Assembly (NCBI GenBank): GCA_009786185.1
Contig: WQTS01000144.1
Coordinates: forward strand, 46,127-110,126
Direction of reading: 5' to 3'
Length of the DNA: 64,000 nucleotides
Source: Bacteroidota bacterium
GTDB taxonomy: Bacteria; Bacteroidota; Bacteroidia; Bacteroidales; WCHB1-69
The position numbers and the translations under genes were made by a program. The notes beneath the pieces are model-generated. The model had not been told where the DNA came from and ran no database searches. It saw nothing but the letters and a program-made list of their open reading frames with translations. Within the stretch, counting starts at the first letter, position 1. Each line of letters begins with the position of its first letter. This document shows, piece after piece, positions 1 to 64,000 of the stretch.

Positions 1-7770: not shown

Positions 7771-8595
7771 ATGAAAAAAATAATCATCTTATTATTTATT
7801 GCTATAGGTAGCTTACTTGTGTCCGCACAAGCTACACACGAATTTTCCATTCAAGGTGGGGGCGGATTGTCTACCCTCAATTATAAATTATCTGAAGGTA
7901 AGCACAGTCTCGGTTTTGGTGGAGATTTTGGACTGGGCTATACCTGTATCTTTAAAGAGAAGTGGGGTATCCATATTGGAGCAGGTTTGGGTTTATATAA
8001 TGCAAAAGTTAAACTTGATGATATAGAAGCAATTACGCCAAACCTCACCGACAGCGAAGGCGACTGCTTTAATATGCACACTATGCTTATCAACTACAAC
8101 GAAGCGCAAAAAACGATGTTTCTGAATATTCCAATTATGATACAATTCCAAACAAAAGGAAAGCAAAAAATCTACGCTAAAGCGGGGGGTAAAGTAGGCA
8201 TTCCATTAAACTGTAAATACAGCGTATCGGATGCCACACTTACCAATGTCGCTTATTATCCTGACTATAACAATTGGATGGCTATGCCGGAGTTTGCAGG
8301 CTTTGGTACTTTTACCAATCAAAAATCTGATGGGGAACTCAAATTGGGCATAGCAGCAATGCTTGCACTCGAAGCCGGAGTAAAATGGAAACTCGGCGAA
8401 AATCTTGTGCTCTATACTGGTGTCTATTTTGACTACGGGTTGAATAATATTCTTAAAAATAACGACCAACATTTTGTGAATTATGAAAATTCTTATCCTG
8501 CGGAATTTACAACTAACAGCGCACTCTCTTCTTTTACCGGAAATGTCAATCTTATGGCAATGGGGATTAAGTTGAGGTTGGCGTTAATAAATTAA
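7771..8595 (+). CDS. Outer-membrane beta-barrel protein, ~275 aa, homologous to 57619..58530
   Basis: Signal peptide MKKIIILLFIAIGSLLVSAQA and beta-strand periodicity. FLNIPIMIQFQTKGKQKIYAKAGGKVGIPL aligns with VFVPIYVGFQTAQRKTNFFFQAGGKIGYMF of the 303-aa protein. The start at 7771 avoids an overlap with the CTD of the upstream gene. Confidence 0.7.
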   Translation: MKKIIILLFIAIGSLLVSAQATHEFSIQGGGGLSTLNYKLSEGKHSLGFGGDFGLGYTCIFKEKWGIHIGAGLGLYNAKVKLDDIEAITPNLTDSEGDCFNMHTMLINYNEAQKTMFLNIPIMIQFQTKGKQKIYAKAGGKVGIPLNCKYSVSDATLTNVAYYPDYNNWMAMPEFAGFGTFTNQKSDGELKLGIAAMLALEAGVKWKLGENLVLYTGVYFDYGLNNILKNNDQHFVNYENSYPAEFTTNSALSSFTGNVNLMAMGIKLRLALIN

Positions 8596-8621
8596 GAATT
8601 TAGTTATAACATTCTGTATCC

Positions 8622-8659
8622 CAACCCCCTAAAAACCTTAGGGGGTTGTTTGTTTTTTT
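8622..8659 (+). terminator. Rho-independent terminator (CAACCCCCTAAAAACCTTAGGGGGTTG + T-run)
   Basis: GC-rich palindromic stem followed by TTTGTTTTTTT. Confidence 0.7.
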
Positions 8660-8701
8660 CTAAAAAAATTAGGGCGCTTGACTTACTTAATTAGTTGAAA
8701 A

Positions 8702-8735
8702 TTTGAATATTTCATAACTTTACATGCTATTTTTG
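8702..8735 (+). promoter_or_regulatory. Bacteroidota-type promoter: -33 TTTG (8702-8705) and -7 TATTTTTG (8728-8735)
   Basis: Same geometry (22-nt spacer) and same flanking blocks as the promoter at 1577..1610. Confidence 0.55.
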
Positions 8736-8804
8736 CAATAGAAAAAACAACGAAAAAATCGTTCAACAAAAAAGCAAAATTACGAACCTAAAAAATCAAT
8801 CTGT

Positions 8805-9230
8805 ATGAAAAAGCAAGTAAAAAAATCAATCATCTTAATAGGAATTATTGCAATGTCTATCTTACACCTATCAGCTAAAGAAAACAAAGAACTTTATATA
8901 AGCGCGGAAAACAATCTTTTACGTGGATATATTATTCCAATTGCGGAAAGTTATATAGGTAAGAAAATTTTTCTTTATGCTGATTTAGAGAATGACAAGC
9001 TTACATTAAATGTAAATAATTTGAACGCCGTGAGCTATCACATTATTGACGCAAATGGCAAAGTTTATGAAAAAAGTATACCAAAAAATAAAATTACACG
9101 CATAGATATCAGCGATTTGCAACAAGGGACTTATTATCTCACCGTTGAGAAAAGAAATAAAACTGTACTATTATTTAAAATCGTTAAAAAAACAAATGCA
9201 AAAAAATGTACATTTGCAAACCTCTTTTAA
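8805..9230 (+). CDS. 141-aa secreted mini-protein that is essentially a stand-alone T9SS-CTD-like module
   Basis: Has a signal peptide. LTLNVNNLNAVSYHIIDANGKVYEK...TRIDISDLQQGTYYLTVEKRNKTVLLFKIVKK follows the CTD pattern (x.I.D..Gk.v....idis.L..G.Y.l.v). Confidence 0.55.
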   Translation: MKKQVKKSIILIGIIAMSILHLSAKENKELYISAENNLLRGYIIPIAESYIGKKIFLYADLENDKLTLNVNNLNAVSYHIIDANGKVYEKSIPKNKITRIDISDLQQGTYYLTVEKRNKTVLLFKIVKKTNAKKCTFANLF

Positions 9231-9253
9231 AAAACTTTTTAAATTCTAAAAAT

Positions 9254-10669
9254 ATGTTTTACAAACTAAAAACACTTTGGCAATGTTTCACAAAAGATAA
9301 ATATGTTTTCTTTGATATTAATGAAGCTTCTCTTGCATTAGCCAAGGATATTGTAAAACATAAACGAGGCGCCGTGCTGTTTCTTAAAGATAAACCGTTA
9401 AAAAAACGCCTGCTTAAAAACAAAACGTATCTATTCTTTCTATCCGAGCACGATGATGCGAATATTCAATCGGTTTTATCATTTTTCACAACATGGAAAC
9501 GTGATGAATTTAAAAAAGTGCAACATAATTTAGAGTTGATTGTTCGCATACAAAACGAGTTAATGTATCCGGTGGTTGAAAATTATATAAAAAGTGCTCC
9601 TTTTAAAATATCTTATACGCTTTTTAATGATTCGGAACTGATAGCTTCCGAGTTAGTTAAAAAATTTCATCCTATTGATACGCTTAACGTAAATACACAA
9701 AACGCAACGGTGAACGATATTTATGAGGCGCTCATTGTTGGATTTGACGTAACCGGAAATTCAATTTTAAGAAAATTGATTGAAGCCACACAGTTTGTGG
9801 GAACCCAATTTAAAACTACGGTAATGGCAAACGATGCAATTACAAGTTTGGGATGTTTTTTAAACCATTACCCCGAAATGAAAAAGCATTATGCTATTGA
9901 TTTTTTGAATTATGAAATGGGAAGCGATGATTTTTCAGCGTGGTTATGCCAACATGTTACGACATTGAAACAGATTATTATTTCTACAGGAAATGATGAA
10001 AAAAACATTGCCATTGCTTCTGAGCTAAATCTCTTTTTGAAAAATCGTGATATTCATAACATTCCTATTATTATTGTGGTTCGCAGCAATGAACCTACAT
10101 TTTGGGAGCAAGCGAACGAATATTCCTTAATGCATTGTGTAGGCAAAAGTGAAGCAATATTTACCGAAAGTAAAGTGCTGAAATTAGATTATTTACATCA
10201 AGCAAAAGCGATACATCAATTCTATAACCAATTGAAACCTTTTGCGCAACGCATTCCATGGGAGCAACTTTCAGACATAAAAAAAGAATCGAATATTGCC
10301 GTGTCGGAGTCGCTTTATGCTAAACTGAAATTGATGGGCAAGACAGCCGATGAGGTAAAAGAAATGTCGGAAATACAGTTTCAGCTATTTCTACAGGAAC
10401 ACCCCGAGCGGCTGTTAAATTTAGCCATTGCAGAACATTTGCGATGGAATGCCACTTATTTTGCACATGGTTGGAGAACGTGGCATCTGTCGGAAATACC
10501 GGAAGACGCTCCGCATCAAGATGAAACAAAAAAACTACATGCCTGTTTGGTGGATTGGAGTACTCTGAAAGAACTTGAAAAACGCTTTGATGTTCCTTTT
10601 CAAATTTATGATTATAATAATATCATGATAATGCGGTCATTGCTCGCAAATAATATATTAGCTTCATAA
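9254..10669 (+). CDS. Cytoplasmic protein with degenerate tandem Rossmann (TrkA_N-like) regions and a C-terminal RyR-like repeat domain
   Basis: ALIVGFDVTGNSILRKL resembles the GxGxxG strand-loop. The C-terminal IPWEQLSDIKKESNIAVSESLYAKLKLMG ... AEHLRWNATYFAHGW ... DETKKLHACLVDWSTL follows the bacterial RyR-domain pattern. Start chosen at MFYKL (9254), after the stop of the previous gene. Confidence 0.5.
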   Translation: MFYKLKTLWQCFTKDKYVFFDINEASLALAKDIVKHKRGAVLFLKDKPLKKRLLKNKTYLFFLSEHDDANIQSVLSFFTTWKRDEFKKVQHNLELIVRIQNELMYPVVENYIKSAPFKISYTLFNDSELIASELVKKFHPIDTLNVNTQNATVNDIYEALIVGFDVTGNSILRKLIEATQFVGTQFKTTVMANDAITSLGCFLNHYPEMKKHYAIDFLNYEMGSDDFSAWLCQHVTTLKQIIISTGNDEKNIAIASELNLFLKNRDIHNIPIIIVVRSNEPTFWEQANEYSLMHCVGKSEAIFTESKVLKLDYLHQAKAIHQFYNQLKPFAQRIPWEQLSDIKKESNIAVSESLYAKLKLMGKTADEVKEMSEIQFQLFLQEHPERLLNLAIAEHLRWNATYFAHGWRTWHLSEIPEDAPHQDETKKLHACLVDWSTLKELEKRFDVPFQIYDYNNIMIMRSLLANNILAS

Positions 10670-10676
10670 AAAAGAT

Positions 10677-12542
10677 ATGACTACAAACATTGTACCTATG
10701 AAAATACAATCTGCCCTTTTTTCAAAAATTTACATCCCATTTCTTGTCGCATTGTTGTGGGTTCCGATGATAGGGTATGGACAAACGTCCAAATGTTTTG
10801 ATCTTGAGAAGATTAAAAAAATGTACGCTTCCACTTTTCTTGAGGTAAACTCCATGCTTTTTCAGGAGAATTGGGAAATTATTGCCAATTCAAATCAGGC
10901 GCCTTTTGTTTTTGGAAATGACACGTTAATGTATGATAATTTTTCACAATGGATATATCAATTATCTGTAGATAAATGGTTTGTTTCTCAATATAGAAAA
11001 AAAGAGCAAGACCCGATATTAGTCATACAAACTTCAAAAACTTGTTACGAAACCCTTGAATCTGAGTTGCAAAAGAATAAATCTATTGCCCAAATCATAA
11101 TGGAAGATTCTGTGCAGCGTTTGCGTATTTTTCAAATTCGGGAAGGAATGGATATTGTTTTTCCGCCGCGCAAGAGCCGCCAGCCTTATATCATCATAGT
11201 AGGTAATTATGCGCAAATAAGCTCCTTAATAAAAATACAAAACGCAGAAAAAGAAGAGTATGAAAAAACGTTGCAAAAGCAACAACAGCTTATTCAAACG
11301 GCAATGGAACAGGCAGATTTATTAAGAAATACAGAAGATTACGAAAACGCAATGCTTGTGTTGAAACAAATTGCAAACCAGCATTTTATTGAAAGAGAAG
11401 AGTTGATTATTGAGTTTCAGGAAGTGAATAATAAAATAGACACCGTAAAGAAAGAACTTGATATAAAGAACTTCAATCTTTATATTCAACTTGCCGATGA
11501 AGCTTTTGCCGCAGGAAAATATGTTTTAGCAAAAGAATATTTACTGAAAGCTCAGCAAATTGATCCCACTTCTCCCATTGTACTGCAAAAATTGAAAGAG
11601 ATAGAAAAAGTAGAATCCATGTTTTTAATTCGGAGAGACACAACTTTCGATTATGTACTTTACAATAGAAAAACAAGCGATGAAATTCAAACCGATATTT
11701 TTAAAAGACTTAGAAATTATTTCTTGAATCTTGATGCAGGAGATATTCAATTTGCTTATACGTTGCATACCGATACGTTGGGGCAAAATGTGTCTTCTCA
11801 TCAAATCAATATCTTCTCGTTGCGCCCAAATGCCAAGTCATCTTTTCCTATGAGCACCGAAGCAACGTGGTCTTTATTTTTAGATACATTGTTCATCATT
11901 CGACCTATTCCGGCGGTTACAATAGATCATCTTTATGTAAACGCTGCGACTACATTTCAAAATACGTCTTCATGGAGCTCATCATTAGTAAAAGTGTCTA
12001 ATGGTGGAAGAAGGATCAGAATTTCGCCACCCAATATTCCTGTTGCCGAAAAACGCACATTAGAAAAATATTTCCTAAGCAACCACTCATTCCCAAAAGG
12101 CAAATACACTATTGAAAAAAAGAAAATTATACATCAAGATTCATTATATACTACATTAGCTTTGAAGAAAATCTATACGGTGGGACCTGAAGCTATGTTG
12201 TATTCCATGCTGTTTCCGGGTGCCGGATCTTTAGCAGCTACGCAAGGCAAAAAGGGATGGGGCGCTTTTAGTACTTTTATTATATTTGGCGGCATAGGAG
12301 CAGCAGGACTTTTAGTTTCAGATCGCTTGGCAAAAAAGGGAGACACGGATCCAAAAACAATTAATGCCGTAAAATATGCTTCTTTTGGTTCGCTTGGCGT
12401 GGCCGGTGTTATTTATATTTGCGATGTTTTTATAGCTTTGAAACGAGGCATAGACAATCAGAAAAAATCTCGCGCCATAAAAGCAAAGCTCAAAGAAGAT
12501 ACCCTCTTTATTCAAGAATTTCCTCAACAAATTGAATTTTAG
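10677..12542 (+). CDS. 621-aa envelope protein: N-terminal signal/anchor, coiled-coil plus one TPR-like unit, large periplasmic region and a C-terminal Gly-rich multi-TM segment
   Basis: N-terminal IYIPFLVALLWVPMIGYGQ. TPR-like ADEAFAAGKYVLAKEYLLKAQQIDP. The C-terminal MLFPGAGSLAATQGKKGWGAFSTFIIFGGIGAAGLLV and SFGSLGVAGVIYICDVFIAL are hydrophobic helices. Confidence 0.55.
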   Translation: MTTNIVPMKIQSALFSKIYIPFLVALLWVPMIGYGQTSKCFDLEKIKKMYASTFLEVNSMLFQENWEIIANSNQAPFVFGNDTLMYDNFSQWIYQLSVDKWFVSQYRKKEQDPILVIQTSKTCYETLESELQKNKSIAQIIMEDSVQRLRIFQIREGMDIVFPPRKSRQPYIIIVGNYAQISSLIKIQNAEKEEYEKTLQKQQQLIQTAMEQADLLRNTEDYENAMLVLKQIANQHFIEREELIIEFQEVNNKIDTVKKELDIKNFNLYIQLADEAFAAGKYVLAKEYLLKAQQIDPTSPIVLQKLKEIEKVESMFLIRRDTTFDYVLYNRKTSDEIQTDIFKRLRNYFLNLDAGDIQFAYTLHTDTLGQNVSSHQINIFSLRPNAKSSFPMSTEATWSLFLDTLFIIRPIPAVTIDHLYVNAATTFQNTSSWSSSLVKVSNGGRRIRISPPNIPVAEKRTLEKYFLSNHSFPKGKYTIEKKKIIHQDSLYTTLALKKIYTVGPEAMLYSMLFPGAGSLAATQGKKGWGAFSTFIIFGGIGAAGLLVSDRLAKKGDTDPKTINAVKYASFGSLGVAGVIYICDVFIALKRGIDNQKKSRAIKAKLKEDTLFIQEFPQQIEF

Positions 12543-12545
12543 CCA

Positions 12546-13460
12546 ATGAAAGATTTCGACATTTTTATTAGTTATTCTTCAAACGACAGATCCATTGCCG
12601 ATCAATTGGTAACGCACATTGAACAAGCAGGATATACCTGCTGGATTGCCCCAAGAAATATTGAAGGCGGCGCCGAATACAGTGAAGTGATAGAAAAAGC
12701 CATATTAAAATGTAAGATTTTTTTGCTTGTTTTTTCAGAAAACTCTGCAAACTCTCCTTGGGTAAAAAGTGAATTAAATATCGCTTTTTCAGAAAATAAA
12801 TACCTCATTCCCTATAAAATAGACGCAACACCCTTGAAAGGAACCATGCGTTTGCTTTTAAATGATAAACACTGGATTGCAAACAATGAAGATGAAAACA
12901 AACAAATGAACCTGCTCCTTTCTGCCATTCAAAATTATTTTACGAAGTTGGAAAAAGGGGAAGCAGAAAATTTCTCCGGAAATCCTTTTTATTTGGAGGT
13001 CGCCAAACAAAAAAAGAGAAAGAAAATTATTTTGAGCGCTTCATTTATTGGTCTTCTTATTGTAATAGGGGTAATTATATTTGGCATTGTTTTTTCATCT
13101 AATCAAAAACATCTTAAACAATACAACGATTTAATAACGCAGGCTTTTTCTATACAAGAAACATCGGTTAATGATTTTATCGTCATGCGTAACCTGCTAC
13201 TTAAAGCGCAAGAAATTGAAAACGAGATTCCTGTGTCGCAGCGAAAAGATATTTCCGGGATTTTGTTTCAAATTGACTTTAAATTAGATTCCATTCACTA
13301 CAAAAACCTTGAAGATGCTCGCTGGTTTGCCATACCGGAAACGAAACACGGAGATAAACAAGCTATAGAACGTTATAAATTGGCATTGCAAGCCAAAGAA
13401 GATTCGGTAGCACGTAACGAACTTAATATAATTTTATCAAGAAAGGGTAATTATGAATAG
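12546..13460 (+). CDS. TIR-domain protein with a single TM helix and a ~115-aa extracytoplasmic tail
   Basis: N-terminal DIFISYSSNDRSIADQL...CWIAPRNIEGGAEYSEVIEKAILKCKIFLLVFSENSANSPWVKSELNIAF is a TIR_2-type domain. The conserved Glu is at residue 76 (nt 12771-12773). The TM helix is IILSASFIGLLIVIGVIIFGIVFS (residues ~161-184). Confidence 0.85.
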   Translation: MKDFDIFISYSSNDRSIADQLVTHIEQAGYTCWIAPRNIEGGAEYSEVIEKAILKCKIFLLVFSENSANSPWVKSELNIAFSENKYLIPYKIDATPLKGTMRLLLNDKHWIANNEDENKQMNLLLSAIQNYFTKLEKGEAENFSGNPFYLEVAKQKKRKKIILSASFIGLLIVIGVIIFGIVFSSNQKHLKQYNDLITQAFSIQETSVNDFIVMRNLLLKAQEIENEIPVSQRKDISGILFQIDFKLDSIHYKNLEDARWFAIPETKHGDKQAIERYKLALQAKEDSVARNELNIILSRKGNYE

Positions 13461-15270
13461 ATTTTTTCTTTTTCTATGTTTTTTATTTTTAACGAACTTG
13501 TTGTATTCGCAATGCTATGAACCTATGCGTAAAGACGGTATTACTTTTTATAACAGAGGCGAATATCCGAAAGCGATTAATTGTTTTATGGCAGCGCAAC
13601 GATGCCCTGATAAGCCGGCAACTCACGATCTAAATAAATGGATTGCCGATTGTAATGCCAAAATCAATGCAGTACCGACAACTTCAAAAACGCAATCACA
13701 AGTTTGTTATGTCCCTATTTTGAAAGCGGCACAGGTTTCTTTTTTTAACGATAACTTTGTGGATGCCAAAGGATTATTCATCGAAGCCCGAAAATGTTCA
13801 GATCTTCCTGTAGATAATGAATTGGCGTTTTGGATTAAAATTTGCGACGATCAACTTGAGTTCTTAGATTGTATTGCAGAAAATTACACTCCATTTTATC
13901 TCAAAGGGAACGAGTTTTTCAGAAGAGGTGATTTTGAAAAATCCAAAGAAAATTACCTTCTCGCTTCACAAAGTGAATGTATTCCCAATGATTTGGATGT
14001 GTACGTAAAAATTGCGGCATGCGACCAAAAAATCAGAGAAAAACGCTTCAATACATTGCTTCACGATACCATATCGGTTAATTTTTGGGGAAAAGAAGGT
14101 GTTTTTATGGGACATGTACAATTTAATAAACCTAATGGCAAGGGATTATTATTATTTACGAAAGATCCGGTGTTTAAAAGTATTGAGGGCGATTTTAAAA
14201 ACGGAGAACCGATAGGAACGGTTCATTGCATCTTTAACAATCACGATGAATTTACAGGAACGCTTAAAGATGATGGTTTTGAAATCGGCACTTATAAATA
14301 CGCAAATGGTGATATTTATGACGGCTCTTTTAACCAACGAGTACCTAACGGAGAAGGCACAATGCGCTATACCAACGGTGATGTTTATACCGGTAGAATG
14401 GTCAATGGGAAAAAAGAAGGGATAGGAAAATTAACAGTAAAATCGGGATATATTGCCAATGCTCAAGGTGCAACAGCGTATGAGGGCATTTGGTCAGCCA
14501 ATCAGAAAGGTTTTGGAAAATGTTATGACGACAAAGGAGTCTTGATTCACGAAGGTGTTTTTATTAACGATTTTCCGGAAAAAGATTATCCCAATCGTGT
14601 AATGCGTATTTCATTCACATGGGTAGAAGTGCCTGCAGGAACTTTTACCATGGGATGTACATCGTTGCGAGATTGTACGGGCAGAGACCGTCCGGCGCGT
14701 ACCGTAACGCTTTCTGAGTTTCAAATCAGCGATAAGCAAGTTACGGTTGCTCAATACCGTACATTCTGCGAAGCTACAGGACGAAGTATGCCAACCAGAC
14801 CTTCTTGGGGCTGGGAAGACGACCACCCAATTGTTAATGTTACTTGGAACGATGCCGTAGCCTTTTGCCAGTGGACCAATTGCAGGTTACCCACCGAAGC
14901 CGAGTGGGAATATGCTGCCCAAGGTGCTATAGAGCCACGCCAAAAATTGTATAGCGGAAGCAATAACTTGAGAGAAGTGGGATATTTTATGGATAACACT
15001 TCGCGTGTTAGATCGGTAGGGCAGAAAAAACCCAATGAATTGCTGATTTATGATATGTCCGGCAATGTAAGTGAGTGGGTATCCGATTGGTTTGATGTTT
15101 ACCCTCAAGGTGCGCAGAAAGATCCTCAAGGAGCTTCTCAAGGAACTCATAGGGTGGTGCGAGGCGGTAACTGGTTTAGTAGTGAAGAAGAATGCAGGAT
15201 AACTTACCGTGGAATATGCGAACCTCACTTAGGTAACACTTATCTCGGATTTAGAGTAGTGCGCAATTGA
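13453..15270 (+). CDS. Secreted protein with three Cys4 helical modules, MORN repeats and a C-terminal FGE-sulfatase (SUMF1-like) domain
   Basis: Signal peptide MNRFFLFLCFLFLTNLLYSQ. MORN-like YANGDIYDGSFNQRVPNGEGTMRYTNGDVYTGRMVNGKKEG. FGE hallmarks are VTVAQYRTFCEATG, NVTWNDAVAFCQW, RLPTEAEWEYAAQG, SGNVSEWVSDWF, RVVRGGNW and LGFRVVRN. It overlaps the previous gene by 8 nt. Confidence 0.85.
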   Translation: MNRFFLFLCFLFLTNLLYSQCYEPMRKDGITFYNRGEYPKAINCFMAAQRCPDKPATHDLNKWIADCNAKINAVPTTSKTQSQVCYVPILKAAQVSFFNDNFVDAKGLFIEARKCSDLPVDNELAFWIKICDDQLEFLDCIAENYTPFYLKGNEFFRRGDFEKSKENYLLASQSECIPNDLDVYVKIAACDQKIREKRFNTLLHDTISVNFWGKEGVFMGHVQFNKPNGKGLLLFTKDPVFKSIEGDFKNGEPIGTVHCIFNNHDEFTGTLKDDGFEIGTYKYANGDIYDGSFNQRVPNGEGTMRYTNGDVYTGRMVNGKKEGIGKLTVKSGYIANAQGATAYEGIWSANQKGFGKCYDDKGVLIHEGVFINDFPEKDYPNRVMRISFTWVEVPAGTFTMGCTSLRDCTGRDRPARTVTLSEFQISDKQVTVAQYRTFCEATGRSMPTRPSWGWEDDHPIVNVTWNDAVAFCQWTNCRLPTEAEWEYAAQGAIEPRQKLYSGSNNLREVGYFMDNTSRVRSVGQKKPNELLIYDMSGNVSEWVSDWFDVYPQGAQKDPQGASQGTHRVVRGGNWFSSEEECRITYRGICEPHLGNTYLGFRVVRN

Positions 15271-15272
15271 TG

Positions 15273-16682
15273 TTAAGACGCCGGGCAGCTTTTTACTAAC
15301 AATACCACATTCTCCACATGATGCGTATGCGGAAACATATCCACCGGTTGCACTTTTGCAACAGTATATTTCTTAGCAAGTTCCGTAATATCACGAGCTT
15401 GCGTAGCAGGATTGCAACTAATGTACACAATTTTTGGCGGCTCCATTTCCAATAAACGAGCTATTACGTCGGGATGCATGCCGGCGCGGGGCGGATCGGT
15501 AATCACTACATCGGGTTTGCCGTTGCGTTTGGTACAATTCTGATTTAAAACATCTTTCATGTCGCCGGCAAAAAAAACAGTATTGGTGATTCCATTTTGT
15601 TGCGCATTGTATTTGGCGTCTTCAATTGCGGCTTCCACGTACTCAATGCCTACGACTTTTTCTGCTTGTTTGGCTACAAAAAGTGCGATGGTTCCGGTGC
15701 CTGTGTATAAATCATATACAATATCTTTTTCTGCAATTTCTGCAAAATCTCGCGCTATTTTGTACAATTCTAAGGCTTGTAAACTGTTGGTTTGGAAAAA
15801 AGAGAGCGGTCCGATTTTAAAATGCTGTTCCTCCATTGTTTCCGAAATATGTGGCGCTCCGGCATACAAAACCGGCTCCAAATCGGAAATAGAATCGTTT
15901 AATTTCGTATTAATCACATAAAATAAAGAGCTGATTTTGGGAAATTTATCTTTTAAAAAATCTAACAACAACTTGGTTTTATCATTCATTTCGGTTAAAG
16001 AAACAATCACCATCACTTCATTTTTTGTATTATTTCTAATGATGATATTTCTTAAAATGCCTTCATGATTTCTGATATTGTAAAAAGTGATGTCGTGTTC
16101 CATTGCAAATTGCCGCACGCTGTTTCTAATTTCATTGCTCGGCTCGGCTTGCAAATAACAATGTTTTATATCCAATACTTTATCGAATTTTCCCGGAATG
16201 TGAAATCCCAATCCTCTTGTTTCCAATACCTTTCCGTCATTACGCAAACGCATATCTTCATCATTCAACCAGCGTAAATGTGAAAAAGTATATTCCAATT
16301 TATTTCGATATTCATATTGCTTTTTTGAAGGAATGATAGGTAAAACAGACGGAAACTCAAACTTCCCCAAATGTCGAAAACAATCTTCTACCTGTTTTTG
16401 CTTGTATTTCAATTGAGTTTCATAATCCATAATTTGCCATTTGCATCCGCCGCACAAGCCAAAATGGGCGCATTTCGGCTCAATTCTATGAGGTGATTTC
16501 TTTTTGATGTTCACAATGCGAGCTTCGGCATATCCTTTTTTCTTTTTATATACTTCCACATCCACCACATCGCCGGGCACGGCAAACGGAACAAAAACGG
16601 TGAGTCCGTCTTTTTTGCCTACGGCTTTCCCTTCGCCACCGGCGTCTATAATTTCTAAGTCTTCGATTTTGTAGTATTTCAC
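15273..16682 (-). CDS. rlmD: 23S rRNA (uracil-C5)-methyltransferase RlmD/RumA
   Basis: N-terminal TRAM domain (GEGKAVGKKDGLTVFVPFAVPGDVVDVEV), Fe-S Cys cluster CAHFGLCGGCKWQ, SAM-MTase motifs DLYTGTGTIAL and ITDPPRAG, and a C-terminal YISCNPAT. Confidence 0.9.
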   Translation of the reverse strand: MKYYKIEDLEIIDAGGEGKAVGKKDGLTVFVPFAVPGDVVDVEVYKKKKGYAEARIVNIKKKSPHRIEPKCAHFGLCGGCKWQIMDYETQLKYKQKQVEDCFRHLGKFEFPSVLPIIPSKKQYEYRNKLEYTFSHLRWLNDEDMRLRNDGKVLETRGLGFHIPGKFDKVLDIKHCYLQAEPSNEIRNSVRQFAMEHDITFYNIRNHEGILRNIIIRNNTKNEVMVIVSLTEMNDKTKLLLDFLKDKFPKISSLFYVINTKLNDSISDLEPVLYAGAPHISETMEEQHFKIGPLSFFQTNSLQALELYKIARDFAEIAEKDIVYDLYTGTGTIALFVAKQAEKVVGIEYVEAAIEDAKYNAQQNGITNTVFFAGDMKDVLNQNCTKRNGKPDVVITDPPRAGMHPDVIARLLEMEPPKIVYISCNPATQARDITELAKKYTVAKVQPVDMFPHTHHVENVVLLVKSCPAS

Positions 16683-16832
16683 AATTTAGGGGTTTTAGAT
16701 TTCGTTTGAGCGCGAAAATAGTTTTTATTTTAACCAATTCTAAAAAGTGTAATAAATTTTGCAAATAATGGACAACATTCTTTTTTTTGAGAAAAAATAC
16801 ACTTCCCTATTGACAAACGCCCTTCCGTAATG

Positions 16833-16840
16833 TATATTTG
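16833..16840 (+). promoter_or_regulatory. -7 box TATATTTG upstream of the ORF6N gene
   Basis: Matches TAnnTTTG 21 nt upstream of the ATG at 16861. An upstream TTGAC lies at 16810-16814. Confidence 0.4.
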
Positions 16841-16860
16841 CGCGACTAAATATTACTATT

Positions 16861-17406
16861 ATGAACTTCTTAAAATTCAACTCTGTAGAAGAGAAAATCA
16901 TCATCATTAGAGGCATTCCCGTTATTTTGGATAGCGATGTTGCAGAACTCTATGAAGTAGAAACGAAACGCATTAATGAAGCGGTTAAAAACAATCCCGA
17001 TAAATTTCCAGAAGGATATCTTTTGGAAGTCAATCAAAATGAGAAGATTGAACTGGTCGAAAATTTCGACCGGTTCAACAAACTAAAACATTCAACCGTT
17101 TTTCCAACAGCATTTACCGAAAAAGGGATGTATATGTTGGCTACTATCTTAAAAAGCCCAAAAGCCACACAAACCACCATTGATATTGTGGAAACCTTTG
17201 CTAAATTTCGTGAACTTTCGCGTGCAGTTTCCCAATTATCGAAAACTGAAAATGAACTCACCCAAAAGTCATTAATGCAAAAAAGCGGCGAAATTATTGC
17301 AGATCTTTTGGAAAATGATTTAGAGATTACCGATGCAGAAACCACTTGGGAAATTAACCTTGCCATGATGAAGTTCAAACGCACGGTCAGACAGAAGAAG
17401 AAGTGA
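16861..17406 (+). CDS. ORF6N (KilA-N-related) DNA-binding domain protein
   Basis: IRGIPVILDSDVAELYEVETKRINEAVKNNPDKFPEGYLLEV is the ORF6N signature. Confidence 0.8.
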   Translation: MNFLKFNSVEEKIIIIRGIPVILDSDVAELYEVETKRINEAVKNNPDKFPEGYLLEVNQNEKIELVENFDRFNKLKHSTVFPTAFTEKGMYMLATILKSPKATQTTIDIVETFAKFRELSRAVSQLSKTENELTQKSLMQKSGEIIADLLENDLEITDAETTWEINLAMMKFKRTVRQKKK

Positions 17407-17478
17407 GATTATCTTTCGAAATAAACTATAATTTCGCGGTGTAGAATAGTACTACGTAACGAAATACAAATTAAAGGT

Positions 17479-18987
17479 ATGAAAAACATAAAAAAAGACC
17501 TCCCCGTAATCATAGGCGTAGTTGCAGCCACCTCTTTAGCTTGTGTTACAGGCGGATTGGTTAATTCAGCTACCATGAGCATACTGGGCAAAGTTGGAAG
17601 CAATATTGGTACGCGTCTTGCGGCTAACTATATCTATGGGTTCAACCCCGGCAGAATTAAAAGATGGTTTGTGGATATTCATCCTGATGATTTAAACCAC
17701 AGTATTAAAAAATTGTTTGTAGCTTCGGTGAATGAAGCGTTGCACAATATTTCAATCTTATTTGATGAAACGAAAGCTACGGAAGCTGAGAAGAAAGAAG
17801 CCGACCGGTTAATCAAAATATTACAAAAGCAATTGCCCGGCATGCTTATGGATAGCAAGCAAATTCAGTTTGATGAAACCGAAATTAAGCAGTTCCTTTA
17901 TGAAAAAGGCGATGATGAAATGATTTGCAATTTTGTTGAAAAGCAATTCAATACTTTTGGAATAGACGAACCTTTTAAATCATTTTTAGCGCAAAATTTG
18001 TCGCCACAACTTCAACTTTGTTTTGGAGAAGGTTTAAAAGACCCCGCCAATCAAAATGCGTGGATTGCCTTTCAAAGAATGTTAACAGAGGAGATCCGTC
18101 ACGACATCAAGCAAATTGCCGATACACAGCAAAGTATTAAAGATGACCTTTCGGATTTGAAATTTGAAAAAGCGGGCTTCTCAGAAGAGCAAATGGCTGA
18201 AATTCGCGAACTTGTAAAGATACTGAACGACAAAAAGTTAATTGAGGTAAAAATCAAAAATGGACTTGATGAAAGTTTGAAATCTCTTGAGAGCAAGGCA
18301 AACGAGGTCATCAAAATTACTACTAAAACGCAAATTACGGTAGAGGAGTTAAAAACTCTCGTAGAAAAAAGCAACAGACAAAAAGAAAAAGACCGTATCA
18401 TCATTTACATTTTGGCTGCTTGTTTGTTTATTGCAGGAGCATTCATCGGATATAATGTTGTAAAAAAGCCTTTTACAACAACGGTTAAAGTGGTGGGTTG
18501 GGAAAGCGAGCAGCACAATCCATTAAACGGCAAAGGCAGTATCGTTTTAACTTTAGGCGATAAAATGGAAAAAGCGGAGATTAGTCGCCAAGGTGAAGCA
18601 ATTTTTAAAAGTGTTCCTTCTAAATATGATGGCAAAATGGTAACCGCTCATCTCACTGACACAGAAGGCGAGCCCTATTTTTTGCCAGACAGCATGATTA
18701 AAATTCAAAAAAACAATACCACAAAAGTGCAGGTGCTGTTGCGCGGATTGGAAAAATTGCAAGGAACCGTTTTTGACAATGTTTCAGGTGAAGGTGTGCC
18801 GGAGGTGATGGTAACTGTGGCAGGCATAAGCGGAATCACTGATTCAAGCGGATACTTCAGCATTGATATTCCCATAGAAAAACAACGACAAGAACAAAAG
18901 ATTGTAATTAGTAAGGAAGGCTATGAAAGCAAACGGGAAACTATTTCTATGACAGGGGAGTATAATGTGGTTTTGAGACGAAAATGA
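17479..18987 (+). CDS. 502-aa membrane protein: Gly/Ala/Ser-rich N-terminal segment, helical cytoplasmic region, coiled-coil, TM helix and two extracytoplasmic CarboxypepD_reg-like Ig domains
   Basis: TM helix IIIYILAACLFIAGAFIGYNVV at ~residue 310. The C-terminal LQGTVFDNVSGEGVPEVMVTVAGISGITDSSGYFSIDI is a carboxypeptidase-regulatory-like motif. Confidence 0.55.
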   Translation: MKNIKKDLPVIIGVVAATSLACVTGGLVNSATMSILGKVGSNIGTRLAANYIYGFNPGRIKRWFVDIHPDDLNHSIKKLFVASVNEALHNISILFDETKATEAEKKEADRLIKILQKQLPGMLMDSKQIQFDETEIKQFLYEKGDDEMICNFVEKQFNTFGIDEPFKSFLAQNLSPQLQLCFGEGLKDPANQNAWIAFQRMLTEEIRHDIKQIADTQQSIKDDLSDLKFEKAGFSEEQMAEIRELVKILNDKKLIEVKIKNGLDESLKSLESKANEVIKITTKTQITVEELKTLVEKSNRQKEKDRIIIYILAACLFIAGAFIGYNVVKKPFTTTVKVVGWESEQHNPLNGKGSIVLTLGDKMEKAEISRQGEAIFKSVPSKYDGKMVTAHLTDTEGEPYFLPDSMIKIQKNNTTKVQVLLRGLEKLQGTVFDNVSGEGVPEVMVTVAGISGITDSSGYFSIDIPIEKQRQEQKIVISKEGYESKRETISMTGEYNVVLRRK

Positions 18988-19069
18988 TAGGTAAAGATTG
19001 TTATAAAGAACACGGATGACACAGATAACACGGATTTACACTGAATAATATCTAAAAAATCAATATAAA

Positions 19070-21307
19070 ATGAAAAAAACGCACACCGCACACCGCATAC
19101 CGCATACCGCAATCTGCCTTCTGCTTTCTGCCTTCTGCTTTTTACCCCTTTCTGCGCAGCAAGTGCAATTGAAAGGCGTTGTTACCGTGCAAAATAGCAA
19201 AACCCACACCGGTAAAACACAATACGTGAAAAATGCAGAGATAGAGCACGTCAATGTTAAAAATGCTAAAACTAAAGACGTTACCGGTGATGATGGAAAA
19301 TTTACGCTGAATATTCAAGGGGTGGGAGCCAATACGCAAACGCAAATAGCCGTAACACTGCATGGTGCATATAGCGATTATGTGATTGTAAATGAAAAAG
19401 AGTTGCGCGATATTACTTTGGGACGCTTAACCCCTATTAGTGTGTTCATCTGCAAAAAAGGCGATTTAGAGCAGCGGCAAGCGGAAATGGTAGGCATCAA
19501 TATGCGGAAATTGGAAGAACGTTTGGAAAAAGATAAAAATCGTTTGCAAAAAGAGCTAAACGATTTGAGAGCTAAGAGCGATTATATGAACGTTCGTTAC
19601 AGCGAAATAAAAGACAGCCTGAATGTTATCAGTAAAAATATTGACAATGCTTTTGAGCGCATCAAAGAATATGCCAAAAGCATGACGCTTGAAAATTTAG
19701 ATGACAGAGATGAAAATTACGTAAAAGCTTATGGAGCTTTTTCAAGAGGTGAATTAGATAGTGTTTCCTATTATTTGCGCGATGATGAATTAGATTTGAA
19801 GTACCAAAAAATAGTGCAATTACAGCATGAAGCCAAAAAAGAAAGAGAGTTAGCCGCCATATTAACCGAATCGGCTCAGCAAAAAGAAGAGTATTCGGAA
19901 AACAAACTGAATGAATTAATAAAAGAATGGTTGTTGTTGGCGCGTACTTACGATATGAAGAATGATTATGAAAAAACAATGATGTACTACGAAAAAGTAG
20001 TTTATGCCGATACATTGAATTTAGATGTTTTTGTTGAATATGCCGAATATCTATATAAAATCAGGGAGTTTGCCAAATCTGAAAAATATTTCCAATATTG
20101 TTTGGCAAAATATAGAGAACTTGCAGCAAACAATCCCAATTATTTGCCGGATGTAGCATTTACATTAAATGATTTAGCAAATTTACAAAGGGATAATAAA
20201 GAGTTTTCTGTTGCCTTACAAAATTTCGAAGAGGCTTTGAGAATGCGTAAAGAACTTGCAGTCGAAAATCCTAAAGTATACTTAAAATATGTAGCATCAA
20301 CTTTGCACAACTTGGGAAATTTGCATAATAATTTAAATGACCATCCGGAAGCGTTCAGACATTATGAAGAGTCTTTAAAAATTCGCGAAGAACTTGCAAA
20401 GGAAGATCCAAAAGCACATTTAAGTAATATAGCTGCAACATTGAACAATTTGGCAGTTTTGCACGTGGATCGTAATGAACTTGAGGCAGGTATGAAAAAA
20501 CACCAAGAGGCTTTAGAAATACGTCGTGCACTTGCTGCAGAAAATCCAAAAGCCTATTTGCCTGCTGTGGCAGCATCTTTGAACAATTTGGCGATTTTGC
20601 ATAGAAAAAAAGGCGAGTTTCACGAGGCTTTGATGAAATATGAAGAGGCTTTAAAAATACGTAAAGAGCTTGCTGTAGAGAATCCTAAAGCTTATATTCT
20701 TGAAGTATCGCAAACATTGAATAATTTGGCAATTTTACATTACTCAAACAAAGAATATCCGGCAGCTTTGCAAGCGTTCGAAGAATCTTTGGAAATACGC
20801 CGTGCACTTGCTGCAGAAAACCCAAAAGCATACTTGTCTTCTGTGGCAGCGACTTTAAACAATATGGCAATTTTGCATTTTGCAATTTTTGAATACTCAA
20901 CTGCCGTACAGAAATATGAAGAATCTTTAATAATTCATGAAAAACTTGCTATTGATAATCCGAAGGTTTTTTTACCATTGGTAATAGCAACAAGCACCGA
21001 TGTCGCAAGATGCTATCTTTTTACCAAGAAATTTACTCAAGCTGAACAATTTGCAAACAAAGCATTGGAATTAGACAGCAATTTTTTTAAAGCGACAACA
21101 AATCTTGCGCATGCTTTACTTCTTCAAAATCGCTTTTCGGAGGCGGAACCATTATATTTGGAATTGGCACAAACCATTAAGGAAGGTAATGAAACCTATA
21201 CCCAAACACTTTTGAATGATTTGGATATACTTGAGGAGGAAGAGGTTATTCCCGAAGAACGCAAGGCAGATGTGGAGAAAATTAGAGAAATGTTACGAGG
21301 GCAATAG
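19070..21307 (+). CDS. 745-aa secreted protein: CarboxypepD_reg-like domain, coiled-coil and ~8 kinesin-light-chain-type TPR (TPR_10/12) repeats
   Basis: The signal peptide ends LPLSAQ. LKGVVTVQNSK...VTGDDGKFTL is present. There are repeated 42-aa units of the type EALEIRRALAAENPKAYLPAVAASLNNLAILH. Confidence 0.7.
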   Translation: MKKTHTAHRIPHTAICLLLSAFCFLPLSAQQVQLKGVVTVQNSKTHTGKTQYVKNAEIEHVNVKNAKTKDVTGDDGKFTLNIQGVGANTQTQIAVTLHGAYSDYVIVNEKELRDITLGRLTPISVFICKKGDLEQRQAEMVGINMRKLEERLEKDKNRLQKELNDLRAKSDYMNVRYSEIKDSLNVISKNIDNAFERIKEYAKSMTLENLDDRDENYVKAYGAFSRGELDSVSYYLRDDELDLKYQKIVQLQHEAKKERELAAILTESAQQKEEYSENKLNELIKEWLLLARTYDMKNDYEKTMMYYEKVVYADTLNLDVFVEYAEYLYKIREFAKSEKYFQYCLAKYRELAANNPNYLPDVAFTLNDLANLQRDNKEFSVALQNFEEALRMRKELAVENPKVYLKYVASTLHNLGNLHNNLNDHPEAFRHYEESLKIREELAKEDPKAHLSNIAATLNNLAVLHVDRNELEAGMKKHQEALEIRRALAAENPKAYLPAVAASLNNLAILHRKKGEFHEALMKYEEALKIRKELAVENPKAYILEVSQTLNNLAILHYSNKEYPAALQAFEESLEIRRALAAENPKAYLSSVAATLNNMAILHFAIFEYSTAVQKYEESLIIHEKLAIDNPKVFLPLVIATSTDVARCYLFTKKFTQAEQFANKALELDSNFFKATTNLAHALLLQNRFSEAEPLYLELAQTIKEGNETYTQTLLNDLDILEEEEVIPEERKADVEKIREMLRGQ
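19080..19140. repeat. Tandem heptamers CGCACAC/CGCATAC x4.5 (19080-19111), then TCTGCCTTCTGCTT x2 (19113-19140)
   Basis: Read directly from the sequence. They lie inside codons 4-24 of the 19070 CDS, in the signal peptide. Confidence 0.9.
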
Positions 21308-21466
21308 CACAACCGCTACCAAATAGAGCCCTCATAAACTTAATAAACCTTAATTTTTCAAGGAATTAACGCGTGTATTGGATTATTTTACAGATATTTG
21401 CAAATTAATTTCGTATTAAAAATATTATATCCAAATCAATTAATAATCAACAAATTATCATCTTTT

Positions 21467-23092
21467 ATGAAAAGCATTGCTGAACAACTAAATCTTATTG
21501 GGATTGAAAACCCTCAGAAAATTTATTACAATTTATCGTACGAAGACTTGTACAAACACGAAACCAACCCTGAGTTGACAGGTTTTGAGCGCGCATATCA
21601 TACAAAATCAGGCGCATTATCGGTGGACACAGGAATATTTACAGGTCGCTCTCCGAAAGATAAATATGTAGTAATGGATGAGGAAACGAAAGATAAAGTT
21701 TGGTGGCACGACCCGGTAAAAAAATCGCCGGACAACAAACCGCTTGCCGTTGAACAATGGAAAGAATTGAAAAAATTGAGCCAAAATCAATTAAGCAATA
21801 AAGATCTTTATGTAATGGATGTGTTTGCCGGCGTAAATCCTGATACAAGAATGAAAGTTCGCTTTATTACCGAAGTGGCTTGGCAGGCGCATTTTGTGAA
21901 AAATATGTTTTTACGTCCAACGGAAGAGGAATTGAAAGATTTTACTCCCGATTTTATTGTGATGAATAGTTGTAAAGTAACCAATCCGAAATGGGAAGAG
22001 TGGGGCATGAACAGCGAAGTGTTCATCGCATTTAACCTTACTGAAAAAATGGCGCTTATCGGTGGCTCATGGTATGGCGGCGAAATGAAAAAAGGTATTT
22101 TCTCCGTAATGAACTATTTCCTTCCGCTCAAAGGTATTGCTTCTATGCACTGCTCGGCAAATCAAGGAAAAGATGGCGATACTGCTATTTTCTTCGGATT
22201 GTCAGGTACAGGAAAAACGACGCTTTCTACCGATCCAAATCGCGCACTTATCGGCGACGATGAGCATGGCTGGGATGATAACGGAATTTTTAACTTTGAA
22301 GGCGGTTGTTACGCAAAATGTATCAATTTAAGTAAAGAAAACGAACCTGATATTTTCAACGCTATTAAGAGAGATGCACTGTTAGAGAATTTGGTAATAG
22401 ATGAAGAAGGAAACATAGATTTTAATTCGCAGGCAAAAACGGAAAACACGCGTGTTTCTTATCCTATTTATCACATCGACAATATTGTAAAGCCCGAATC
22501 GAAAGGCACGCACCCCAGCAAGGTGATCTTCCTTACAGCGGATGCTTTTGGCGTTTTACCTCCTGTCTCCATTTTATCGAAAGAACAAGCTATGTACTAT
22601 TTCTTGAGTGGATATACGGCAAAATTAGCCGGAACGGAGCGCGGTATTAAAGAGCCGACGCCTACATTTTCTTCTTGTTTCGGAGCGGCTTTCCTAACGT
22701 TGCATCCCACAAAATATGCTGAAGTGTTCTCCAAAAAAATTGAACAACACGATTCTACCTGTTATTTGGTAAATACCGGCTGGATTGGCGGTGGCTTCAA
22801 CACCGGCGGGCATCGTATCTCAATTAAAGACACGCGCACCATTATTTCAGCGATATTAAACGGCGAATTGGTGAATTGTGAAACCGAATTGGTGAAACCG
22901 TTTATGTTAAACATCCCCAAACACATAAAAGGCGTTGAAGATTCTGTTTTAAATCCGGCAAACAGTTGGAAAGATAAAAATGCTTTTAAAGAGAATGTAA
23001 CTAAAGTAGCCGAATTTTTCGTTAAGAATTTTGAGAAATTTACGGATACAGAAGAAGGGAAGCGCTTGAGGGAGTTTGGGCCGAAATTGTAA
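21467..23092 (+). CDS. pckA: Phosphoenolpyruvate carboxykinase (ATP)
   Basis: Full-length match to the PckA pattern, including the kinase-1a motif [13 protein letters not shown] and IGDDEHGW. Start chosen at MKSIAEQL (21467), not the tracked 21398. Confidence 0.95.
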
Positions 23093-23104
23093 CATCGCTT
23101 TATA

Positions 23105-23190
23105 AGCACGCAGATGACGCAGATTATCAGGATTTTCGCAGATAAATGGTAATCTGCGTTTATCCATTAAATCTGCGTCTTCTGCGTGCT
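23105..23190. repeat. Inverted-repeat element built from CGCAGAT words (20-bp arms with 1 mismatch, plus an inner CGCAGAT/ATCTGCG stem)
   Basis: AGCACGCAGATGACGCAGAT (23105-23124) pairs with ATCTGCGTCTTCTGCGTGCT (23171-23190). It sits between the pckA stop and the rmuC start and probably also terminates pckA. Confidence 0.85.
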
Positions 23191-23204
23191 AAAAAATAAT
23201 TATT

Positions 23205-24476
23205 ATGGAAACATTATATTCATTAACAGGACTTTTAGTAGGCATAATCATCGCCTATCTCATCTTTTATTTGCTCAACAAATCAAGAAACGTTTCTAAA
23301 GAGAATTTTGATAGTCTTAGTTTAAAACTCAATGAAAAAGAGAATACTATTTTAGAACTCACCTCGCAAAATAGTAAATTAACCGCCAATAATTCTTTTT
23401 TATCCGAAAAATTAACAACCCAAAAAACAGAATTTGAAGAACTTCAAAAAACAGCCCATTTGCAATTTGAAAAAATCGCCAATAAGTTGTTTGAAGAAAA
23501 ATCATCGAAATTTACCGAAACGAATAAAGCAAATATTGAAACGCTGCTAAATCCTTTAAAAGAAGATATTAACAAGTTTAAAACCAAAGTTGAAGAAACC
23601 TACGATAAAGAATCGAAACAGCGGTTTTCGTTAGAAGAAAAGGTAAAGGATTTAATTGAACAAACCAATAAAGTAAGCGCCGAAGCGAACAATTTGGCAA
23701 CCGCATTAAAAGGCAAACCGCAAAAAAGGGGAAATTGGGGTGAGATGATTTTAGAGCGCATACTCGAATCGTCCGGATTGACAAAGGATAGAGAGTATTT
23801 TATTCAACAATCCATAAAAGATGAAGAAGGCAATATTTTAAGACCCGATGTAAGGGTAAATTTGCCGGACGAAAGGGTAATTATCATTGATTCGAAAGTT
23901 TCCTTAGTTGCCTACGACAAACTTGTGGCAACAGAAAATACAGATGAGCAAAAAACATTTTTGGATGAACATCTTAAATCGACGTACGACCATATCGATC
24001 AATTAAGTTCAAAAAAATATGATGACCTTGAGACATCTTTAGATTTTACTATGATGTTTGTTCCTATTGAACCGGCGTATTTAGCTGCTGTACAAGGCGA
24101 TTCTGAACTGTGGGCTTATGCTTATGCTAAAAGGATTTTATTGGTAAGTCCCACAAATTTAATTGCTTGCCTTAAATTGATTTCCGACTTATGGAAGCGG
24201 GAATGGCAAAACAAAAACGCCATGGAAATTGTAAGAAAAGGAGAAGCACTTTATGAGAAATTTGTTGGTTTTACAAAAACATTTGAAGAAATAGGGAATA
24301 GCATTAAAGCGAGCCAGGAAAAATATGATAAAGCACTGGGACAACTAAAAGATGGAAGAGGAAATTTGGTAAACCAAGCTATTCAGTTGAAAAATTTAGG
24401 ACTAAAATCAGATAAGAAAGTTTCGTTAAATTTGCTGCCAATGGCAGCTGAGGATATAGAAAACGAGGATGAATAG
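23205..24476 (+). CDS. rmuC: DNA recombination protein RmuC
   Basis: N-terminal TM helix, long coiled-coil, and the RmuC core GNWGEMILERILESSGL...RPDVRVNLPDERVIIIDSKVSL. Confidence 0.9.
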   Translation: METLYSLTGLLVGIIIAYLIFYLLNKSRNVSKENFDSLSLKLNEKENTILELTSQNSKLTANNSFLSEKLTTQKTEFEELQKTAHLQFEKIANKLFEEKSSKFTETNKANIETLLNPLKEDINKFKTKVEETYDKESKQRFSLEEKVKDLIEQTNKVSAEANNLATALKGKPQKRGNWGEMILERILESSGLTKDREYFIQQSIKDEEGNILRPDVRVNLPDERVIIIDSKVSLVAYDKLVATENTDEQKTFLDEHLKSTYDHIDQLSSKKYDDLETSLDFTMMFVPIEPAYLAAVQGDSELWAYAYAKRILLVSPTNLIACLKLISDLWKREWQNKNAMEIVRKGEALYEKFVGFTKTFEEIGNSIKASQEKYDKALGQLKDGRGNLVNQAIQLKNLGLKSDKKVSLNLLPMAAEDIENEDE

Positions 24477-24489
24477 ATTGATTTAAAGA

Positions 24490-25518
24490 TTAAGCTAATA
24501 ATGTAACGCCTTCTTTCTCTACTATCTTCCCTATTTCAAACACATTTTCCCCACAATTTTTTAAAATCTCTATGGTGGCAGCTGTATCTTCCGGTTTTAC
24601 CACTAAGATCATGCCGATACCCATGTTGAAGATGTTGAACATTTCGCGGTGGGGAATATTGCCCCATTTTTCTAAAAAGTTGAAAATGGGTGGTTTCTCC
24701 CAGCTACTCTCTTTAATTTCAACGCCTTGATTTTTTTTTAAAACACGAGGAATATTTTCATCGAAACCGCCGCCGGTAATGTGGCAAATGGCGTGAACGT
24801 CAATGCTTTTTAGCACTTCGAGAACGGGTTTTACATAAATTTTTGTGGGAGCAAGTAACACTTCTCCCAGTTTGCCTTTCAGCTCATCGAAATGTTGATT
24901 CAAATCGAGATCATGATCTTTCATCACAATTTTTCGCACTAAAGAAAAACCGTTAGAGTGCACACCGGAAGACTGTATGCCGACCAAAATGTCGCCAACG
25001 CTCACTTTTGAACCGTCTATGAGTTTTGATTTTTCGACTGCTCCCACGGTGAAACCGGCAATATCGTATTCTCCGTTGTGGTACATGTCGGGCATTTCGG
25101 CAGTTTCGCCGCCGATGAGTGCGCAATTTGCCAATACGCACCCATCGGAAACGCCTTTTACTATTTGTTCAATTTGGGCGGGGTCATTTTTACCCACCGC
25201 AACATAATCCAAGAAAAAAAGCGGCTGTGCGCCTTGTGCCAATACATCATTCACGCACATTGCCACTACATCTTGTCCAATAGTATCGTGTTTGTCTAAT
25301 AAAAACGCCAATTTCAGTTTAGTGCCCACGCCGTCGGTGCCGCTCACCAGTATGGGCTCTTTCATGCCAAGCAACGACAAATCGAACATGCCGCCAAAAC
25401 TGCCGATGTTACCCATCATGCCTAATCGTTCTGTTCTGGCAATATGTTTTTTAATCCTGCGAACAGATTCATAACCTGCTTCTAAGGAAACCCCCGATTG
25501 TTCGTAACTTTGCGCCAT
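24490..25518 (-). CDS. purM: Phosphoribosylformylglycinamidine cyclo-ligase (AIR synthetase)
   Basis: [20 protein letters not shown]-like [24 protein letters not shown] and GGETAEMP are PurM motifs. Confidence 0.95.
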
Positions 25519-25529
25519 GATTATTGTTT

Positions 25530-28151
25530 TTATTCTTTAACAACTTTTTTTGTTATTGTTCCGTTTTCTGTTTGTATCTGCATAAAATAGATACCTGTCT
25601 GCAAATGCGAAATGTCTAACTCTTGATGAGATGATGAGATGGTGAGATGATGAGATGATACTTTTTTTCCTACAATATCAAAAATTTGTAACTCGTCACT
25701 TGTAACTCGTAACTTATCAAATGCAATGGTTAACTTTCCGGTAGTTGGATTAGGATAAATCATAATGTTTTGGTTATCGACCTCATCAATTCCCAAATGT
25801 ATTAATCCGTTAAGTGCAATTTCAGCATACGCTTCGGTAGATTTTAGCGTCAGAATTTCATTAAATGTTCCTGAATCTCCCCAGTGGGTATAACACCGGA
25901 TGTACAATTTATAAGGGAGTTGCGTTCGGGCTATCGTAAATCCTTTATTCCAAGCAATTCCGTTGTGAGAAACTTGAAATCTACTCGGCGCTGCCACAGC
26001 TATGTTAGCAACTACGTTAGGTGAAGATATGATAACTTCAACAGGTTCTGAAGGTACGCCTGCATAAGTTTCGAAATATAAAACGCTCTCAGAAGAGTTA
26101 ATCGTATATTGTCCGCCCAAACTGAAAGTTGCGTTAATATTATGAGGTGCCAACACATTTTTAAAAGTGTGAGTTTTTATAGCTCCCATATCTACACCAT
26201 CTACCGTAACGTTATCTACACTGTATCCATTATCAGGTTTTATTTCAAATGTTTGATTAGCATCATGATTTACATGAACAATACCATCTTCGCCATTGGG
26301 GATGATGCTTCCATTTTCACCTGCATTAACGGTAATAGGGAATGTATTGAAAGTTAAGCCTTCAATTCTAATGATTTGATCGGCTTGAATATTTGAAATT
26401 GTGTAAACGCCACTGGTAGGATTAATTATTTCATAATTTGCAGTAATCACAAGCTCGGATTTGTTGTGAGAAGGAAGCAGATCTATTTTAAAAGAGAAGC
26501 TGCCTCCGGCATTTACGGGTGAGTTTGATCCCGGTTGAGCAGTAACTATACATCCGTAGTAAGCGGGAAGGAACACATGGTAATTTGATTTGGTACCACC
26601 GCCCATAAAGTCGAAAGTAATGTAATCGCCATGTACGGTAATATTCGAAATGGGTTTGTTGGTAGGCGTGTAGTCCCAGGTAATCATTGCCGGAGTTGTG
26701 TTATCGTTGAAACTGGTTTTATTTAGTGTTCCTGGCCAAGTAGTAGAGCCGGAATTTATACTTCCGTATTGGCTTTGGCTTGTTGTGCCGGCATCAGGTA
26801 CATAAGCCGGTGCGTTAGCAGCAACAGGATAAAAACGTTGCCAGCTGGTAGTGTTTTGCTGATAAGGAGGACCACTATAAGGATCTGTAGCTCTGTATAT
26901 CAATAAGTTTTGCCCCGGTACGTGTGAATTGAAACCCTCTCTGACTATATTTTCTATGATAAAATACTGATTCGGGTCAGGAGTATTGATTCTAAAGTAA
27001 GCATTTTTATAAACTCTCGCAGCCGGTATGGTAACCTTTTGTGGCGAGTTTAATTCAATGGCTGTAGCCCAGTTATACGTATATACTTTTGTGCGCGGGT
27101 TGGGATGTGCGGGAGATCTTCCGCTATTGTTGTGAGCTCCTGATGCCATTAAATCCCAATATCCGGTTCCATCATACTGTCCTCCAATTTGATAATTAGT
27201 ATCATAATAATCGGGAGCGCCTAAAGAATGTCCATATTCATGGCAAATTACGCCTATATCAGTGATTATGCTTCCGGTTACCCCTCTTAGTTCCGATGAA
27301 CAAGCATATCTTTGAAATAAATATCCGCCATAATTGTAGTTAAAACTGGACTGTGCATGCGCCCATATTGCATCTGCAAACCCATTTGATTGGCAATATC
27401 CTGCATAAATCATGTAAACGCTGTACACTTGATTGGTGCCCGGAGTAACAAACTCGTTAAAATCAACACCGGCATCAATAGCTGCCACAATGGTATGACG
27501 TGCATAAGTAATCCATCTGTTGTCGGGCGTATAAAAACTGGCATTATTTGGGAGCGTATAAGGTCCAACTACAGTACCTTTTAGTTCTACTGTATTGTAA
27601 GAAGCTTCTAGAAAGAAATCTTTTACACTGCCGGTAGCTGCACTTTCATTATAATTAATTTGGTTCAACAACATGTCAAAATCCTCCGCTGTTTTTGTAA
27701 AAGGGCGATCGGTAAATTGTGTAAGAATTACTAACAATTTACGCTCTCCTGCGGTTTGGATGAACCCTTTTGCATTTTCTGCATGCGCTATTTCTCTAAG
27801 TTGCATATAGTAATAAACTTGTTCATCACTATAAAACAGATCTTTGCCGATTTTTTGCAACCACGTAATAGCTTCGGAAGAACGGTTCGAAATTTCCGTA
27901 GCAATAATAGATGAAGGCTCCAAATCTCCGGAAGCATTGAGTTGCGCATAGCTCCAATAGCGATCTGAATTAACCAATAGTGTGTAACCGTCTAATGTTA
28001 TAGCCCAATTGATAAACTCATCCCCTCTCATTATAATCGTTACCTCTTCTCCATTAGGTTGCGTAACGGTTACGGGGTAAGGATATGCCGGAATAGCATA
28101 GGCTTGCAAGCAAACCATAGAAATAAGTAATAAAGATAAAAACTTTTTCAT
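25530..28151 (-). CDS. M6-family (InhA-like) zinc metalloprotease with InlB-B-repeat-like domains and a T9SS CTD
   Basis: Has a signal peptide and the N-terminal [19 protein letters not shown] typical of the M6 domain. Zinc site [18 protein letters not shown]-terminal [14 protein letters not shown]...[27 protein letters not shown]. Confidence 0.85.
25625..25660. repeat. Tandem octamer GATGAGAT x4.5 inside the CTD-coding region
   Basis: The sequence reads GATGAGAT GATGAGAT GGTGAGAT GATGAGAT GATA. On the minus strand it encodes [12 protein letters not shown]. Confidence 0.9.
25687..25714. repeat. 14-bp direct repeat TGTAACTCGTCACT / TGTAACTCGTAACT inside the CTD-coding region
   Basis: Read directly from the sequence. 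It encodes LRVTSDELQ on the minus strand. Confidence 0.85.
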
Positions 28152-28178
28152 TTTTTTAATTTTTTTTAATTGTGAATA

Positions 28179-30767
28179 TTAATGTTTGATAATTTTCTCA
28201 TGAAACAATCCTTCGGAAGTTCGGATTACCATTACGTAGATCCCCGCCGGCAAATGTGAAATATTGACTCTCCTTTCCTCTTTTTCCTTTCTGTCTTCTG
28301 CCTTCTGCTTTCTTCCCATCATATCATAAATCTCAATATCCGTAATCCGCAATTCGTAACCCATAATTTGCAATTCTCCCGTTGTTGGATTCGGATAAAC
28401 CGCAAATGCCGGAGCTTGCTTTTCAGGCGTCTGCAAAGTAAGATTGCCAATTAATATAATTTCGGTGTATGCATCAGTAGCGCAGAGGGTAAGTTTTTCC
28501 AACGCGTGCTCTTTATCTTCTTCATCCGGATTGTATCTGATATACAGCTTGTAAGGGAGTTGTGTTCTGCCTATTGTAAAAGTTTTATACCATTTCTCTC
28601 CATTATTTGATATTTCAAACTTTTCAGGGGCAGCTACTCGAATGCTGCTTGCTAATTCCGGTGAAGTAACTATAACAAATTCTGTTTCCGATGGCGTTCC
28701 GGGTGAAGCAGCAAATTGTAATACATTTGAGGTAACATCGATAGAGTATTTATCTCCATATTTAAAACGGGCTGAAATGGTGTGAGGTTCCGTTACATTT
28801 TTAAATACATAATGCCTAACACTTCCAACTGAAGCTCCATCTACAAAAACCTCATCTACACTAAATCCTATATTGGGAGTGATATCGAAACGCTGAAGGT
28901 TTGCTATAGGTACTGCTACTGTTCCGCCCGGAAAGATTGTTCCGTTTTCTTCTGCACTTGCAATAATGTTTACGCTGTTAAACTGCACGCCCTCTACTAC
29001 CACAACTTGATCCGATTGAATATTGGAAATCGTGTAAACGTCGTTGGAAGACGTAAGGATTTGCCCGTTAGATTTTACTACTAAGGTTGATTGGTCATGT
29101 GTTGAAGATAGTGTTACTTTAAACTCAAAATCTCCTCCGGTGGCTACGGGAGAACTGAAACCCGATTCCGGTGTTATAATACAGCCGTAATAGTTGGGTA
29201 TAAAAACAGTATGATTATCTTTTTGTCCGCCGCCAAGTACATCAAAGGTAATGTAATCATTGTGCACGGTAATATTTGTAATGGGTTTGCCTGTAGGTTG
29301 CCTGTTCCACGAGAGCATGGCAGGAATGGTGTGGTCGGTAAACTCCGTTTTACCGGTAACTCCGGGCCAAGGGCACAGTGCAGAGTTTATGGCTCCATAA
29401 TCAGCTTGACAGTTTGAGCCGGAGCCAGGCAAATCTACCGGCGCATTTGCAGCTACCGGATAAAATTTTTGTGGGCTGGTGGTGTTCATGCCGCTTGTAT
29501 TAGCCGCACGATGATAAATCAACATGTTAACCCCCGGAATATAGTCGTTGTATCCGCCTCGTATTTTATTTTCGAGAACATAATATTCGTTGGGAGTTTG
29601 TGTGTTAATGCGAAAATAGGCATTATCATAAAAACGCGCGGAAGGAATGGTAACGGTTTGTGCACTATTTAACGCTATGGCAGTTGCCCATCCATAGAGC
29701 TCTACTTTAGTATGAGGATTTGGTGGCGCCGGCGTTCTTCCCCCGTCGTTCCAGCTGCCGCTTGCCATAAGATCCCAATTTCCGGTTCCTGTGTACGACC
29801 CGCCGGTTGCTCCATCGGTATCGTAATAATCGGGAGCGCCTAATGAGTGTCCAAATTCATGACAAATTACGCCGATGTGCGTAATACTTCTGCCGCTACC
29901 TCCTCTAAGTTCCGGTGAGCAAGCATAAGAGGCTATGCGTACGCCATCCAAATAAAGCGGATCAATGCTCCAGGCATGCGACCAAATACAATTTGCACCT
30001 CCGCCGGCTTCCTCTCCATGTCCTGCAAAAATCATGTAAAAGCTGGGAACCTCTCCGCCTGTGGCAAAATCGGTAAAATTGATACCGGCGGCGTGGGCAG
30101 CCAAAACGCCCTCGCGTGCCAACTCACGGGCTTGCCAAAAATCTCCGTAATAGGCATGGTTATTTTTAGCGGTAAACGGACCTACCACAGTGGTTTGCAC
30201 CTCTAACTTATTGTAAGAGACTTCAAGAAAAAAATCTTTCACACTGCCATTGGCTCCGTATTCGGTATATTTAATTTGGTTAAACATGTTGTCAAAATCC
30301 TCCTGAGTCATAATAAACGGTTTATCAGGATATTGCATTAACACGGTCAATAATTTCCGAACGCCTGTAGTATTGCTTTTTGCAGCGCTACCTTCGTTTT
30401 CTACCATGTTTCGTATTTGTTGATATACGGATGCCTGGCTATTACTGAATCGTAACTCTTTCGGGGTTCTTGCTAATAACTCGCTCACGGTAGCGTTTCT
30501 TTTTGCTATGTCTTCTGCGTAAAAAGCGGAAGGTTCTATATCTCCTTGTGCGTTCAATTGTGCGTAGCAAAAATATCCTTCGGCGTTATACAAAAGCGTA
30601 TATCCATCTAACGTTTGCGCAAACTTCACAAACTCATCACCTTGCATGATGATCGTAACTTGCTCGCCGTTGGGTTGCGTAAAAACAACGGGGTAGGGAT
30701 AGGCAGGTACGGCAAATAATCGCGTAAAAGCGCTGAGAATAAATAGAAGGAATAAAAAACGTTTCAT
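28179..30767 (-). CDS. M6-family (InhA-like) zinc metalloprotease with T9SS CTD, tandem paralog of 25530..28151
   Basis: Collinear with its neighbour: [37 protein letters not shown] and a C-terminal VYPNPTTGELQI...ISHLPAGIYVMVIRTSEGLFHEKIIKH. Confidence 0.85.
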   Translation of the reverse strand: MKRFLFLLFILSAFTRLFAVPAYPYPVVFTQPNGEQVTIIMQGDEFVKFAQTLDGYTLLYNAEGYFCYAQLNAQGDIEPSAFYAEDIAKRNATVSELLARTPKELRFSNSQASVYQQIRNMVENEGSAAKSNTTGVRKLLTVLMQYPDKPFIMTQEDFDNMFNQIKYTEYGANGSVKDFFLEVSYNKLEVQTTVVGPFTAKNNHAYYGDFWQARELAREGVLAAHAAGINFTDFATGGEVPSFYMIFAGHGEEAGGGANCIWSHAWSIDPLYLDGVRIASYACSPELRGGSGRSITHIGVICHEFGHSLGAPDYYDTDGATGGSYTGTGNWDLMASGSWNDGGRTPAPPNPHTKVELYGWATAIALNSAQTVTIPSARFYDNAYFRINTQTPNEYYVLENKIRGGYNDYIPGVNMLIYHRAANTSGMNTTSPQKFYPVAANAPVDLPGSGSNCQADYGAINSALCPWPGVTGKTEFTDHTIPAMLSWNRQPTGKPITNITVHNDYITFDVLGGGQKDNHTVFIPNYYGCIITPESGFSSPVATGGDFEFKVTLSSTHDQSTLVVKSNGQILTSSNDVYTISNIQSDQVVVVEGVQFNSVNIIASAEENGTIFPGGTVAVPIANLQRFDITPNIGFSVDEVFVDGASVGSVRHYVFKNVTEPHTISARFKYGDKYSIDVTSNVLQFAASPGTPSETEFVIVTSPELASSIRVAAPEKFEISNNGEKWYKTFTIGRTQLPYKLYIRYNPDEEDKEHALEKLTLCATDAYTEIILIGNLTLQTPEKQAPAFAVYPNPTTGELQIMGYELRITDIEIYDMMGRKQKAEDRKEKEERRVNISHLPAGIYVMVIRTSEGLFHEKIIKH
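28271..28361. repeat. Low-complexity word repeats in the CTD-coding region. They include the 14-mer TCTGCCTTCTGCTT (28297-28310) and heptamers CGTAATC CGCAATT CGTAACC (28341-28361).
   Basis: The 14-mer is identical to the unit repeated at 19113-19140, which lies in an unrelated gene on the other coding strand. Confidence 0.8.
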
Positions 30768-30799
30768 TATAGGTTATAAATTTAGCTGGCAAAATTAAT

Positions 30800-31792
30800 T
30801 TATTTCTTTAAATGCAGCATAAAATGCGAAAAAAAATGCCAAATTGTTTCGCCATCTACATCTATCTTGTTATCAAAAATATAAGGCACTTTTGGAGCTG
30901 CAACTCCCGCCGCCCATTCTACATTGCCTGTCAATACAAAAATTTCATCCCATAAATGAGCATCTAAAAATTTTTGGAGAGTTGCTTTGCCGCCTTCAAT
31001 AATTACGGACTGTATTTTTAGTGCGTAAAGTTCATTTAAAATATCTTCAATATTTCCTGTTAAAAATGAAAATGATTCATTGGTTTTTAATGGCTTACAT
31101 TCATCACACCATACAAAACGTTGTGGTTGATTCGAGCCGTAAAAACGATTGGTTAATTGTGGATTATCGTTTATTAATGTGTTGTAACCTACTAAAATTG
31201 CTTGTTCTTCGTTGCGCAATTTGTGCGACCAAACGCGTAAGGCATCGTTTGTTATCCAATATGTAGGGGCATTGCGCGCAATACCTCTACGCAAAATATC
31301 CATAAATCCATTTTTTGTCTGCGCCCATTTCAAAAAAACATAAGGTCGTTTTTTCGTATGATACGTAACAAACCTTTTGTTTAGCTGCAAACATTTCTCT
31401 TCCAACACATTTTCTACCACTTCTATCCCTGCATCTCGGAGCATTTTAACTCCTTTCCCATTCACCTTTTCATTTGGGTCTCTCATACCGATCACCACTT
31501 TGGGAATCTTTTTTTCAATAATTAAAGAAGCACACGGTGCGGTTTTCCCAAAATGTGCGCAAGGCTCTAAATTAACATAAAGTGTTGATTCTTTTAATAA
31601 TTCTTGATGCTTAACCTCGCAAATCGCATTGACTTCGGCATGGGGAGTTCCGTATTGTTGGTGGTATCCTTCGCCAATAATACATTCATTGTGCACGATA
31701 ACAGCCCCAACTAATGGATTGGGTTGCACTTTTCCCAATCCCAACGCTGCTAACTGTAGCGCACGATGCATCCATAACTCTTCCGCAATCAT
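30800..31792 (-). CDS. ribD: Bifunctional riboflavin biosynthesis deaminase/reductase RibD
   Basis: Deaminase zinc motifs HAEVNAI and PCAHFGKTAPC, followed by a reductase-type C-terminal half. Confidence 0.9.
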   Translation of the reverse strand: MIAEELWMHRALQLAALGLGKVQPNPLVGAVIVHNECIIGEGYHQQYGTPHAEVNAICEVKHQELLKESTLYVNLEPCAHFGKTAPCASLIIEKKIPKVVIGMRDPNEKVNGKGVKMLRDAGIEVVENVLEEKCLQLNKRFVTYHTKKRPYVFLKWAQTKNGFMDILRRGIARNAPTYWITNDALRVWSHKLRNEEQAILVGYNTLINDNPQLTNRFYGSNQPQRFVWCDECKPLKTNESFSFLTGNIEDILNELYALKIQSVIIEGGKATLQKFLDAHLWDEIFVLTGNVEWAAGVAAPKVPYIFDNKIDVDGETIWHFFSHFMLHLKK

Positions 31793-32907
31793 CTTTTTAA
31801 GAAATAAGACAGGGGTTGGATTTGTCTATCAAAATGATAAAATTGTACGGTATAAATTTCGTCGGTATTTTCGTTAAAAGTGGCATAACTGCGGTCTTTG
31901 TTAAACTCGTGGTAAATTTCTTCAATTAAATCTCCACCTTGCCACAACTCGCCTACAGTAATCATGTGATAAAGTTTCATTGTTGTTGTTTGATTGTCAA
32001 CGTCTGTAACAGAGACTATTTTATAGAGGTTATATTGTATGATAGAGTCTTTAAACGAATTCTCCATATTAGGATAAAACGTTTCGTAGTTTCGTTCTCT
32101 AAATTCGGATAACATGTTTATTAACAATGTTGTATCGTAGTCTAAAACCACATTTTTATGTGCATCGAGCAAAGTAAAGGAGCGCGGACCTGATTTTTCA
32201 ACAAAAAAAGAGTTTTCAGGATTTTCTACATCAATGAAAGAAGCATTTTGAATACGTGTAAGTTTGGTATTAAAAACCTGTTGAGAATACCAGTCAATGG
32301 GTTTGGGCGAAAATAGCGGAGTTACATATCCTCTAAAACCCGGTTTATAAATAATGTATGGCGCCGACATGCCTTCTACAAGCGCATACGATCCTAAGTT
32401 GTTTTGAGTAGCATCACCCAAAAAATAAGTTTTTAACAGCCGCTCTTTTGTAAAAAACGGACGTCCGAATAATGTAAACAATGGCTTCGTTTCGTAAACT
32501 TCTACTTTCGTTGAACTTACGGCAAGCATTTCTATAATACTCTGATGCCCGGCTTTAGCTATGGGCTGCGCTACGCGAATTGAACCTAATGTGGCAAGTA
32601 AATCATTAATTTTATGCTTGGATGCCGGCCTCTGTTGATCTACCATCCAGCCTTCTGCATTTTTAGTTAACAATACTTTATCACCAAACATATCCGCCAT
32701 AAAAATCCGTGTGATTGTAGAGGTGTCTTCTATTGCAAAAATGGTAGATAAGTTTTGAGCGTCCGATTTGTTAAAACCTCCTTTCTTATAAACAATGGCA
32801 ATTACAGAGAGAATGGCGAGTAAGCAAGCAACAATTACATATACTTTTTGTTTTTTCATAAGGGTATGTTTTTTGAGCGGCAAATGTACATCATTTTTAC
32901 GTATCAC
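31789..32907 (-). CDS. Hypothetical membrane-anchored periplasmic protein (possibly DUF4340-like)
   Basis: N-terminal TM helix VYVIVACLLAILSVIAIVY. It overlaps the ribD start by 4 nt. The true start may be MKKQK at 32859. Confidence 0.5.
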   Translation of the reverse strand: MIRKNDVHLPLKKHTLMKKQKVYVIVACLLAILSVIAIVYKKGGFNKSDAQNLSTIFAIEDTSTITRIFMADMFGDKVLLTKNAEGWMVDQQRPASKHKINDLLATLGSIRVAQPIAKAGHQSIIEMLAVSSTKVEVYETKPLFTLFGRPFFTKERLLKTYFLGDATQNNLGSYALVEGMSAPYIIYKPGFRGYVTPLFSPKPIDWYSQQVFNTKLTRIQNASFIDVENPENSFFVEKSGPRSFTLLDAHKNVVLDYDTTLLINMLSEFRERNYETFYPNMENSFKDSIIQYNLYKIVSVTDVDNQTTTMKLYHMITVGELWQGGDLIEEIYHEFNKDRSYATFNENTDEIYTVQFYHFDRQIQPLSYFLKR

Positions 32908-32910
32908 CGC

Positions 32911-35580
32911 TTAGTAATACATATTATCTCTAAAGTCTCTTCTTGCCTCGTACTTCAAATCTTGTAGTACAGAAGCCTTTACATTCACGGTAAAATTCCA
33001 GCCCTGTCTAGGACCGAAAGGAACCCAGCCGAATCTCATCTCCCAGCAATGCAAATCGCGGTATACCGTAAATTCGGTAAAAGAGAAATCTTTTTGCTGA
33101 ATATCATAGCCTGTACGAACCTCTATTTTCCATTTTCTTGTAATATTCACATCGGCGCTCACATTAATAGTTTGTACAATATTGTTATTGTATTTTTTCT
33201 CACCGGCAAGTACATTCATGTAATAGTGGTAATTGTCGGAGGTGATATAGGCAAATGTATAATTAATGGTAACATTCCAGGGGTTTCTAAAGTCGGCGCG
33301 CGCGCTGGGTATGCCTAAGGCGCTTACCGGAAAAATGGATTCCGTTTGCTGAGGCGGCGAAGGTGTATCGGTAGCTTCCCCTTTTCTCAGGTTTTTAAAA
33401 AACTCTCGGTTAAGCCGCCAATTCACACCAAGATTCAAATCCGAACCGGAAAATCGCAAGGCTCTGTTATTTACTTTGAGTTCTGTTTGGTTAACTCTTC
33501 TTCCTCCACTTCCAATGATATAGGGATCGAAACTAAGCCGGAAAGTAACATCTAAGAAAGAGAAAAGCGAAGTTCTGCCCGTAATGCTAAGGGGTTGCCA
33601 ATTGAGCGAGTCAGCAGCAAAATCGTAGCCGGAAGAGAAACCGATATTATCAAAAATCGTAATTTTTCGCGAACCGGTAATCGTATCTCTTTTCGACCTT
33701 ACTTTAAGTTCCAAGTTGTTATTTATAGATAAACGCGTAACGGCTTGCATGCGTGCCGCTCCTCCGCCGAAATAAGAATATTCTACTTCTCTGCCGGTAA
33801 TGGTGTTAAAGTAAGTTCCGGTTGTATTTCCGCTTAAATTGGGACGAAAAGTAAAACTCAAGTCAGGCGACATGACATGCCGCATTGCCAGCCCTCCTTT
33901 TCTTGTAGCATAGAAGAGAAAGACTCTGGTATTTAACGAAGTAGATAAACTCACATCGTGCTGGGCATAAAAACCGCGTTGAAAAACATTAGTGATTATT
34001 GGATTTATCCTACCATCTTCTAAGGTATCCGTATCAAATGTTTGTACATTGCGTTGCAAATGCCATCTTTCGGTTAAAGTAGCATTGGTATTCCAATTAA
34101 ATGCTTTTCCCACCTTAATAGGAATATTCAGTGGAATAGTGTGTTGAATATTTGATCGAATCTCCTCCCATGTTTGTTGCTCAAAAAAAAGCGAATCTTT
34201 TGTATTTATCTGGTTTATCATTTGCGTGCTCCATCTCATGGAAATATTATCATACCATTTTAACCTTCCGGCTTTATGTTTTTTCCGGAAAGGATAAAAT
34301 TGCCGTGCCGACATGCTGATTTCTGGAAGAGAAAGGCTAACATCGTGAGTGCGAGTGTTTTGATTGTAGTAAAGAGCTGCATCAAAAAAGAAGACGCCAT
34401 TGGCATTGGTAGAAAAGTTTACGGAAGAGTTAAATTGATTCGTTAAATAATCTTCAGTGGAAGAAGGATTAAAGCGATTGAAAGAAGTACTCTGCACGTT
34501 TACAAGTGCAGTAAATCTGGTGGTGGGATGCCACTTAGGATCTTGCTTGTGATCCCAATACACGCGAAAGTCGTTTTCACGTTTCCACGATGGCGTACCA
34601 CGTTCACCGAAAAAATTTTGCGCAAAACTCAAATCAACCAATCCGGTACAGACGTACCTGAACACATAATTGGCTTTTGTCTTTGCCGCCCAACTTCCGC
34701 GCGTGCTGATGTCGCCCAGCAAATATAAATCAAAATTATCGCTAATCCCCAAATAATACCCTCCATTTTCAAAATAGAATCCGCGGCTTACCATTTCGCC
34801 GTATCTCGGGATAATAATTCCTGAGGCGCGACCTTTGCTAAGCGGAAAATACCCAAACGGAATTGCTAATGGCGTAGGCACACCTCCAATACATACATAG
34901 GCAGGGCCCGTTACAATTTTATCATCCTGAATCACTTTTGCTTTATTAAAACGTATCTGAAAATGCGGATCCGGCAAATTACAAGTAGTATATTGCCCAT
35001 CTTTAATGTAGGAGGTTTTATCATCTACGTGTTTCACGTAACGTCCGTGAATGTAACCCTCTCCTTCATTAGTAATCACTTTGGTTATCTTCCCTTTTTT
35101 CGTTTTAAAATTATAACGCATTTCCTGAGAGCAAAATTCGGAATCTCCTTGTTTAAAAATAGGAGAACCGTGAACAGAGCCTAAACTGTCTGCTACGCCC
35201 GAAGCGTATAGTTCGTTGTTAGTAAAACCAAACTCCATGTAAGCTGAATACAATTCAATATCCTCATAATACGCTTTGGCATCTTCAAAGAGAAAGATTT
35301 TTTTCTTTGTTAAGTTAATAATGATAGAATCCTGGCTGATGTATTTTACTGAAGCGGTTAGTGCGTTGGGAGAGAGCCGTTCTTTTAAAACTATAGAGTC
35401 TGTGACTAATGAATCCGCAGGCACTAAAGGAAGGCTAATGGCGTTAGTAAGAGTATCAATTGTTAATGAATCTGTAGGAGTTAGCGTAGGGACGATGGTG
35501 TCTTTAGGGGCGTTAAAGTCGCTATCTTGTAAAGAAGAAATACTTGTTTGAGCTGATAAGTTGCTGAAAATAAAATGCAT
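32911..35580 (-). CDS. LptD-like (OstA/LptD_2-type) outer-membrane LPS-assembly protein
   Basis: OstA-like N-terminus (IFLFEDAKAYYEDIELYSAYMEF...MRYNFKTKKGKI...DGQYTTCNLPDPHFQIRFNKAKVIQDDKIVTGPA) followed by a large beta-barrel-like region. The start is uncertain. I chose MHFIFSNLSAQ at 35580 because the tracked 1000-aa ORF extends across the divergent amidase gene. Confidence 0.7.
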   Translation of the reverse strand: MHFIFSNLSAQTSISSLQDSDFNAPKDTIVPTLTPTDSLTIDTLTNAISLPLVPADSLVTDSIVLKERLSPNALTASVKYISQDSIIINLTKKKIFLFEDAKAYYEDIELYSAYMEFGFTNNELYASGVADSLGSVHGSPIFKQGDSEFCSQEMRYNFKTKKGKITKVITNEGEGYIHGRYVKHVDDKTSYIKDGQYTTCNLPDPHFQIRFNKAKVIQDDKIVTGPAYVCIGGVPTPLAIPFGYFPLSKGRASGIIIPRYGEMVSRGFYFENGGYYLGISDNFDLYLLGDISTRGSWAAKTKANYVFRYVCTGLVDLSFAQNFFGERGTPSWKRENDFRVYWDHKQDPKWHPTTRFTALVNVQSTSFNRFNPSSTEDYLTNQFNSSVNFSTNANGVFFFDAALYYNQNTRTHDVSLSLPEISMSARQFYPFRKKHKAGRLKWYDNISMRWSTQMINQINTKDSLFFEQQTWEEIRSNIQHTIPLNIPIKVGKAFNWNTNATLTERWHLQRNVQTFDTDTLEDGRINPIITNVFQRGFYAQHDVSLSTSLNTRVFLFYATRKGGLAMRHVMSPDLSFTFRPNLSGNTTGTYFNTITGREVEYSYFGGGAARMQAVTRLSINNNLELKVRSKRDTITGSRKITIFDNIGFSSGYDFAADSLNWQPLSITGRTSLFSFLDVTFRLSFDPYIIGSGGRRVNQTELKVNNRALRFSGSDLNLGVNWRLNREFFKNLRKGEATDTPSPPQQTESIFPVSALGIPSARADFRNPWNVTINYTFAYITSDNYHYYMNVLAGEKKYNNNIVQTINVSADVNITRKWKIEVRTGYDIQQKDFSFTEFTVYRDLHCWEMRFGWVPFGPRQGWNFTVNVKASVLQDLKYEARRDFRDNMYY

Positions 35581-35676
35581 ACAGAACAGCAAAAAGAAGT
35601 TCCTTGAGAAAAAATATAAACAATGGGGTAGGTATATTTTTTTTGTCAAAATGTATGCAGGGTTGTCAAAGTTTGT

Positions 35677-35684
35677 TATTTTTG
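35677..35684 (+). promoter_or_regulatory. -7 box TATTTTTG upstream of the amidase gene
   Basis: TAnnTTTG match 39 nt upstream of the ATG at 35723. Confidence 0.4.
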
Positions 35685-35722
35685 TACTCGCTCTTAAATA
35701 TTTTATGCAAAAATATAAGATT

Positions 35723-36901
35723 ATGAACATAAAAACGCTATTTTTAGTATGTTTCGTATTAACTTTTTTTAACGTAATAACATTTGGACAGGCTAAAGAT
35801 AAAATATCGAAAATTGTAATTGATGCGGGACACGGTGGAAGAATGCCCGGAGCCGTGGGTAAATTGTCTAAAGAGAAGGATATTAACCTCAAAGTAGCTC
35901 TGCGGGTTGGCAAACTGATTTCCGATAATTTTGATGATGTTACCGTGATTTATACACGAAAAAATGACGAAAACGTAGAACTTTACAAACGTGCCGAAAT
36001 TGCGAATAAAAACAAAGCCGATCTGTTCATCTCCATCCATTGTAATGCTGCCGAGAATAAAGATGCCAACGGTGTGGAAGTTTTTGTAATGGGTTTAGAC
36101 AAATCGGAAGCAAGTATGGCGGTTGCAAGAAAAGAGAACGCGGATATGTTGCTGGAAAAAGACCACGAAACAAAATACTCCGACTTTGACCCCAATTCGC
36201 CGGAAGCGTACATTGTTTTTTCTTTATACAGCTCTGCCTATTTGAACAGCTCTACGATCTTTGCTTCTAAAGTACAAAAACATTTGGTTAATAATACAAA
36301 AATGGCAGATCGCTCCGTGCGGCAAGCTGGTCTCTGGGTACTTTACAGAGTAGCCATGCCCAGCATTTTAATTGAATTGGGCTTTATTTCCAACGCAACA
36401 GAAGAAAAATACCTAATTCGCGAAGACTCACAAGAATTGATGGCAATAAGCATTTACAACGCTTTTGTAGAATACAAAAACTTAGTAGAAGGCACATCAA
36501 AACCTTATTTGCCGGTTCCGAAAGCGGGAAAACCGACTCCTAAACCTGAGGTCGCTAATGTCCCTAAGGCCATAAGCGAAGAAGTAATAACCACAGACAG
36601 TGCAACAATTGTAGAAATCCCACAAATAGCATCGACTACCAGCGAGATTCGCTTTCGCATCCAATTTTTTACAAGCAAAGATAATTTAAAAACCTCCGAT
36701 AAAAGATTTAATGCACTACCGGAGGTTAAAAAGTACAACGAAAACGGTGTTTGGAAATATACAGCAGGAGATTTTAGAACTCTGGAAGAGACACAAATAA
36801 CACTAAAGGAAGTGAAAAAGAGACATTCCGATGCTTTTATTATTGCGTTTCACAACGAACGAAAAATATCTGTTCAAGAAGCGCAAGATTTGTTGAAATG
36901 A
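35723..36901 (+). CDS. N-acetylmuramoyl-L-alanine amidase (Amidase_3) with a C-terminal SPOR domain
   Basis: Signal peptide MNIKTLFLVCFVLTFFNVITFGQA. Amidase_3 motifs IVIDAGHGG, FISIHCNA and ILIELGFISN. SPOR-like C-terminus IRFRIQFFTSKDN...WKYTAGDFRTLEE...SDAFIIAF. Confidence 0.85.
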   Translation: MNIKTLFLVCFVLTFFNVITFGQAKDKISKIVIDAGHGGRMPGAVGKLSKEKDINLKVALRVGKLISDNFDDVTVIYTRKNDENVELYKRAEIANKNKADLFISIHCNAAENKDANGVEVFVMGLDKSEASMAVARKENADMLLEKDHETKYSDFDPNSPEAYIVFSLYSSAYLNSSTIFASKVQKHLVNNTKMADRSVRQAGLWVLYRVAMPSILIELGFISNATEEKYLIREDSQELMAISIYNAFVEYKNLVEGTSKPYLPVPKAGKPTPKPEVANVPKAISEEVITTDSATIVEIPQIASTTSEIRFRIQFFTSKDNLKTSDKRFNALPEVKKYNENGVWKYTAGDFRTLEETQITLKEVKKRHSDAFIIAFHNERKISVQEAQDLLK

Positions 36902-37422
36902 AGCTTATTATTAAATACTTACGCCTGATTTTACCTCATTTGGGCATCGTGCTTATTATTTTGGCGATGATCTTGGGACATTTTTATAATTGGCGCGGAA
37001 AAGCCGTTCTGCTCACTACCGATAAAACCAACGTTTTCATTACTAAAAAAAAAGAGATTAAAATTGTTCCTTACGCTTTAACTTTAACTGATTTTAACGT
37101 AACTCATTACGATACGGGAGAACCAAAGAGTTTTGAAGCGCTTATTAACGTAGAGGAAAATAATGTAATAAAACCTATTGCTCTATATGTGAACCATCCT
37201 TGCAAAATGGGTTTCGGGCAAGATTTGTATTTGATAAGTTACCATTATTTGCAACCGGAAAATGCTATTTGCTGTGTAGTGGAATTGGTGTACGATCCGT
37301 TTCAAGGGGTGTTTTTAGCGGGAATTATTGTATTGATTGCGGGGTTGTTGCTTTCGTTGCCGTTTAACGTGCGGACGAGGGCGAGAGGCATACTCCAAAG
37401 TCAACTAAGAGTTAAAAATTAA
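36898..37422 (+). CDS. Small membrane protein with similarity to the C-terminal part of ResB/Ccs1-family proteins
   Basis: ATGA start/stop overlap with the amidase gene. It has N- and C-terminal TM helices. LTLTDFNV...KSFEALINVEE...LYVNHPCKMGFGQDLYLISY resembles the ResB pattern (L.dF...f.S.v.v...VNhPl...G..lYq). Confidence 0.45.
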   Translation: MKLIIKYLRLILPHLGIVLIILAMILGHFYNWRGKAVLLTTDKTNVFITKKKEIKIVPYALTLTDFNVTHYDTGEPKSFEALINVEENNVIKPIALYVNHPCKMGFGQDLYLISYHYLQPENAICCVVELVYDPFQGVFLAGIIVLIAGLLLSLPFNVRTRARGILQSQLRVKN

Positions 37423-37433
37423 GAATCAAAAAT

Positions 37434-38645
37434 ATGTTACTATACGCCTCCAATATCACACCTCGAATTTCCTACACTTTTCGTGTAATATTTGAACGTA
37501 TTTTAAATTGCCCTATAAAATTTACTGCAAATATTGATGCCTTTTTGGCTACTAAGGGTCCGAAGATGGCGTATTCCCCCCAACAAATAGAAACGTCGGT
37601 TTGGATGGAAGCCACGCCGCTACTTTTTGAAGATAACATTGTCAAACAGAATATTGTTCCTGAAAAATGGGAAGATATAATGCTCTTTTATCCCACAAAA
37701 AACGGAAATTTTCCTGTAGATTTTGTTGCAATTATTTTCTTTTTAATCAGTCGCTATGAAGAATATTATGAAGACAATATGCTTGACAAGCATGACCGTT
37801 TTCAATGCCAAAACAGCGTAGCGCATAAACTTGGTTGGCACAGAAAATTGATAGTTCATAGACTGGCGATTGCGATTGCAGAAATTTTAGTAGCGTATTA
37901 TCCGCAATTTGAGTATAAAACTCCCCAATATGAGGAGTTATCTACCCATGATGTGGATATTGCGTACCAATATAAAGGGAAACCTTGGTGGCGCTGGTGT
38001 GGTGCAATTACAAAAGCCTTGTTGCGACTTCGCTTTGAACACGCAAACAATTACTTGAAAGCAACTTTAGGAAAAGAAATTGCTGATCCTTTCGATAATT
38101 TTGAACCGGAAAATGCACCGAGCAAACCAATATACTTTATCCTCACATCAAATTTTACAAAATACGATAAAAATATTTCACCAAAAAATAAAGCATTTAG
38201 AGATTTAATTCGTCGCTTAGTAGAGTTTTCGGAAATTGGACTACACCCTTCTTATTATTCTTCGAATAAAACATCATTAATTGAAAAAGAAAAAAAATGT
38301 TTGGAGGAGGTTTCACAACTAAAAATTACAAAATCGCGACAACATTTCCTACGATTCCGTTTTCCGGATACGTTTCGAGCTTTGATAAAAGCCGGAATTA
38401 CAGACGATTACTCATTGGGTTGGCATGATGAAGCGGGATTTCGCGCTTCCATTGCCGTACCTTATCCGTTTTTCGACTTAGTAAAAAATGAAGAAACGAC
38501 ACTGATGTTACATCCGTTGGCGTTGATGGATGGGATTTTTAGTAGAGAAGAAGATGAAGTGATTTTGGATGAATTGCGGGAAGAGGTGGAAAAGATGGGA
38601 GGAGATCTCATTGTTCTGACCCATAATTCAAACATTAAATATTAA
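37434..38645 (+). CDS. Hypothetical protein (possibly polysaccharide-deacetylase-like)
   Basis: 403-aa ORF with good coding character. The N-terminal LLYASNITPRISYTFRVIFERIL resembles a family seen in Flavobacteriia, but I cannot assign a function from sequence alone. Confidence 0.5.
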   Translation: MLLYASNITPRISYTFRVIFERILNCPIKFTANIDAFLATKGPKMAYSPQQIETSVWMEATPLLFEDNIVKQNIVPEKWEDIMLFYPTKNGNFPVDFVAIIFFLISRYEEYYEDNMLDKHDRFQCQNSVAHKLGWHRKLIVHRLAIAIAEILVAYYPQFEYKTPQYEELSTHDVDIAYQYKGKPWWRWCGAITKALLRLRFEHANNYLKATLGKEIADPFDNFEPENAPSKPIYFILTSNFTKYDKNISPKNKAFRDLIRRLVEFSEIGLHPSYYSSNKTSLIEKEKKCLEEVSQLKITKSRQHFLRFRFPDTFRALIKAGITDDYSLGWHDEAGFRASIAVPYPFFDLVKNEETTLMLHPLALMDGIFSREEDEVILDELREEVEKMGGDLIVLTHNSNIKY

Positions 38646-38663
38646 ATCTTTAAATTTTAAATC

Positions 38664-38694
38664 AAAAAAGAGAGCAAACTGCTCCCTTTTTTTT
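38664..38694. terminator. Putative bidirectional terminator between convergent 37434..38645 and rplT
   Basis: A short GC stem (GAGC-AAACT-GCTC) is flanked by an A-run and a T-run. Confidence 0.45.
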
Positions 38695-38727
38695 CATTGC
38701 ACAAACACTTTACTAATTTATTGTTGA

Positions 38728-39075
38728 TTACTTTTTAGCAAGATCAACAATAGCTTTAAATGCCTCGGGATTATTCATTGCGAGGTCGGCGAGGGCTTTG
38801 CGGTTAAGCTCAATACCCTTCTTTGCAAGCGTACCCATAAATACGGAATACGATAAGCCGTGTACTCGAACGCCCGCATTGATACGGGTGATCCACAAAC
38901 TTCTAAAGGCTCTTTTTTTGTTTTTACGATCGCGGTAAGCGTATTGTTGTCCTTTTTCCCAAGTATTCTTGGCAACAGTCCATACGTTTTTACGGCGTAA
39001 GAAGTACCCTTTGGTACGACTCAAAATCTTTTTTCTACGTGCTTTTGAAGCAACATGGTTAACTGATCTTGGCAT
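38728..39075 (-). CDS. rplT: 50S ribosomal protein L20
   Basis: [18 protein letters not shown]...[10 protein letters not shown]...[10 protein letters not shown] is canonical L20. Confidence 0.95.
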
Positions 39076-39158
39076 AAATTCTCCTTTCTTTTTTTTACGT
39101 CAGCGTTTTGTTAAACAAACTCTTCATGTGCTGATGGTAAATTAATAACTCATTTTAA

Positions 39159-39353
39159 TTATAGTCCCAACATTTTTTTGATGGTACTTTCCATAGTCTT
39201 ATCGGCGATAGCGCTGTAAGCCAAATTACGTTTCCTCTTGTTAGATTTTTTCGTAAGAATGTGGCTGTGATAAGCATGGTGTCTTTTCACTTTACCGGTG
39301 CCGGTTAAGGTAAACCTTTTTTTGGCAGCGGATTTAGATTTCATTTTTGGCAT
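39159..39353 (-). CDS. rpmI: 50S ribosomal protein L35
   Basis: [34 protein letters not shown] is canonical L35. Confidence 0.95.
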
Positions 39354-39482
39354 TTTTAGTAAATTTTAAGGTGAATAATATAGTGTGTTGTGCAATTTTA
39401 ATGGTTAATTTTAAATTTTGAGTTTTGAATTTTGAGTGATTGATGATTATGCGATTTTATTTTTAAATTCAGAATTCAAAAT

Positions 39483-40046
39483 TTATTTTTTCGGATTTAA
39501 AATCATGATCATCCGCTTCCCCTCTAATTTGGGAAGTTGTTCAGGTTTTCCAAATTCTTCTACCGCTTGCGCAAATTTTAACAAAATCAACTCGCCTTGA
39601 TCTTTGTAAACAATCATTCTTCCTTTAAAGAAAACATCTACTTTCACTTTGCAGCCTTCTTTTAAAAACTTCGTGGCGTGATTTACTTTAAAATCAAAAT
39701 CATGGTCATCCGTGTGAGGTCCCAAGCGAATCTCTTTTACCACAATTTTAGCCGATTTTGCCTTGATCTCTTTTTGTTTTTTCTTTTGTTCATAAAGGAA
39801 CTTTTGATAATCCATTACTTTACAAACCGGTGGATTCGCTTGAGGCGAAATTTCCACCAAATCCAACTCAGATTTTTCTGCTACGGCTAATGCTTCGCGA
39901 AGTGACAAAATTTGAGGTTCCATATTGTCTCCTACCACGCGCACCATAGGCGCGGTTATGTACTCATTAATCTTATGAGCGGCTTCTTTCTTTTGCGGAC
40001 CACCCCTGCGAACAAACGGACGGAAGTTTTGCGTTGCGATATGTAT
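39483..40046 (-). CDS. infC: Translation initiation factor IF-3 with a non-AUG start (exact start uncertain: ATA 40046, ATC 40040 or ATT 39971)
   Basis: The conserved N-domain start KINEYITAPMVRVVG lies upstream of the first ATG (39947). The frame is open back to a TAA at 40062-40064 and contains no ATG, GTG or TTG. Confidence 0.85.
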   Translation of the reverse strand: MHIATQNFRPFVRRGGPQKKEAAHKINEYITAPMVRVVGDNMEPQILSLREALAVAEKSELDLVEISPQANPPVCKVMDYQKFLYEQKKKQKEIKAKSAKIVVKEIRLGPHTDDHDFDFKVNHATKFLKEGCKVKVDVFFKGRMIVYKDQGELILLKFAQAVEEFGKPEQLPKLEGKRMIMILNPKK

Positions 40047-40125
40047 CTCCTTTCTTTTGGTTTATAATGACTTTGCTTCTAAAAAATTAGGGGCGCAAAA
40101 ATATAATTTTTTTAATATTAACATG

Positions 40126-40713
40126 CTAATTTTTTATTTTATCCAACCAATTTCTATCATTCGAGTTCTCATAATGTTCCAGTTTATCAAAGAGTTCATT
40201 CAACGTAGTGGCAACAATCAATAAGTCAAAATGAAAATCACGTAGAAAACCTTCGTTTTGAAATATTTTAAGTTGCTCAATAAGTGGCGAATAATATCCG
40301 AAAGCATTAAGAATGGCAACAGGTTTGTGGTGCAATCCAAGTTGCGCATCGGTAAGCGTTTCAAAAAATTCGTCCATGGTACCGTAGGAACCGGGCAGCG
40401 CAACAATGGCATCGGCGCAACGTTCCAGCATTTGTTTACGTTCACTCATGGAATCTACCAAATAAAGCTCATCTAATGTGGTGTCTATCACGGTGGAATT
40501 GGAAAAAAAAGAAGGAGCTATGCCTACTACTTTTCCGTTGTTGGCGCGACAGGCATCTGCGGCAGCTTTCATCAATCCTAATGCGGCGCCGCCATAATAT
40601 AATGTAATATGATGTTGCGCACACCGTTGCCCAAAAGCAGCAGCAAGTTCTTTATATTTAGAATGAAAACCATCGGCAGAACCGCAAAACAAGGCTATGG
40701 AATTGATTTTCAT
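40126..40713 (-). CDS. LOG-family protein (cytokinin riboside 5'-monophosphate phosphoribohydrolase / TIGR00730)
   Basis: Has YYGGAALGLMKAAAD and the PGGxGTxxE-type motif LPGSYGTMDEFFE. Confidence 0.85.
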   Translation of the reverse strand: MKINSIALFCGSADGFHSKYKELAAAFGQRCAQHHITLYYGGAALGLMKAAADACRANNGKVVGIAPSFFSNSTVIDTTLDELYLVDSMSERKQMLERCADAIVALPGSYGTMDEFFETLTDAQLGLHHKPVAILNAFGYYSPLIEQLKIFQNEGFLRDFHFDLLIVATTLNELFDKLEHYENSNDRNWLDKIKN

Positions 40714-41423
40714 GAATGTAATATTTTAGTTAAACCAAATTGAATGAGAGAAATGAAGATATAGAGCAAAATAATGATGGGGAATGCTGCCAATTGAAAA
40801 GCCACCAATAGAATTGCCGATAAAATTAAGAAAAGATAACGTATCAAATTCTTCTTGAAATTATAGTTAGAAAATTTTAAAGAAAACATGGGAAGTTCGA
40901 GAACGAGCAGTATGGAGAAAATGAACGTTAAGCCAAGTAACGCCCAAAAATTATCTAATAACGGCAATTTATCTGCTGCAAAAGGCAAAAAAGCGATAAA
41001 AAATGTGTTTGCTGGCGTGGCTAACCCGTAAAATTCATGTTCTTGTCGTTTATCGTTATTAAATTTAGCCAAGCGATAAGCGGAAAATGGAACAATGATA
41101 AAGGCAAAATAGGGTAGGAGAGTGAGCGGAAAAAAATGCAATTCCGGCGGCAGGTTTGCAAAACAAAACTCCATCCACATAAAGAGGATGGCAGCGGGAG
41201 CAAGCCCAAACGAGATGACATCGGCAAGTGAATCTAAATCAACGCCAATGGCTGATTTTGCATTTAGCAGTCGTGCAGCAAATCCATCTAAAAAATCGAA
41301 AATGGCGGCGCCAAGTATTAATAATGCAGCGGTTTCCCAAAAACCTTTGAAGGCAAATACTATTGAAAATGAGCCTAAAAGCACATTGCAACAAGTAAGT
41401 AAATTAGGAATGTGTTTTTTCAT
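40710..41423 (-). CDS. pssA: CDP-diacylglycerol--serine O-phosphatidyltransferase
   Basis: CDP-alcohol phosphatidyltransferase motif DFLDGFAARLLNAKSAIGVDLDSLADVISFG in a multi-TM protein. It overlaps the LOG gene by 4 nt. Confidence 0.8.
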   Translation of the reverse strand: MKKHIPNLLTCCNVLLGSFSIVFAFKGFWETAALLILGAAIFDFLDGFAARLLNAKSAIGVDLDSLADVISFGLAPAAILFMWMEFCFANLPPELHFFPLTLLPYFAFIIVPFSAYRLAKFNNDKRQEHEFYGLATPANTFFIAFLPFAADKLPLLDNFWALLGLTFIFSILLVLELPMFSLKFSNYNFKKNLIRYLFLILSAILLVAFQLAAFPIIILLYIFISLIQFGLTKILHS

Positions 41424-42690
41424 TACAGTAAATTTTATTCGTCATAATTTCTAAGGTAAGCTCATCGGTGGCATCCATGCCGTAGCGTCCAATTCTGCCT
41501 AAGCTGCCAATGCTCCTTTCCAAACTGTCTTCGCTCAACCCATCGGTTTCGTTTACCACAATACCGCGAATAGCGATGGTAGAACAGTCGAATGCAGCAT
41601 TTAATCCGGTGGATATTTTCAGCGCGCACGAAGGTTTTGCGCCGTCGCAAACCATGCCGGTAATCGTATTAATCATGTTTTTGATGACATAACTAATATG
41701 TGTAAAATCTCCGCCTTGCAAATAAACAAATCCGCAAGCTACACCAATAGAAGCATTTACAATGCCACATAGCGCGCTTAGTTTGCCAATATGTTGCTTG
41801 AGGTAAATATTCATCAAATTGCTTAAAACGAGCGCTCTATTGATTTCTTCAACACTACATCCCAACTCTTTCCCAAATTCATACACAGGAATCGTACAGG
41901 TAATTCCTTGATTTCCACTACCGCTGTTGGAATATACCGGTGCAGGAGCGCCTTCCATACGTGCATCTGAAGCAGCGCATGTTTTGGCTATTACTCTTTT
42001 TCTGAGCGAATTATCTTCATCGTTATACAGAATTTTGCCTAATTGCAATCCGTAATCTCCCTGCATGCCAATTTCAGAGGCTTTGGCATTGACGGTTGCA
42101 GTATCCATTACCCAGCTAATCTCTACTAAAGGCGCTTCTATCGCATACTGGTATACATCTTTTGCTGAAATATGCAACTCTACCTCATTTTTAGATTCAA
42201 CTCCATCATCTTCTTGTTCAAGACGATATAATATATCATTGTTTTTTTGTAAATGAATAAAATTCAAATGATTATATGCAATAATGGCAGTCGCGGTGTT
42301 GTGCTTGCCATAGATGCGACATTCTATGTATAACTTTTCCGGTGTAGTAGTTTGTTTAATATCAATGCTATTATTTTCAAGCCATTGCTTTGCTTTTTCT
42401 ACATGTTCCGCAACATCGCTTAAAACATCCAATCCTTTCTTGCTGTCTCCACATACCACTCCCAAGCTAATGGCGATGGGCAAGCCAATCATGCCGGTTC
42501 CGGGAATTCCCACGCCCATAGCATTTTTGATAATGTTTTTGCTCAAAAACAGCTCCACTTTAGCAGGCAACTCCTCTAACAGCTCTTTGGCTTTTGCTAC
42601 GCATAGCGCTACTGCAACGGGTTCCGTGCACCCGGTAGCTAAAACGATGTTTTCTTGAAGCAGATTCCGGATTATATCCTTAGAATTCAT
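41404..42690 (-). CDS. UPF0597 / YhaM-CyuA-family protein (serine-dehydratase-alpha-like, putative L-cysteine desulfidase)
   Basis: N-terminal LATGCTEPVAVALCVAKA and internal SGSGNQGI are characteristic of this family. Confidence 0.75.
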   Translation of the reverse strand: MNSKDIIRNLLQENIVLATGCTEPVAVALCVAKAKELLEELPAKVELFLSKNIIKNAMGVGIPGTGMIGLPIAISLGVVCGDSKKGLDVLSDVAEHVEKAKQWLENNSIDIKQTTTPEKLYIECRIYGKHNTATAIIAYNHLNFIHLQKNNDILYRLEQEDDGVESKNEVELHISAKDVYQYAIEAPLVEISWVMDTATVNAKASEIGMQGDYGLQLGKILYNDEDNSLRKRVIAKTCAASDARMEGAPAPVYSNSGSGNQGITCTIPVYEFGKELGCSVEEINRALVLSNLMNIYLKQHIGKLSALCGIVNASIGVACGFVYLQGGDFTHISYVIKNMINTITGMVCDGAKPSCALKISTGLNAAFDCSTIAIRGIVVNETDGLSEDSLERSIGSLGRIGRYGMDATDELTLEIMTNKIYCNEKTHS

Positions 42691-42720
42691 GAGTTTATCT
42701 TTATTTTACGTTTGAAAAAT

Positions 42721-42804
42721 GAAGAAGCAAAAATAGCAAATAGTTTTTCATATGCTACTTAGTGAGCTTGAAAAGATAAGGGTTTGGTATTTTTTGCTTC
42801 ATTC
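42721..42804. terminator. Imperfect long inverted repeat (GAAGCAAAAATA ... TATTTTTTGCTTC) downstream of the TonB-dependent receptor gene
   Basis: ~12-bp arms with one bulge and a ~50-nt loop, seen by eye. Function is uncertain. Confidence 0.3.
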
Positions 42805-42807
42805 GAT

Positions 42808-45153
42808 TTACTTTAAAGTTACCCTTACTCCAAGATATCCCATAATCCCCGTGATTGGCATATAAATGACGGAAGCATCAAAATATTCCCCAAACGGCTG
42901 GTCTGCAGCAATAATCGGATTTTTTTGCCTGTAATTCAGCATATTTTCTCCGCCAATGTAAAGTTCCCATAAACGGAACTTCTTGGTAATTTGCGCATTC
43001 ATCATCACCCAGCCGGGAGATTTGCCGTTTTTATTTAATATCGGACGGTATTCTTCAGGATTGCCGCTCATATCGGGCACGCGCATCGGCGAGTTGTATT
43101 GAAACGTAACATTAAACTTCCATTTGTCGTAAGGCAATGCGTAGTTTAAGTTTACCAGCGCTTTATGCGGACTCATTAACGTTTTTTGTTGCAATTTTCC
43201 TGCGGTGGTCAAACGAACATCATTAAAACGATACGCTAAAGTAACCTCAAAGCGTTTAAAAGGCATCAAGATAAACTCTGCTTGTGCTGCATGTGAATAA
43301 GATAGATTGCCTGCTCCGTTGAATTTGCCGTTTAAATTATAAATCACCACCTCATGCGGGTTAATATCCAAATCTATAATGGTTTGATTCATAAAATGGG
43401 TATAATAATAATCCACACTAAACGTAGATTTTCCGCCGGGCATGTTAAAGCTTTGTACCAAACTTATTCCGGTGTTCCATGCTTCTTCCGGTACTAAGGG
43501 ATCAGCGAAAACGAATTGGCGATTACTTACTAATAAGGATAGATTTTCAATTATAGGATTAGAAACGCGGTACCCTTTTCCGGCAGAAATACGAACGGAA
43601 GTTTCGTGCGTGGGTTGCCATTTTATGTGCAAACGGGGTGTCCAAAAAAGTTGCTCGTGAAATAAATTGTAATCTACTCTAAATCCCGGCATAATGATAA
43701 ATTTTTCCGCAATGGAATAAGCATATTCCGCAAAAAATCCGGGAACAGCCTCAGCCCTTTTAGAATTGTGGCCTAAATAAGGTGAATTTAAAAAGTTGCT
43801 GTCGAGATAGACAAAAGCTATATGGGTTCCTAAATACTCATTTACCTGGTCTATTTGAAAACTTGCTCCGGTACCAATTCTGTGGTTTTTCATAGCCCCA
43901 AATTTTCCGGTGTAAATCACATTGGCATAGCCGCTTAACTGCGTAGCATTGTACAGACGTGTCCCAAATTGTGATTCATTATTTTGATAATTAAGCGATA
44001 AAATGGTTCCAATACTCTGAAACTCGCCGCCTTTAATCATAACGCCATTTTTGGTAATCACATCCAATTTGTGTGTTTTGATGTGTAAGCCCCAAATTGA
44101 ATCGGCAACCAATTCTCCAATATATTTTTTAGGATTAAAATTCATCATTCCGCCAATTCTATCTTCAAAAAGATAACCAATCATCGTTCTGCCTTCAAAT
44201 TTTTCGGGAACTAAGTAATCTAAACGATACATTCCGTTAATTTGATAGTTTTGAGGCACATCCATAAAACCATCTCGATTATGGTCAATTCTGGCAAACT
44301 GCCCTTCGCCATGCAACAAAAACAAACTGGATACCAATCCTTTTTTGTCCATGTCAAAACGAGTATTCAAATTTAGCTCGCCTTTTCCCATACTGTTAGT
44401 ATAGGCGTTTAAAAACAGTTTTTCTTTGTTGGTTTCCGGTTTTTTAAAATCCAATTGAATTTGTCCTGTAATTCCTTCATAACCATTGCTTACCGAAGCA
44501 GTTCCTTTAGAAATGCTGATCATATCCATCCATGGACCGGGCACGTAGCCTAAACCGAACTGGTTGGCTAACAATCTGATATAAGGCACATTTTCTAATA
44601 AAATTTGTGTGTAAATTCCTGCTAATCCCAACATGGAAATCTGTTTCGCACCGCTCACGGCATCGGAATATTCTACATCTACCGCAATGGTGCTTTCAAA
44701 AGTTTCCGATAGGTTGCAACAGGCGGCGCGGCGCAAACCTTCGCTGGTAATCACTTGTGTAAAAATTGGTTTTATGGAAATAAACGAGCCTTCTCGTGCC
44801 ACAACCTGCACGGCATCTAATGTACGCGAGGAGGACAAGACGATGTTTAGTTCTTTTTGATTTTTTGCTACTATAATGGTATCATTTTCGTATGAGGCAT
44901 ATTTTACCACTAAAACATCAGTGCTTTGTACTCTGTTGAGTGTGAATTTTCCATCACGATTGGAAGTGGTGCCTACGGAGGAATTGAGCCATTGCAAAAT
45001 AGCTCCCGGAACCGGCGTTTCTGTTCCATTTTCCGAAAATTCGGTAACACGACCGGTGAGGGGTTGCGCAGAACAGGGGAGAAAGGAGAAAAGGAGAAAG
45101 GAGAAAAGGAGAAAGGAGAAAGGAATTTTGTCTTTTATTTTTGATTTATTCAT
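42808..45153 (-). CDS. TonB-dependent receptor with an N-terminal CarboxypepD_reg-like domain
   Basis: LTGRVTEFSENGTETPVPGAILQWLNSSVGTTSNRDGKFTL is the carboxypeptidase-regulatory-like part. The plug region is SLSETFESTIAVDVEYSDAVSGAKQISMLGLAG. The protein has a beta-barrel body. Confidence 0.85.
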   Translation of the reverse strand: MNKSKIKDKIPFSFLLFSFLLFSFLPCSAQPLTGRVTEFSENGTETPVPGAILQWLNSSVGTTSNRDGKFTLNRVQSTDVLVVKYASYENDTIIVAKNQKELNIVLSSSRTLDAVQVVAREGSFISIKPIFTQVITSEGLRRAACCNLSETFESTIAVDVEYSDAVSGAKQISMLGLAGIYTQILLENVPYIRLLANQFGLGYVPGPWMDMISISKGTASVSNGYEGITGQIQLDFKKPETNKEKLFLNAYTNSMGKGELNLNTRFDMDKKGLVSSLFLLHGEGQFARIDHNRDGFMDVPQNYQINGMYRLDYLVPEKFEGRTMIGYLFEDRIGGMMNFNPKKYIGELVADSIWGLHIKTHKLDVITKNGVMIKGGEFQSIGTILSLNYQNNESQFGTRLYNATQLSGYANVIYTGKFGAMKNHRIGTGASFQIDQVNEYLGTHIAFVYLDSNFLNSPYLGHNSKRAEAVPGFFAEYAYSIAEKFIIMPGFRVDYNLFHEQLFWTPRLHIKWQPTHETSVRISAGKGYRVSNPIIENLSLLVSNRQFVFADPLVPEEAWNTGISLVQSFNMPGGKSTFSVDYYYTHFMNQTIIDLDINPHEVVIYNLNGKFNGAGNLSYSHAAQAEFILMPFKRFEVTLAYRFNDVRLTTAGKLQQKTLMSPHKALVNLNYALPYDKWKFNVTFQYNSPMRVPDMSGNPEEYRPILNKNGKSPGWVMMNAQITKKFRLWELYIGGENMLNYRQKNPIIAADQPFGEYFDASVIYMPITGIMGYLGVRVTLK
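45078..45125. repeat. Tandem 15-mer GGAGAAAGGAGAAAA x~3.3
   Basis: Read directly from the sequence. On the minus strand it encodes the hydrophobic core FSFLLFSFLLFSFLP of the receptor signal peptide. Confidence 0.9.
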
Positions 45154-45203
45154 TTTATAATATTTTAAATGATTTAGTAAAATAGTAACTCTTCTTTGTG
45201 CAA

Positions 45204-45297
45204 CTCTGTGCCTCCTCTGTGGTTCTCTGTGTTTAAAAAAATATGTTCCTCAGCTTTCAGTGTTTTTTACACGGAGAACCACAGAGGAGGCACAGAG
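45204..45297. repeat. Inverted-repeat element built from CACAGAG words (28-bp arms, 1 mismatch, 38-nt spacer)
   Basis: CTCTGTGCCTCCTCTGTGGTTCTCTGTG (45204-45231) pairs with CACGGAGAACCACAGAGGAGGCACAGAG (45270-45297). It lies between two co-directional minus-strand genes. Confidence 0.9.
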
Positions 45298-45312
45298 AAC
45301 CACAGAAAGAAA

Positions 45313-45669
45313 TTAAGAATAATAGATTCGCTGCGAAGTGAAATTCAAGAAATTAATCCCCACTAATTTTAGCAATGGCGGAATGGGATATTCAAAAATA
45401 GGTGTCGTTTTTTCAAAAAACTCATTTACAGAAATATAGAAAAACAAAACCGTTTCTACTAAAGGAGATGAAAAACAAGCAGTTTCACTTTTAACAAACT
45501 CACCTTCTATTTTAACTAAAATCTTAGTCTCATGACAATGATTATGTTCATTTTTAGCATGAACATGCTTAGAGCAGCATTCATGCAATGTGATGACAAT
45601 ACCCGATGAGAGCATAAAGAAAAATGCACTAAAAAGAATGATAAACGAATTGCGAAATTTCTTTTTCAT
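45313..45669 (-). CDS. Small secreted Cys/His-rich protein encoded upstream of the TonB-dependent receptor (possibly HYC_CC_PP-like)
   Basis: MKKKFRNSFIILFSAFFFML signal/anchor, LHECCSKHVHAKNEHNHCHE and a C-terminal YPIPPLL. The start at 45669 fits the -7 box at 45691-45698. Confidence 0.55.
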   Translation of the reverse strand: MKKKFRNSFIILFSAFFFMLSSGIVITLHECCSKHVHAKNEHNHCHETKILVKIEGEFVKSETACFSSPLVETVLFFYISVNEFFEKTTPIFEYPIPPLLKLVGINFLNFTSQRIYYS

Positions 45670-45690
45670 CAGGATGAATAAATGAGGGCA

Positions 45691-45698
45691 CAAAAATA
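45691..45698 (-). promoter_or_regulatory. -7 box TATTTTTG (minus strand) for the 45313..45669 / receptor operon
   Basis: The reverse complement of CAAAAATA matches TAnnTTTG 22 nt upstream of the ATG at 45669. Confidence 0.45.
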
Positions 45699-45791
45699 GA
45701 TTTTTTTAAAATACCTTTATTTTGAAAAAAGAATAAGTTTTATCTTTTTTTGAAAAAATACTATCCTATACTTTTCATATTAATATTTAAT

Positions 45792-45799
45792 TATATTTG
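45792..45799 (+). promoter_or_regulatory. -7 box TATATTTG upstream of secE
   Basis: It is the only TAnnTTTG match I found between 45700 and 46000. It implies a ~190-nt AT-rich leader. Confidence 0.35.
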
Positions 45800-45999
45800 C
45801 GACCCTTAAAAAATAGTATGTGTACAAATGGGTTTTAGGCGTTTTGACGCGTTGTAATGTGCTATAGGTAAATGGTTTAAATCTGTGATTATGTATTGTT
45901 GATAAAATTAGGTTTGGTAAAGAAAGAGAGATTTTCTTCCAAAATTTTATGCAAAGCATACTTTTAATATCGAATAATAATAAAAAAAATAGCTGAAAA

Positions 46000-46191
46000 A
46001 TGAAAAAAGTAGTGAATTATTTTAAAGGAATTTACGAAGAGTTGGTTCATAAAGTAACTTGGCCCTCTATGAAAGATCTTCAAAATAGCGTTGTCGTGGT
46101 GTCCATTGCTTCCCTTATCATTGCACTTATAGTGTTTATGATGGACTTCGTGTTCAATGCAGGCGTTCACGCCTTATTCCCTACTATGTAG
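46000..46191 (+). CDS. secE: Preprotein translocase subunit SecE
   Basis: 63 aa, YFKGIYEELVHKVTWPSMKDL followed by a single TM helix. It sits directly upstream of nusG. Confidence 0.9.
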   Translation: MKKVVNYFKGIYEELVHKVTWPSMKDLQNSVVVVSIASLIIALIVFMMDFVFNAGVHALFPTM

Positions 46192-46227
46192 TTTTTTATC
46201 TTAGTTGGTATTTTCATCCAATACACT

Positions 46228-46788
46228 TTGAGTATGGCAGAAATTGAAAAAAAGTGGTATGTTATTCGTGCTGCTACCGGAACTGAAAAAAAGGTAAAGT
46301 CGAACATCGAAAGCGAAGTTCAAGCTTCTCCTTATGTTAAAGATACGGTAACGCGCGTGCTCATTCCCACAGAAAAAGTTTACCAAATTCGCAACGGTAA
46401 AAAAGTAAGTAAAGAGCGCAATTATTTCCCCGGATACGTTTTCGTTGAGGCGATTATGAACGGAGAAACAAAACACACTTTGCTTAACGTGCCGGGCGTG
46501 CTCGGATTCGTAGGTTGCAAACGCAAAACCGAAGATCCTATTCCATTACGCCCCATCGAAGTTACCCGAATGTTAGGAAAAGTAGACGAATTGCTCGAAC
46601 AAGACGATGCGTATGCAACACCTTACATCGTTGGCGAAGAAATCAAAGTGATTGATGGTCCCTTCAACACTTTTACCGGTATCATTGAAGAAGTGAATAC
46701 CGAGAAAAAGAAACTGAAAGTTATGGTGAAAATTTTCGGTCGTAAAACCCCTCTCGAATTGAGTTTTATGCAAGTTGAAAAAGCGTAG
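46228..46788 (+). CDS. nusG: Transcription termination/antitermination factor NusG
   Basis: [16 protein letters not shown] (NGN domain) and a C-terminal [24 protein letters not shown]. The start could instead be 46234. Confidence 0.95.
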
Positions 46789-46832
46789 GAAGTGCCAACA
46801 TCAATTAGTTACAAACAATTAAAAACAAACAA

Positions 46833-47282
46833 ATGGCAAAAGAAGTAGCTGCACTAATTAAGTTACAAATCAAAGGAGGTGCTGCCAATCCATCGCCACC
46901 CGTTGGACCCGCATTAGGGGCAAAAGGGGTGAACATTATGGAATTTTGCAAACAGTTTAATGCACGTACGCAAGAACAAGCCGGTAAGGTAGTTCCCGTT
47001 GTGATAACTGTTTACAAAGATAAGTCGTTCGACTTTATCACCAAAACTCCTCCGGTTCCGGTTCAATTAATGGAATTTACCAAAATTCAAAAAGGTTCGA
47101 AAGAGCCGAATAGGGATAAGGTAGGTAACGTTACTTGGGATCAGGTGCGTACCATTGCAGAAGTAAAAATGGTGGACTTAAATTGTTTTACAATGGAAGC
47201 CGCCATGAGCATGGTAGCAGGAACCGCAAGAAGTATGGGGATTACCGTAAAAGGTGGTACTGAACCTTCTGAACAAAATTAA
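46833..47282 (+). CDS. rplK: 50S ribosomal protein L11
   Basis: [35 protein letters not shown] is canonical. Confidence 0.95.
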
Positions 47283-47307
47283 TCATTAAAGTAATAACAA
47301 AATCAAC

Positions 47308-48000
47308 ATGGCAAAAATATCTAAAAAACGCAAAGAAGCTCTTGCCAAATTCGATAAGACAAAGGTGTACGCCTTGACCGAAGCCGTGGAAGTAGTGAAA
47401 AGCATCACTTACACCAAGTTTGATTCTTCTTTCGACATTGACGTCCGTTTGGGCGTGGATCCGAGAAAAGCCAATCAAATGGTGCGTGGTGTAGTAACAC
47501 TCCCACACGGAACAGGAAAAGTAACACGCGTACTCGTACTTTGTACGCCGGATAAGGAAGACGAAGCTAAAGCTGCAGGCGCCGACCACGTAGGCTTAGA
47601 CGACTACGTTGAAAAAATTAAAAAAGGTTGGACCGACGTTGATGTGATCATTACTATGCCCAGCGTAATGCCTAAAATAGGCGCTCTCGGTAAAATTTTG
47701 GGACCCCGCGGCTTAATGCCCAACCCAAAAGCCGGAACCGTTACTATGGATGTTGGCAAAGCTGTTGCTGAAGTAAAAGCCGGTAAAATTGACTTTAAAG
47801 TTGATAAATACGGCATTATTCATTCCGGAATCGGAAAAGTAAACTTCACCTCCGACAAACTTATGGACAACGTGAAAGAGATGATGAGCACCATCATGAA
47901 ACTTAAACCTACCGCTGCAAAAGGTACTTATGTAAAAAGTATCTATTTGTCGAGCACCATGAGCCCAGGAGTTCAAGTTGATGTGAAATCAGTATCATAA
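47308..48000 (+). CDS. rplA: 50S ribosomal protein L1
   Basis: [34 protein letters not shown] is canonical. Confidence 0.95.
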
Positions 48001-48022
48001 TCATTAATGCTAAATTAAACGT

Positions 48023-48535
48023 ATGAAACAACAAGAAAAAAGTCTAATTGTAGACGCAATTGCAAAAGATTTAGCTGATTATCCGCATGTGTACATTACC
48101 GATATGTCCGGATTTACTGTTGAAACCGTAAACCAATTGAGGAGAATCTGTTACCGTAGAAACATTAAATTAAAAGTGGTGAAAAACACCCTTTTAAAAC
48201 GTGCTATGGATCAATCTCCCGTTGATTATTCGGAAATCTACCCCGCTCTAAAAGGCGTTTCTTCCATTATGCTTTCTGAAACCGGAAATGCACCCGCAAA
48301 ATTAATCAAAGAATTTCGTGCAAAAAAGACGAAACCTATGGTGAAAGCGGCGTTTATTGAAGGATGTACCTATTTTGGCGATCAGCTGGATTTTCTCTGT
48401 GCAATCAAATCCAGAGAAGAACTTATTGGAGACCTCGTGGGCTTATTACAATCTCCTGCACGCAATGTTATGTCGGCGCTTCAATCGGGCGGCGGAAAAC
48501 TCGCAGGAATCGTTAAAACCCTCTCCGAAAGATAA
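48023..48535 (+). CDS. rplJ: 50S ribosomal protein L10
   Basis: Position between rplA and rplL, with an L10-like sequence (VNQLRRICYRRNIKLKVVKNTLLKRA). Confidence 0.9.
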   Translation: MKQQEKSLIVDAIAKDLADYPHVYITDMSGFTVETVNQLRRICYRRNIKLKVVKNTLLKRAMDQSPVDYSEIYPALKGVSSIMLSETGNAPAKLIKEFRAKKTKPMVKAAFIEGCTYFGDQLDFLCAIKSREELIGDLVGLLQSPARNVMSALQSGGGKLAGIVKTLSER

Positions 48536-48550
48536 TTTAAAAATTAAAAA

Positions 48551-48599
48551 TTTAAAGATTTAAGCTCACAATAACCTTTTAAATTCTTAAATCTTTAAA
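48551..48599. repeat. Perfect 14-bp inverted repeat TTTAAAGATTTAAG / CTTAAATCTTTAAA in the rplJ-rplL spacer
   Basis: Read directly from the sequence. The loop is 21 nt. It is AT-rich and built from heptamer-like words. Confidence 0.8.
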
Positions 48600-48651
48600 T
48601 CCTTAAAAAAAACCAAAAAAATCAAAATTAACAATCAAAAATCATAAAGTT

Positions 48652-49026
48652 ATGGCAGATTTGAAAAAATTCGCAGAAGAGTTAGTTAACCTTACAGTAA
48701 AAGAAGTTAACGAGTTAGCTCAAATTTTAAAAGAAGAGTACGGTATTGAACCAGCAGCAGCAGCAGTAGCAGTAGCAGCAGGTCCCGCCGCCGCAGCTGA
48801 AGAAGTGGAAGAAAAAACACAATTCGACGTAATTCTTAAAGCCGCAGGTCCAAATAAATTAGCTGTTGTTAAATTAGTTAAAGAATTAACCAGCTTAGGA
48901 CTTAAAGAAGCGAAAGAATTAGTTGATGCAGCTCCGAAACCGGTGAAAGAAGCCGTTACGAAAGACGAAGCAGAAGGCTTGAGAAAATCATTAGAAGAAG
49001 CCGGCGCTGAAGTTGAGGTGAAATAA
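48652..49026 (+). CDS. rplL: 50S ribosomal protein L7/L12
   Basis: Ala-rich hinge [17 protein letters not shown] and a C-terminal [17 protein letters not shown]. Confidence 0.95.
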
Positions 49027-49043
49027 ACCTCTTTCAAAAAAAT

Positions 49044-49097
49044 CAGTGAGTACATATTCCTAAATATGAATAGGAGTAGTGTACTCACTGTGTTTTA
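49044..49097 (+). terminator. Strong hairpin (11-bp outer stem CAGTGAGTACA/TGTACTCACTG plus inner TCCTA/TAGGA) and T-rich tail: rplL-rpoB attenuator/partial terminator
   Basis: The stem was read directly. This position matches the known attenuator between rplL and rpoB in other bacteria. Confidence 0.65.
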
Positions 49098-49178
49098 ATG
49101 AATTTGCTTTACTGCAAAATTCATAACTCATTAAAGACTAAACTATTCTTGAATCATTAACCTCTAAATTTTAATCCC

Positions 49179-52100
49179 TTGACAACAAAAGACAATCAAA
49201 GATTCAGTTTTGCAACCACGAAGCAAGTGGAATATCCTGACTTTTTGGATATACAATTAAAATCATTTCAAGAATTTTTTCAATTAGATACCGATGCGGA
49301 AAAAAGGAGTCATGAAGGACTCTATCGTGTATTTCAAGAGAATTTTCCTATTGTGGACGCCCGTAACAGCTTTCTGTTGGAGTTTCAAGACTATTACTTG
49401 GACGCACCCAGATATTCAACCGATGAATGTTTGGAAAGAGGCTTAACTTATAGCGCTCCGCTAAAGGTAAAACTCAAACTTTCGTGCAATGACATTGAAC
49501 ACGAGGATTTTGAAACGGTTATTCAAGACGTGTATTTAGGCATGGTTCCTTACATGACGCCGAGAGGAACTTTTATCATTAACGGCGCAGAACGCGTGGT
49601 GGTGTCGCAATTGCACCGCTCGCCGGGCGTATTTTTCGGTTCCTCGTATCATAACAACGGCTCGCAGCTCTATTCGGCGCGTATTATTCCGTTTAAAGGT
49701 TCGTGGATGGAATTTACCACCGACATTAACAATGTGATGTATGCGTACATCGACAGAAAGAAAAAATTGCCCGTAACCACCTTGTTAAGAGCCATTGGTT
49801 ACGAAACAGATAAAGATATTTTGGATATTTTTAACATCGCGGAAGAGGTGAAAGTAACCAAAGTAAATCTGAAGAAAAATGTAGGAAAGAAATTAGCAGC
49901 TCGCGTAATGAAAGTGCGTACGGAGGATTTCGTGGACGGCGAAACCGGTGAAGTAGTGAACATTGAACGTACCGAACTCATTATTGATAGAGAAACAATA
50001 TTAGAAGACAAGCATATTCCTTTAATTATGGACGCCAATATTAAAACGGTATTGTTCCATAATGAAGATGAAAATAAAACGGATTACTCAATCATTTTCA
50101 ATACGTTGCAAAAAGATACGGCAAACTCTGAAAAACAGGCGTTAGAATATATCTATTTGCAACTTCGTAATACGGCGCCACCGGATGAGGAAGCTGCAAG
50201 AAGCGCGTTAGAGAAACTATTCTTCTCTGATAAACGCTACGATTTGGGCGAGGTGGGTAGATACCGTATCAATAAAAAATTAGGATTGACTACTCCGATT
50301 GATACAAGAATTTTAACCAAAGAAGATATTATTTCGATTATTCGCCATTTGGTACAGTTAATCAACTCGAAAACAGAGGTGGATGACATTGACCACTTGA
50401 GCAACCGTCGTGTGAGAACAGTGGGCGAACAATTGTCAAACCAATTTGGTATTGGATTGGCGCGTATGGCAAGAACCATTCGTGAAAAAATGAATGTTCG
50501 TGATAACGAAGTATTTATCCCCGGCGATTTGATTAACTCAAAAACTCTTTCTTCGGTAATTAATTCGTTCTTCGGAACCAACCAGTTATCTCAATTCATG
50601 GATCAAACCAATCCGCTTTCGGAAATTACCCATAAAAGAAGAATTTCTGCGTTGGGACCCGGCGGTTTATCAAGAGAGAGGGCAGGTTTCGAGGTGCGCG
50701 ACGTGCATTACACGCACTACGGTCGTTTGTGTACGATTGAAACGCCCGAAGGTCCGAACATCGGATTGATTTCATCGCTTTGCGTGTTTGCCAAAATTAA
50801 TAAATTGGGATTTATTGAAACACCGTATAAAAAAGTAACAGACGGTGTAGTGCAAATGGATGAAGCCGCCATCTATTTAAGTGCGGAAGAAGAAGAAAAT
50901 AAAATTATTGCACAAGCAAAAACCGATATTAGCGAGAAAGGTGAGTTGGATGACAAAATAAAAGCGCGTCAACTTGCAGATTATCCGATTGTTGCTAAAG
51001 AACAAGTGGATTTGATAGATATTGCGCCCAACCAAATCGCATCTATAGCGGCTTCGTTAATTCCGTTCTTGGAAAACGACGACGCGAACCGTGCTTTGAT
51101 GGGCTCGAACATGATGCGCCAAGCGGTGCCGCTCTTGTGTCCCGAAGTGCCGATTGTAGGTACCGGATTGGAAAAACAAGTAGCATTAGATTCTCGCTCG
51201 CAAATTCGCGCAGAAGGAACAGGAACCGTAGAATATGTTGATGGTGAAAGAATTAGAATTAACTACGATTATACGGAAAACGAAAAATTGGTTAGTTTCG
51301 ACTCGCATGTTAAAGAGTATGAACTGCCTAAGTTTAAAAGAACCAACCAAAATTCTTGTATCAACATTAAGCCCACGGTGAAAAAAGGACAGAAAGTAGT
51401 GAAGGGCGATGTGATTACGGAAGGTTACGCTACAAAAGAAGGCGAATTAGCGCTGGGAAGAAACATGATGGTGGCGTTCATGCCTTGGAAAGGATACAAT
51501 TTTGAGGACGCGATTGTGATTTCCGAAAAAGTGGTGAAAGAAGATATTTTCACTTCTATTCATATTGAAGAATTTACCCTGGAAGTACGTGATACAAAGC
51601 GTGGTATCGAAGAGTTAACCAGCGATATTCCCAATGTTTCTTCGGATGCTACTAAAGATTTGACGGAAGACGGTTTGATTCGCATTGGTGCGGAAGTGAA
51701 AGAGGGTGATATTTTGATTGGAAAAATTACACCAAAAGGTGAATCTTATCCTACTCCTGAAGAAAAACTATTGCGTGCGATCTTCGGTGATAAAGCCGGC
51801 GATGTAAAAGATGCTTCTCTAAAAGCGCCTCCTTCCATGAAAGGAGTTGTGATTGGTGCAAAATCGATGTCTCGTTTGGTAAAAGACAGAAAAACAAGAA
51901 CGCGCGACAAAGATATGGTTTCGGAAATTGAAGCCAAATATGGTAAGATTAAAGGTGACCTCAAAGATGAGTTAGTAGCTAAGTTGTACAAAATATTAGA
52001 CGGAAAAATTTCGCACAATGTATATGATAACATGAAAAATGTGATCATTTCAAAAGGCGCAAAATTCTCGCAAAAAATGCTGATAGGTGTTAATTATACA

Positions 52101-52979
52101 ACTATAAGTGTTTCTAAATGGACGAACGACGCTAAGGTAAACCAATTAGTAGCGGATACCATCCGAAACTTTTTAGCGAAAGAACGTTACTACTATTCTT
52201 TAGAAACGCGCGAAAAATTTGATGCCACGATTGGTAGCGAGCTTCCGAGCGGTATTGTGCAAATGGCGAAAGTTTATATTGCTGAAAAACGTAAGCTGAA
52301 AGTTGGAGATAAAATGGCAGGACGCCACGGAAACAAAGGTATTGTTGCGAAAATTGTGCGCGAAGAAGATATGCCTTTCTTGGAAGACGGAACTCCGGTG
52401 GACATCGTGTTGAACCCGTTGGGTGTGCCTTCGCGTATGAATTTGGGACAAATTTACGAAACCGTTTTAGGTTGGGCAGGCAAAACGTTGAATATGAAGT
52501 TTTCAACGCCTATTTTCGATGGTGCATCCATTGAGCAAATCAATGATCTGATGGGCCAAGCGCAACTTCCGCAAAACGGAAACGTGCAATTGTACGACGG
52601 CGAAACCGGCGAGAAATTCCACCAAAAAGTAACGGCAGGTTACATTTACATGATTAAGCTGCATCACATGGTAGACGACAAAATGCACGCGCGTTCTATT
52701 GGACCGTACTCGCTCATTACGCAACAGCCGTTAGGCGGTAAAGCGCAATTTGGAGGACAACGTTTTGGAGAGATGGAGGTTTGGGCAATTGAAGCGTTTG
52801 GCGCCGCCAACATCCTTCAAGAGATCCTTACCGTAAAATCGGACGACGTGGTAGGAAGAGCCAAAACGTACGAAGCGATTGTGAAAGGCGATAACATGCC
52901 TACGCCGGGGTTACCGGAATCGTTTAACGTATTGGTGAACGAGTTACGCGGCTTAGCATTAGATATAAAATTTGATTAA
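49179..52979 (+). CDS. rpoB: DNA-directed RNA polymerase subunit beta (TTG start)
   Basis: Full-length RpoB ([38 protein letters not shown], etc). There is an in-frame stop at 49158-49160 and no ATG before the conserved N-terminus, so TTG at 49179 is the best start. Confidence 0.95.
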
Positions 52980-53012
52980 TCATTAACCATTAATCATTAA
53001 CCACTAATCACT
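52978..53012. repeat. Tandem 14-mer AATCATTAACCATT / AATCATTAACCACT / AATCACT filling the rpoB-rpoC spacer
   Basis: Read directly from the sequence. Each 14-mer is two related heptamers. Confidence 0.85.
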
Positions 53013-53018
53013 ATAAAT

Positions 53019-56000
53019 ATGGCAGTAAAAAAAGATACAAACACAAGAAAAGAATTTTCGAGAATCACTATTAGTTTGGCAGCGCCGGAAACTATTTTGG
53101 AACAATCGTTTGGCGAAGTGCTAAAACCGGAAACCATCAACTACAGAACTTACAAACCCGAACGGGAAGGTTTGTTTTGCGAGAAGATTTTCGGTCCGGT
53201 AAAAGACTGGGAATGTCACTGCGGAAAATACAAACGTATTCGTTATAAAGGCATCGTTTGCGACCGCTGCGGCGTGGAAGTTACTGAACGCAAAGTGCGT
53301 AGAGAACGCTTAGGGCATATTCAATTGGTGGTTCCTGTGGCGCACATTTGGTTCTTCAAATCGTTGCCCAACAAAATTGCTGCACTTTTGGGGCTATCTG
53401 CGAAACAAGTAGATTCGGTGATTTATTACGAAAGATATGTGGTAGTGCAACCCGGTGTTGCTGAAAGCGATACAGTTAAAAGACTCACTTTGTTAGCAGA
53501 AGATGAATATTTTAACATCACCGAAAATTTACCGCCCGAGAATAAATTATTGGATGATACCGATCCCAATAAATTTATTGCCAAAATGGGTGCGGAGGGT
53601 ATTTTCGATTTGTTAACCAATATTGATTTGGATGCCGAATCGTTTTATTTAAGAGATAAAGCAAATAACGAAACCTCTCAACAAAGAAAACAGGAAATCC
53701 TTAAAAGATTGCATGTTTATGAAGCGTTCCGTGATAGTAGAAGACGTGCTGTGAACAAACCGGAGTGGATGGTTTTGAAGATTATCCCGGTTATTCCGCC
53801 CGAACTTCGTCCGTTGGTGCCATTGGATGGCGGTCGTTTCGCTACTTCCGATTTGAACGATTTGTATCGCCGTGTAATCATTCGTAACAATCGTTTAAAA
53901 AGATTGATAGAGATTAAAGCGCCCGATGTAATCATGCGTAATGAAAAACGTATGTTGCAGGAAGCTGTAGATTCATTATTCGATAACTCGAAGAAAACCA
54001 ATGCAGTTAAAACAGAATCGAATCGTGCATTAAAATCACTGTCCGATAGTTTAAAAGGAAAACAAGGACGTTTCCGTCAAAATTTGTTAGGTAAACGTGT
54101 GGATTACTCCGGTCGTTCGGTAATTGTGGTAGGACCTGAATTACAATTGAATGAATGTGGTATTCCGAAAGATATGGCTGCCGAGCTGTTTAAGCCATTC
54201 ATTATTCGCAAATTATTAGAAAGAGGTTTGGTGAAAACCGTTAAATCGGCTAAAAAAATTGTAGATAAAAAAGAGCCGGTTGTGTGGGAAATTTTGGAGA
54301 ATATAATGAAAGGTCATCCGGTGTTGCTGAACCGTGCTCCTACACTGCACAGGCTTGGTATTCAGGCATTTCAACCACGTTTGGTAGAAGGTAAGGCAAT
54401 CCGTCTTCACCCGCTAACCTGTACGGCGTTTAACGCTGACTTTGACGGTGACCAGATGGCAGTACACGTTCCACTGGGCAATGCCGCTATCTTAGAAGCA
54501 CAAATGTTGATGTTGGCTTCGCACAATATCTTAAATCCCGCCAACGGAGCGCCTGTAACAGTGCCTTCACAAGACATGGTATTGGGGTTGTATTATATTA
54601 CGAAAGAATTGCATTCTACTCCGGAAAAACCTGTTTTAGGTGAAGGAAAAATTTTCTATTCTCCTGAAGAAGTGATTATTGCGTATAATGAAAAACGTCT
54701 CCACTTGAATGCACTCATCGAATGTAGGGTAAATTTGAATGGCGACGGCAAAATGGTGCGTATTAAAACCACAGTAGGTAGAGTAATTTTCAACCAAGTG
54801 GTTCCACGAGAGTATGGTTTTGTGAATGAACTGTTAACCAAAAAATCATTACGTGATATTATCGGCGAGGTGCTTATTAAAGCCGGCAATGCAAAAACCG
54901 CAAGATTTTTGGATGATATTATGGATTTGGGTTTCCGTATGGCATTTGAAGGCGGACTTTCGTTTAACTTGGGCGATGTGATTATACCGAAAGAAAAAGC
55001 GGCATTAATCGCAGATTCAAATAACAAGATTGATGAAATTACCATGAACTATAACATGGGTTGGATTACGAATAACGAGCGTTATAATCAGGTAGTTGAC
55101 ATTTGGTCGAACACGACACGTCGCTTGAATGATCTGTTATTAAGACAGATTGAAGAAGACAGACAAGGATTTAACCCTGTGCACATGATGCGCCACTCCG
55201 GTGCGCGTGGATCTTCGGAGCAGGTACGTCAGCTTTCCGGTATGCGTGGATTGATGGCGAAACCTACAAAAGCCGGTGCAGGTGGCGGTGAAATTATCGA
55301 AAACCCCATCTTATCTAACTTTAAAGAAGGTCTTTCGGTATTGGAGTATTTTATTTCAACGCACGGTGCACGTAAAGGTTTGGCAGATACGGCATTAAAA
55401 ACCGCTGATGCAGGATATTTGACCCGTCGTTTGGTAGACGTTTCTCATGACGTAATTATTACGGAAGAGGATTGTGGTACATTACGCGGTATGGTTATCA
55501 GTGCTTTAAAGAAAAACGAAGAAGTTGTAGAAACGTTGTCTGACAGATTGTTAGGTCGCGTTACCCTTCACGATGTTTATAATCCGCTTACCGGTGAAAT
55601 TATTGTGAAAGCGGGCGAAGAGTTGAACGAAGAATATTGCTATAAAATTGCCGAATCGCCTATTGAAGAGGTGGAGATTCGTTCGGTACCCACTTGCGAA
55701 GCTAAAGTAGGGGTTTGCCAAAAATGTTATGGTAGAAACTTGGCTACCGGAAAAATGGTGCAAATGGGAGAGGCGGTAGGTATTATTGCTGCTCAGTCTA
55801 TTGGTGAGCCGGGTACGCAGTTAACACTCCGTACGTTCCACGTGGGAGGGGTTGCCGGTAACATTGCCGCAAACAGCAAAATTGAAGCAAAATTTGATGG
55901 GGTATTAAGCATTGACGAGCTTCGTTACTTGGATAAAGTTGATGAGAATGGAAAACCGTACCTTAAAGTTATCGGTCGTTCGGCTGAGCTGAAAATCATT

Positions 56001-57290
56001 GATTTGAAAACAGGTATTGCATTATCTTCTGCAAATATTCCTTACGCATCGAACTTATATTACAAACATGGAGACCATGTGAAAAAAGGCGATTTGATTG
56101 CCGAATGGGATCCGTTTAATGCGCTTATTCTTTCCGACGTACCCGGTACGATTGATTTTCAAGATATTATCGAAGGTATTACCTATAGAGTAGAGACCGA
56201 CGAACAAACCAACATTCGCGATAAAGTGATTGTAGATAGTCGTTTAAAAGTACGTAACCCTGCCATTTTAATTTTGGATGACAAAGGTGAATTGATTAAA
56301 ACTTTTGACATTCCGGTGGGCGCTCGTTTGGCGGTTGAAGTTGGACAAAAGATTGATTCGGGTGAAATTCTCGTTAAAATACCGCGTGCTTTCGGAAAAT
56401 CGGGCGACATCACGGGAGGTCTTCCGCGTGTTACCGAGTTGTTTGAAGCGCGTAACCCCTCAGATCCGGCAGTAGTAGCAGAAATTGACGGTATCGTTCA
56501 ATTCGATAAAAAATTGAAAAGAGGTAATCGTTCTGTAAGAGTAGTTTCCAAAACAGATGAGGAAAAAACGTATCTTATTCCTACATCAAAACAAATTTTG
56601 GTGCAAGAAAACGATTATGTGAAAGCCGGTACGCCGCTTTCGGAAGGTGTATTAACGCCTGCGGACATCTTAAACATCAAAGGACCTATGAAAGTGCAAG
56701 AGTATATTGTGAATGAAATTCAGGAGGTTTACCGTTTACAAGGGGTGAAAATCAATGATAAGCACTTTGAAGTAATCGTACGCCAAATGATGCGTAAAAT
56801 GGAAATTGATGATCCGGGTGATACTAAATTCTTACAAGGTGAGTTGGTGAATAAGATTGACTTTCAAGAAGAAAACGACATGATTTGGGAAAAGAAAGTG
56901 GTAGTAGAAGAAGGCGATTCTGCAGAATTTCATAAAGGACAAATTATCAATGCCAAACGCTTACGCGATGAAAACTCTATATTGAAACGTAAAGACTTGC
57001 GTTTGGTAGAAGTGCGCGATGCGCGTCCGGCAACCGGTCGTCCTATTTTGCAAGGTATTACACGTGCGTCTCTTCAAACGCGCAGCTTTATCTCTGCGGC
57101 TTCGTTCCAGGAAACTACGAAAGTATTGACCGATGCAGCCATTAGCGCAAAAACCGACACGCTGGCGGGTATGAAAGAGAACGTAATTGTGGGACACCTC
57201 ATTCCGGCAGGAACGGGATTGAAAGAATATCAACATATTCAAGTAAGTTCTAAAGAAGAATATGAAACATTAATGGCCTCAAAAATGTAA
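53019..57290 (+). CDS. rpoC: DNA-directed RNA polymerase subunit beta'
   Basis: Zn-finger [23 protein letters not shown], catalytic NADFDGDQM and full-length collinearity. Confidence 0.97.
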
Positions 57291-57293
57291 ACT

Positions 57294-57596
57294 ATGCAAC
57301 AACAAGAACAAAAAATAGACATCCATTTAAGTGAAGAAATTGCGCAAGGCGTATATTCAAACTTAGCGATCATTACCCATTCTCATGCCGAATTTATTTT
57401 GGATTTTGTGGCGCTCATGCCCGGACTTCCGAAAGGTAATGTGCGTTCGCGCATCATATTAACCCCGCAAAATGCGAAACGCTTGCTGTTTGCTTTGCAG
57501 GATAATGTGCAAAAATTTGAGCAGAAGAATGGGAAGATTGTGGATAATCAGCAGGAGGTGATTCCGATTATGGGGAATACGGGAGGGAAGGCGTAG
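57294..57596 (+). CDS. DUF3467-family protein
   Basis: IHLSEEIAQGVYSNLAIITHSHAEFILDFV..MPG.PKGNVRSRIILTPQNAKRLL. Its position 3 nt after rpoC is typical of Bacteroidota. Confidence 0.8.
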   Translation: MQQQEQKIDIHLSEEIAQGVYSNLAIITHSHAEFILDFVALMPGLPKGNVRSRIILTPQNAKRLLFALQDNVQKFEQKNGKIVDNQQEVIPIMGNTGGKA

Positions 57597-57618
57597 TTTG
57601 TCAAGTTGTATCACTTGA

Positions 57619-58530
57619 TTATTTCTTCCTTTTAGGTGCACAATTCGACGATCTTGTTACATCAAAAAGCAACGTTATTTTTACACCTGTAAAAAACGAA
57701 GTTGTGTTTGCAGAACGCTTTAGATTTGTTTCATACAAACTATTCACATGAATTAGGTTAGGAATTTGCTCAAAAGCAACCAATTCATTTTGCATTTGTC
57801 GCATTTCGGAACTTTGGCGGTTGAGTACGCCATAATCTGCAAAAAAGCTGATGCGCATGGCGTTTTTGGGAAATATCGATGCTAATTCAACTCCTAATTC
57901 TAATGAAACAACAGCTTGCAGTCTATTCAAATTCAACTCTTCTCTTTTAGAGTATTTTTTAGTATCGAAAAAATGGTTAGGCATATTTTCAAAATGATCA
58001 AAAAAGCGGTCGTATATGCCAACGGTTGTATAAGAAGTCATTTTGGTATTGTAATTTGCAGAAAACATATATCCGATTTTTCCTCCGGCTTGAAAGAAAA
58101 AATTGGTTTTTCTCTGTGCCGTTTGAAAACCAACATAGATGGGAACAAAAACATTATGTGTTCTGTCTAATTGTACAAACTTTTGCAGCGAATATCTCAT
58201 AACATATTCGTCCTCTTCGGTATCTATTAAATCTTTATAAAAAACCAAATTGGTGGGACGAGTGGAGGAATTAAGAGAAACATATTCAACGCCAACAGCA
58301 ACGATAAAATGGTTCCAAAACAATGCGTTGTAGCCAAAGCCAATTCCACTGCCAATGTTGCCCATATTTTTTAAACCCTCCCATTGTGTGAAAAATGCGG
58401 AGTAACCGGCTTCACACCACAACATTAAAGAATGTTTATGGTGTTGCGCATTAGCATGTTGAAATAGCAAAAAAAAGTTCGTTATAATGAACAAAAACAA
58501 TATCCAAAACCGATTCATCTTTTTTTGCAT
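57619..58530 (-). CDS. Outer-membrane beta-barrel protein, homolog of 7771..8595
   Basis: Has a signal peptide ending ANAQ and beta-strand periodicity. The shared block is PIYVGFQT......FFQAGGKIGY. It lies 5 nt downstream of the 1135-aa T9SS cargo gene. Confidence 0.65.
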   Translation of the reverse strand: MQKKMNRFWILFLFIITNFFLLFQHANAQHHKHSLMLWCEAGYSAFFTQWEGLKNMGNIGSGIGFGYNALFWNHFIVAVGVEYVSLNSSTRPTNLVFYKDLIDTEEDEYVMRYSLQKFVQLDRTHNVFVPIYVGFQTAQRKTNFFFQAGGKIGYMFSANYNTKMTSYTTVGIYDRFFDHFENMPNHFFDTKKYSKREELNLNRLQAVVSLELGVELASIFPKNAMRISFFADYGVLNRQSSEMRQMQNELVAFEQIPNLIHVNSLYETNLKRSANTTSFFTGVKITLLFDVTRSSNCAPKRKK

Positions 58531-58535
58531 CTACG

Positions 58536-61500
58536 TTATCTTACAATGATTTTAAATGTTTGTCCGGGTAAATTTTCCGGAATAACCTCCAATAAAAAGA
58601 ATCCGGTTTTATTCAAATATATTTTATTCACTTGATGTTCAAAAATAGGATGCTGTGTTATTTTTTGTCCTAACAAATTCCAAACCAAAACAGTTCCACT
58701 TTGCTGTGTTTCAATATACACCGGCTCGTTTTGAGTAACAAGCTGCGGATATACTTTCATGCCCGGGCGATATTCGGGAACTAACGGGCAAGTGAAAAAC
58801 GTTTCTCCATCTAAAGTTCTGGTTAAACGCGCTCTATATTCAGCGCCAAATTCTAAAGTGGGTAAAATGTAAATGTATGAGCCGTTTTTACCTTCTAATT
58901 TTGTGCCGTTTTTAAACCACTCATATTCAGAAAAAGTATAACCGCCATTGTATCTTTCGTTTAACAAAGCAAGTACATCGTTCCATTTTTGCTCTAGAAT
59001 CCAGCCGGGATATGAAATTTGAATTGGAAATTCAAAAATCCGCGAATTACACTTGCCATTGTTTACAAATATAGAAGCGGCATAATTGCTATGAGGTATC
59101 ACATAATCTTGTTTATCAAAACCACGTGGCATAGGAATGGTAAAGTAGTTACTATGAGTTATTTGACCTGAATCAATGTTTTGAAAACCTTGCATCAACG
59201 CCTCATCATTAAATTGAATATTATAGAAAATCTTTTCTTCGTCATAAAAATTATAGGGCAAAGTAATGTACGGTTCATCCGCGCAAATTTCGCCCACAGG
59301 TTCAATAGATAAGAAAGCATAATCCCTTACTGTGAGGAGCAAGCATGCGGTACTATCGCAGTTTCTGTAAGTTAACAAATTAGATTGATAAAATACGTAA
59401 GTGGTGTCGGGAGTATCCAAAGAATCAATGTCAAAACCGTAGTGCGTATACCGGCTGCCGCGACAAACAAAATCTACAATATATCCTGTATCGGGCGGCA
59501 TAATCGTAATATAAACACTGTCTATGATTGAACATTCTAATCCTGAGATAGATAAAGTGTAATATCCTTCATGACTTAGAGTTGAGTTATGGATGATGGG
59601 ATCCTTGTTTTGACTTGAGAAATTCTCCGGACCTTCCCAGTGATATCCCACCTGAGCGCCCACCAAAGGAACACCAAGCAACCGAATATCATCTCCAATG
59701 CAAATATTCGTATTGGCGGCAAAAGCTACAGAGGCGCCTGATTCTAAGTTTGCAATTTTAACTCTCTGATTATCAATAGATGTGCCGCATTGATCCGTTA
59801 TTCTTACAAACAAAGTTGCATCCGGAGCGCCGGCATCATAAAAAATACCGGTAGTATTTGAAGCGATAGGCACGCCGTTTAAACCAAAGAGTTCAAACTG
59901 ATAAGGTGGCATTCCCGAAGTGGAATCAACAGTTACTACCACTTTTGTTACTTTGTTTATCCCGTCATCACAAGCGTAACCGTACGCATTTTTTAAAGTT
60001 AAAGCATTGTAGGCGTATGTCATGGGTTGCGAGGGGATCAAGCACGATATGTCGGTTTCGCCTAAGTAAAAGCGCATTTGATAGTTACCCGGAATAACAA
60101 GTGTTACATGATGAGTGTTGCAAATTCCGGCGCTTGGGAAAAAACCTCCTGCGACACCGGTCACTCTAAAAGAAACCGGCATAGATACGCTAAGCCCATC
60201 CCCTTTTCGTATTCTTGTTAATTTTACTTTAGGTGCATATATTTTTCCTGTACAAGTGGTTTGTATATTGAAGGTAAGTGGCTCTTCAACTTCATATCTA
60301 AAAAACTGATAATTCCTTTGCATAGTGTCACTCCTGCCACAATTATCGGTAATGTACCAGCGATAAGTTCCGGAATAGAGATCTTTGCTTTGTAAATAGA
60401 TGGCACAGTTACCATCTAAAACAATAGTAAAATTGGAGTAGTTGTCTTGTGTGATATTCCAACTGTTTTGGCTATAATTATAAGTTGCACTAAAATTATA
60501 ATGATTCCCATTTGGACTTGCAACAAGCTCTATCTTAGTTCCATCCGGTGGCTTTCCGTAAGAATTGTTGCATTCAGTCCAAAGCCAGCAAATATAATCA
60601 TAGTCAGATGCGCTATTACATATCGGACTAAAATTGTAGCAAGGCCATTCCGTTTCCGGAGGCGGCGGAATTTGATAGTTTCCATCGATTAAAGAACAGC
60701 CATTTGCGTCATTAATTTTAACATGCAAAGTATCATCAGCTCTATCTCTGTCAACAATTCCAACCCAATTCCAACTGCGTGCATTGATAGATTCCTCTAC
60801 TAAAACCTCTCCGGAAAGGCGATGTGTGACTTTACAATAGATGGGAGCCGTGAAAAATTCCCTACCACTATTAAAACCTATGGTAAGCCTCATTTTTTCT
60901 TCATCTACGCAACTTGAAACCGGATCGTAAATATTGCCTGCAAACATTACAACATGTCCCGAATAGTTTGCTCTATTCGTTGTACTACAAGCATTTTCGA
61001 CACATTCTTTCACTCTGACTTGTATTTGATAGTTTTTACTCCAAAAGTCGCAGTATTTAGTAGCGGAGGTTACCGTATCAAAAATGTTCCAATTGGACGG
61101 AATGTTTTTCCAATCTTTTTCGGTTCCTCCGTCAAACGAATAGGTGTATTCCCACCAAGGAATATTTCTATGCACTTGGTCATAATAATATTTGTTAAGA
61201 TCGGTAGTCGTTGCTCCAAAATTAATATTTACAATGTTATTATGATTTATATTGCTACTTGGTATTATAGAAATATTTTGGCAGGCGAAGTTTCCGGAAA
61301 CGTAACTTACGTTTTCTGAAATGTCGGGCAATCCATAATCACATCCATCTTTGATTTTGAAAGTAAAATTGCCGGCAGGAAGATTTTCAATATTATAATA
61401 GTCTTTAAAGTCGGGCAAATTTCTGTCGGTTCCGGAGTTTTGGTAGGTTTCAAACGTCTCTGTTTTAAGTAAAGATGAATTTAAGTATGTTTCAATAACA

Positions 61501-61943
61501 TAAGGAAATGCACCTCCTGTAATTTCGAATACTACCCTTCCGGTGTTTCTACAACTAAATGTTTTTCGTGTACCAATCAATCCTGCATCATTTACTTTAA
61601 AAGCTGTAGGAGCAATGTAATTTCCTGATACTGTTGTAGTCCCTTTTCTTTCTATGGGTGTTGTCGTTTGAAAAAAAGCCTGCATAACAACAGAGTAGTT
61701 TCCGCTGGATAGATTTTCAAAAACGGGACCTCCGGGACGCGGCTCTTCTGAAGTGGTGATATTTTCCACAGTATAATTAATTTGCGACAGATTGCCCACA
61801 TCACTTCCTCTCAGTGTAATGGTGATGGTTCCGTTTGCAAAACATGTAGATGGTGTGGAAGAGATTTCCAAGGTAATATCTTGCCCGATAAGAGATAATG
61901 GGCAAAATAAAAAACATAGAAATAAATGTCTTAAATGTTTCAT
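58536..61943 (-). CDS. 1135-aa Cys-rich T9SS-secreted surface protein
   Basis: Signal peptide MKHLRHLFLCFLFCPLSLIGQ. Pre-CTD module EQKWNDVLALLNERYNGGYTFSEYEWFKNGTKLEGK. C-terminal CTD-like VYPQLVTQNEPVYIE...VWNLLGQKI...YLNKTGFFLLEVIPE..GQTFKIIVR. Confidence 0.8.
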   Translation of the reverse strand: MKHLRHLFLCFLFCPLSLIGQDITLEISSTPSTCFANGTITITLRGSDVGNLSQINYTVENITTSEEPRPGGPVFENLSSGNYSVVMQAFFQTTTPIERKGTTTVSGNYIAPTAFKVNDAGLIGTRKTFSCRNTGRVVFEITGGAFPYVIETYLNSSLLKTETFETYQNSGTDRNLPDFKDYYNIENLPAGNFTFKIKDGCDYGLPDISENVSYVSGNFACQNISIIPSSNINHNNIVNINFGATTTDLNKYYYDQVHRNIPWWEYTYSFDGGTEKDWKNIPSNWNIFDTVTSATKYCDFWSKNYQIQVRVKECVENACSTTNRANYSGHVVMFAGNIYDPVSSCVDEEKMRLTIGFNSGREFFTAPIYCKVTHRLSGEVLVEESINARSWNWVGIVDRDRADDTLHVKINDANGCSLIDGNYQIPPPPETEWPCYNFSPICNSASDYDYICWLWTECNNSYGKPPDGTKIELVASPNGNHYNFSATYNYSQNSWNITQDNYSNFTIVLDGNCAIYLQSKDLYSGTYRWYITDNCGRSDTMQRNYQFFRYEVEEPLTFNIQTTCTGKIYAPKVKLTRIRKGDGLSVSMPVSFRVTGVAGGFFPSAGICNTHHVTLVIPGNYQMRFYLGETDISCLIPSQPMTYAYNALTLKNAYGYACDDGINKVTKVVVTVDSTSGMPPYQFELFGLNGVPIASNTTGIFYDAGAPDATLFVRITDQCGTSIDNQRVKIANLESGASVAFAANTNICIGDDIRLLGVPLVGAQVGYHWEGPENFSSQNKDPIIHNSTLSHEGYYTLSISGLECSIIDSVYITIMPPDTGYIVDFVCRGSRYTHYGFDIDSLDTPDTTYVFYQSNLLTYRNCDSTACLLLTVRDYAFLSIEPVGEICADEPYITLPYNFYDEEKIFYNIQFNDEALMQGFQNIDSGQITHSNYFTIPMPRGFDKQDYVIPHSNYAASIFVNNGKCNSRIFEFPIQISYPGWILEQKWNDVLALLNERYNGGYTFSEYEWFKNGTKLEGKNGSYIYILPTLEFGAEYRARLTRTLDGETFFTCPLVPEYRPGMKVYPQLVTQNEPVYIETQQSGTVLVWNLLGQKITQHPIFEHQVNKIYLNKTGFFLLEVIPENLPGQTFKIIVR

Positions 61944-61983
61944 AGACTAAAAGAACGCTACAAAAACAGCAATATTTTATAGA

Positions 61984-63189
61984 TTATCGTAATGTCGTTT
62001 CTATCTCAAACAATTTGTTTCTAAGAAGATTCAGTTCAGAAACAGGTAATGCCGAAAAATCCCCTTCAAAATTTGAAGGGGTGTCTTGCGAAGCGAGACG
62101 GGGTAGTTTATATAAACTATAGAAAATAGCAAGATTTTCCAATAATGCCCGTTCATCGCTAATATTCAGCTCGTTATTTTTAATTTTTAAAAATTGCAGG
62201 ATGCGTAATCCATCCGCTTTTTCATGAAATGCACGCGTAAATTGCGGTAGCATTTTAAAATTTTTACGCAATGGACTCCATAAGTCATCGGTTTTGTATT
62301 GTTCTTTTAGAAAATGGATAAATTCAGTATTTTTATCTTCAGTGAAAAGCTCGGGGATAATGTTGTATGTTTCTTTAATTTTATCAAATAATGAATGATG
62401 GTAGATGGGGTAACTTTCCCAATTTCCGCTGTTTCCTTTAATCATGGCAGGTCCTGTGCCGAAAGGTACGCGGGTGGAAAATCGCGTAGCAGGATACACC
62501 TTTTCGGAGTTGCTATTTGAAATGGGCGTCATTTTCCGTAGTTTCTGTAAAAGATAAAAATCTTCGCCGCTACTAAGGGGTGTTATATTTCGAATTTTTC
62601 GTAGCGCTTTTACTTTCAAGGCAATGGCAGAGCCAATGGCAGTAAATGTGTAAGGAGAGTCAATGCGGTGCATGTTGATGAAATAGTTGCGCATAAAAAT
62701 TTCATAACGCAAAATGGCGCGGTTGGTGCTTTCATCTTCTGTAAGTTTGTGATAATAAGGTAGAGAAAGCACTTCAATTTTATTCTGAATAAAATTTTCT
62801 CCAATAGATTGAAAATAAAACTCGCTAAATAGCGTATCGGCATCTAAACTGACAATAATATCTTCATCGTTTGCTGTTTTAAAAATTTCTTCAAACAATG
62901 TTTTCCGTGCCCAACCTACACCGTGTTCGTTATTTTTCCAGCCGTTTCCTTTAGAGGTTTTATCAATAACGTGTATGCTAAAGTCTTTAAAGTCATTAAG
63001 GAATTTAAGGAGTTTTTGGTTATTTTGGCAGATTTCTGTTTTTTCTGTATTATTCCACCAATCATCCGGCTGGTTAACACAAACATATACTAAAAAAGGG
63101 AAACTCGCTTTTTGATTAGCAATAGCAGCAAGTGTGTGTGGCAAAAAGTCCAATTCATCAAGGGCAGGGATGGCAATGTGCAGCCTCAT
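61984..63189 (-). CDS. Family-2 glycosyltransferase
   Basis: IAIPALDELDFLPHTLAAIANQ and SLDADT are GT2 motifs. A start at MRLHIAIP (63189) gives a TAATG overlap with the udk stop. The tracked start at 63210 is less likely. Confidence 0.7.
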   Translation of the reverse strand: MRLHIAIPALDELDFLPHTLAAIANQKASFPFLVYVCVNQPDDWWNNTEKTEICQNNQKLLKFLNDFKDFSIHVIDKTSKGNGWKNNEHGVGWARKTLFEEIFKTANDEDIIVSLDADTLFSEFYFQSIGENFIQNKIEVLSLPYYHKLTEDESTNRAILRYEIFMRNYFINMHRIDSPYTFTAIGSAIALKVKALRKIRNITPLSSGEDFYLLQKLRKMTPISNSNSEKVYPATRFSTRVPFGTGPAMIKGNSGNWESYPIYHHSLFDKIKETYNIIPELFTEDKNTEFIHFLKEQYKTDDLWSPLRKNFKMLPQFTRAFHEKADGLRILQFLKIKNNELNISDERALLENLAIFYSLYKLPRLASQDTPSNFEGDFSALPVSELNLLRNKLFEIETTLR

Positions 63190-63803
63190 TACGCTTCTTG
63201 TAACATCCATTTGATTTTAGAAATCAGAATATCAATGCCTTTTGCGTTGTGCCCGCCTTCAGGAATGATAATATCGGCATATTTTTTAGATGGCTCTATA
63301 AATGTTTGGTGCATAGGCTTTACAAATTTTTCATAATGTCGAATGGATTTATCTAAACCCCTTCCTCTTTCATTTACATCGCGTTGAATAATTCTGATAA
63401 GCCGCTCATCGGCTTCCGTATCTACAAAAACCTTCAAATCAAGCATATCACAGAGTGCAGAATCGGTAAATATTAAAATACCTTCTACAATAACCACCTT
63501 CCCGGGCACAATGGGAATTGTTTCTTTCTGCCGCGAGCAAGTAATGTAAGAATAAATGGGCATCTCAATTGCTTTTCCGGTTTTCAAATCATGAATATGC
63601 TTGTTTAGCAAGGAAAATTCTATCGAATTGGGGTGATCGAAATTGATTTGTTCGCGTTCTGCTTGTGTAAGGATACCATTATCTTTATAGTAAGCATCTT
63701 GCGATAAAACACACACGCTTTCATTGGGAAAGCATTTAATGATTTTTTTTACAACAGATGTTTTTCCGGAGCCTGAACCGCCTGCAATTCCAATGATATA
63801 CAT
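63189..63803 (-). CDS. udk: Uridine kinase
   Basis: P-loop IIGIAGGSGSGKTS, FDHPNSIEF and VVIVEGIL. Confidence 0.92.
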   Translation of the reverse strand: MYIIGIAGGSGSGKTSVVKKIIKCFPNESVCVLSQDAYYKDNGILTQAEREQINFDHPNSIEFSLLNKHIHDLKTGKAIEMPIYSYITCSRQKETIPIVPGKVVIVEGILIFTDSALCDMLDLKVFVDTEADERLIRIIQRDVNERGRGLDKSIRHYEKFVKPMHQTFIEPSKKYADIIIPEGGHNAKGIDILISKIKWMLQEA

Positions 63804-63824
63804 GATTCTATCGTTTTAGAAAAA

Positions 63825-64000
63825 CTATAGCAATTTCTTTTTCAGCTCTTTTAGCATATCTTCGGTCATGGAAGCCAAGTTGTATTTGGGATTCCAGCCC
63901 CACTCTTCGCGGGCGCACGAATCGTCCATGCTGTTGGGCCAAGAATCGGCGATGCCTTGCTTTAAAGGATTTACATCGTACTCCATCACAAAATTGGGAT
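63825..64000 (-). CDS. 3' end of an NAD-dependent epimerase/dehydratase-family gene (L-threonine 3-dehydrogenase-like), truncated by the window edge
   Basis: The minus-strand translation ends ...DVNPLKQGIADSWPNSMDDSCAREEWGWNPKYNLASMTEDMLKELKKKLL*. The IADSWP..DDS.AR..WGW motif is typical of this SDR subgroup. Confidence 0.6.
   Translation of the reverse strand, partial: PNFVMEYDVNPLKQGIADSWPNSMDDSCAREEWGWNPKYNLASMTEDMLKELKKKLL

Follow-up and report, generated by a model that had tools for sequence, protein, structure and literature searches.

The bacterial systems closest to the locus described here are Thoeris, the phage protein RyDEP and the conflict systems that use FGS sensor domains. 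Thoeris effectors are often membrane proteins or channels, among them Macro-TM, DUF2270, SLATT and the 'ion channel' type X (10.64898/2025.12.03.692087); RyR/R12 was not found among the effector domains named in the text and available tables of that preprint. In RyDEP, the residues H75, W78, H100 and D117 bind and cleave 2'/3'cADPR (PMC13232231). FGS sensor domains occur in prokaryotic conflict systems, with links to TIR domains (Kaur et al. 2020, 2021; PMC7159879, PMC8195603). Here, we compare with these systems a gene cluster in the window, the whole 64,000-nucleotide stretch of Bacteroidota DNA that was analysed, for which a preliminary description had proposed a five-gene, envelope-spanning operon centred on a TIR protein.

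The ORF listing showed five open reading frames on the same strand, with gaps of 23, 7 and 3 nt followed by an 8-nt overlap, which, together with the TIGR00479 match of the convergent rlmD gene, reproduced the arrangement first described. The ATG taken as the start of gene 2 (9254) is identical to that chosen by external gene calls. The features of the locus are as follows, the residue codons having been verified by a codon check.

8606 to 8759, + strand: upstream cassette, a 154-nt repeated element, 81% identical to 1481-1634
8805 to 9230, + strand: gene 1, 141 aa, signal peptide and T9SS type-A C-terminal sorting domain
9254 to 10669, + strand: gene 2, 471 aa, cytoplasmic, two Rossmann/RCK-like domains, helical linker and C-terminal RyR (R12) domain
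10409 to 10648, + strand: RyR/R12 domain of gene 2, aa ~386-465
10436-10438, 10445-10447, 10538-10540 and 10610-10612, + strand: codons of the RyR tetrad H395, W398, H429 and D453
10677 to 12542, + strand: gene 3, 621 aa, envelope protein with signal peptide and an invariant Q36 at the predicted cleavage site
12183 to 12446, + strand: Gly-rich membrane tail of gene 3, aa ~503-590, resembling DUF5683
12546 to 13460, + strand: gene 4, 304 aa, TIR domain, single TM and periplasmic tail
12546 to 12935, + strand: TIR domain of gene 4, aa 1-130, TIR_2 E=4e-24
12771 to 12773, + strand: codon of E76 in gene 4
13041 to 13460, + strand: TM helix (aa ~166-188) and periplasmic tail (aa 189-304) of gene 4
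13453 to 15270, + strand: gene 5, 605 aa, secreted, signal peptide and invariant Q20-C21
15273 to 16682, - strand: rlmD, TIGR00479 E=6.5e-106, ending 2 nt past gene 5

The "promoter cassette" reported upstream of the genes was confirmed as a hairpin at 8622-8648 and the 154-nt element. The hairpin, in the 5' part, is a terminator that belongs to the preceding outer-membrane protein (OMP) gene, and downstream of it lies an AT-rich promoter-like element with TATTTTTG. The surroundings are chromosomal and consist mainly of housekeeping genes (rlmD, PEPCK, RmuC, purM), unlike a classical defence island, and the sole defence-type neighbour in the region is an ORF6N/PDC-S05 gene. We counted this setting against a Thoeris-like reading of the cluster.

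Gene 1, which matched the profiles Por_Secre_tail (E=3e-8) and TIGR04183 (E=4e-9), had no ortholog in any other locus compared; its homologs are restricted to copies of the same genome. In the other loci its position is occupied by a different T9SS cargo gene or by none, and T9SS cargo genes of differing families lie directly upstream of gene 2 in three of four genome contexts. By this comparison of gene content, gene 1 is outside the conserved unit, which reduces the proposed five genes to four, genes 2-5, with which gene 1 is probably co-transcribed. The adjacency of gene 3 and the TIR gene recurred in about 12 metagenomic loci that are independent of one another and have unrelated flanks; the related sequences come from uncultured organisms. 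Of the 9 loci with DNA available downstream, 8 have a MORN-FGE gene after the TIR gene, and of the 8 with DNA available upstream, 7 have an RyR-domain gene there. All four parts are kept in L096, where gene 3 is 27% and gene 5 is 44% identical and the RyR genes are on the opposite strand. The claim of co-conservation thus stood for genes 2-5, in varied flanks and orders and down to 27% identity, and failed for gene 1; moreover, the FGE gene is absent from L004, L099 has gene 3, TIR and FGE genes and no RyR gene, and remote gene 3 homologs stand alone amid housekeeping genes. Judged by gene order across these loci, genes 2-5 are a real, conserved four-gene cluster that is not strictly obligate.

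The TIR protein encoded by gene 4 retains a glutamate, E76, which is shared without exception by 18 orthologs and occupies the alignment position of the catalytic Glu in RPV1, Cat1 and TIR-STING, in agreement with its initial assignment as catalytic. Hydropathy analysis detected one membrane window at residues 158-188 (core ~166-188), directly preceded by six K/R and followed by a conserved, helical tail of 116 aa. From the positive-inside rule and the lack of a signal peptide, the TIR domain is predicted to lie on the cytoplasmic face, and these properties, with the TIR_2 match, bear out the tethering of TIR to the inner membrane face by one TM helix.

The Rossmann/RCK-like pair of gene 2 spans residues ~14-300 and has a degenerate glycine motif (GFDVTG at 163-168). 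The AF2 model (pLDDT 91.5) shows two Rossmann-like domains and a helical C-terminal domain; it resembles two-domain Rossmann proteins and the RCK gating rings of CASTOR and GsuK, and Foldseek matched it to phage RyR-domain proteins. The Pfam RyR match of gene 2 alone is weak (E=8e-4), and the assignment is backed by the family alignment and by a PDB profile match to RyR-domain structures. The tetrad H395/W398/H429/D453 is invariant across the 41 aligned family members and aligns with standalone RyR proteins and with the RyR-like protein 3NRT of B. thetaiotaomicron. Because these residues are the equivalents of the nucleotide-contacting His/Trp/His/Asp of RyDEP, we infer that the domain may receive a TIR-made signal; what is observed is the conservation of the pocket and the linkage of the family to TIR genes, and the pocket residues are also compatible with hydrolysis, that is, with a signal terminator. 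No TM segment was detected in gene 2 by hydropathy, and a multi-TM region stands at the N-terminus of most family members. The wide family to which gene 2 belongs has the layout (multi-TM)-double Rossmann-RyR, and in the window this protein has lost the TM region. Its TM-less form and its degenerate glycine motif were counted against the Thoeris-like reading.

Linkage of the RyR family to TIR genes extends beyond this lineage. In a sample of about 80 genomic loci of the gene 2 family from Bacteroidota, Bacillota, Spirochaetota, Lentisphaerota and other phyla, a TIR gene was present in 29, in 20 of them on the same strand and no more than 700 nt away, and none was found in the DNA available around the other 51. 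The density of TIR genes was 7.4 per 100 kb within 3 kb versus 0.45 per 100 kb beyond, an approximately 16-fold difference. Glutamate at the catalytic position is kept in all 34 TIR genes near family members, as in gene 4, and TIR-TM-X is the layout of 19 of these TIR genes, where X is Sel1 (9-11 cases), WD40/PD40, RHS or an unknown domain. Standalone RyR proteins adjoin approximately 35 of the 80 loci, and further neighbours include Ion_trans_2+RyR paralogs, IU-nucleoside-hydrolase genes and genes for DUF4062 TIR-like NADases, all of which fit ADPR-nucleotide biology. The dismissal of Thoeris in the preliminary description, made because a SLOG or Macro partner was missing, had overlooked the RyR domain of gene 2; since that fold binds 2'/3'cADPR (PMC13232231) and its family is tied to TIR genes across phyla, the cluster is Thoeris-like in logic. 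No PADLOC or NCBIfam Thoeris model passed threshold for the cluster. PADLOC matched only the TIR domain and named no system, as the first reading had expected, and no published description of the gene 2-5 arrangement was found in the literature.

The remaining two products are directed to the envelope. In gene 3, an alpha/beta domain leads into long TPR/coiled-coil helices (aa 178-316), after which come a beta-rich domain and the membrane tail, and the C-terminal peptide ...IQEFPQQIE is conserved; the structural model is poor (pLDDT 63), and the membrane topology is tentative. Gene 5 comprises three Cys-rich helical TPR-like modules (aa ~20-200), MORN repeats (~215-370) and an FGE-sulfatase (C-type-lectin-like) domain (388-604; Pfam E=1.3e-51). 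These domain and signal-peptide calls, and the invariant Gln at the predicted cleavage site in both proteins, agree with the anatomy originally described. At the position of the catalytic Cys336 of human FGE, which is also Cys in S. coelicolor FGE, gene 5 has Ser, and all orthologs have Ser, Thr or Asp. Absence of one of the two catalytic cysteines suggests that the domain is probably a binding fold rather than an FGE enzyme. It is not hypervariable across orthologs, and no diversity-generating retroelement (DGR) was found near the cluster. The suspected link between TIR and FGE was substantiated by fusion proteins, both TIR with MORN and TIR with FGE; the latter, P0027, has the layout TIR-TM-FGE with a TIR 52% identical to that of gene 4, and the literature likewise links TIR and FGS domains (PMC7159879, PMC8195603).

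Taken together, these data leave us evenly balanced on whether genes 2-5 constitute a TIR signalling module that spans the envelope and follows a Thoeris-like path from TIR to nucleotide to RyR, in which TIR would be controlled from the periplasm. The TIR of gene 4 would sit on the cytoplasmic side of the inner membrane, tethered through its TM helix to the short periplasmic helical tail. Genes 5 and 3, the latter anchored via its DUF5683-like tail, would provide the extracytoplasmic sensing or scaffolding part, which in relatives may be represented by the variable outer domain (FGE, Sel1, WD40/PD40, RHS) fused behind the TM. A cue at the envelope, of which phage attack or a different assault on the envelope is the likeliest form, would promote TIR self-association, and the associated TIR with E76 would convert NAD+ to a nucleotide derived from ADP-ribose, for example a cADPR isomer, putatively received by the RyR domain of gene 2. 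In the wider family, RyR is joined to an N-terminal multi-TM region, and in paralogs to a K+-channel-type pore (Ion_trans_2); there, ion flux or membrane depolarisation with growth arrest would be the likely output. The TM-less gene 2 may work through the membrane tail of gene 3, or may mainly bind or hydrolyse the signal. If this is true, a TIR enzyme and secreted helpers coupled to an RyR protein would constitute an unnamed bacterial envelope-sensing pathway, and the best reading suggests an immune or signalling role for it.

A different division of labour, which we consider unlikely, makes the TIR itself the effector, depleting NAD+ and thereby causing abortive infection or growth arrest, with the RyR protein as a safeguard or regulator that binds or hydrolyses cADPR by-products, like the RyDEP sponge/glycosidase, or resets the system. 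The relatives P0027 and P0030 (TIR-Sel1) have no RyR gene on the contigs available, and L099 has none either; gene 2, with its degenerate Rossmann motif, has no output domain of a membrane or enzymatic kind; the H+D dyad that gives RyDEP its glycosidase activity is invariant here; and small, sponge-like standalone RyR proteins accompany many loci. Against this, P0027, alone on short contigs, and P0030 are known from contigs of only 4-7.5 kb, so a partner may be encoded elsewhere, and the multi-TM region of most family members and the K+-channel pore fused to RyR in paralogs are the architecture of an effector, not of a buffer.

The same wiring could also serve a non-immune role, namely envelope or environment signalling in gut Bacteroidota (surface glycans, cell-wall fragments, neighbouring cells), possibly tied to the T9SS surface proteins encoded upstream. 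The outer domain types (FGE/C-type-lectin fold, Sel1, MORN, TPR) are typical binders of glycans, peptidoglycan or proteins, and the location among housekeeping genes, the T9SS cargo genes upstream of gene 2, the solitary gene 3 homologs and the conserved, DGR-free FGE domain would all suit such a role. On the other hand, the flanks vary between loci as in mobile or accessory modules, and related loci have conflict-type neighbours (DUF1016/YhcG nucleases, AAA/STAND ATPases, DUF4062, NYN and extra TIRs). To our knowledge, every bacterial TIR system that has a catalytic Glu and has been characterised by experiment acts in defence or as a toxin, and a purely signalling role appears doubtful.

That the genes are packed together by chance or share transcription only, without forming a functional unit, is very improbable: gene 1 is not conserved and single components are absent in some loci, but the comparative data largely refuted this reading, with the gene 3-TIR-FGE order and an RyR gene kept to ~27% identity, the TIR-FGE and TIR-MORN fusions and the local TIR enrichment. 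It is extremely improbable that gene 5 is a true FGE or a PorK/GldK-type T9SS component in a cluster for sulfatase maturation or type IX secretion, because, despite the strong FGE-sulfatase match, the T9SS cargo gene upstream and partial NCBIfam matches (GldK/PorK at 93 bits, EgtB at 106 bits), these NCBIfam scores fall far under the curated cut-offs (350 and 360), the Cys336 position is Ser/Thr/Asp, and the cluster has TIR and RyR proteins as partners and no sulfatase genes.

The Thoeris-like, envelope-spanning module can be set beside several known systems. With the anti-phage Thoeris systems (types I-XI), in which the TIR protein ThsB is paired with an effector activated by its signal, it shares a TIR with a catalytic Glu beside a protein bearing a domain shown to bind TIR-made cADPR isomers, and the TM- or pore-bearing character of the wider RyR family. 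In contrast, ThsB is cytosolic, whereas the TIR of gene 4 is membrane-anchored, with an extracytoplasmic tail, or an outer domain in relatives; the secreted or envelope products of genes 3 and 5 are part of the unit; and defence is a candidate role for the cluster. As in the FGS systems, an FGE fold with no enzymatic role is tied to TIR as a presumed ligand binder, directly so in the P0027 fusion. The systems of Kaur et al. are, however, intracellular, NTPase-regulated (STAND, MoxR-vWA) and often DGR-diversified, whereas the FGE domain of gene 5 is secreted or periplasmic and conserved, with no DGR and no NTPase in the unit. The order of repeat-type outer domain (Sel1, WD40, RHS, FGE), single TM and cytoplasmic TIR in relatives recalls Toll-like receptors, but the orientation is inverted, with TIR N-terminal and the outer domain C-terminal, and the bacterial TIR, in which the catalytic Glu is retained, is presumably an enzyme, not a scaffold. 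Pairing with RyR proteins, some with a channel pore, parallels the SARM1/CD38-cADPR-ryanodine receptor axis; only the R12 repeat domain is shared with RyR channels. The two animal systems are analogues, and possibly mark an evolutionary source, rather than a class to which the cluster belongs. Gene 2 resembles RCK/KTN proteins (TrkA_N; TrkA, GsuK, CASTOR) in its tandem Rossmann-like domains, in the TrkA_N/Slo-like RCK Pfam matches of relatives, in the Foldseek matches to CASTOR/GsuK rings (TM-scores low, <=0.39) and in the N-terminal TM region of most family members. It differs from them in the missing TM region, the degenerate GxGxxG and the extra C-terminal RyR domain, and the main family has no recognisable K+ selectivity filter. 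Finally, gene 2 shares with phage RyDEP (PMC13232231) the PF02026 domain, the same His/Trp/His/Asp and a structural match to phage RyR models, but it is cellular and encoded beside a TIR rather than used against it, with a putative role as receiver or regulator instead of in counter-defence, and its RyR domain is joined to a double Rossmann/RCK-like module and, in most relatives, to TM segments.

The layout outlined in the preliminary description, five co-directional ORFs with their spacing and domains, was confirmed by the ORF listing, Pfam and hydropathy analysis. The genes are separated by 23, 7 and 3 nt and then overlap by 8 nt, and the end of gene 5 is convergent with rlmD (TIGR00479, E=6.5e-106). 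Hydropathy indicated signal-peptide-like N-termini in genes 1, 3 and 5. The start used for gene 2 is the ATG also chosen by independent gene calls on identical contigs.

Genes of the TIR operon, from the ORF listing, with Pfam matches (window coordinates)
8805-9230: gene 1, T9SS mini-protein, 141 aa, Por_Secre_tail
9254-10669: gene 2, Rossmann-RyR protein, 471 aa, weak RyR match
10677-12542: gene 3, TPR/envelope protein, 621 aa, weak TPR match
12546-13460: gene 4, TIR-TM protein, 304 aa, TIR_2 (E=4e-24)
13453-15270: gene 5, MORN-FGE protein, 605 aa, MORN and FGE-sulfatase (E=1.3e-51)

The promoter cassette proposed for this operon proved to be real and to be a repeated element. It consists of a strong terminator hairpin, CCCCCTAAAA..TTAGGGGG with a T-run, at 8622-8648, which closes the preceding OMP gene, and of an AT-rich promoter-like stretch. 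The 154-nt AT-rich element at 8606-8759 is 81% identical to window positions 1481-1634, and the cassette is found upstream of two gene sets. The repeated intergenic elements suggest that the upstream surface-protein genes and the TIR operon may be under common control.

Envelope/surface gene cluster upstream of the operon (window 1668-8595)
1668-2276: OMP beta-barrel
2387-3358: phage-tail-collar-domain protein
3363-7757: T9SS cargo protein of 1464 aa with a Gly/Asn-rich region and an InlB-B-repeat-like domain
7714-8595: second OMP beta-barrel

A second repeated element, 86 nt long, occurs at window 1614-1699 and 2320-2405 (77% identity). On the other side of the operon, just past rlmD, window 16861-21307 encodes an ORF6N-domain protein matching the PADLOC candidate family PDC-S05 (E=1e-80), followed by a 502-aa TM/CarboxypepD_reg protein and then by a 745-aa TPR_10/TPR_12 (NPHP3-like) protein, whose gene contains 138-nt tandem repeats at 20198-20969. 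These genes are not conserved beside the TIR unit in other loci and may form a separate conflict module. Further along, two tandem paralogs of about 870 aa (25530-28151 and 28179-30767) share segments of 71-75% identity, and at least the first is an M6-peptidase-like T9SS cargo protein. A 53-nt imperfect inverted repeat (45186-45315, 79% complementary, 24-nt spacer) occupies the intergenic position between 42808-45153 and 45313-45693.

Full-length orthologs of the TIR-TM protein form 24 clusters at 59-91% identity, all metagenomic. For the neighborhood comparison, loci were pooled from the ortholog contigs, from a lookup of a distant gene-3 homolog and from a metagenome scan with a 10-sequence alignment as the query, and custom HMMs were applied. 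In about 12 distinct loci, whose flanks are unrelated to one another, a gene-3 homolog lies directly 5' of the TIR-TM gene. The MORN-FGE gene follows 3' of the TIR gene in 8 of the 9 loci with downstream DNA (the exception is locus L004), and a RyR-domain gene is found upstream in 7 of the 8 with upstream DNA (the exception is L099). The set is kept in L096 at only 27% identity for gene 3 and 44% for gene 5, with the RyR genes on the opposite strand. Among the related loci, the custom HMMs detected no homolog of gene 1 outside copies of the same genome, which rules it out as a conserved part of the system. On the basis of the locus counts, the conservation in L096 and the lack of outside homologs of gene 1, we conclude that the conserved unit is genes 2-5. 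The five-gene unit of the preliminary description was therefore right for four of its members but not for gene 1. The neighborhood of gene 3, TIR, FGE and RyR recurs across relatives, but the unit is not obligate: besides L004 and L099, L102 contains RyR and gene 3 and no TIR, and distant gene-3 homologs are solitary amid housekeeping genes in L109 and L111.

In three of four genome contexts the position immediately 5' of gene 2 is taken by T9SS C-terminal-domain cargo genes of unrelated families: the 141-aa mini-protein at window 8805-9230, an LRR_5 protein (L004:5253-6896) and an RHS-like protein (L008:5250-6542). This could be a Bacteroidota coincidence or a variable surface-exposed component of the system. 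At L104:4741-7515, both gene 3 (439+165 aa) and the TIR-TM gene (210+94 aa) are broken in two, whether by frameshift decay of the system or by errors of assembly.

The TIR protein has a single TM segment (hydropathy window 158-188, core ~166-188). Because six K/R residues come just before this segment, the TIR domain is predicted to be cytoplasmic. In an alignment with RPV1, Cat1 and TIR-STING, its E76 falls on their catalytic Glu, and it is invariant in orthologs. The nearest TIR outside the ortholog group is the 436-aa P0027 (52% identity), a fused TIR-TM-FGE protein whose TM lies at 167-196. This is the fused form whose existence had been raised as a possibility; it stands solo on short contigs (L011-L014). 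It argues for the FGE domain of gene 5 being the outer-domain module of the TIR protein. No homology of the periplasmic tail of gene 4 to genes 3 or 5 was detected.

The predicted signal-peptidase sites of genes 3 and 5 each carry an invariant Gln, in keeping with the Bacteroidetes "Q-rule". The gene 3 product combines TPR helices with a DUF5683-like, Gly-rich membrane tail and a conserved C-terminal peptide. It belongs to an uncharacterised family with 531 representatives at E<=1e-3; its AF2 model was poor (pLDDT 63), and Foldseek recognised the TPR part only. In gene 5, the position of human C336, the first catalytic Cys of FGE, is occupied by Ser (Ser, Thr or Asp in orthologs), while C581, equivalent to C341, is kept; the catalytic (Cu-binding) Cys pair is incomplete. 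The GldK/PorK model (TIGR03525) gave 93 bits against a cut-off of 350 and covered only the FGE fold, and the NCBIfam EgtB score was far below its cut-off. With one catalytic Cys missing and such scores, we rejected an FGE, EgtB or PorK enzyme as the identity of gene 5. Because the first catalytic Cys is replaced and the GldK and EgtB scores are far below their cut-offs, the domain is probably a binding fold. Kaur et al. described "FGS" sensor domains linked to TIR in conflict systems (PMC7159879, PMC8195603). The FGE domain of gene 5 resembles these as a predicted binding fold tied to TIR; unlike them, it is secreted, is not hypervariable and has no DGR. A repeat search found no DGR template/variable repeat in the 64-kb window, and the C-terminus of the FGE domain is conserved among orthologs; we consequently discarded DGR diversification of this domain.

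The gene 2 family reaches 620-870 aa and has a three-part layout: an N-terminal multi-TM region, which is missing from the ortholog group of the window, a Rossmann domain with a GFGxxG motif (GFDVTG in the window copy), and a C-terminal block EHLRWNA...LHxCLVxW...YDxxN. Hydropathy revealed no TM segment in the window gene 2. Its AF2 model (pLDDT 91.5, pTM 0.92) shows two Rossmann-like domains and a helical C-terminal domain. Foldseek against the PDB returned generic two-domain Rossmann dehydrogenases and the RCK gating rings CASTOR/GsuK at low TM-score, and allowed no specific enzyme assignment; the C-terminal part matched phage RyR-domain proteins in BFVD with probability 1.0. The Pfam RyR match of gene 2 is below threshold (20 bits against 27.4), relatives reach E=1e-20, and the family profile matches the RyR-domain crystal structures 6uhi and 3nrt. 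Gene 2 has both the fold and the sequence signature of the RyR family (PF02026). In a MAFFT alignment of gene 2, standalone bacterial RyR proteins and the B. thetaiotaomicron protein (3NRT), residues H395, W398, H429 and D453 correspond to the conserved His/Trp/His/Asp of the RyR domain. They are invariant in the family (n=41) and align with vHexW...kHPcL...YDR of the standalone RyRs and 3NRT. Phage RyDEP proteins, a RyR/R12-domain family, bind the TIR products 2'cADPR and 3'cADPR, and one cleaves, with H75, W78, H100 and D117 as ligand residues (2026 preprint, PMC13232231). The gene 2 tetrad consists of the exact counterparts of these four residues.

The association of RyR and TIR genes extends across phyla. 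A scan with the family alignment, using one genome per species, yielded 80 gene-2-family loci from Bacteroidales, Rikenellaceae, Clostridia, Lachnospiraceae, Spirochaetes, Lentisphaeria, Bacilli and others; they include two-gene relatives from culturable bacteria, such as the Fictibacillus aquaticus pair (L045) and the Butyrivibrio loci L049/L050. With a TIR HMM built from the matches of the gene 4 TIR homolog search, a TIR gene was found in 29 of the 80, and on the same strand within 700 nt in 20. Thirty-one TIR genes start less than 3 kb from the family gene (7.4 per 100 kb), against three further out (0.45 per 100 kb). The Glu at the catalytic position is kept in all 34 TIR genes near the RyR family, 19 of which show the gene-4-type layout of an N-terminal TIR, one TM at ~150-270 and a variable C-terminal region. 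By Pfam, the region behind the TM contains Sel1 (9-11 repeats), WD40/PD40 or RHS, or gives no match; TM-less TIR partners carry WG_beta_rep, MORN, TPR or STAND modules.

Standalone 90-100-aa RyR proteins or RyR paralogs occur in about 35 of the 80 loci, and further recurrent neighbors are Ion_trans_2+RyR proteins, IU-type nucleoside hydrolases, AAA ATPases and DUF4062 genes. In the Lachnospiraceae locus L062, a 529-aa fusion of a K+-channel-type Ion_trans_2 pore (E=1.7e-9) with RyR (7999-9588) precedes the family gene, and an inosine-uridine nucleoside hydrolase gene (11473-12468) follows it; L066, L069, L071, L074 and L076 have a similar arrangement. XopQ, a nucleoside-hydrolase-fold protein, has recently been reported to cleave 2'cADPR. 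A dense cluster at ~3.8-20 kb of L015 (also L043; Muribaculaceae/Rikenellaceae MAG CAYJAK010000003.1) looks like a multi-component TIR/RyR conflict island. Besides a gene-2 homolog of 626 aa, it encodes a 2xAAA ATPase (1209 aa), a 608-aa TIR-WG_beta_rep protein, a DUF4062 protein of 459 aa, a 1167-aa TPR_12 protein, a NYN nuclease and two further RyR proteins, one standalone (98 aa) and one of 705 aa. DUF4062 has been described as a TIR-like NADase (10.64898/2026.05.01.722283). Two other fusions, which like P0027 join parts that are separate in the window, adjoin gene-2 homologs: a 394-aa TIR-MORN x7 protein (L020:213-1397) and a 636-aa protein joining an FtsW/RodA-like TM domain to FGE (L082:11689-13599, Lentisphaeria).

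The reading best supported by these data, to which we give about even credence, is a four-step pathway. Genes 5 and 3, along with the periplasmic tail of gene 4, would read an envelope-level cue; this would drive the TIR domains to associate on the inner side of the membrane; the TIR would then make an ADPR-derived nucleotide by E76-dependent chemistry; and the RyR domain of gene 2 would bind it. The analysis shows the identity of the domains, the conservation of catalytic and ligand residues, a predicted topology, the linkage of the genes and the existence of fusion proteins; every biochemical step, and the biological role of the cluster, is inferred. In the wider family the output would probably be ion flux, through the TM region or the K+-pore paralogs. 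The TM-less gene 2 of the window, which has no obvious output domain, perhaps acts through the membrane tail and conserved C-terminal peptide of gene 3, or alternatively serves in signal buffering or hydrolysis. In a rival reading, which we consider unlikely, the TIR would itself be the effector and deplete NAD+ directly, with the RyR protein as a safeguard. A role other than defence for the same wiring seems to us similarly improbable.

If the four-step pathway is correct, TIR-made nucleotides would have a cellular receiver in the RyR (R12) domain, beyond the use of this domain as a phage counter-defence tool, and TIR immunity would gain a further class of effector. Whether the R12 domains of animal ryanodine receptors bind cADPR-type ligands was left open by the RyDEP authors (PMC13232231), and the cluster would offer a simple bacterial system in which to probe this. 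It would further mean that one TM helix and a set of interchangeable outer domains suffice to put bacterial TIR enzymes under control from outside the cytoplasm. It would also give a testable context to the gene-3, (TM)-Rossmann-RyR and secreted MORN-FGE families, which are uncharacterised and common in gut Bacteroidota and Clostridia. A bolder proposal, which we hold only tentatively, is that bacteria possess true transmembrane TIR receptors (repeat or lectin outer domain, TM, catalytic TIR) that sense outside the cytoplasm and signal by an ADPR-derived nucleotide to RyR-domain proteins, including ion channels with multi-TM or K+-pore fusions. Such receptors would be a prokaryotic precedent both for the animal pairing of TIR/cADPR with ryanodine-receptor channels and for the Toll-like receptor layout, and the operon of the window would be this receptor-channel system split over four proteins.

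Comparison with named systems places the cluster nearest to Thoeris. A TIR with the catalytic Glu is present (TIR_2, E76). PADLOC gave only domain-level ThsB matches (E 1e-9 and weaker), with none for genes 2, 3 and 5, and assigned the cluster to no named system; NCBIfam names none either, and its curated Thoeris models were not matched (ThcB4, 28 bits against a cut-off of 220). Thoeris type X, which has an "ion channel" effector, was considered as a possible RyR-domain channel system; a tblastn search with a type X TIR against plasmids returned Macro-type (type II) neighbors only. The text and part of the tables of the Thoeris survey preprint (Yirmiya et al. 2025) contain no mention of RyR, TrkA or PF02026, and that part of the tables lists no TIR with the WIAPR motif of the gene 4 clade. 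As far as these portions of the survey extend, the TIR-RyR pairing is apparently unnamed, and an earlier mention is possible. Genes 1-5 encode no NTPase domain (MoxR-vWA or STAND/GTPase) of the kind that characterises the NTP-dependent ternary conflict systems with TIR/FGS effectors (Kaur et al. 2020), and AAA/STAND genes occur near some related loci, not consistently. Gene 2, being without a TM, does not fit the RCK/KTN-gated channels; its relatives have multi-TM N-termini, and paralogs carry Ion_trans_2 as a putative pore. The earlier view that the cluster is not Thoeris holds in that no named type was matched, but the RyR domain of gene 2 gives it a Thoeris-like logic. To our knowledge, every Thoeris TIR characterised so far detects infection in the cytosol; a trigger at the envelope, if confirmed, would be a different surveillance point, in a layout analogous to Toll-like receptors. 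Like Thoeris, the cluster pairs a TIR with an adjacent protein carrying a candidate nucleotide-binding domain; unlike Thoeris, its TIR is membrane-anchored and has extracytoplasmic partners. Judged by its predicted domains, the cluster is Thoeris-like in logic and, by the tests run, outside every named type.
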